Positions 1-28,555 of a stretch of 28,555 bases of DNA are shown here, piece by piece. The stretch's first letter is position 1. Every line of letters starts with the position of its first letter. Source of the stretch: Alphaproteobacteria bacterium (GTDB lineage Bacteria; Pseudomonadota; Alphaproteobacteria; Rhizobiales; Beijerinckiaceae). The notes under the pieces were generated by a model. The model searched no databases. It had not been told where the DNA came from and was given only the letters and a program-made list of their open reading frames with translations. The translations under genes were made by a program, and so were the position numbers. The DNA lies in the NCBI GenBank assembly GCA_009921785.1, contig RFXE01000001.1:1-28555 (forward strand), read 5' to 3'.

Positions 1-426
1 TTTGCGATCAGGCTCGATGAACAATGATACGCGAATGCCCGCTGCTGCCAACTCCGCAATATAGGGCTTCAAATGATTATGTTGGCCGACAACGTCGAGC
101 CCACCTTCGGTCGTGCGCTCTTGACGCTTTTCCGGCACAAGACAGGCAGCATGAGGTTTTACACGCAGCGCGATTGCCTTCATCTCTTCCGTCGCGGCCA
201 TTTCAAAATTCAACGGCTTCGTCAATTCAAGCTTCAACCGCGCCATATCTTCATCGCGAATATGGCGACGATCTTCGCGCAAATGCGCGGTAATACCGTC
301 AACGCCCGTTTCAACCGCCATCAACGCCGCGCGAACCGGATCGGGATTATTCCCGCCTCGCGCATTCCGAATGGTCGCGACGTGATCGATATTCAAACCA
401 AGACGAATGGGCGGAAGAAGTGACAT
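1..426 (-). CDS. pdxJ: Pyridoxine 5'-phosphate synthase, N-terminal 142 codons (runs off the left edge)
   Basis: Hand translation of the minus strand from ATG at 426 gives [34 protein letters not shown]...[17 protein letters not shown]...NFEMAAT...[18 protein letters not shown], which carries the PdxJ signature motifs. It follows pyrE, as in the usual alphaproteobacterial gene order. Not in the ORF track. Confidence 0.96.
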
Positions 427-432
427 TGGTGT

Positions 433-1017
433 TTAGGCCTTCAGCGCCCGGCTCCCGGGCTTGATCGGAGGAATGGCTGCCAATTCAGGCGGAAGTTGGT
501 CGGCAGGATAAGTGGGAATATCGAGCGTCGCTAAGGCGACATAAGGAATACCAAGATCGGCCTTACCGGCTGAACGGTCAATCAAACAGGCTTCGCCAAC
601 CAAATTCTTTGTGAGTGCAGAAATCGACTCGATACATTCACGTGATGACAAACCAGTTGTGATGATATCTTCAACAATCAAGACTTTCGCTTCATCGGGA
701 ATGGTGAAGCCCCGGCGCAATTGAAAGCGCCCCTCTTCACGCTCAACGAAAATCGCTTTCGCACCGAGATGACGCGCTGTCTCATAACCCGGCACAATGC
801 CGCCCACCGCAGGCGATACAACAACATCGATTTTGCCAAAGCGGTCTTCAATCTTTTTGGCTAACGCGCGGCATAAACGCTCGGTCCGAATGGGATCCTG
901 AAAGATAAACATCTTTTGCAAGAATACGGGGCTTCTCAAGCCCGACGACAGAATGAAATGGCCTTCGAGCAACGCGCCCGCCGCGCGGAATTCGGCAAGA
1001 ACCTCATCTTCTTTCAT
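433..1017 (-). CDS. pyrE: Orotate phosphoribosyltransferase
   Basis: [14 protein letters not shown] motif and PRPP-binding motif [13 protein letters not shown]; spoT-pyrE-pdxJ order. Confidence 0.95.
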
Positions 1018-1124
1018 AGCAATCAGCTCCTATCGGGCGGGCTTTCGTTCAATCGGCGCTCTCTAGCATGATTTTGGGGCCTTTCGACCCCCCGAAGCGC
1101 TTTTATCCCCGCTTCGTGAGCCGA

Positions 1125-3347
1125 TCAGCCATTCACACGTTGAACAGCGCTGATCACCGGCTTGGTCTTCAGCTGGCTGATGATCGAATTCAAATGCTTG
1201 AGATCCCACACTTCGAGATTGATCACCATTTCCCGATAATCAGCGGTCTTTCCGGCAATCGACATGGAATCAATATTCCCATCGCTTTCGCCGATCACTG
1301 TGGCCACCTGAGCCAAGGCCCCCGGCTCATTGATAACCGTGATATTCAACTGGGCCGGAAAACGTTGCGGATGCTGTTCATCAATATCCCAGCGCACATC
1401 GAGCCAGCGTTCAGGCTCGTCATCAAATGCGGTCAAAGCGGGAGACTGGATCGGATAGATCGTGATCCCGACACCGGGCGTAAGAATGCCAATGATCCGG
1501 TCGCCGGGCACGGCCCCGCCATTGGGCGCGAATTGTACCGGCAGATCACCGCCAATGCCGCGGATCGGAATCGCCCGGGACATGTCGCCGCCACCATCGC
1601 CTTCACTAGAGCCCGGCACTTTGAATACGAGGCCCTGCCCCCCTTTCACGCCAAACCAACCACCCTCAGCTAGATTAGCGCCTGCGCCTGCTGCCTGCTC
1701 TTCGCGATAATCCGGATAGACAGCCTTCACCACGTCGCCGGAATACATTTCTCCGCGGCCGACCGCCGCCAAAACATCTTCAAGAGTCGCGCGCGCAAGA
1801 CGGGGCAATGCGGCCTTCAAGCGCTCTTCGGAAAACTCTTTGCCGAACCGCTCGAAGGCGCGTTCGATAATCTTTTGTCCCAGGCCTGCATATTGCTTGC
1901 GAACTGCCGCACGAGTCGCGCGCCTTATCGCGGCGCGCGCTTTTCCGGTGACAACGATTTCTTCCCATGCTGAGGGCGGTGATTGCCCTTCAGCGCGGAC
2001 GATTTCAACTTCATCACCATTGCGCAAGGTGGACACCAAAGGCACGAGCACACCGTTCACCTTCGCGCCCACAGCCGTGTCACCGACATTGGTGTGAACG
2101 GCATAAGCAAAATCGATCGGCGTAGCGTTCTGCGGTAGGGCAATCAATTGACCCTTGGGCGTGAAACAGAAAACCTGATCATGAAAGAGTTCAAGTTTTG
2201 TATGTTCAAGAAATTCTTCAGCACTATCCCCTTCTGAAAGCGTCTCAAGCGTGCGTCTCAACCACGCATAGACATTGCTCTCGCTCGACTCTTTCGCGGA
2301 TGAGGGTAAGGCTCGTCCATCTTTATAAATCGCGTGAGCGGCGATGCCGTATTCCGCGATACGGTCCATATCTTCGGTACGAATTTGAAGTTCAACACGT
2401 TGTTTGCCCGGACCAACAACAGTTGTGTGGATCGACCGATAATCATTTTGTTTCGGTGTGGAGATATAATCTTTGAAGCGTCCAGGCACGACTTGCCATG
2501 TTGTATGCACAATGCCGAGCGTGGCGTAACAGGCCGCAAGCGTATCTACGACAACGCGGAACCCGAAAATATCCGAGAGCTGCTCGAAGGAAACCGATTT
2601 GCGTTCCATCTTTTTCCAGATTGAATAAGCGCGCTTCAACCGTCCTTTGACGCTCGCATGAATGCCTGATGTCGATAATTTTTGCGAAAGTTCTTTTTCA
2701 ATTCGCCCGATCACCGGTTCGCTTTTCTCGCTCAATTCTTCAAGGCGATTTTTAATCGCTTGATAGGCGTCTGGTGAAAAATGACGGAAGGCGAGATCCT
2801 CAAGCTCTTCGCGAAGATCTTGCATCCCCATGCGGCCCGCGAGCGGCGCATAAATATCAAGCGTCTCTTCAGCAATACGCGCGCGCTTGGCCTCGGCCAT
2901 GAATTGGAGCGTGCGCATATTGTGAAGGCGATCAGCGAGTTTGATCAAAAGCACGCGCACATCATCGGCAATCGCCAAAAGGAGCTTGCGCAGATTTTCA
3001 GCTTGTGCGGCTTTTTTGGAAACGAGATCGAGTTTTTGAATCTTTGTCAGGCCTTCGACAAGATGACCAATCTCTGCCCCGAACAGCCGATCAATTTCCT
3101 CGCGCGTCGTTTCCGTATCTTCAATCGTGTCATGCAACAAAGCCGCGACGATGGTCGCGTCATCTAGCTTCAGATCGGTCAGAATGGCTGCGACTTCGAG
3201 CGGGTGCGAAATATAGGGCGCACCGGAAGCCCGTTTCTGATGGCCATGAGCGCGCATCGCATAGACATAGGCGCGGTTGAGCAGTGCCTCATCCGTTTGC
3301 GGATTATAGGCTTTGACCTTCTCGACAAGCTCGTATTGTCGCATCAT
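1125..3347 (-). CDS. spoT: Bifunctional (p)ppGpp synthetase/hydrolase (long RSH)
   Basis: HD motif ALLHDTIEDT; synthetase motifs KGRLKRAYSI, DIFGFRVVV, KDYISTPKQNDYRSIHT, ELQIRT; TGS domain ATPIDFAYAVHT; C-terminal ACT domain. Confidence 0.97.
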   Translation of the reverse strand: MMRQYELVEKVKAYNPQTDEALLNRAYVYAMRAHGHQKRASGAPYISHPLEVAAILTDLKLDDATIVAALLHDTIEDTETTREEIDRLFGAEIGHLVEGLTKIQKLDLVSKKAAQAENLRKLLLAIADDVRVLLIKLADRLHNMRTLQFMAEAKRARIAEETLDIYAPLAGRMGMQDLREELEDLAFRHFSPDAYQAIKNRLEELSEKSEPVIGRIEKELSQKLSTSGIHASVKGRLKRAYSIWKKMERKSVSFEQLSDIFGFRVVVDTLAACYATLGIVHTTWQVVPGRFKDYISTPKQNDYRSIHTTVVGPGKQRVELQIRTEDMDRIAEYGIAAHAIYKDGRALPSSAKESSESNVYAWLRRTLETLSEGDSAEEFLEHTKLELFHDQVFCFTPKGQLIALPQNATPIDFAYAVHTNVGDTAVGAKVNGVLVPLVSTLRNGDEVEIVRAEGQSPPSAWEEIVVTGKARAAIRRATRAAVRKQYAGLGQKIIERAFERFGKEFSEERLKAALPRLARATLEDVLAAVGRGEMYSGDVVKAVYPDYREEQAAGAGANLAEGGWFGVKGGQGLVFKVPGSSEGDGGGDMSRAIPIRGIGGDLPVQFAPNGGAVPGDRIIGILTPGVGITIYPIQSPALTAFDDEPERWLDVRWDIDEQHPQRFPAQLNITVINEPGALAQVATVIGESDGNIDSMSIAGKTADYREMVINLEVWDLKHLNSIISQLKTKPVISAVQRVNG

Positions 3348-3464
3348 GACGCGGTCATAGTCTCCCCAGGCACAAATCCGCTAAAGATGAGGAAGCGGAC
3401 CCCGAAACTATCGCGATTTAGACGCCACTTCGCAAGGGATGACCAAGAAACAGCGTTAAGACAC

Positions 3465-3496
3465 AAAGAAAAAGCCCGGCGAAACGAGCCGGGCTT
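3465..3496 (-). terminator. Intrinsic terminator between rpoZ and spoT
   Basis: AAGCCCGGC-gaaacga-GCCGGGCTT 9-bp stem, followed on the minus strand by TTTCTTT. Confidence 0.75.
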
Positions 3497-3525
3497 GGAA
3501 TTTTCTTAACCGAAATGCGACGAGA

Positions 3526-3912
3526 TCAGTCCGCGTCGTCATCCGAGCCCGAAGGCGGCACAAGGCCATCAAGACCGCGCAACAGATCTTCTTCCGTCAT
3601 GCGATCAAATTCGACATTGGCGTCGTCATTGGCGGCAGGTGCAGCACCGATCATTGGCACAGCTTCCGCTTCCGGCTCGTCAACATCGACATGCTTCTGG
3701 AGCGAATGGATCAAATCTTCTTTGAGATCTTCAGGCGAAATCGTCGAGTCCGCAATTTCACGGAGCGCCACGACCGGGTTTTTATCACGATCACGATCGA
3801 TTGTGAGCGGCGATCCTGCCGAAATCATACGAGCGCGGTGGCTTGCGAGCAGAACGAGCTCGAAGCGGTTGTCTACTTTTTCGATGCAATCTTCAACGGT
3901 GACGCGAGCCAT
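3526..3912 (-). CDS. rpoZ: RNA polymerase omega subunit
   Basis: [28 protein letters not shown]...[12 protein letters not shown], the alphaproteobacterial omega with an acidic tail. Confidence 0.97.
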
Positions 3913-4240
3913 GGACGCTCAGTCTCCTGTGCTGGCCGGAACGGGAATGAGGGCGTCTGATACACAGGCCAAGGGGTTCATGCAAGGTTTTCGGGAGAAC
4001 TTTCTCATAAATCTGCAAAATTGAGCGCCGAAAGCCCCAAATTAGACACAAATGGACGATTTTTTCCTTATGCCTTGACGAAAGATGAGGAAAATCCCTA
4101 AAAGAGCAACCAATAAGGAAGTTGGTTCTTATTCAATTTATTGCAGGTTGCGTCGCACGGCCCGTTGGCCGGACCTGGCGTTTTTGATCATTTATTGCAA
4201 CGGCTCTGACGGCGCTGAGCCATAGGAAAGAAAATAACCC

Positions 4241-4840
4241 ATGAGTTCAGGTGAACGCATCGCCCTTTTCATCGATGGTGCCAATCTCCATGCGACAGCA
4301 AAATCGCTGGGCTTCGATGTCGATTATCGGCGCTTGCTGAAAGAATTTCAGTCACGCGGAAATCTACTCCGCGCCTATTATTACACTGCCCTTGTTGAAG
4401 ATCAGGAATATTCATCGATCCGCCCGCTGATCGATTGGCTCGACTATAATGGCTTCCGTGTCGTCACAAAGCCCGCGAAGGAATATGTCGACTCGACGGG
4501 TCGCCGGAAAATGAAAGGCAATATGGACATCGAACTCGCCATCGATGCCTTGGAGCTTGCGCCCTTCATCAATCATGCCGTCATTTTTTCAGGCGATGGC
4601 GATTTCCGTTCGCTCGTTGAAGCCTTGCAGCGCAAGGGTTTGAAAGTGTCCGTTGTTTCGACCATCAATTCGCAGCCGCCTATGGTGGCCGATGAATTGC
4701 GCCGTCAGGCCGATGATTTCATCGATATCGTCAATCTCTTGCCGAAGATTGGGCGTGATACCCGCGAAGTGCCTGAACGTGCCCCGCGTGAAAAGCGTCC
4801 CGCGCGCGCGTCGGATGCCGTTGAACCGGCTGACGTCTGA
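4241..4840 (+). CDS. NYN domain protein (LabA/DUF88 family)
   Basis: LFIDGANL, KGNMDIELAIDA and FSGDGDFRSLV motifs; divergent from rpoZ, as is usual in this group. Confidence 0.92.
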   Translation: MSSGERIALFIDGANLHATAKSLGFDVDYRRLLKEFQSRGNLLRAYYYTALVEDQEYSSIRPLIDWLDYNGFRVVTKPAKEYVDSTGRRKMKGNMDIELAIDALELAPFINHAVIFSGDGDFRSLVEALQRKGLKVSVVSTINSQPPMVADELRRQADDFIDIVNLLPKIGRDTREVPERAPREKRPARASDAVEPADV

Positions 4841-4864
4841 GTTCTGTCGCGTATTAAACTGATT

Positions 4865-5509
4865 ATGGCCACAACGCTCGACCCGCCGCGGAATTGTAAA
4901 CTCTGTCCGCGGCTGGTCGCCTATAGATTATCGTCACGTCACGACAATCCCGACTGGCATAATGCGCCTGTCCCCTCTTTTGGTCCTGTTACGGCCAAAC
5001 TCTTGATCGTCGGCTTAGCCCCCGGCCTCAAAGGGGCGAACCGCACAGGCCGCCCCTTCACCGGCGATTATGCAGGTGATCTTCTCTACAGCACTTTGAT
5101 CAAATTCGGTTTTGCGCGCGGCGTGTTCGATGCGCGGCCCGATGATGGGCTGACGCTCATCGACGCACAGATCACCAATGCCGTGCGCTGCGTGCCCCCT
5201 GAGAACAAGCCTACACCGGCTGAAATCCGCACCTGCAGACCCTATCTCGAAAAAACCATCGACTCACTCAAAGGCCTGCACGCCATAGTGGCTCTCGGCC
5301 GTATCGCGCATGACGCCGTGATCAAAAGCTTCGGCGAGACTCTTTCCGCGCATCCCTTTGCGCATGGAGCAACGCATGAGCTCGATGGCCCGATGCTCTT
5401 CGACAGCTATCATTGCTCCCGCTACAATACGAATACGGGCGTTCTGACGAATGCCATGTTCGAAGCGGTTTTTGCGTCGGTTCGGGCCTATATCGACCGC
5501 AACGCCTGA
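4865..5509 (+). CDS. Uracil-DNA glycosylase (family 4/5-type, Fe-S cluster)
   Basis: CKLCPRL, GLAPGLKGANRTGRPFTGD, NAVRCVPPENKP and YHCSRYN motifs. Confidence 0.9.
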   Translation: MATTLDPPRNCKLCPRLVAYRLSSRHDNPDWHNAPVPSFGPVTAKLLIVGLAPGLKGANRTGRPFTGDYAGDLLYSTLIKFGFARGVFDARPDDGLTLIDAQITNAVRCVPPENKPTPAEIRTCRPYLEKTIDSLKGLHAIVALGRIAHDAVIKSFGETLSAHPFAHGATHELDGPMLFDSYHCSRYNTNTGVLTNAMFEAVFASVRAYIDRNA

Positions 5510-5668
5510 GTGCCTTTATGCAAGAATGCCAGAAAGCTTCGGCAGCGCGGCAAGGCGTAAACCCTCTTCACCAATGGACAGGAACGCGGTGAAAGCCTAA
5601 TAAATCTCGGTGTAGGGGCTAATCCCCACCTTATTTGACCTATCCTGATCCGAAGCATCCATTACCCC

Positions 5669-6599
5669 ATGCCAAGCCCGCGCCCGCCCCGTTTGATCGA
5701 GAATTTCGACCGGCTTTCCGTCGAGCGTGCGATTGCAGAATTGCGCGCGGGTCGTCCCATTCTCCTGATTGATGGCGACCGGTCCGGCTTGATCGCTTCA
5801 GCTGACAGCGCTGATTTGCGCATGCTCTCTGCGCTCTCCGCTCTCGCCGAAGGCAAGGCGCATCTCGTTCTAACTGAAAGGCGGTTGGCGCGCCTGGGCG
5901 TGCAACGCGAAAGTGCCGGCGCCTTGGCTCTGCCCCGGCTCGATGCCGAACGAATTCTTGCGCTTTCAACTAAGCCCGACGATTGAACATTATCGCAAAC
6001 AGGCCGCAACGAAACTCACTCTTGTCTCGCGCGCGCCCGTTCCGCTCGAAGGCGCGGAGCAAAGCGAATTCATCGTCTTTCGTGGTGGTGAAGGTTTGCG
6101 CGATCAAGTGGCCGTTAAGGTGGGTACGCCTGATGCCAATACCCCTGTGCTTGTACGGCTTCATTCTGCATGTCTCACGGGCGATCTCTTTGGTAGTCTC
6201 AAATGTGATTGCGGTGATCAATTGCGCGAAGCTGTGCGCATGATGGCCGCGCAAGGCGGTGGTTATCTTCTCTATCTCGATCAAGAAGGACGCGGCGCAG
6301 GATTGGCCAACAAAATCCGCGCTTACAAACTTCAAGATGAGGGCTTGGATACCTACGATGCCGATGCTGAATTAGGGCTGGGCATGGACCAACGTCATTT
6401 CGATTTTGCGGCCGCGATGCTTGAGGCATTGGGCGTGAACACAATAACGCTCATCACCAATAATCCCGACAAGATTGATGCGATGAAACGCGCAGGCATT
6501 GATGTCGTAGGACATCGGCGTCTCTTCGGACGTGAGAACCCGTCAAATCTACGTTATGTCGCGACAAAGCGCGAACGCGCGGGACATTTGTCCGAGTAA
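5669..6599 (+). pseudogene. ribA: GTP cyclohydrolase II (RibA) with degenerate RibB-like N-terminal domain, split by a frameshift near 5980-5986
   Basis: 5669-5986 encodes ERAIAELRAGRPILL, typical of the N-terminus of this fusion. The +1 frame to 6599 encodes an intact catalytic domain (RLHSACLTGDLFGSLKCDCGDQL, QEGRG, KIRAYKLQDEGLDT, LITNNPDK). The total length looks shorter than the full-length homologues I recall. Confidence 0.75.
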
Positions 6600-6637
6600 T
6601 AAAATTACAACTGATCAAAGAGCAACCGTAAACGCGC

Positions 6638-7060
6638 TCAATCGTCGCGATGAACGCGCTCGTTACGCTCGTGGCGCTCTTGCGCTTCAATCGAAAGCGT
6701 CGCGATGGGACGCGCATCAAGACGCTTGATCGAAATCGGTTCGCCCGTCTCTTCGCAATAGCCATATGTGCCATCATCAAGCCGCGCGAGAGCCGAGTCG
6801 ATCTTCGCAATCAATTTGCGCTGGCGATCCCGCGAACGAAGTTCAATCGAACGATCAGTTTCAGAAGACGCACGATCCGCGATGTCGGGATGGTTCTCGC
6901 TATCATTTTGAAGATTGGCGATGGTCTCGCGCGCCTCGCGCAAAATATCGTCTTTCCAGGCCAATAATTTCTTTCGGAAATATTGGCGCTGTCTTTCATT
7001 CATGAAGGGCTCGTCCTCGGACGGCCGATAGTCGTGGTCGAGCGTGACTGCGGTAGCCAT
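6638..7060 (-). CDS. dksA: RNA polymerase-binding factor DksA
   Basis: YRPSEDEPFMNERQ, DIADRASSETD coiled-coil tip and YGYCEETGEPISIKRLDARPIATLSIEAQE. Start placed at ATG 7060 (MATAV). Confidence 0.95.
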   Translation of the reverse strand: MATAVTLDHDYRPSEDEPFMNERQRQYFRKKLLAWKDDILREARETIANLQNDSENHPDIADRASSETDRSIELRSRDRQRKLIAKIDSALARLDDGTYGYCEETGEPISIKRLDARPIATLSIEAQERHERNERVHRDD

Positions 7061-7204
7061 TCTTTTACCCTGCCGCTTTGGCATCCCATCCACCCTTTCC
7101 GAGCTAAATCACCCGGACTGGTGATACGAACCCGTTAATCGCGTGTCTGTTAGCTAAAAAATTGCGACAGCGCTACGACAATCATCGAAGAGGCTGTGAA
7201 CAGC

Positions 7205-7612
7205 TCACCGGCCGCCTTTGGCAAGCTCAACCGCGGCCCGCACATCAATGGCACGCAAAATTTTGCCCGCTTCAGCATCAAGATCATGAGGCGACACCAT
7301 AGAAAGAGCGCCCGAGAGCTGCGAAAAACTCGTCTCTCCGAGCCTTCCAAGCACCATGTCGCGTTTTAGCGCCTCAAGCGCATCGAGAATGCCAACCCCG
7401 CGCCGGATCTGGCGGCGGCGGCGCTCAGAGGGTGTTTCGCCCTCATCTTGAAGAGTCAAAACAGCGCTGAGACCGATTGTCGCAATCGTCTTGGAAGGGG
7501 CATTTGGTGCTGATGCTTCTCCGCCAATCTCGAATCGGGCGGAGCCGCTCGCAGAAGCCGAGCGCGCGGTTCCGGATGTCACCGTCGATCCCGATGAGGT
7601 CGTGATCCGCAT
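7205..7612 (-). CDS. fliX: Flagellar assembly regulator FliX
   Basis: LSAVLTLQ, ERRRRQIRRGVGILDALEALK and C-terminal IDVRAAVELAK. Position between dksA and a divergent flgI matches Caulobacter/Bradyrhizobium. Start placed at ATG 7612. Confidence 0.85.
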   Translation of the reverse strand: MRITTSSGSTVTSGTARSASASGSARFEIGGEASAPNAPSKTIATIGLSAVLTLQDEGETPSERRRRQIRRGVGILDALEALKRDMVLGRLGETSFSQLSGALSMVSPHDLDAEAGKILRAIDVRAAVELAKGGR

Positions 7613-7659
7613 GACACGCGCTCCCTGAAAAAATCTAAGCTCCACTCTCGAAAAACAAG

Positions 7660-7675
7660 GTTAAATAAATCTTAA
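7660..7675 (-). promoter_or_regulatory. CtrA full binding site upstream of fliX
   Basis: The minus strand reads TTAA-GATTTAT-TTAAC, an exact TTAA-N7-TTAAC, about 50 bp upstream of the fliX start. fliX is a CtrA-activated class II gene in Caulobacter. Confidence 0.8.
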
Positions 7676-7789
7676 TCGCACGGCAAAACCTACCCAATTG
7701 AATTGAAAAACTTGCCCTATGAAAGAAGGCATCGCGCCGATCAATAAAATTTGATGCGTCATTTCAACGGTTTGTGATGGCTTCTCTGC

Positions 7790-7804
7790 TGGCATGCGGT
7801 TCGC
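7790..7804 (+). promoter_or_regulatory. Sigma54 (-24/-12) promoter for flgI
   Basis: TGGCATGCGGTTCGC has GG-N10-GC spacing and lies about 50 bp upstream of flgI, a sigma54 class III gene in Caulobacter. Confidence 0.65.
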
Positions 7805-7855
7805 TTTAGCAGAGGTGAGCCAATTTGAGCCTCTCAAGGCGCTGGAGAGACCCCC

Positions 7856-8980
7856 GTGCGGATGATGATCTTAAAAACGCTGACCCTCGCCTGCATGATC
7901 GGGATGATCTCTCCCAATCCGCTTCATGCGGAAACATCGCGCATCAAAGACCTCGCCTCCGTTGAAGGCGTGAGACAAAACCAGCTTGTTGGTTATGGCC
8001 TTGTTGTCGGGTTGAACGGGAGCGGCGATACGCTCAACAACGCGCCCTTCACGAAACAAAGTTTAACCGCAATGCTTGAACGCCTCGGCGTCAACACGCG
8101 CGGTGCGAATTTGCGCACAGCAAATGTCGCCGCCGTGATGGTGACCGCTGATCTTCCCGCATTCGGACGCAAAGGCTCACGCATTGATGTGACCGTATCG
8201 GCGCTTGGTGATGCTAAGAGTCTGCAAGGCGGAACATTGCTCGTTACACCGCTCATGGGCGCCACGGGCGAAATCTATGCCGTGGCGCAAGGCTCTGTCG
8301 CCATTGCTGGCTTTCAAGCCGAAGGCGCAGCTGCAAGTCTCACACGCGGCGTGCCGACAGTCGGACGCATTTCGAATGGCGCGCTGATTGAGCAAGAAAT
8401 CGATTATCAGTTCAAAGATACGCGTGTGGTGAGATTGGCCTTACGCAATCCTGATCTCACAACAGGTCGACGCATTGCCTTGGCTATCAATGAATTTATG
8501 GCAGCCCCCGCAGCCGAGCCAACCGATCCCTCAACCGTCAATCTCGCAATCCCGAAGAACTTCAAAGGCAATATGGTGCAATTGCTCACCGAGATCGAGC
8601 AATTGCGTGTTGATCCTGATCAAGTCGCGCGCGTTGTGATCGATGAGCGCACGGGCGTGATTGTTATGGGTAAAGATGTGCGCGTTTCGACGGTTGCGAT
8701 TGCACAAGGCAATCTCACCATCTCCATCACCGAACAACCGCTGGTTAGCCAGCCGGGACCGTTTACGGGTGATCAAGCGCAGACCGTTGTTGTACCACGC
8801 ACGACCATTCAAGTTGATCAAGGGCAGAACAATAAACTCGCCGTGCTCAAAGATAGTGTGACGCTGAAAGAATTGGTCGACGGATTAAATGCGCTGGGTA
8901 TCGGGCCGCGCGATATCATCTCGATCCTTCAAGCGATCAAAGCAGCCGGTGCCTTGCAAGCTGAAATCGAGGTGATGTGA
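7856..8980 (+). CDS. flgI: Flagellar P-ring protein
   Basis: Signal peptide followed by SRIKDLASVEGVRQNQLVGYGLVVGLNGSGD; C-terminal ILQAIKAAGALQAEI. GGAG lies 8 nt before GTG 7856. Confidence 0.97.
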   Translation: MRMMILKTLTLACMIGMISPNPLHAETSRIKDLASVEGVRQNQLVGYGLVVGLNGSGDTLNNAPFTKQSLTAMLERLGVNTRGANLRTANVAAVMVTADLPAFGRKGSRIDVTVSALGDAKSLQGGTLLVTPLMGATGEIYAVAQGSVAIAGFQAEGAAASLTRGVPTVGRISNGALIEQEIDYQFKDTRVVRLALRNPDLTTGRRIALAINEFMAAPAAEPTDPSTVNLAIPKNFKGNMVQLLTEIEQLRVDPDQVARVVIDERTGVIVMGKDVRVSTVAIAQGNLTISITEQPLVSQPGPFTGDQAQTVVVPRTTIQVDQGQNNKLAVLKDSVTLKELVDGLNALGIGPRDIISILQAIKAAGALQAEIEVM

Positions 8981-9279
8981 TGACGATTGCGCTTCTCGGA
9001 TCAGCACCGCTTCAAACAGAATTACAGAAATCAAATTCTAAACTCGCATCCCTTGCAGAAGACTTTGAAACAACATTTCTCGCATCAATGTTCGGGCAAA
9101 TGACATCGTTGCTCGATGGTGATGGCCCGCTCGGTGGACAAGGCGCAGGCGGTGATGCCTGGCGCGCCATGCTCACTGATGAATTGGCCAAAAGCGTATC
9201 CCGTTCCGGTGGCGTCGGCATCGCCCGTAGTGTTCATGCCGAACTCATAGCCCTCCAAGCTTCCGGAAACACACAATGA
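8977..9279 (+). CDS. flgJ: Single-domain FlgJ (rod-binding, no muramidase domain)
   Basis: AEDFETTFLASM, DAWRAMLTDELAKSVSRSGGVGIA; overlaps the flgI stop. Confidence 0.85.
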   Translation: MMTIALLGSAPLQTELQKSNSKLASLAEDFETTFLASMFGQMTSLLDGDGPLGGQGAGGDAWRAMLTDELAKSVSRSGGVGIARSVHAELIALQASGNTQ

Positions 9280-9767
9280 CACATCCGACTAAAAACTCTG
9301 TTCCGCTCACGCGGCCCGTAATCAATTCAGAAAGTGATGCTGAGGCCCTATGCAAGCTGGTTGAAGAACGGCTTGATGCGGTAGAAACGCTAATACGCGA
9401 AGAGACAGATCGCCTCGCTGAGGCACGGCTACGCGACGCTTTTGCACTTTTTGAAAAGAAAAGCCAGCTCACGGAAACCTATCATCGCGATGTATTGAAG
9501 CTTAAAGATAACGCCGTTGCACTTGCGCGATTTAAACCACAGGGACTCGATCGCCTAAAGGCGCGCCAATCCCGTTTTGAAGCAGCACTCGATGCCAATA
9601 TCAAAGTTTTGCAGACATTGAACAAGGCGTCGGAACATCTTATTCGCGGTCTTGCCCATGATGTCGAAGCGCCGCGCGCACTTGATGTCTATAATCGGAA
9701 TGGGAAAATGCCGGGACAAAATGCGTTAACGCGGGTTCAACCCCTGATCATTTCGCGCAAAAGCTAA
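9276..9767 (+). CDS. FlgN/FlbY-like flagellar export chaperone
   Basis: Helical 163-aa ORF overlapping the flgJ stop (LIREETDRL, KKSQLTETY, YNRNGK). The position after flgI-flgJ is that of FlbY/FlgN. Confidence 0.65.
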   Translation: MTHPTKNSVPLTRPVINSESDAEALCKLVEERLDAVETLIREETDRLAEARLRDAFALFEKKSQLTETYHRDVLKLKDNAVALARFKPQGLDRLKARQSRFEAALDANIKVLQTLNKASEHLIRGLAHDVEAPRALDVYNRNGKMPGQNALTRVQPLIISRKS

Positions 9768-9902
9768 GGCAAGAAATTTTCAATTCAAATTCTAACTGTA
9801 ATTGAGGGATATTTCATACGATTTTTTTGGAGATTAGAGCCTATAACGAAGGTCCCTTGGTCACTCTCTTAAGGATTGACTCGATCTTGAGGACTTGAGC
9901 CC

Positions 9903-10277
9903 ATGACTTCCACCGCGATTCCTTCTTCCCTGAATAGGGTTTCCGTCGCGGACACCGAAACCGGCGTACCGCGCTTTCAGAATACAAAGACCGAAACACA
10001 AACTGAAGGGGACGAAAAAAACGCCCCCACCAAACCCGCCCCATCGGCCGAGGCTAAACCCGCTCCCAATGCTACGGTGAGACGCACAACAATCGACTGG
10101 GAAACCGGCTCAGTTGTCTTCCGTGTCATTGATGAACATAGCGGTCAGACAGTCAGCCAAAGCCCAGAAGAAGCGTTATTGCGCTTGCGCGCCTATGCAC
10201 GGCAAAATGAAACAACTGCGGATACCAATGCTGAACAGCCACAGCATTCGCCACCGCGGACGGAAAAGACCGTGTGA
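9903..10277 (+). CDS. FlaG-like flagellar protein with a low-complexity P/T/E-rich N-terminus
   Basis: IDWETGSVVFRVIDEHSGQTVSQSPEEALLRL resembles the FlaG core motif (V-x-VID-xx-(T/S)G-x-V-x-RQIP-xE-xL); lies next to the flagellin gene. Confidence 0.6.
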   Translation: MTSTAIPSSLNRVSVADTETGVPRFQNTKTETQTEGDEKNAPTKPAPSAEAKPAPNATVRRTTIDWETGSVVFRVIDEHSGQTVSQSPEEALLRLRAYARQNETTADTNAEQPQHSPPRTEKTV

Positions 10278-10291
10278 AAACGAGGGTACGA

Positions 10292-10307
10292 TTAAGAATT
10301 TGTTAAC
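10292..10307 (+). promoter_or_regulatory. CtrA full binding site upstream of flagellin
   Basis: TTAA-GAATTTG-TTAAC, an exact consensus match, in the intergenic region about 235 bp before the flagellin start. Confidence 0.75.
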
Positions 10308-10541
10308 GCTCGCGATGCGAGCTGCGCGATCATGATAAATCTGTTGCGTGCATTTTTTTGGTTGCACCAATAATTAAAATCAACCTCAAATTTTAATTTA
10401 CACTGAAATTTACCATATTCCTCGGGACTTTGCCGACTCTATGGAGTGGCACGCCTCCACCCATGATCCTTCTGCGCGCTGCAGGACGCAGCGTAACCTC
10501 GGAGCGAAACAAAGCTCCACTCATCAGAAGGATGAACACGA

Positions 10542-12095
10542 ATGTCTATGTCTATTGCAATGGCCGCCGGCATGAATGCCCTTGTTGGCATCAACTCCCA
10601 ACTCCAAGACCTCCAAGCGCAAGCGCTTTCAGGTAAAAAGATTAGCAATGCATCAGATGGACTAGCAGCCTATCTCAGCTCGCAGACCTACACAGATCGC
10701 GCGAGCCGTCTGAGCAGCATCAACTCGACACTCTCGCAAAACTTGGGTACCATCAAAGCCGCCAGCACCGGTCTTTCGTCGATCAGCAAGACGATCAGTG
10801 ACACGCTTGATCAGCTGAAATCGGCGTCTCAGACTCAGGCTCAGGTTGTTGGAACGGGCGGTGGTTTCTCGCAAACCGGCGACACCACAACAACCGCGGC
10901 GATGTCGTTTACCTCCGTCAATGCTGCAGGTGTCGCAACAAATATTGCCATTAACGGCAACTCGACTTTCTTCAACGCTAACGGTAACGCCATTGCTATT
11001 GGTGGCCAGAAACTGACACAAGGCAATGTTTATTCGTTTTCGGTCAGCGGTAAAACCAACTATGTACGCATTGCTGCAGCAGGTGATGCAGTCGTAGGTG
11101 CGGGCGACGGATCAAGCGCGGCCAATGCTGTCAATGTCACAACGATATCAGCCTTGATGAACTCCATTCAGGGCATGAACACGGCGGGCGCGCAGTCCAA
11201 TAGCGCGGGCTATATTAACGTTTCTGCTCCCGCGGCCGGTGCCAATAACTCGCTTATCTATAGCATGACGGTAAACAACGTCATGAATAATGACGGTACC
11301 ACCAATACGAATCTCGGCATGTCTGTCGTATCATACGCAATGGGTGCATTGACCAATAACGTCACAAATATGATGACTGCGGGCCGCACGGCAACCCAAG
11401 CAAACTCAACCTATTCGACCGATGCGCAGAGCAACGGTGGCACTTCTGGTACGGCTGGTCAGTCGGTTTCTTATACCGGTCAGAAAAACGTCTATACGGC
11501 CGGTACAGGTGCTGTTGCGGCTGATACCAAACGTGCTGCAGCTGCGGCTTCTTACAAACTGGCTCTTACCGCCCTTGACCAGTACTTAAAGGATGCTTCA
11601 GTTTCAGGGATCAACTTGCTCAATGGCGATTCATTGGTGGCGACCTTCAATGAAAAGGGCATCGGCAGCACGATCCAGTTAACAAAGTCAGATGGTACCG
11701 CCGCAAGCTACGGCTCAACCGGCCTTGGATTGGTCAACGCGACCGGCGCGCAGGATTATGCGAATAATTTCGCGACCAATGTTGACTCTGTTGATGCCAG
11801 CGGTAACCCGCTGACCGGTCTACAGGCCGCGATCAACAAATTGACAGCCGCGCAGACAACAATCCAGCTCGGCGTTGCGCAAGTTGGTCAGTTCCAAAGC
11901 ACCATCCAAAATCGAAGCGACTTTAACGTGGCGATCATTAGCCTCCTGAATGACTCGGCCAACAACCTGACCGCAGCTGACATGACACAGGTCAGCACGA
12001 TGACAGCGGCCCTTCAGGTTCAACAGAGCTTCGCACAGGCCATTCTCTCGGCCACGAAGCAGTCTGACCAGTCCATCCTCCAATTGCTCCGGTAA
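10542..12095 (+). CDS. fliC: Flagellin (Bradyrhizobium/Methylobacterium FliC-type, divergent termini)
   Basis: N-terminal LSGKKISNASD, DASVSGINLLNGD, and C-terminal QNRSDFNVAII...NNLTAADM...QSDQSILQLLR; A/G/N/S/T-rich central variable region. Confidence 0.88.
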   Translation: MSMSIAMAAGMNALVGINSQLQDLQAQALSGKKISNASDGLAAYLSSQTYTDRASRLSSINSTLSQNLGTIKAASTGLSSISKTISDTLDQLKSASQTQAQVVGTGGGFSQTGDTTTTAAMSFTSVNAAGVATNIAINGNSTFFNANGNAIAIGGQKLTQGNVYSFSVSGKTNYVRIAAAGDAVVGAGDGSSAANAVNVTTISALMNSIQGMNTAGAQSNSAGYINVSAPAAGANNSLIYSMTVNNVMNNDGTTNTNLGMSVVSYAMGALTNNVTNMMTAGRTATQANSTYSTDAQSNGGTSGTAGQSVSYTGQKNVYTAGTGAVAADTKRAAAAASYKLALTALDQYLKDASVSGINLLNGDSLVATFNEKGIGSTIQLTKSDGTAASYGSTGLGLVNATGAQDYANNFATNVDSVDASGNPLTGLQAAINKLTAAQTTIQLGVAQVGQFQSTIQNRSDFNVAIISLLNDSANNLTAADMTQVSTMTAALQVQQSFAQAILSATKQSDQSILQLLR

Positions 12096-12122
12096 GCGGA
12101 ACGCGTATCCTGAAAGAACGAG

Positions 12123-12149
12123 AAAGCGGGGCTCCGGCCCCGCTTTTTT
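12123..12149 (+). terminator. Intrinsic (probably bidirectional) terminator after flagellin
   Basis: AAAGCGGGGC-tccg-GCCCCGCTTT followed by more T residues; lies between convergent genes. Confidence 0.85.
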
Positions 12150-12177
12150 AGATTGTTCTCTATTTGAACTGCTTATC

Positions 12178-12975
12178 TCAATTCATCGCCACCGCATTCG
12201 CCTTCGGCGCGTGAGGAACAAAAGCAGGGCCTGCGAATTGACGCCAAGCGGTTTCATCGCCCGCAAACACATTGCGATCAACATTACCTTTAATGCCCGG
12301 TACGCGACCTTGATCCGTATATTGCCACATGGCCCAGCGGCGATCACCGTAACGTTCATGCGGTTGCGCATTCACAGTGCGCACCCACAACGGATAATCA
12401 TGTAAATCACCATCGATGATATCGCGATAAAAATCGATCGTCGTATAAATCATTGGCTTTTTGCCATAGTGCTTTTCAACCGCAGTCAAAAAAGTGCGGA
12501 TCGATTTGAGCGCCTGATCGCGCGGCACTTTCTTCGGGCATTTTTCACTCGCGGCCCCATACCACTCGACATCGAGCACAGGCGGCAACGCATCTTTTTC
12601 AACGGGCACGTGATTAAAGAACCATTTGATTTGATCCTGCACCGGCCGACACCAATAATAGAAATGATAGGCGCCGCGCGGCACACCGGCATCCTTCGCC
12701 ATCATCCAATGAAGGGCGAAATTTTCATCGGCATGATCACCGCCCTCAGTCGCTTTGATATAAGCGAAGCGCGTGCCGCCTTTGCGTGCCTCATGCCAAT
12801 CAATCTGGCCCTGATAGCGCGACACATCAACGCCGTGAACTGGATAGACCTGCGCAACAGGGATCATGGCGGAAGAGGATCCGGATGAGGCCAGCGGCTT
12901 TTTGTCGAAGTTAAACCCCGAACATCCGGCGAGACCCGCCGTCATCGCGATTAGAAAGCCGGCGCGACGCGCCAT
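12178..12975 (-). CDS. GH25 lysozyme/muramidase, predicted lipoprotein
   Basis: HGVDVSRYQG, FAYIKATEG, GAYHFY, LPPVLDVEW, WQYTDQGRVPGIKGNVDRN; lipobox LAGC after a hydrophobic stretch. Start placed at ATG 12975 (alternative 12999). Confidence 0.92.
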   Translation of the reverse strand: MARRAGFLIAMTAGLAGCSGFNFDKKPLASSGSSSAMIPVAQVYPVHGVDVSRYQGQIDWHEARKGGTRFAYIKATEGGDHADENFALHWMMAKDAGVPRGAYHFYYWCRPVQDQIKWFFNHVPVEKDALPPVLDVEWYGAASEKCPKKVPRDQALKSIRTFLTAVEKHYGKKPMIYTTIDFYRDIIDGDLHDYPLWVRTVNAQPHERYGDRRWAMWQYTDQGRVPGIKGNVDRNVFAGDETAWRQFAGPAFVPHAPKANAVAMN

Positions 12976-13134
12976 GACAAAAAAACCAAAGCCCAACATT
13001 CTACCCCATCCCACATTCACATTTGAACGCGTGATGTGGCACAAAAAATTTTAATAAATCGGTAACAAATCAATTTTTTTAATTAGACGCATTTTTGTTT
13101 CGATTAACCGGTACCCACTTAATCGCAAAATGCG

Positions 13135-14547
13135 TTAGCTCAAACCAAACCACAGCGTCGCAATCCCCAAAAAGGAGAAAAATCCGACAACATCGGTGAC
13201 TGTTGTGACGAATACGCCCGACGAAACCGCTGGATCGGCACGGAACCGCTCAAGTGTTAAGGGGATCAGGATACCACCCAAAGCACCGGCCACGAGATTA
13301 ACCGTCATGGCGAGCGAAATCACAAAGCCGATATTCCAATCTTGGAACCAGACTGACGCGATAGCCGCGGTGATAATCCCAAAAGCGAGTCCGTTCAAAA
13401 GACCGACGAAGGTTTCGCGGAAGGTCACGCGAATGGCATTGGCCGCACTCAGCTCACGCGTCGCAAGTGCACGCACGGCTACGGTCATGGTTTGTGTCGC
13501 GGCAACACCGCCCTGCCCCGCCACAATGGGTGCTAACACCGCAAGTGCCACCATCTTGGCAAGCGAGGCTTCAAACAAACCCAAAACGGATGAGGCTAAA
13601 AACGCCGTGAGGAGGTTCACGAAGAGCCAACCAAAACGGCTCTTCGTTGTTTCAAGAATAGAGTCAGAGAGTTCTTCTTCGCCGCGCACACCACCGAGCG
13701 CTTTGATTTCTTCGTCAGCTTCTTCCTGGATCACGTCAACGATGTCGTCGATGGTGACAACGCCCAACAAGCGATTGTCTTCATCAACAACCGGAACTGA
13801 AACAAGATTATAACGCTGGAAAAGACGCGCAACATCCTCACCATCATCTGTCGCTTCAACGCGCCGACGGTCGGCATTCATCAAGTCCTCGATCCGCGCC
13901 GTGCGCCGCGCGCGCACAAGACGGTCGAGAAATACATTGCCTAAAAGATGATAGGACGGATCAACAACAAAGACTTCGAAAAAACTATCCGGCAGATCAG
14001 GCGTTTCCGCGAGATGATCGATCACCTGCCCCGCTGTCCAGAAGGGTGGCACCGCAATCAAATCCGTCTGCATCAGACGACCGGCAGAGCCTTCGGGATA
14101 ATCAAGGCTCTTTTGTAGCGCGACACGATCAAGTGCTGGCAGCGCGTCAAGAATTTCGGCCTGATCTTCTTTATCGAGATCTTCGAGAATATAGACCGCG
14201 TCATCGCTCTCGAGTTCGCGTACCCCTTCGACAAGTGTCTCGGTGTCGAGCTCTTCGAGAATTTCTTCACGCACTGCGTCATCAACTTCCGTGAGCGCGG
14301 CAAAGTCGAAGGCCGGACCAAGAAGCTCAATGAAGGTCGGACGCTGATCATGATCAATGGCTTCAAGCAATGTCGCCTGATCGGCTTCATGAAGATCGGT
14401 AACGAGCGCGCCCAGCGCATCGGCATCGCCGCTTTCAAGCGCCGTTTCGACAAGAGCAAGGAAGCGCGGATCGAGCGCGCCTTCCTCGTCACGGAACGCG
14501 GGCGGTGGGGCTGAGGGGCCCGACGATAAATGGGTATGATCGGTCAT
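13135..14547 (-). CDS. mgtE: Magnesium transporter MgtE
   Basis: Acidic N-domain, CBS pair (YPEGSAGRLMQ, YNLVSVPVVD, TIDDIVD) and transmembrane region (GQGGVAATQ, DPAVSSGVFVTTVTDVVG). Confidence 0.96.
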   Translation of the reverse strand: MTDHTHLSSGPSAPPPAFRDEEGALDPRFLALVETALESGDADALGALVTDLHEADQATLLEAIDHDQRPTFIELLGPAFDFAALTEVDDAVREEILEELDTETLVEGVRELESDDAVYILEDLDKEDQAEILDALPALDRVALQKSLDYPEGSAGRLMQTDLIAVPPFWTAGQVIDHLAETPDLPDSFFEVFVVDPSYHLLGNVFLDRLVRARRTARIEDLMNADRRRVEATDDGEDVARLFQRYNLVSVPVVDEDNRLLGVVTIDDIVDVIQEEADEEIKALGGVRGEEELSDSILETTKSRFGWLFVNLLTAFLASSVLGLFEASLAKMVALAVLAPIVAGQGGVAATQTMTVAVRALATRELSAANAIRVTFRETFVGLLNGLAFGIITAAIASVWFQDWNIGFVISLAMTVNLVAGALGGILIPLTLERFRADPAVSSGVFVTTVTDVVGFFSFLGIATLWFGLS

Positions 14548-14958
14548 GCGCCCCTCCCGCTCCGCTTGCGGATCAAGGCGTCTTTAGGCGCATGATCGAA
14601 GCTTGGCAACCTTGGATCGTCGAATGAACAATGGGCTGCACCCGATCAATCGGACAAAAAGTAATTTTGATTTTGAACCTGCGCTGTCATCTTTCACGAA
14701 TTAGAAGGGATTATAACATGCGCAAACAGCAGCAGCTTGATTCATCCGTTCACGCCGATCAGAGCGCGTTTTTTTCGGTCAATTGGATAGGCGAAGTCAA
14801 AGCGCACTCGTTTGCGGCGCCAAGAAAAAAATAAAAAACCCCGCACGCCCTTAAGGCGCGTCCACGCGTTCGAATTATCGAGAGAACACGAAAGTCATGG
14901 TGCGCCTCAAATCAAAAAAATGAGAACACATATCGTATTGAATTTTCAATATAATTTT

Positions 14959-15690
14959 GGGTCTTGCCTAGCTGAGTGAGGGAAAAACCGTCTAAGGCTA
15001 TGGAAAGACATGAAAAATCGCTACTTTGTCCGTTCACGCATTTTTGAAGCCAAATTTCGCGAGATTGTCCGCTACTTTTCGGTTGATCTCACCGCGCTGC
15101 AAGCTGCAGCGTTGAGCGGCGTAAATCGCAATACGATCAATAGAATCTATCGCGATTTACGTGCGCGCATTGGCTAGGTTTGCGTTGTCCAGCGACCAAT
15201 GTTTTGCGTTGTCGAGGTCGATGAAAGCCTGTTCGGCGCAAAGCGGGTCAAGGGCAAACGAGGGCGTGGTGCCTATGGAAAAACGACTGTCTTCGGCGTC
15301 TTTGAAAGGGAGAGACAAGTCTATACCGAGATTGTCCCGAATAGCTCAAAAGCCACGTTACAAGGCATTATTCGAGGTCGGGTTGATGTATCAACCGTGA
15401 TTAATTCCGATGGTTGGCGAGGCTATAACGGGCTCGTCGACTTAGGCTATGGACACTTTCGAATAGATCATTCGAAGGACGAGTTCTCAAAAGGCGGTGT
15501 CCATATCAATGGGATCGAGGGCTTCTGGGGATTTGCAAAAGTCAGGCTCGCCAAATTTAAAGGCATCACCGATGCAACGTTCCATCTTCACCTGAAAGAA
15601 ACAGATTGGCGCTTCAATCATCGCCATTCCGACAAATGCAAAACCTAGCTAAAATACCTCCGAAAATCACCGCTTAACTAGGCAAGACCC
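14959..15690 (+). mobile_element. IS1595-family (IS1016-like) insertion sequence, 732 bp
   Basis: Terminal inverted repeats GGGTCTTGCCTAGctgagtg and (reverse complement) GGGTCTTGCCTAGttaagcg, 13 bp perfect and 17/20 overall. Flanked by a TAATTTT direct repeat (14952-14958 and 15691-15697). Contains a DDE transposase frame. Confidence 0.9.
15010..15681 (+). pseudogene. IS1595-family transposase with two in-frame amber stops
   Basis: The frame from ATG 15010 reads MKNRYFVRSRIFEAKFREIVRYF...ARIG*VCVVQRPMFCVVEVDES...SDGWRGY...HINGIEGFW...KCKT*LKYLRKSPLN*; TAG at 15175 and 15646. Confidence 0.88.
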
Positions 15691-15986
15691 TAATTTTATT
15701 CTCAGCAGTTCCTCCGGCTCCCATCGCTATAGAAGCTGACATAGCTTACGGTACTCGACACGACTTGGAGTCATCCGCACCGGCCGCAAAAATTCAGCTC
15801 CAACTGCCGTGCGTATCTCAGGCAATCCTCGAGCGAATTTCGAAACTGAGCCATACCCAAACTCTCCCAATCAAACCCCGTTAATTACTCATATTCAGGG
15901 GGACTAAGACACGGGCGCGGGGTCGAAGATTCCAGGTACATTGACTGGAATACTGGAAAAGCAGCCTTTTGTTCCATATAGACCAA

Positions 15987-16015
15987 TTGACATAAACACT
16001 TACTATTGGTAAAAT
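15987..16015 (+). promoter_or_regulatory. Sigma70-type promoter upstream of the ADH-ALDH pair
   Basis: TTGACA-N17-TAAAAT, overlapped by ACCAAT...ATTGGT inverted half-sites. Confidence 0.65.
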
Positions 16016-16259
16016 TATATTATGTAAGCTCAAAAATTTTCCGGAATTCAGTTCGGAGGTTAAGACACCCCCCTTTTTGTAAGCAACAGATGCTTGTGAG
16101 CGCCTGTTTATGAACGTGCGACTTATCATGTTGATTACCACGATCATGGACGGCGGATAAAAGTCGGCATCTTAGGCAGCCCTGGGACACGGGCTGGATA
16201 GCGACCCTTATAACTCCCGAAAATTAAGGCGCCGAGCGCTTTTCATAAGAAACTTAACA

Positions 16260-17441
16260 ATGAAAAAAGATGATCTAACGATGATTGCCTCATATGACTG
16301 GGGATTTCCGGTGCCTATTGCCTACGGGCTAGGACGTCTGGCCGAAATCGGGCAGCACTGCATAGGCTTGGGCATCGACAATCCCATGATCGTGACTGAT
16401 AGCGGCAGCCGTGACTTGCCCTTCATCGGACGGCTACAATCCTCTCTTCATGATGCAGGGCTGACGTCGTCCCTGTTTTCGGACATTTCGCCAAATCCGC
16501 TGGATAGCGAGATAGGTTCGGGGCGTGCTGCCTTCATTAAGGGCGGCCATGACGCGATCATCGCGATCGGCGGTGGCAGTGCCATGGATGGCGGTAAGGC
16601 TATTTGCCTTACCGCGCACAACGATTTTGACCTTTGGGCTTTTGAATATGAACAGCCTGTTCCCGTAATGATGCAGGGGCACCGGTTTCCTGCTCTGATC
16701 ACCATCCCTACGACAGCCGGCACCGGAGCCGAAACCGAAAGCACCGCCATGATCACCCATGCGGCCAAGGGCATGAAGTTCTGCGTTTGGCACCCAGACT
16801 TAAAACCCGCAGTGGCCGTGCTGGACCCGGAACTGACCGTTGGTCTGCCAAAAAATCTTACTGCCTGGACAGGGGCCGATGCACTTGTTCATGCTATCGA
16901 GGCGTATCTGGTGCCGAGCTTCCATCCATTGTGCGATGGCTTAGCGCTGGAAGGATTAGCGCTCATTACGAAATGGCTGCCCGTCGCCGTAGAGGAGCCA
17001 GAGAACTTAACCGCAAGAGGCGGCATGCTGATGGGGTCATGCCTTGCCGGGATTGCTTTCCTGAAGGGCCTTGGGCTTGTCCATGCTATTTCCCATATGA
17101 TCGGGGCGGAATTTAACACGCAGCACGGTCTGACCAATGCGATACTTCTGCCGGTGGTGCTGCGTTTCAATCTGCCCGGTCAGGAGGATAAGGTTCGCCG
17201 GATGGCGCAAGCAATGAACCTGTCAGACAACTCGGTAGAAGGCTTAATTTCAGCAGTCGAACTCCTTCTAAACAAGATCGGGATACCGAAGTCGTTAGGC
17301 GAAATTGGCGTCCCTACCGATAGCGCTGCAAGGATCGCCGAAAAGGCACTGAAAGACAGTGCAGCCCGCTCTAACCCCCGCGTTGCCACGCTGACTGAAG
17401 TTCGTGGGTTGATCGAAATCGCAATCGCAAAGGCACGCTGA
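16260..17441 (+). CDS. Iron-containing alcohol dehydrogenase (alternative start 16281)
   Basis: IAIGGGSAMDGGK, IPTTAGTGAE, and metal ligands DALVHAIEAY, HAISH, HGLTNA. Confidence 0.93.
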   Translation: MKKDDLTMIASYDWGFPVPIAYGLGRLAEIGQHCIGLGIDNPMIVTDSGSRDLPFIGRLQSSLHDAGLTSSLFSDISPNPLDSEIGSGRAAFIKGGHDAIIAIGGGSAMDGGKAICLTAHNDFDLWAFEYEQPVPVMMQGHRFPALITIPTTAGTGAETESTAMITHAAKGMKFCVWHPDLKPAVAVLDPELTVGLPKNLTAWTGADALVHAIEAYLVPSFHPLCDGLALEGLALITKWLPVAVEEPENLTARGGMLMGSCLAGIAFLKGLGLVHAISHMIGAEFNTQHGLTNAILLPVVLRFNLPGQEDKVRRMAQAMNLSDNSVEGLISAVELLLNKIGIPKSLGEIGVPTDSAARIAEKALKDSAARSNPRVATLTEVRGLIEIAIAKAR

Positions 17442-17457
17442 TAGTAGGGTCGGAAAA

Positions 17458-18885
17458 ATGCAGAACCTGACGAAATTCTTTATTGGTGGCGAATGGGTCA
17501 AACCATTGTCGTCTGCGACCTTGCCAATTCTAAACCCTGCGACTGAGGAGCCGATCGGCACTGTTGCTATGGGTATCTCTGAAGACGTGGATTCCGCAGT
17601 GAAGGCCGCAAAGGCCGCATTCACAGCCTTCTCTGTCACCTCTAAACAGGAGAGACTTCACCTTCTCTACCGATTGAAAGCTGCGACCGAAAGGCGTCTC
17701 GAGGATCTGGCACAGGCCATGCGGATCGAGATGGGCGCGCCGATAACAATGGCGAGGTCCGCGCAAGCAGATGCAGCCATTGGCCATCTGCGAGGCTTCA
17801 TCGAAGCGCTGCAAGAGCTTGAAGAGAGCAAAGTGCTCGCTAATGGCGATATCCTTTTACGCGAACCGATCGGTGTCTGTGGGCTTATTACTCCCTGGAA
17901 CTGGCCGATTAACCAGATTGCGCTCAAGGTCATTCCCGTTCTGGCCACAGGATCAACGTGTGTCCTAAAGCCTTCGGAACACACACCGATCTCGGCCATG
18001 ATTTATGCTGAAATCATTGACGAGGCCGGCTATCCGCCTGGGGTATTTAATCTGGTAAACGGGGATGGCCCCACGGTGGGTGCGGCCCTTTCGCGACATC
18101 CTGAAATTCAAATGATGTCCTTCACAGGATCAACTAGGGCTGGAATCGCTGTTACCCATGATGCCGCCGAAACCGTGAAGCGCGTGACGTTGGAACTGGG
18201 AGGAAAATCGCCGAACCTAGTTTTTTCCGACTGCAAGCTCGAGGAGCGTGTGGCAGCCTCCGTTCGGGAATGTATGTTCAACACTGGTCAGTCGTGCGAC
18301 GCGCCGAGCCGGCTTTTGGTCGAACGATCATGCTACGACGAGGCGCTTCGGATTGCCAAACTGACAATAGATTCCGTCAAGGTCGGTGACCCAGAGCAAA
18401 CGGGCGACCATATCGGACCTCTCTTCGATAAGATTCAATTTGACCGCGTGCAGTCCATGATCGAAGCGGGTCTTGCCGAGGGCGCGACGCTTCTGGCAGG
18501 TGGCCTCGGTAAGCCAGATGGAGTCACCACCGGATGGTTTGCCAAGCCTACGATATTTGCCGACGTGTCAAACCATATGCGGGTCGCCCAGGAAGAGATA
18601 TTCGGTCCCGTGCTCGTCATCATTCCGTTTGATGACGAGGATGATGCAATTGCTATTGCTAATGACACGCCATACGGGCTGGCCGCCTATCTGCAAACGG
18701 GTGATCCGGAGAGGGCGCTGCGGGTCGCCAAACGTCTGCGTGCTGGGGCTGTTCACATAAACGGTGGTGGTTTCAACTATGGCTCGCCTTTTGGCGGCTA
18801 TAAGCAGTCGGGGAACGGCCGCGAAGGAGGAATAATGGGATTGGAAGATTACCTCGAAACCAAAACGCTGCATGGAATGAGCTAA
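17458..18885 (+). CDS. NAD(P)-dependent aldehyde dehydrogenase
   Basis: ITPWNWP, KPSEHTP, SFTGST, LELGGKSP, catalytic Cys in GQSCDAP, EEIFGPV, FGGYKQSGNGRE. Confidence 0.95.
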   Translation: MQNLTKFFIGGEWVKPLSSATLPILNPATEEPIGTVAMGISEDVDSAVKAAKAAFTAFSVTSKQERLHLLYRLKAATERRLEDLAQAMRIEMGAPITMARSAQADAAIGHLRGFIEALQELEESKVLANGDILLREPIGVCGLITPWNWPINQIALKVIPVLATGSTCVLKPSEHTPISAMIYAEIIDEAGYPPGVFNLVNGDGPTVGAALSRHPEIQMMSFTGSTRAGIAVTHDAAETVKRVTLELGGKSPNLVFSDCKLEERVAASVRECMFNTGQSCDAPSRLLVERSCYDEALRIAKLTIDSVKVGDPEQTGDHIGPLFDKIQFDRVQSMIEAGLAEGATLLAGGLGKPDGVTTGWFAKPTIFADVSNHMRVAQEEIFGPVLVIIPFDDEDDAIAIANDTPYGLAAYLQTGDPERALRVAKRLRAGAVHINGGGFNYGSPFGGYKQSGNGREGGIMGLEDYLETKTLHGMS

Positions 18886-19089
18886 AAAGGCCTAGTATTC
18901 GATTCAAGGTCGCAAAACTTGCCCTGCCCAAGAGGTATGGGTTTAATCTAGGACATCAAGCATGCTTAAGACCTAGTTTTGAGGGATTTCGATGAGATAT
19001 CAGATATCGAAAGGGTCTAATGCCGAATAGACAAAGGATATTATTCATTGTCCGGATCGGCTTTTATATCACTCGGGGAAATTCAAATT

Positions 19090-19596
19090 ATGTCGCTTAC
19101 GCTTTACGATATGTCCGTGCCAGTTTTTGTCCAATCGCTTACGGCACTCGCCGATGTTCTCAAAAAAGCCGAAGCACATGCGGATGCGCACAAAATTGAG
19201 CATACGGTTTTTCTGAACGCGCGCCTCGCTCCTGATATGTTCGCATTGACGAGACAGGTTCAACTCGCAACCGATTTCGCAAAAGGCGGATCGGCCCGTG
19301 TCTCGGGCGTTGACACGCCGAGCTATTCCGACACGGAATCGACCTTCGCTGAACTCTATGGACGGATCGAGAAGACGATCGCCTTCATCACGTCAATCCC
19401 GAAGGAAAAATTCGTCAACGCCGAAACGCGCGATATCCTCGTTCCGTTGCGACCCGAGCCGCGGACATTCAATGCACTTGTGTACTTACGTCACGGCGCG
19501 CTCGCCAATTTCTTTTTCCATACGACGACGGCCTATGCCATTCTGCGTCATAATGGTGTCGAACTTGGAAAGCGTGATTATCTCGGAACCTATTGA
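19090..19596 (+). CDS. DUF1993 family protein
   Basis: LNARLAPDMFALTRQVQLATD, DTESTFAELYGRI, NFFFHTTTAYAILRHNGVELGKRDY. Start placed at ATG 19090. Confidence 0.9.
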   Translation: MSLTLYDMSVPVFVQSLTALADVLKKAEAHADAHKIEHTVFLNARLAPDMFALTRQVQLATDFAKGGSARVSGVDTPSYSDTESTFAELYGRIEKTIAFITSIPKEKFVNAETRDILVPLRPEPRTFNALVYLRHGALANFFFHTTTAYAILRHNGVELGKRDYLGTY

Positions 19597-20451
19597 TGCC
19601 ATACGCGTAATGCTGACATTTAACCCCGCCATTCTGGCTAACCTTGCTGTTATGGCGGGGCTCATCGCGTCGTAGTCCGCGATGGCCATCAAAGAGCCGC
19701 CCTTCGCTGTCGTTGAACAGGACGGCTAATTTGAATTTCGTGACTATGCACTGATTCTTGCGGCCGAAGTAACGGTCAAAAATTGTGATGACCGCTCCTA
19801 TCACTCAGAATGCTGAGAATCGCAAAAGCGAGACAATCGTCATTACAGTGCTCGTGACGAAAAACGCAATCGGCAATCAATGGAAGATCCATTCATGATG
19901 CCGAGGACTTACACGAAAGTAACATTGCCGAAGCTAAATGACTCTCGAATTTTATTTGTCTAAATACCAGCCCTATGCGTTGTTGTTTTGAAATTCTCCG
20001 GCCTCTGTACGGGTGGCAATCCGAATGCGCGAAATGAAAAGTGCTGGTTGGCGCGCTCAATAATAAAAATTTCATTATTAATAAAAATAAAACCTTTCTT
20101 CGCGTTGTTTTAAAATTAAATATGTCTTGCAATCGTGAATTTTGGATCATAAATGAATGATTTTCACCGCGATCTTCAATAATGCTATAAGCAACCAGTA
20201 AGAAGCTTTTCCTTTCCAGCGCAATTTCGGATCATCTCGATTTCAATTCAGAAGTTTTGTTTAGTTGTCGTACAATTAATTAGCGTCCAAAATTTGGAGG
20301 CTTATTAAAAATAAGTGTTTTTGAATAACGAATTTTTGGGTGAGCAATTTGCAAAAGAGTAGCTATAAGAACTTTGCAACTCTTTAAAACTTTTCACGTC
20401 GAGAAATTGAAATTTTGAAAATCTTGAACCCATTGATATCATTTTGAAAAA

Positions 20452-20494
20452 TAGTGGAGCTGAGCGGAATCGAACTGCTAGCCTCCTCATTACG
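20452..20494 (-). pseudogene. Orphan degenerate 3' half of a tRNA-Ala (probably CGC), att-site scar
   Basis: The minus strand reads CGTAATGAGGAGGCTAGCAGTTCGATTCCGCTCAGCTCCACTA: anticodon loop/stem remnant, variable loop, T-arm with GTTCGAT and Ala-type acceptor end GCTCCAC(C>T)A. No D-arm or 5' half is present. Confidence 0.8.
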
Positions 20495-20596
20495 CCTGAA
20501 AGACTTTTAGTTTGATTCGACGTCTGAAGGCTAGATTAATTAGAAATTACTTTAACAAGCATCATTGTTTCTAGCCTAGTCAGTTGTTCAACCCCA

Positions 20597-20959
20597 TTAA
20601 AGAGCCTTTACGATATCCCTGTGAAACTCTTTCAGGTGGGTTTGAGCCCACCTCGCAAGTTCCTCAACGATAGGTCGCAGCGCTTTACCGCTTTCTGTTA
20701 AACGGAAGGCGTTATTGCGAGCGCTCGCTTGCGGGTTCGTTCGCTCGATTAGTTTTAGGTTAGTAAGCAGTTCGAGCCTCGTGGCGAGGATATTTGTCGA
20801 GATGCGCTCTTTCGACCCAAGAAACTCCGAATAGGTGCGGGTTCCGTATATCAATAAGTCACGAATAATCAGAAGCGACCACTTGTCTCCGAGCACGTCG
20901 AGCGCGGAACTGATCGGGCAAACGGAACGCCAATCGAGTCCTTCCATCCTATCCTTCAC
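20597..20959 (-). CDS. HxlR-family winged-helix transcriptional regulator
   Basis: CPISSALDVLGDKWSLLIIRDL, ISTNILATRL, FRLTESGKALRPI; GGAG 7 nt before GTG 20959. Confidence 0.92.
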   Translation of the reverse strand: MKDRMEGLDWRSVCPISSALDVLGDKWSLLIIRDLLIYGTRTYSEFLGSKERISTNILATRLELLTNLKLIERTNPQASARNNAFRLTESGKALRPIVEELARWAQTHLKEFHRDIVKAL

Positions 20960-21082
20960 AAATCCACTCCAACCTCACTCTGTCTTAACCAATCTACCCG
21001 CGTTGGCTCACTTAGTTGACTTCACGCCCGCGCCCCGTTCCGGTCAAGTCCATCAGTTGCTAGGCTATGGCCATGCCCATCC

Positions 21083-21493
21083 TTATCGAGCCAAGTAGTG
21101 GATAACAATCTGCCAGACATAGACCAACATGGAAACCTGAGCGACCGCAAAAACAGCAGTGCGCAAATAGGGAATCCCAGCGATATAGACTACAGCATGC
21201 AGAATGCGAGCGATGAGGAGCACGATACCTGCAACAAACGTAATGCCATTCGTAGCACCCGTGACGCAGGCGATACCGATGACAGCCGCATATATTGCGA
21301 GGTTGTCGGCGAGATTGCTATGCGCGCGCACCGCCCGGCCACCCCAAGGGGCAACGCCCTCAAGCACTGTGTCACGATTGTAGAAGATCCATTTTATGCC
21401 TCCGGGAACTGATCCGCGCGCGACGACAGGAGGCAAAGTGAGGATTTCTGTGAGCAATGCGAGCGATAACAAAATCCATAAATCAGGTGTCAT
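21083..21493 (-). CDS. MAPEG family membrane protein
   Basis: RAVRAHSNLADNLAIY, ARILHAVVYIAGIPYLRT; four hydrophobic segments. Confidence 0.85.
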   Translation of the reverse strand: MTPDLWILLSLALLTEILTLPPVVARGSVPGGIKWIFYNRDTVLEGVAPWGGRAVRAHSNLADNLAIYAAVIGIACVTGATNGITFVAGIVLLIARILHAVVYIAGIPYLRTAVFAVAQVSMLVYVWQIVIHYLAR

Positions 21494-21553
21494 TCCGTTT
21501 TTCCTTCTGAGTTGTTAAGGGGTATTAGATGCACTTTTTTCGATGCTGATGAT

Positions 21554-22537
21554 CTATTGTGAAATCGATGCCGCCATGTCTCGGAAGGAGACCTCCATCG
21601 GAGTGGGCTTCCACTTCAGCACCTCGAATGTCGCGCTATTGTTGTAAGAGGCTGCCTTTCCAATAAAAGGCAGCATTCCCTTCACTTCGCGGTCGAACAG
21701 GCCCATGATTTTCAAAAGTGTAGTCGGCGCTTTGCGAGAAGGAACCTTCGTGTAGCCCGCTTCTTTAAGAACGTCCGCTACAGTGATCATGTCGATCGGT
21801 TCGGCAGTAGCTGCAATAAACCGCTTACCCGCAGCATCTTTGGCCGTCATCGCCTCGACGTGGAGACGAGCGACATCGCGAACATCAACCATGCCCATGC
21901 TCATATCGGGAACCATTGGCATCTTTCCACCAATCATAGCGGTCATTAACCCCACGCTCTGTCCGTCCATTTTCGCGCCCAGAGACGGCCCGAACACCGC
22001 GCCCGGGTTTACAACCGTGAGTTCCATATTTCCTGCCTTGACAGCATTCCACGCGGCACGTTCGGCCAAGGTTTTGCTCTTGGCGTATGCACCAATGTTT
22101 GCCTCAGTATTGGACCAGGAATCTGGCCCGTAGCGCCCCGTGTCCTTTCCCGCGATTATCGCAAAGGTTGATGATGTAAGAACTAGGCGTTTGACACCTT
22201 CGCGTTGGGCCGCAGTAATAACCCGCTTGGTTCCTTCGACCGCAGGAGCGATCAGTTCATTCTCATCCTTTGGCTCTTTGAGCAGGAAGGGAGATGCAAC
22301 ATGTATCGCGAAAGAGCAGCCTTTCATCGCCTCACCCCAACCAGGGTCTGAGAGAAGATCAGCTTCGACGAAGCTCAACCGATCAATCGGAGCAACCTTT
22401 GCAAGCGCCTCACGGGTGGCATCTGACTTAGCGCGAGATCGGATCGTTCCGATAACTTCATAGCCCTGCCTTAGCAGTTCGGCAGCACAGTGCTGCCCTA
22501 TGTATCCAGTCACCCCGGTCAGCAAAACACGTTCCAT
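21554..22537 (-). CDS. NAD-dependent epimerase/dehydratase-type SDR (aldehyde reductase / dihydroflavonol reductase-like)
   Basis: LLTGVTGYIG, HVASPF, LIAPAVEGT, YAKSKTLAE (YxxxK), VNPGAVFGP, VDVRDVA. Confidence 0.9.
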   Translation of the reverse strand: MERVLLTGVTGYIGQHCAAELLRQGYEVIGTIRSRAKSDATREALAKVAPIDRLSFVEADLLSDPGWGEAMKGCSFAIHVASPFLLKEPKDENELIAPAVEGTKRVITAAQREGVKRLVLTSSTFAIIAGKDTGRYGPDSWSNTEANIGAYAKSKTLAERAAWNAVKAGNMELTVVNPGAVFGPSLGAKMDGQSVGLMTAMIGGKMPMVPDMSMGMVDVRDVARLHVEAMTAKDAAGKRFIAATAEPIDMITVADVLKEAGYTKVPSRKAPTTLLKIMGLFDREVKGMLPFIGKAASYNNSATFEVLKWKPTPMEVSFRDMAASISQ

Positions 22538-22567
22538 CTTCTCAAACTCCCATCTAGGCCGAATGAA

Positions 22568-22615
22568 TTAACTTGTGAAATGCAAGTTAAATGTTATTAC
22601 TTTCAAAAAGCAAGT
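22568..22615. promoter_or_regulatory. Tandem palindromic operator sites upstream of the SDR-MAPEG-HxlR unit
   Basis: TTAACTTG-N7-CAAGTTAA perfect palindrome (22568-22590) and a second ACTT-N9-AAGT site (22599-22615). Confidence 0.6.
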
Positions 22616-22815
22616 TTTTTCTCGTCCTTCTAGAATTTTTCAATAAGAGCATTGTGTTTTGGTATTTTGCGGGACAGCGATAAGTTCTGCTTTTCGCTAT
22701 CAAAACCGTCAGAATAGACCTTTATATTTGAGTTAAGGACTTACAATTAGGATGCTCTTGAGCCTAGCATGACCGATGAAGGAGCCCGAACAACAAAGGT
22801 AATCGCCAAAACGGC

Positions 22816-23622
22816 TTAGCTCTTAGGACGCACGCGCGAAGCCGTTCCCTTGATAAAATCGTCTAGGCGCGCTCGGGCAGCAGGTTGAGTATTGACTACC
22901 CCTGCAATGACAGCCTCGGCATAGGAAGCGTCGAGTGCGGACATATTACCGAGATGGCTAATGGCCGAACAGATTGCAAAATTGCTAAGGGGGAGGTTCT
23001 GCGCGGCTTTGGCTGCCAAGGTGAGGGCTGCATCAAGGCTTGACCCTTCGACCAAATACTCCGCGAGGCCAACATCGACCGCCTCTTGCCCTTGATAAAC
23101 GCGCCCGGTTAACATCATGTCGATCATCCGTGCCTTGCCCACCAGACCCGCGACACGGATCGTTGCACCACCACCAGTGAACAGGCCACGCTGACCCTCG
23201 GGCAAAGCAAAATAGGTCGAATTGTCCATGACGCGAACATGCGCGGCACTGGCAAGTTCCAAACCTCCGCCCACGACTGCGCCCTTCAAGGCTGCGATGA
23301 TAGGCACACCGCCGTATTCCATCTTGTTGAAAGCTTCATGCCAGCGCATGCAGATATGCATGAAATCGGAGGGGCTTCGGTCAGCCTGATGATGTTCCGC
23401 CAGATCGAGGCCCGCGCAGAAATGATCACCTGATGCTGCGAGTACAATAGCACGCACTCCGGCGCGTGGGGCAGTCGCGAAAAACTCAACAAGCTCTTCG
23501 ATCGTGTACGAATCTAGCGCGTTGCGTTTAGTCGGACGGTTCAATGTGACCACCCAGACGCCGTCGTCGCCGGCAACAATGTCAAGGTTTTTGAAGCGCG
23601 ATAAATCAATTTGGATGCCCAT
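22816..23622 (-). CDS. dmdD: Crotonase-family methylthioacryloyl-CoA hydratase/hydrolase (DmdD)
   Basis: [53 protein letters not shown] and FALPEGQRG (both catalytic Glu), [18 protein letters not shown]...RVRP; closely matches Ruegeria pomeroyi DmdD as I recall it. True start ATG 23622 (268 aa). Confidence 0.88.
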
Positions 23623-23653
23623 GTTGCGGTCCTGTTTTGTAAGGGTAAAGGGA

Positions 23654-25336
23654 TCAGAAATAAGCGCCCGAAAGACTTGCGGCACCGCAAATGGCACGCA
23701 CTCGTTGAAGGCCGGTCTCGATGAGAATGTGGTTAAGGTAGAATCGTGCCGTTGAGATCTTGGCCTCAAGAAAGGTGCGGTCTGCAACACTTCGCAGGCT
23801 CGCCTCGGCGGCAAGAAGTATACGCGCCATTTGCCAGCCTGCCACCAAATTGCCTGCCAGCATTAGATATGGCACCGCAGCGCCGTACGCATCAATTGAG
23901 GTGCAGGTCAACAAGTGAGCGACCACGGCCTGAAAATCCTGCCGAGCGGCACTCAAACGAAGAGCCGCTTCTTGCGCAAATGGTACCCCGTGCTGCAATT
24001 CCGCTTCGGTTTCGACAATCATCGCGCAGAGGCGACCAGCGATCGAGCCGCCGTCACGCAAGGTCTTTCTTCCCAAGAAATCATTTGCCTGGATAGCGGT
24101 CGTGCCCTCGTAGATCGGTAAGATGCGAGCATCGCGGTAATACAGTGCTGCCCCTGTTTCTTCAATAAACCCCATTCCACCATGAATTTGCACGCCAAGC
24201 GATGCGACCTCTATAGCCATTTCGGAGTTGAAACCCTTGACGAGCGGTACTAGAAATTCCACCAGCGCTGTGTCGCCCCGATCCTGACAACCGGCCGTAT
24301 AAATGGCCAAAGCTCGACAGGCTTCAGTGGTGGCCCGCATATGCATCGCCATACGGCGCACGTCGGGATGGTTGATGATGGTGACTGCGCCAGTAGCATG
24401 GCCGTCAATCGGACGACCTTGAAGGCGGTCCCTCGCATAGCTCATGGCCTGTTGCGTGGCGCGTTCGGCAATTGCCACGCCCTGCACGCCGACTGCAAAA
24501 CGGGCGGCGTTCATCATGGTGAACATGTATTCCAACCCAGCATTTTCCTGGCCGATCAGAAAGCCCGTTGCGCCCTCGAAAGATAGAACGCAGGTTGGGC
24601 TTGCACGGACACCAAGTTTGTGTTCGATTGATTGGCATAGGACAGCGTTCCGCTCGCCATCCGCTAGGATCTTCGGCACCAGAAACAGACTGATCCCCTT
24701 TATCCCCTTCGGCGCCCCCGGTGTGCGGGCGAGGACGAGATGAATTATGTTTTCTGCAAGATCATGCTCCCCATAGGTGATAAATATCTTGGTGCCACTC
24801 AGCTTGTAGGTACCGTCCGTCAGTGGTTCAGCCTGAGTGCGGAGCAGCGACAGATCGCTACCGGCCTGTGGCTCCGTCAGGTTCATCGTTCCGGTCCAAA
24901 CCCCTGCAACAAGTTGCGGCAGGTAGGTGGCTTTTATCTGCTCCGATCCAAAATGTTGAAGCGCTTCGATAGCTCCATCGGTCAGCAGAGGGCAAAGTGC
25001 AAAGCTCAAGTTAGCAGCGTTCAGGATTTCACCCGCAGCAGCCCCGACCGTGCGCGGCAGACCCTGACCGCCATATTCTAAGGGGTGCAGCAATCCCTGC
25101 CAGCCCATCGCGACGAATTTGTTGTAAGCTTCGCGAAAACCCTTTGGAGTGGTCACCTGACCCGAATTGTAAATCGAGCCTTCGCGATCACCCGGCGCGT
25201 TCAGCGGTGCTATCTCTTCGGCACAAAAGCGGCTTAGCTGTTCAAGTATCGTAGTAGCCATATCCAGATCCACCTCGCCGAGCGTAATATGGGCAAGGTT
25301 GAACAGAATGTCTTGCAAAGGGGCTTCATAGGTCAT
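23654..25336 (-). CDS. dmdC: Acyl-CoA dehydrogenase, MMPA-CoA dehydrogenase (DmdC) type
   Basis: [87 protein letters not shown]; directly upstream of dmdD, as in R. pomeroyi. Confidence 0.85.
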
Positions 25337-26949
25337 GGCTGCACCCCCAAGTCGCGGGCGGCGGCGCGCAGCATAAACTTCTGAATCTTACCAGTGGCAG
25401 TTTTGGGTATGGGGCCAAAGACCACAGTCTTCGGAGCTTTGAAATGGGCAATACGATCGCGACAAAAGGTGATGATCTCGGCCTCGGTCGTGGCGGCACC
25501 CTCGCGCAGCTCGACAAAGGCGCAGGGGCTTTCGCCCCATGTGGCATGCGGGCGGGCAACCACCGCCGCCGCCAGAATGCAAGGATGGCGATACAGCACT
25601 GCTTCTACCTCGATGGAAGAGATGTTCTCACCGCCGGAAATGATCACATCCTTTAAACGGTCGCGGATTTGCAAGTAGCCGTCAGAATGGATTACGGCGG
25701 CATCGCCGGACCAGAACCAGCCACCGGCAAATGCCTCAGATGTGGCGGCCGCGTCTTTGTAATATCCCTTCATCACCGTATTGCCGCGAATAGCGATTTC
25801 GCCTTGGGAAATGCCGTCGCGCGGCACATCCTCCCCGGTTGCGCGGTCCACAACGCGAATGTCCTCTACCATCGGAAAGCAGACGCCCTGCATCGCCTGC
25901 TTTTCGGCACGCGCAGCGGCAGGCAAAGCGTCCCACTCCTCTTGCCACAAACACTGCGCGATGTGGCCGTAGGTTTCCGTCAATCCATAGACCTGCATCA
26001 CGTCTAGCCCCAAGACCGCCGCCTTCTCCAGTGTCGCGGGCGGTGGCGGCGCACCCGCCGTTAGCACTCTGATCTTTGGCTCAAACGTCAGCGCCTCGGC
26101 TTCAGCGCTGTCACAAAGCATTTGCAGCACGATGGGGGCAGCCCCCAGATGGGTCACATTGTGTAACGCCATCGCTGCCAACAACTTTGCGGGCGTCGTG
26201 TCTCGGGTAAAGATGATATGACCGCCGACGATCGCTATGGCCCAGGGGTGGTTCCACCCGTTGCAATGGAACATCGGCACGACCGAAAGATAGGTTGGAT
26301 GCGGCGGCAAAGCCCATCCCGCCACCGCGCCCATTGCCATCAGATAAGCTCCGCGATGATGATAGATTACTCCCTTGGGCCGCCCCGAAGTGCCCGAGGT
26401 ATAATTGAGCGCCAGGGCTTGCCATTCATCGGTGGGCAAAGTCCAAGCCATCGGCGGATGCGTCACCAGACCGTCATAAGTTGTCTGGCCGAAGCCCGTT
26501 CCGGAAACATCGCAGATATCAACGACTGGAATTACGTTGCCATTGATCGCGAAGGCGGCACGCAGCAAGGGCGCGAATGTGGTATCGGCGATCACAAGCC
26601 GTGCATCCGAATGGCTAAGGATGTATGCGACCGTTTCGGGCTCAAGCCGTGTGTTAATCGTATTCAGCACTGCGCCCGAAAGCGGCACGGCGTAGTGCAG
26701 TTCGAACAGTTCGGGAATGTTCGGAGCCAACACGGCGATCGTATCCCCTGTCCCGATGCCCATTTCTGCCAGACCCGCCGCGACACAACGGCAACGGGTG
26801 CTGGTTTCACCCCAAGTCCGGCGAATATCGCCATAGGTCACGGCGGGCAGGTTTGCATAAACCGTCTCGGCCCGCTTCAAGAAAGACAGTGGCGACAGTG
26901 CCACGTGGTTGGCGGCGGCACGCATAGGGGAATCATAGTGCTGCTGCAT
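25333..26949 (-). CDS. dmdB: Acyl-CoA synthetase, MMPA-CoA ligase (DmdB1-clade-like)
   Basis: ANHVALSPLSFLKRA, LNYTSGTSGRPKGVIYHHRGAYL, VVPMFHCNGWNH, QVYGLTETYG, DRLKDVIISGGENISS, PKTATGKIQKF; ATGA overlap with dmdC. Start placed at ATG 26949. Confidence 0.78.
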   Translation of the reverse strand: MQQHYDSPMRAAANHVALSPLSFLKRAETVYANLPAVTYGDIRRTWGETSTRCRCVAAGLAEMGIGTGDTIAVLAPNIPELFELHYAVPLSGAVLNTINTRLEPETVAYILSHSDARLVIADTTFAPLLRAAFAINGNVIPVVDICDVSGTGFGQTTYDGLVTHPPMAWTLPTDEWQALALNYTSGTSGRPKGVIYHHRGAYLMAMGAVAGWALPPHPTYLSVVPMFHCNGWNHPWAIAIVGGHIIFTRDTTPAKLLAAMALHNVTHLGAAPIVLQMLCDSAEAEALTFEPKIRVLTAGAPPPPATLEKAAVLGLDVMQVYGLTETYGHIAQCLWQEEWDALPAAARAEKQAMQGVCFPMVEDIRVVDRATGEDVPRDGISQGEIAIRGNTVMKGYYKDAAATSEAFAGGWFWSGDAAVIHSDGYLQIRDRLKDVIISGGENISSIEVEAVLYRHPCILAAAVVARPHATWGESPCAFVELREGAATTEAEIITFCRDRIAHFKAPKTVVFGPIPKTATGKIQKFMLRAAARDLGVQP

Positions 26950-26959
26950 GGCGCACCCG

Positions 26960-28063
26960 TTACAGGAAGGGCAGTTCGACCAGTTTGGCTGCAACCTCAC
27001 CCTGATCGCGCTGAATTATCACGGTCTCGCCCACCGGAACGGTTGCATCGATCAAAGCATAACCGATATTCGCCTTCATGCGGGGCGACCAGACACAGTT
27101 CGTCATCACGCCAACGCGATGGCCGCTTCGGGTGATGTCCTCGCGGCGGAAGCCCAAGGGGGCGGACGCCGAACCCTCAAGCACTAAGCCCAATTGGTGA
27201 CGTTTTACCCCCTCGGCTTTAATTCGACGCAAGGCGTGAATCCCCACCACATCATCAGATACATCAAGATCGACATATTTACCCAAGCGAACTTCGAATG
27301 GGTTGGTCAGATCGTCCGTGTCACCACCCACCGACACCAATCCACTTTCCGTTCTCTCCGCGGTCGCGGGCGCACCGGGTCCGATGCCCCAAGGCCGGCC
27401 GGCCTCTTTAAATATGTTCCACAACTCGGTGCCGCGCGAACCATCTTTCAGATAGATCTCGAACCCGCCTTGCTTCGACCAACCCGATCGCTGAACCGCT
27501 ACCGGAATTCCATTAATCTCGGTCTCGCGGAACCAGAAGTATTTCAGCCCGCGGACCCAGTCGCCTATCACATGGGCCACCACATCCTCAGCCATTGGCC
27601 CCTGCAGAGCCATTGGCGAAACGTCGGGTTCCGAGATCTCGACATCTAGGCCCCGCTCGGCGGCGATGGCGCTAGCCCAGAACCAGATGTCGCTGTCTGC
27701 AATCGACAACCAGTAAAGATCATCGGCTAGCTTCAAAAGGATAGGGTCATTGATGATCGTACCGCGATGGTTGCAAAGGGGCACGTATTTACCTTGCCCG
27801 ACTTCGCATTTCGACAGATCGCGAGGGCTAAGAATTTGTGCTAAGCGGCCAGCATCCGCTCCCTTCAGCTGCACCTGACGCTCAACCCCAACATCCCATT
27901 GCGAGACGCCGTTGATCAGCCGCCAGTATTCGGCCTCGGGGTCGCCGTAGGAAGTGGGCATGATCATTCGGTTGTAGACATTTGCCGCTTTCAGCCCGTC
28001 CGTAATGGCAGCCTCGAAAAAGGGAGAAGGTCTGATGCGTGTGTTGGGCTGAAAGGAAAACAC
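26960..28063 (-). CDS. dmdA: GcvT-fold THF-dependent methyltransferase, DmdA-like (divergent DMSP demethylase clade)
   Basis: VYNRMIMP, WDVGVERQV, NDPILLKL, WLSIADSD, EPDVSPMALQGP and RSGWSKQGGFEIYL (DmdA-type). GGAG 6 nt before GTG. First gene of the dmdBCD operon. The family call is firm; the substrate is not. Confidence 0.72.
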   Translation of the reverse strand: MFSFQPNTRIRPSPFFEAAITDGLKAANVYNRMIMPTSYGDPEAEYWRLINGVSQWDVGVERQVQLKGADAGRLAQILSPRDLSKCEVGQGKYVPLCNHRGTIINDPILLKLADDLYWLSIADSDIWFWASAIAAERGLDVEISEPDVSPMALQGPMAEDVVAHVIGDWVRGLKYFWFRETEINGIPVAVQRSGWSKQGGFEIYLKDGSRGTELWNIFKEAGRPWGIGPGAPATAERTESGLVSVGGDTDDLTNPFEVRLGKYVDLDVSDDVVGIHALRRIKAEGVKRHQLGLVLEGSASAPLGFRREDITRSGHRVGVMTNCVWSPRMKANIGYALIDATVPVGETVIIQRDQGEVAAKLVELPFL

Positions 28064-28202
28064 GTCTTACTCCACTGCTTTCATGAACTCGAAGCTCCTT
28101 AAACGCTTCCGTCAAACGAGGTTCGTCCCCAGAAGTTGACATTTTTGCGTTGCACTTGATGCCCAACTTATCTTTTTTGTATCATCACCTATAAAAATTA
28201 CT

Positions 28203-28244
28203 ATTAGTCAATAATTTATGTCAAGTTATAAATTATTGACTAAT
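28203..28244. promoter_or_regulatory. Perfect 17-bp inverted repeat upstream of the dmd operon
   Basis: ATTAGTCAATAATTTAT-gtcaagtt-ATAAATTATTGACTAAT. Confidence 0.75.
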
Positions 28245-28555
28245 GCATAGTATTTGGACAATTGAGAATCCCACGCCTTTCTTGCGGCCGACGCTTCAAT
28301 TAAGATGTGAGCATCCCACGGGCTCGAGAAGGTTTACGATGCAACCTCTGATTTAGTCCTGAAGTATACAGCGTCCTATTTCGCTATTGTCACCGAAGTC
28401 CAGATCCTCGTCGATCGTTTTATAATTGAGCTTGTAAGGTCTGTTTTGCCAGTCGAGAGCGCTCAACGCTGAGAGGTCTCGTACTTGGGATTATGCCAGA
28501 CTTCCGTTTTAGCCGGGAAAATGGGCGCGCGACCTAGAATGTCATCGCTCAATTT

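Follow-up and report, generated by a model that had tools for sequence, protein, structure and literature searches.

Does a four-gene operon in a lake bacterium encode a complete route from DMSP to methanethiol, and how unusual is such an operon? The window analysed here is a whole contig of 28,555 nt from a Beijerinckiaceae-labelled MAG that is 79% complete. Therefore the sequence farther upstream of the operon cannot be read in this genome. We consider it probable that the operon encodes a functional, horizontally acquired, CoA-dependent route for demethylation of DMSP to methanethiol; DMSP as the substrate of the lead enzyme, like each of the enzyme activities, is predicted from sequence. 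It is a variant of a known pathway.

Operon structure and proposed pathway

Four intact co-directional ORFs are found on the minus strand at positions 22816-28063 of the window. They and the associated features are as follows.

26960-28063, minus strand: dmdA-like gene of the GcvT family (367 aa, GTG start)
25333-26949, minus strand: acyl-CoA ligase gene, candidate MMPA-CoA ligase (538 aa)
23654-25336, minus strand: acyl-CoA dehydrogenase gene, candidate MMPA-CoA dehydrogenase (560 aa)
22816-23622, minus strand: dmdD ortholog, predicted methylthioacryloyl-CoA hydratase of the crotonase family (268 aa)
28203-28244: inverted repeat of two perfectly complementary 17-nt arms separated by 8 nt, some 140 bp upstream of the start of the dmdA-like gene
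14612-28555: accessory island-like segment (synteny break, patchy presence among congeners)

The TAA codon of the dmdA-like gene (26962-26960) is separated by 10 bp from the ATG of the ligase gene (26949). The ligase and dehydrogenase genes overlap by four base pairs, ATGA (25336-25333), and 31 bp lie between the TGA of the dehydrogenase gene (23656-23654) and the ATG of the crotonase gene (23622). Base-by-base reading thus reproduces the junctions described in the first-pass annotation. The enzyme classes that it stated for all four genes are also those given by Pfam and NCBIfam, and they correspond to the four steps of DMSP demethylation, in agreement with its claim of pathway order. The dN/dS ratios between the window and the copy in a congener are 0.08-0.31 for all four genes. 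The genes are under purifying selection, which argues for a functional operon.

In the proposed pathway the GcvT-fold enzyme would transfer one methyl group from the DMSP sulfonium to tetrahydrofolate, with 3-methylmercaptopropionate (MMPA) as the product. The PRK08162-type ligase would convert MMPA to MMPA-CoA, and the flavoprotein of the DmdC family would oxidise the latter to methylthioacryloyl-CoA. Finally, the DmdD ortholog would hydrate and hydrolyse methylthioacryloyl-CoA to methanethiol, acetaldehyde, CO2 and CoA.

Within the 28,555-nt window, genes for a transporter or a methanethiol oxidase were not found, as had been noted before. The accompanying claim that it lacks a regulator has to be amended, as a gene of the HxlR family is present at 20597-20959; it is the only regulator gene in the window and lies outside the operon.

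Enzyme families

By alignment and phylogeny, the crotonase is classified as a true DmdD ortholog. It aligns with R. pomeroyi DmdD (PDB 4IZB) at 435 bits and approximately 78% identity over 261 residues, and its NF006013 score of 370 bits exceeds the cut-off of 232. Both catalytic glutamates reported in the first pass are confirmed by this alignment, E122 and E142 corresponding to E121 and E141 of 4IZB. The protein falls inside the DmdD clade (support 99), where a roseobacter-type ortholog is nested beside Mesorhizobium copies. This orthology is a main reason for the DMSP reading. True DmdD orthologs are rare: besides this genome, one was found among 400 sampled Alphaproteobacteria. In a roseobacter-type genome (G362), no dehydrogenase was found within 9 kb of dmdD, and thus adjacency of dmdD and dmdC as in the window was ruled out for that genome.

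The dehydrogenase contains the domains PF02771, PF02770 and PF00441 and an extra C-terminal domain, PF12806. Alignments with Roseovarius nubinhibens DmdC (6IJC) and with 8PNS give 429 and 447 bits, respectively. Relative to 6IJC, the catalytic Glu435 is conserved, as are Tyr434, Met161, Phe195, Phe287 and Arg448; Thr170 and Ser197 are replaced by Ser and Thr, respectively. The PF12806 domain together with Glu435 and Tyr434 places the protein in the DmdC family, as a candidate MMPA-CoA dehydrogenase. Placement of the crotonase and the dehydrogenase outside the DmdD and DmdC groups had been named beforehand as grounds for rejecting the pathway; both fall in those groups.

Three residues implicated in the handling of MMPA-CoA are changed in the dehydrogenase (His280 to Asn, Lys281 to Ala and Arg284 to Glu, 6IJC numbering), which counts against DMSP. 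At some of these positions 8PNS and 8PNG, which are equally similar structures, differ as well, and the DmdC family is broad in specificity (PMC5395565).

The ligase belongs to the PRK08162 subfamily (NF006020, 770 bits, cut-off 677). Its score against NF005426, the 3-(methylthio)propionyl-CoA ligase family of Ruegeria-type DmdB, is 329.8 bits, below the cut-off of 822. Thus the initial label dmdB does not stand in the sense of an ortholog of the Ruegeria family. In a 1.3-Mb genome classed as SAR11-like by its size and gene content, the cluster dmdC-dmdB-x-dmdA includes a ligase of the same subfamily (853 bits), two genes away from canonical dmdA and 48% identical to that of the window. The score against R. 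lacuscaerulensis DmdB (6IHK) is 249 bits, and the equivalents of its His231, Trp235, Arg432, Gly440/441, Glu442 and Lys523, whose roles are described in PMC6850173, are conserved. The protein is thus a candidate MMPA-CoA ligase of the SAR11-type dmdB kind, and the shared subfamily is in favour of DMSP.

The demethylase contains the PF01571 and PF08669 domains, that is, a GcvT fold with a folate-binding domain, and partner genes gcvH and gcvP were found neither in the window nor in related loci. Its close homologs are named "glycine cleavage system protein T" by NCBI. The score against the NCBIfam equivalog of DMSP demethylase, NF009133, is 349.7 bits, short of the curated whole-protein cut-off of 410 bits. 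An end-to-end alignment with Pelagibacter DmdA (3TFH) scores 244 bits, and the identity to canonical DmdAs is 35-44%.

A quick IQ-TREE analysis of 83 rows gives the canonical DmdA clade a support of 100 and places in it 28 of the 30 rows that pass NF009133. The window demethylase lies outside it, in a separate tight clade, also with support 100. Both, together with a few other groups, form a joint clade (again support 100) that stands apart from other GcvT-like groups; the tree does not settle the branching order within it. This bears out the earlier description of a non-canonical demethylase leading the operon. Among the 82 columns with at least 90% conservation in canonical DmdA, the window protein keeps 66, although such a comparison cannot settle the substrate. 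Changes at canonical-invariant positions are H49R, Q55S, C92G, N234A and N248G (SAR11-type reference numbering), and several of the changed states are common to sister groups without dmd neighbours. The nearest sister groups (53-67% identity) have neighbourhoods without dmd-type or other informative genes.

The score below the cut-off, the position outside the canonical clade and the changed invariant positions all count against DMSP. The joint clade with canonical DmdA and the conserved columns argue for it, as does a precedent in SAR92, where divergent DmdAs are functional (PMC10746254). The protein is probably a tetrahydrofolate-dependent GcvT-fold methyltransferase of a tight sister clade of DmdA, with DMSP its putative substrate.

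Related loci and known demethylation systems

The tight clade, at 77% identity or more, is present in at least 80 species-level genomes, including Paracoccaceae, Mesorhizobium, Aminobacter, Labrys and Sphingomonadales. The carriers are Alphaproteobacteria from mostly non-marine habitats: lake or other fresh water, river, soil, nodule and wastewater. The window order of demethylase, ligase, dehydrogenase and DmdD (A-B-C-D) was observed in 13 of the 83 tight-clade loci examined. Thus the first view, of an operon rare and its host unexpected, does not hold; its being common had been listed among the observations that would speak against that view. We found no description of the clade or the operon in the literature covered, subscription journals excepted.

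A DmdD-type crotonase gene adjoins the demethylase gene in 60 of these 83 loci, the ligase is present in 44 and the dehydrogenase in 29. A divergent LysR gene, GcvA-like, is found in 63-66 loci, and the arrangement LysR-A-D in 12. Nine Paracoccaceae loci have dmdE-like and dmdF-like genes directly 3' of the demethylase gene, and seven tight-clade loci contain an acuI-like gene (TIGR02823, 441 bits). In the loci examined, canonical dmdA is flanked by homologs of these genes as well (DmdF 64-76%, AcuI 70-80% identical). In one Tabrizicola locus, an OpuAC-type betaine ABC importer immediately follows DmdD. The tight clade is thus linked, like DmdA, to the demethylation genes dmdB/C/D, dmdEF and acuI. 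The association with DmdD, ligase, dehydrogenase and LysR across the 83 loci, the neighbours shared with canonical dmdA and the Tabrizicola importer all argue for DMSP.

The operon is one member of a widespread, usually LysR-controlled family in freshwater and soil Alphaproteobacteria, present here as an island copy without LysR; the LysR gene has been lost or replaced in the lineage of the window. The idea of a self-contained module holds insofar as the four pathway steps are encoded together. However, in most relatives the unit includes the LysR regulator, and in one the betaine-type ABC importer.

The same chemistry could act on a different substrate, namely another sulfonium or a selenonium, for example dimethylselenoniopropionate or a DMSP analogue, with the resulting thioether acid degraded by the ligase, dehydrogenase and DmdD. 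The tight clade lies outside canonical DmdA with several invariant positions changed, and its hosts are mostly non-marine, which would fit such a substrate. The availability of DMSP in lakes is uncertain, which also counts against DMSP. However, the biochemically characterised enzyme to which the crotonase is about 78% identical is tuned to methylthioacryloyl-CoA (kinetics quoted in PMC5395565), and this fixes the intermediate as a three-carbon methylthio acyl-CoA, as DMSP yields. The dmdEF and acuI neighbours, moreover, are those of canonical dmdA loci. Thus a substrate other than DMSP is unlikely.

It is very unlikely that the last three genes serve the catabolism of MMPA or short-chain fatty acids, with the GcvT-like enzyme merely co-located and performing an unrelated one-carbon role. 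MMPA can come from methionine, and the GcvA-like LysR of the relatives would agree with such a role. Homologs of DmdB and DmdC have broad specificity and are widespread in bacteria that do not use DMSP (PMC5395565). However, it is the demethylase that is the constant member of the loci, whereas the ligase and dehydrogenase are variable, as seen from the frequency of A with D and from the LysR-A-D loci. In addition, the genes of the window are translationally coupled or at most 31 bp apart, and the demethylase gene has no adjoining gcvH or gcvP.

DMSP demethylation, the preferred reading, can be compared with three published systems. The DmdA-D pathway of Ruegeria pomeroyi DSS-3 is reviewed in PMC5395565. 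The window matches it in all four enzyme classes and in pathway order, with a DmdD ortholog and a DmdC-family dehydrogenase that retains the catalytic Glu. However, the R. pomeroyi genes are scattered, dmdA being co-transcribed with acuI (PMC12992908), whereas those of the window form one operon. The demethylase of the window belongs to the sister clade (39-44% identity to roseobacter-type DmdA) and that of R. pomeroyi is canonical; the ligases are of the PRK08162 and PRK07008 types, respectively; and the host of the window, unlike R. pomeroyi, is a freshwater Beijerinckiaceae-labelled MAG.

In the SAR92 strains HTCC2207, H921 and H231, the genes dmdA-acuH-dmdB-dmdC are contiguous (PMC10746254), and the arrangement in SAR11 HTCC1062 is shown alongside (Fig. 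5B of the same paper). Thus contiguity of the demethylation genes is not new, contrary to the first impression, as complete dmd clusters have been published for SAR92. The SAR92 DmdAs are 35-40% identical to ratified DmdAs, are peripheral to clades A-E and complement an R. pomeroyi dmdA mutant (PMC10746254). As in the window, the contiguous genes are led by a divergent DmdA, but the SAR92 enzyme is experimentally functional, whereas that of the window is known from its sequence. Also, the SAR92 and SAR11 clusters have AcuH where the window has DmdD, a different gene order, no described LysR divergon, and marine hosts (Gammaproteobacteria and SAR11).

In R. lacuscaerulensis and other Roseobacters, dmdR accompanies the operon dmdE-dmdF-dinB-dmdA-acuI, and dmdEF are required for growth of R. 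lacuscaerulensis on DMSP (PMC12992908). The Paracoccaceae relatives with dmdE- and dmdF-like genes (DmdF up to 76% identical to that encoded beside canonical dmdA) and the seven acuI-containing loci resemble this operon. The window itself differs in having no dmdE, dmdF or acuI and in including the ligase and DmdD. The regulators differ too, being GcvA-like LysR in relatives of the window and GntR-type DmdR in R. lacuscaerulensis.

The island, its host and the significance of the clade

Synteny with 17 congeners ends after the MgtE gene, at approximately 14.6 kb. In addition to the operon, the segment beyond it contains an IS1595 transposase fragment, an Fe-ADH and aldehyde dehydrogenase pair, and DUF1993, HxlR, MAPEG and SDR genes. 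An acetaldehyde-specific role for the Fe-ADH and aldehyde dehydrogenase was considered and rejected, as NCBIfam gives no specific assignment. The operon is present in only one of the 17 other species of the host genus, and positions 20486-28555 match, at 95%, only one of these congeners (G015). There the operon is adjoined by a truncated GMC oxidoreductase gene and by AMP-binding and ABC ATPase fragments; the far side contains gene fragments, an HTH_17 gene and a tyrosine integrase. The GC content is 56-60% in the operon versus about 52% in the core part of the window, and ARAGORN found no tRNA gene in the window. Patchy presence, a synteny break and mobility genes at the edge are thus all observed, as in genomic islands. 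Since only one of 17 congeners has the operon, in a copy with an integrase at its end, horizontal acquisition of the operon-bearing DNA, proposed in the first-pass annotation, is supported.

Neither a methanethiol oxidase (SBP56) nor a BCCT transporter was found in the host MAG, which at 79% completeness carries little weight; a DMSP importer and a LysR gene were not found in it either. These absences count against DMSP. Fragments of MetH are present in the MAG on short contigs only.

The inverted repeat at 28203-28244 is AT-rich and overlaps a weak promoter-like match. In the only congener with the operon, 15 of its 17 positions still pair, and the repeat is absent from LysR-type loci. It is a candidate operator.

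Two riverine metatranscriptome libraries yielded four short contigs, identical or one base off, from the ligase, dehydrogenase and dmdD genes. None of the contigs in these libraries spans a gene junction, and carry-over of DNA is possible. A pile-up at 24480-24535 was rejected as an operon signal, as it comes from dehydrogenases of other organisms.

Least probable of the alternatives is a silent or decaying passenger, useless to the host, that lost its LysR activator on moving to a fragment-built island: it would agree with the absence of LysR upstream, the gene remnants by the G015 operon and the nearby IS1595 fragment, but not with four intact ORFs, their low dN/dS against the congener copy, the conserved AT-rich palindrome with its promoter-like site and, weakly, the near-identical riverine contigs.

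The more general question concerns the clade. Surveys of DMSP count dmdA by models of the marine clades A-E and so treat demethylation as marine, a property of Roseobacter, SAR11 and a few Gammaproteobacteria. Beside these stands a large, strongly conserved sister clade physically tied to DmdD, a SAR11-type ligase, DmdC, dmdEF and acuI, and publicly annotated as a glycine-cleavage protein. We see an even chance that this clade is a genuine unrecognised family of DMSP demethylases and, together with DmdD, the ancestral home, in Alphaproteobacteria of fresh water and soil, of the complete operon for demethylation. For the host genome itself the finding is ordinary, one further horizontally acquired copy. 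However, if the clade does demethylate DMSP, non-marine production of methanethiol from DMSP is under-counted, and its turnover outside the sea would be far wider than surveys of canonical dmdA imply. The cultured carriers in Mesorhizobium, Aminobacter, Labrys and Gemmobacter, among them Mesorhizobium huakuii NBRC 15243 and Aminobacter sp. NyZ550, would then offer easy experimental access. The main reservoir of the supposedly rare DmdD would be non-marine, and the DmdD of marine roseobacters would have been borrowed from the freshwater and soil operon family.

The probable dmd operon and its enzymes

Four consecutive open reading frames on the minus strand encode, according to Pfam and NCBIfam, a GcvT-fold folate enzyme (the demethylase), an AMP-forming acyl-CoA ligase, a four-domain acyl-CoA dehydrogenase and a crotonase.

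22816-28063, minus strand: the four genes, in the order demethylase, ligase, dehydrogenase, crotonase
26962-26960, minus strand: TAA of the demethylase, followed after 10 bp by the ligase ATG at 26949
25336-25333, minus strand: ATGA shared by the TGA of the ligase and the ATG of the dehydrogenase
23656-23654, minus strand: TGA of the dehydrogenase; 31 bp separate it from the crotonase ATG at 23622

The first-pass annotation had described a four-gene operon with these junctions; its spacings proved exact when the sequence was read base by base, and the enzyme classes were upheld.

The clearest identification among the four proteins, as judged from sequence, is that of the crotonase, a predicted DmdD. 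It aligns with Ruegeria pomeroyi DmdD (PDB 4IZB) at 435 bits with approximately 78% identity across 261 residues, and retains the catalytic E121 and E141. Among 72 related crotonases compared in a tree, it falls within the long-stemmed DmdD clade (support 99). DmdD orthologs are rare: besides the host, only one of 400 evenly sampled Alphaproteobacteria has one (79% identity), and the next matches are at most 54% identical. The DmdD clade also includes an ortholog from a roseobacter-type genome (454 bits against 4IZB), which is nested among the Mesorhizobium copies at 87% identity and has no dehydrogenase neighbour at its loci L153 and L164. This placement hints at an exchange of marine DmdD with this operon family.

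The dehydrogenase contains the additional C-terminal domain PF12806. Its score with Roseovarius nubinhibens DmdC (6IJC) is 429 bits, approximately the same as with two other solved acyl-CoA dehydrogenases. In the alignment to 6IJC the catalytic Glu435, Tyr434 and most FAD and substrate residues are kept, and His280, Lys281 and Arg284 are replaced (for the roles of these residues see PMC6850173). With 330 bits the ligase stays below the cut-off of 822 and outside the curated DmdB family NF005426, and with 770 bits (cut-off 677) it clearly belongs to PRK08162. The adenylation and CoA-binding residues mapped in DmdB 6IHK are matched. PRK08162 is also the subfamily of the dmdA-linked ligase in a 1.3-Mb SAR11-like genome, 48% identical to the ligase considered here; the canonical dmdA cluster of that genome consists, in this order, of genes for a dehydrogenase, the ligase and one hydrolase, and dmdA.

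The demethylase clade and its gene neighbourhoods

The demethylase can be aligned over its full length with Pelagibacter DmdA 3TFH (244 bits), and scores 349.7 bits with the NCBI DMSP demethylase model, short of the cut-off of 410. More than 100 database clusters, named glycine cleavage T protein, are 82-98% identical to it; they come from Mesorhizobium, Aminobacter, Cypionkella, Tabrizicola and metagenome-assembled genomes (MAGs) of Paracoccaceae. The proteins of Mesorhizobium huakuii NBRC 15243, M. erdmanii and Aminobacter sp. NyZ550 are 84-87% identical to the demethylase of the window; further cultured carriers include Labrys neptuniae LMG 23578 and Gemmobacter denitrificans. With one genome taken per species, relatives were found in 185 stretches. 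The best 80 of the 185 (77-97% identity) belong to Paracoccaceae or Rhodobacterales, Mesorhizobium, Labrys, Beijerinckiaceae, Rhizobiaceae and Sphingomonadales, and are mostly MAGs from lakes, rivers, glacier-fed streams, soils and activated sludge.

A tree was constructed from the model-passing DmdAs of 400 sampled Alphaproteobacteria, the demethylase with its close relatives (the tight clade) and relatives with intermediate scores. Canonical DmdAs form a single clade (support 100). The tight clade is separate (support 100), and is joined by a few sister sequences of 53-67% identity (support 97). The two are contained in one clade (support 100) to which other DmdA-like GcvT groups do not belong; its internal branching order is unsupported. 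Canonical DmdA has 82 alignment columns with a conservation of 90% or more, and the tight clade agrees with it in 66 of them. The clade deviates at several canonical-invariant positions, and several of its states there are common to its sisters not linked to dmd genes. By the score below the model cut-off, the position outside the canonical clade and the column differences, the demethylase is classed as a near relative of DmdA and not as a member.

The gene context was compared at 83 loci of the tight clade.

Genes beside the demethylase at the 83 loci, and gene layouts (A, demethylase; B, ligase; C, dehydrogenase; D, crotonase; layouts are counted with or without the LysR gene)
Divergent GcvA-like LysR gene: 63-66 of 83 loci
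DmdD-type crotonase: 60 of 83
Ligase: 44 of 83
Dehydrogenase: 29 of 83
Layout A-B-C-D, the order in the window: 13 loci
Layout LysR-A-D: 12 loci
Layout A-B-D-C, with a second B, C, D gene set about 50% identical, mainly in Mesorhizobium: 11 loci
Layout A-B-D: 10 loci

In Mesorhizobium the A-B-D-C type occupies approximately 8000-13200 of loci L041, L044, L054, L057, L059, L076 and L077. The ligase, crotonase and dehydrogenase of this type share only 46-55% identity with their counterparts in the window, and the crotonase forms a clade of its own, apart from DmdD.

At nine Paracoccaceae loci the demethylase is directly followed by a PF09948 (DUF2182) gene and a DUF1326 gene, in most of them together with a ligase gene. 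An acuI-like gene (acrylyl-CoA reductase, AcuI/YhdH family; TIGR02823, 441 bits) is found at seven tight-clade loci, five of these nine and two others. The fullest loci, L035, L079 and L081, combine in this order the demethylase, DUF2182, DUF1326, ligase, acuI-like and DmdD genes. The DUF2182 and DUF1326 genes have been named dmdE and dmdF in a 2026 paper, where they are co-transcribed with dmdA-acuI and are required for growth of R. lacuscaerulensis on DMSP (PMC12992908). In a set of canonical dmdA loci, genes of these two families and acuI also adjoin dmdA, the identities between the two sets of neighbours being 41-52% for DmdE, 64-76% for DmdF and 70-80% for AcuI. Thus the tight-clade gene sits in the same genomic slot as canonical dmdA, and this shared slot is the strongest argument that both would do the same job. 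The first-pass reading as a DMSP demethylation operon is well supported by the gene identities and the clade-wide dmd linkage, and the operon probably demethylates DMSP to methanethiol.

In L079 and L081 (Paracoccaceae and Tabrizicola MAGs, approximately 7000-17100) a divergent LysR gene precedes the demethylase, dmdE-like, dmdF-like, ligase, acuI-like and dmdD genes. In one locus, L081 of Tabrizicola, dmdD is followed by an OpuAC-type betaine ABC importer. MMPA-CoA and DMSP are candidate inducers for the LysR divergon.

The island and the upstream region

The host assembly is a fragmented MAG (479 contigs, 2.23 Mb, 79% complete), and the window is its contig C1 in full. The nearest copy of the operon is in G015, a congeneric MAG labelled Beijerinckiaceae by NCBI, with DNA 95% identical over 8 kb; the label is consistent with the 'Hyphomicrobiales-type' host proposed initially. 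The genomes of the genus are 2-3 Mb, and G015 is the only one of 17 congener species with the operon. Synteny with congeners runs from the flagellar genes through MgtE and ends at about 14.6 kb; all DNA to the right is accessory, and 20486-28555 is matched only by G015. The G015 locus, L017, extends past the end of the window's contig, and its positions 1-7600 are a patchwork on the far side of the island: a truncated GMC oxidoreductase, a BetI-type TetR gene, fragments of an ABC ATPase and an AMP-binding enzyme, malonyl-CoA decarboxylase, an HTH_17 gene and a tyrosine integrase.

GC content differs between the operon (56-60%) and the core part (about 52%), and the demethylases of Rhodobacterales and Hyphomicrobiales are 84-88% identical across orders. 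In this lineage the operon has no LysR gene in front of it, and an inverted repeat is present upstream. These features fit horizontal spread of the operon, which is real and lies on acquired DNA. Purifying selection acts on all four genes, with dN/dS values of 0.08-0.31 between the window and G015. Lake, pond and freshwater metagenomes produced by several studies contain nearly complete operon DNA, as do two runs with a marine label.

The inverted repeat (28203-28244) consists of two perfect 17-nt arms with an 8-nt spacer. It lies upstream of the dmdA-like start, at a distance of approximately 140 bp, and a weak promoter-like match overlaps with it. In G015 two bases of one arm are changed, so that 15 of 17 positions pair, and the BetI-type TetR gene lies 1.2 kb further upstream. 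The repeat is missing from the LysR-type loci. Another inverted repeat, AACTTG-N7-CAAGTT (22570-22588), lies approximately 35 bp upstream of an SDR/epimerase gene (21554-22537); after this gene come a MAPEG gene and one for an HxlR-family regulator.

Several other elements were observed in the window. An IS1595-family transposase fragment (14950-15697) has further copies on contigs C99 and C295 of the MAG and in two congeners, and is missing at the corresponding site of G015. The 1.45-kb segment 19056-20507, which includes a DUF1993 gene and a spacer of low GC content (41% at 20-21 kb), is missing from the otherwise collinear copy in G015; DUF1993 homologs elsewhere in the searched congeners have 67-76% DNA identity. 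Between the GH25 lysozyme and MgtE genes (about 13073-13146) there is a REP-like element of approximately 50-70 nt that recurs at several unrelated congener sites with 84-96% identity. At 16260-18885 the accessory segment encodes an Fe-dependent alcohol dehydrogenase and an aldehyde dehydrogenase, which could handle acetaldehyde from DmdD; neither has a specific NCBIfam assignment.

Relation to known systems

The pathway and each enzyme family are already known. Contiguous dmd clusters have been published for SAR92, with the HTCC1062 arrangement drawn beside them (PMC10746254). Ratified DmdAs include R. pomeroyi SPO1913 and the HTCC1062 enzyme, whereas SPO1648 is non-functional. The SAR92 DmdAs, which share 35-40% identity with ratified enzymes and lie at the periphery of clades A-E, belong to the cluster dmdA-acuH-dmdB-dmdC and restore methanethiol production in an R. 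pomeroyi dmdA mutant (PMC10746254). They are a precedent for a functional divergent DmdA in a dmd cluster. The operon described here differs from published clusters in its sister-clade demethylase, in having DmdD in place of AcuH, in the LysR divergon of its relatives and in the mainly non-marine hosts of its family.

No description of the tight clade or of the operon was found in the literature covered, which excludes most subscription journals. The operon family thus looks undescribed, yet common in genomes, and the initial view of the operon as an unexpected, self-contained rarity was overstated, the window being one member of this family. The main interest lies in the clade as a whole, which is directly testable in cultured strains of Mesorhizobium, Aminobacter and Labrys.

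Follow-up and report, generated by a model that had tools for sequence, protein, structure and literature searches.

The window analysed here is a stretch of 28,555 nucleotides from a 2.23-Mb MAG with a completeness of 79%. Towards its end, on the minus strand, lies a group of four genes which resemble those of bacterial DMSP breakdown, followed by three genes of other families. The features considered below are as follows:

28203..28244, no strand assigned: perfect inverted repeat (17-nt arms, 8-nt spacer), at a distance of 140-180 nt upstream from the dmdA-like start codon
26960..28063, minus strand: dmdA-like gene, the operon's first gene, encoding a predicted THF-binding methyltransferase of the GcvT fold (367 aa)
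25333..26948, minus strand: acyl-CoA synthetase, likely an MMPA-CoA ligase (the DmdB role), matching NF006020/PRK08162
23654..25336, minus strand: DmdC-like acyl-CoA dehydrogenase with four ACAD Pfam domains, including Acyl-CoA_dh_C
22816..23622, minus strand: DmdD, methylthioacryloyl-CoA hydratase (crotonase), matching 4izb
21554-22537, minus strand: SDR/epimerase-family gene (Pfam)
21083-21493, minus strand: MAPEG gene (Pfam)
20597-20959, minus strand: HxlR gene (Pfam)

The dmdA-like gene starts with GTG, with GGAG located 7 nt upstream, and the probable start of the synthetase is the ATG at 26948, 11 nt past the dmdA-like stop. The ATG of the DmdC-like gene overlaps the stop codon of the synthetase. 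DmdD starts in fact at the ATG at 23622, which has AGGA upstream and is supported by the homology to 4izb; the longer open reading frame 22816-23814 was discarded as an artefact, being 64 codons too long upstream and overlapping DmdC.

The synthetase scored 770 bits against NF006020/PRK08162 (cut-off 677), as opposed to only 330 bits against the DmdB model NF005426 (3-(methylthio)propionyl-CoA ligase; cut-off 822) and 248 bits against the DmdB structure 6ihk. Judged by these scores it is a PRK08162-type enzyme and falls outside the NCBIfam DmdB family. The product of the third gene is a long-form ACAD with an Acyl-CoA_dh_C domain and aligned with the DmdC structure 6ijc at 429 bits over residues 19-552; MMPA-CoA is its predicted substrate. 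The fourth product shares 78% identity with the DmdD of R. pomeroyi (4izb) over 261 residues (434 bits). Its closeness to that enzyme and its retention of both residues aligned to E121 and E141, the catalytic glutamates of DmdD, mark it as an orthologue; the motifs GGGLELAS and ALPEGQRG are also present.

The inverted repeat is located in an AT-rich region 5' of the operon. Both of its arms were matched in the window only; one exact arm was found in the nearest related locus (L009, 98% identical), and none in the other loci of the family. As it is not conserved, this palindrome is not the operator of the family, and it may be regarded as a candidate operator specific to this lineage. Promoter and terminator scans remained at chance level. 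The SDR, MAPEG and HxlR genes (20597..22537) were rejected as conserved partners of the operon: among 80 related loci they occur in the window and in L009 only, and are considered lineage-specific passengers.

The dmdA-like protein carries the Pfam domains GCV_T and GCV_T_C, and every motif quoted for it in a first-pass annotation of this DNA (RSGWSKQGGFEIY, NDP, ADSD, EPDVSP, VYNRMIMP, GPGAPATAERTESGLVSVGGD and YGDPEAEYWRLINGVS) is found in its translation. Its top NCBIfam model is DmdA (NF009133, an NCBI equivalog), with 349.3 bits over model positions 6-366 of 369, as against just 149 bits for the GcvT model. The curated DmdA cut-off of 410 bits is not reached; five named orthologues scored 341-356 bits. 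In sequence, Pelagibacter DmdA 3tfh (244 bits) comes closest among the solved structures. A structural model on this enzyme had been proposed in the first-pass annotation, and the fold predicted by AlphaFold2 (AF2; pLDDT 94.9) matched 3tfh best: Foldseek ranked 3tfh_A first (E 2e-43, TM 0.95, rmsd 1.8 Å), followed by GcvT 1woo (TM 0.90), and the structural alignment with 3tfh yielded an identity of 34%.

That the gene encodes an ordinary glycine-cleavage T protein (aminomethyltransferase), as its GCV_T domains and database names would have it, was rejected on model scores and gene context, and we consider it highly improbable. The protein scored far below the cut-offs of all three relevant models (NF001567, 149 against 300; TIGR00528, 114 against 236; NF010093, 90 against 459), its neighbours are genes of a CoA pathway with no gcvH or gcvP, and the same genome has a separate, weaker GcvT-like match (L002). 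More generally, the fold and the THF-binding core are held in common with GcvT, the THF domains of dimethylglycine/sarcosine dehydrogenases or oxidases, LigM/DesA and Tdm; these proteins nevertheless give far lower scores, have other gene partners and carry out methylene-THF formation or aryl-ether demethylation. With the DmdAs of Ruegeria pomeroyi (SPO1913 type) and Pelagibacter ubique (3tfh/3tfi/3tfj) the protein shares both the three-domain GcvT fold and a length of about 367 aa.

The phylogenetic position of the protein was determined in two trees, a 104-row LG+G4 tree and a careful 65-row IQ-TREE PMSF tree. The input comprised named marine roseobacter DmdAs, SAR11 DmdAs, the DmdA-model matches in 300 genomes of the host's order (61 families) and full-length representatives at 50% identity; near relatives were used as stand-ins for R. 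pomeroyi and HTCC1062, which are absent from the tree. The GcvT-like gene L002, from elsewhere in the same genome, served as outgroup and had a very long branch in both trees. In the PMSF tree the canonical DmdA clade held 25 rows (support 100/99), including Roseovarius, Shimia, Lentibacter and two SAR11 sequences, while the window protein (P0001) fell in a different clade of 18 rows (100/99) and, inside this, in a tight subclade of its own (100/99), referred to below as its own clade. The topology of the 104-row tree agrees. Sequences of the own clade are 77-98% identical, and the window protein shares 38-42% identity (BLASTP) with those of the canonical clade.

The window protein is thus not inside the smallest clade which unites the Roseobacter and SAR11 types of DmdA, both experimentally validated. 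Since the NF009133 scores in the 300 genomes of the order grade continuously from 669 down to about 320 bits, the cut-off alone marks no natural boundary, and the tree is the better argument. Both the score of 349 bits and the separate clade agree with the earlier description of the protein as a DmdA relative beyond the canonical clade; by sequence and predicted fold, it is a close yet distinct relative of the marine DMSP demethylase. The own clade is not a Roseobacter paralogue group; it belongs mostly to soil and freshwater Alphaproteobacteria and is represented here in a Hyphomicrobiales-type MAG. No published study of this clade was found among the papers searched for dmdA in freshwater, in soil and in the carrier genera.

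The residues that set the clade apart were identified by comparing 72 of its sequences with 38 from the canonical clade. Among 60 columns conserved in canonical DmdA at 90% or more, 47 hold the same residue and 13 are changed. The residues kept include N105-D106-P107, S120, D123, D125, E202, R237 and E239. W195 is also kept, at a position where canonical sequences show W, Y or F; its equivalent, W171, has been called key for the interaction with DMSP (PMC7487153). Differences fixed in the own clade are R32, I34, M35, R48, S54, G91, A132, E136, A231, A233, T234, A/P235, V243, V245, G247 and R259. Four of these states were found in 72/72 (R32), 67/72 (A233), 71/72 (V245) and 72/72 (G247) sequences, and the canonical states opposite them are H (76%), N (84%), Y (79%) and N (82%), respectively.

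The run of substitutions from A231 to G247 (A231, A233, T234, A/P235, V243, V245, G247) lies in and past the ERxE helix. Where the own clade reads A233, A/P235, V243 and V245, its nearest sisters mostly have N, I, L and Y, and G247 stands against A in the sisters and N in canonical DmdA. Because the own clade departs from the canonical and the sister states alike, the changed segment is, on this alignment, a real and derived signature of the clade. The canonical strings that the first-pass annotation had given correspond to the consensus of the 38 canonical sequences (VYNHMLLP and GCPNlIERIEgGLLSYGND), and the deviations from them that it had pointed out are fixed in the own clade, with the counts given above. 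A segment of the YGDPEAEYWRLINGVS type also occurs in other non-canonical DmdA-like clades and is absent from canonical DmdA.

One possible explanation for this signature is that the enzyme has the same fold and the same methyl transfer but acts on another methylated onium substrate, such as dimethylsulfoxonium propionate, dimethylselenoniopropionate or another three-carbon sulfonium, the demethylated product of which would still enter the CoA ligase, dehydrogenase and hydratase steps. The fixed substitutions A233, A/P235, V243, V245 and G247, which differ even from the nearest sisters, and the score below the equivalog threshold of NF009133 both speak in favor of such a shift, as do the mostly non-marine hosts, in whose habitats DMSP is scarce. 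We nevertheless consider it unlikely, in view of the downstream gene content: a DmdD that is 78% identical to methylthioacryloyl-CoA hydratase and has both catalytic glutamates, together with the conserved gene linkage described below. Moreover, DMSP is available on land from plants.

The genomic surroundings of the own clade were surveyed in 80 loci. An adjacent DmdD-like gene was present in 59/80, an acyl-CoA synthetase of the same type in 43/80 and a DmdC-like dehydrogenase in 29/80, and a divergent LysR regulator was found upstream in 60/80. This regulator is missing from the lineage of the window; in the one example scored it is of the GcvA type, at 271 bits against a cut-off of 288. Genes of the DUF2182 and DUF1326 families (DmdE and DmdF) are inserted in eight or nine of the 80 loci, and a YhdH/AcuI-family acrylyl-CoA reductase occurs in seven, in part the same loci that hold dmdE/dmdF (family assigned from two examples, TIGR02823 445 and 429 bits). 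R. lacuscaerulensis cannot demethylate DMSP without DmdE and DmdF, as reported in 2026 (PMC12992908), and their presence next to the own clade in some loci, along with the AcuI-family gene, is a likeness to canonical DmdA which argues against a substrate other than DMSP.

Approached from the side of DmdD, the best 80 DmdD loci fell into 58 with no nearby demethylase (the usual marine dmdC-dmdD pair), 10 with a member of the own clade, 8 with canonical DmdA and 4 with remoter DmdA-like matches. Five of the eight canonical-DmdA/DmdD loci also hold the synthetase family of the window, at 59-64% identity, and the gene order in a Lentilitoribacter MAG is DmdC-DmdD-synthetase-DmdA. A PRK08162-type synthetase lies beside both canonical dmdA and dmdD in the marine loci L255, L266, L267, L299 and L308. 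As these homologous clusters hold the synthetase family and DmdD, the own clade can be said to adjoin the partner genes of canonical DmdA, which again counts against another onium substrate. The linkage to dmdB-like, dmdC and dmdD genes is conserved over many genomes; the proposal that coupling to dmdBCD points to MMPA as the product is therefore reinforced.

Two further observations were made in this survey. The PRK08162-type synthetase, 59-64% identical to that of the window, was seen next to canonical dmdA and/or dmdD, including at L277 (Ruegeria lacuscaerulensis); enzymes of this type seem to form one more family of DmdB-type isoforms, beyond the reach of the NCBIfam DmdB model. In two MAGs labelled Ilumatobacteraceae and Acidimicrobiales (Actinobacteria; L281 and L307), a DmdA with 57-58% identity to that of Roseovarius directly precedes a DmdD with 75-77% identity to the window's, a pair that could reflect transfer into Actinobacteria or mis-binning.

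Sister-clade genes (51-57% identity) have unrelated neighbours and no dmd genes, so the dmd linkage belongs to the own clade and not to all DmdA-like proteins. This diversity of contexts is compatible with a different scenario, in which the protein is a THF enzyme with no sulfonium substrate, one that would for example convert MMPA to 3-mercaptopropionate or have no part in the pathway at all. A precedent is the inactive DmdA-like protein of SAR92 strain H455, which did not restore methanethiol production (PMC10746254), so DmdA-likeness alone is no proof of function, and O-demethylases of the GcvT fold (LigM, DesA) do accept methyl groups from non-onium donors. We consider this scenario quite improbable, less so than a T-protein identity but more so than a change of onium substrate: the gene recurs in a tight first position ahead of MMPA-consuming enzymes, demethylation of MMPA would compete with the remaining operon, and the core residues of DmdA are kept. 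As a separate observation, one sister-clade gene (53% identity; L224:7819-10348) is followed by a PLP enzyme of Cys/Met metabolism of the O-acetylhomoserine sulfhydrylase type, which hints at a role related to sulfur or methanethiol in that sister clade too.

Clusters of a demethylase with genes of the MMPA-CoA pathway are known from SAR92 (dmdA-acuH-dmdB-dmdC; PMC10746254) and SAR11 (dmdA-dmdB-dmdC), and the operon described here is alike in this respect; those clusters differ in being marine and in having AcuH in place of DmdD, and their demethylases complemented an R. pomeroyi dmdA mutant. Compared with canonical DmdA, which in some marine clusters also adjoins the synthetase family and DmdD, the own clade is separate and fully supported, has a fixed signature and a score below the cut-off, and is found mainly in soil and freshwater hosts. 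Its genes, moreover, usually come first in a complete dmd operon, the regulator being a divergent LysR and not the GntR-type DmdR. A parallel in the literature is offered by the non-DmdA clades of Hernandez et al. 2020, whose members are DmdA paralogues that model onto DmdA and keep the equivalent of W171; that paper described a DmdA-like tertiary structure for them and assigned neither function nor genomic context (PMC7487153).

Soil and freshwater Alphaproteobacteria such as Mesorhizobium, Labrys, Gemmobacter, Cypionkella and Tabrizicola are the main carriers of the own clade. More than 100 protein clusters at 82-88% identity were retrieved, listed in the databases as glycine cleavage system protein T or as aminomethyltransferase; they come from numerous MAGs as well as from Mesorhizobium, Aminobacter, Cypionkella and Tabrizicola. 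Genome contigs extended this range to Labrys, Gemmobacter, Aliigemmobacter, Pseudotabrizicola, Rhodobacter and a small number of marine or estuarine taxa. In M. huakuii, Labrys neptuniae, Gemmobacter denitrificans, Aliigemmobacter aestuarii and Ostreiculturibacter nitratireducens, all of which carry the dmdA-like gene, no DmdA above the cut-off was present, which leaves this gene as the only candidate in these hosts. The host MAG itself has no second match to the DmdA model above about 93 bits, and at 79% completeness a canonical dmdA could sit in its missing part.

From the fold, phylogenetic position, core residues and gene linkage of the dmdA-like enzyme we infer its substrate, product and chemistry as follows. 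The gene would probably encode, with a confidence somewhat better than even, a THF-dependent DMSP demethylase which yields MMPA, that is, an isofunctional paralogue of DmdA that was acquired on an island. In the first step, catalysed by this enzyme, N5 of tetrahydrofolate would receive one of the sulfonium methyl groups of DMSP, giving 5-methyl-THF and 3-methylmercaptopropionate (MMPA). The co-transcribed synthetase would then convert MMPA to MMPA-CoA, the DmdC-like dehydrogenase would oxidize this to methylthioacryloyl-CoA, and DmdD would hydrate and cleave the latter to methanethiol, acetaldehyde, CO2 and CoA. The divergent GcvA-type LysR protein would act as the regulator of the operon in most relatives; the present MAG is without it. 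As the gene heads a full operon for DMSP breakdown that is common in soil and freshwater bacteria, it probably fills the role of DmdA outside the sea. On land the substrate could plausibly come from plants: every plant tested was found to produce DMSP in some amount, and a terrestrial DMSP cycle has been put forward (PMC11464771).

Counting against DMSP as the substrate are the missed NF009133 threshold, the 13 changed columns among the near-invariant ones and the position outside the clade of validated enzymes. A more tentative interpretation, to which we give clearly less weight, is that the own clade is a demethylase with a reshaped pocket, adapted to life outside the sea. Canonical DmdAs have Km values in the millimolar range; such a pocket might bind DMSP with a much higher affinity, or might prefer another sulfonium or sulfoxonium propionate from plants or algae. 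If this were true, current dmdA surveys and annotations would have missed a terrestrial and freshwater route of organosulfur demethylation.

DMSP demethylation is regarded as a marine process that is carried out by canonical DmdA. The own clade lies at or under the thresholds usual in surveys, be it the cut-off of the NCBI model or an identity of about 40% to ratified sequences, and its members are named glycine cleavage T protein even though a complete dmd operon starts with them in rhizobia, in other soil bacteria and in freshwater Rhodobacterales. Should they act on DMSP, they would provide an uncounted genetic marker for the terrestrial and freshwater flux from DMSP to methanethiol, as well as a natural second solution to the active site of DmdA, useful for comparison. 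Carriers are available in culture (Mesorhizobium huakuii NBRC 15243, Labrys neptuniae LMG 23578 and Gemmobacter denitrificans), which makes the function of the clade directly testable.

Several lines of evidence indicate that the operon was probably acquired horizontally. No DmdA-like gene was found at E <= 1e-60 in eight other genomes of the host's family, and the nearest locus, L009, comes from a MAG labelled Beijerinckiaceae. Upstream of the operon in that locus (L009:1-8000) are a phage-type integrase, an HTH_17 gene and a malonyl-CoA decarboxylase, along with gene remnants of AMP-binding (truncated), ABC ATPase (fragment), GMC oxidoreductase (C-terminal fragment), abhydrolase and TetR/BetI regulator type. 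The window contains a fragment of an IS1595 transposase at 15199-15648, and the GC content of the operon is 57.1%, compared to 52.2% in the rest of the window. Together these features suggest a mosaic island.

Near the operon, on the opposite strand, 16260-19596 holds genes for a Fe-type alcohol dehydrogenase and an aldehyde dehydrogenase, together with a DUF1993 gene. The dehydrogenase pair (16260-18885) was considered as a sink for acetaldehyde and was rejected, as no linkage to it was seen in other loci. A 517-aa protein with no Pfam match is encoded at 10542-12095, and genes of host type, for the flagellar P-ring protein FlgI, a GH25 lysozyme and the magnesium transporter MgtE, are located at 7856-14547.
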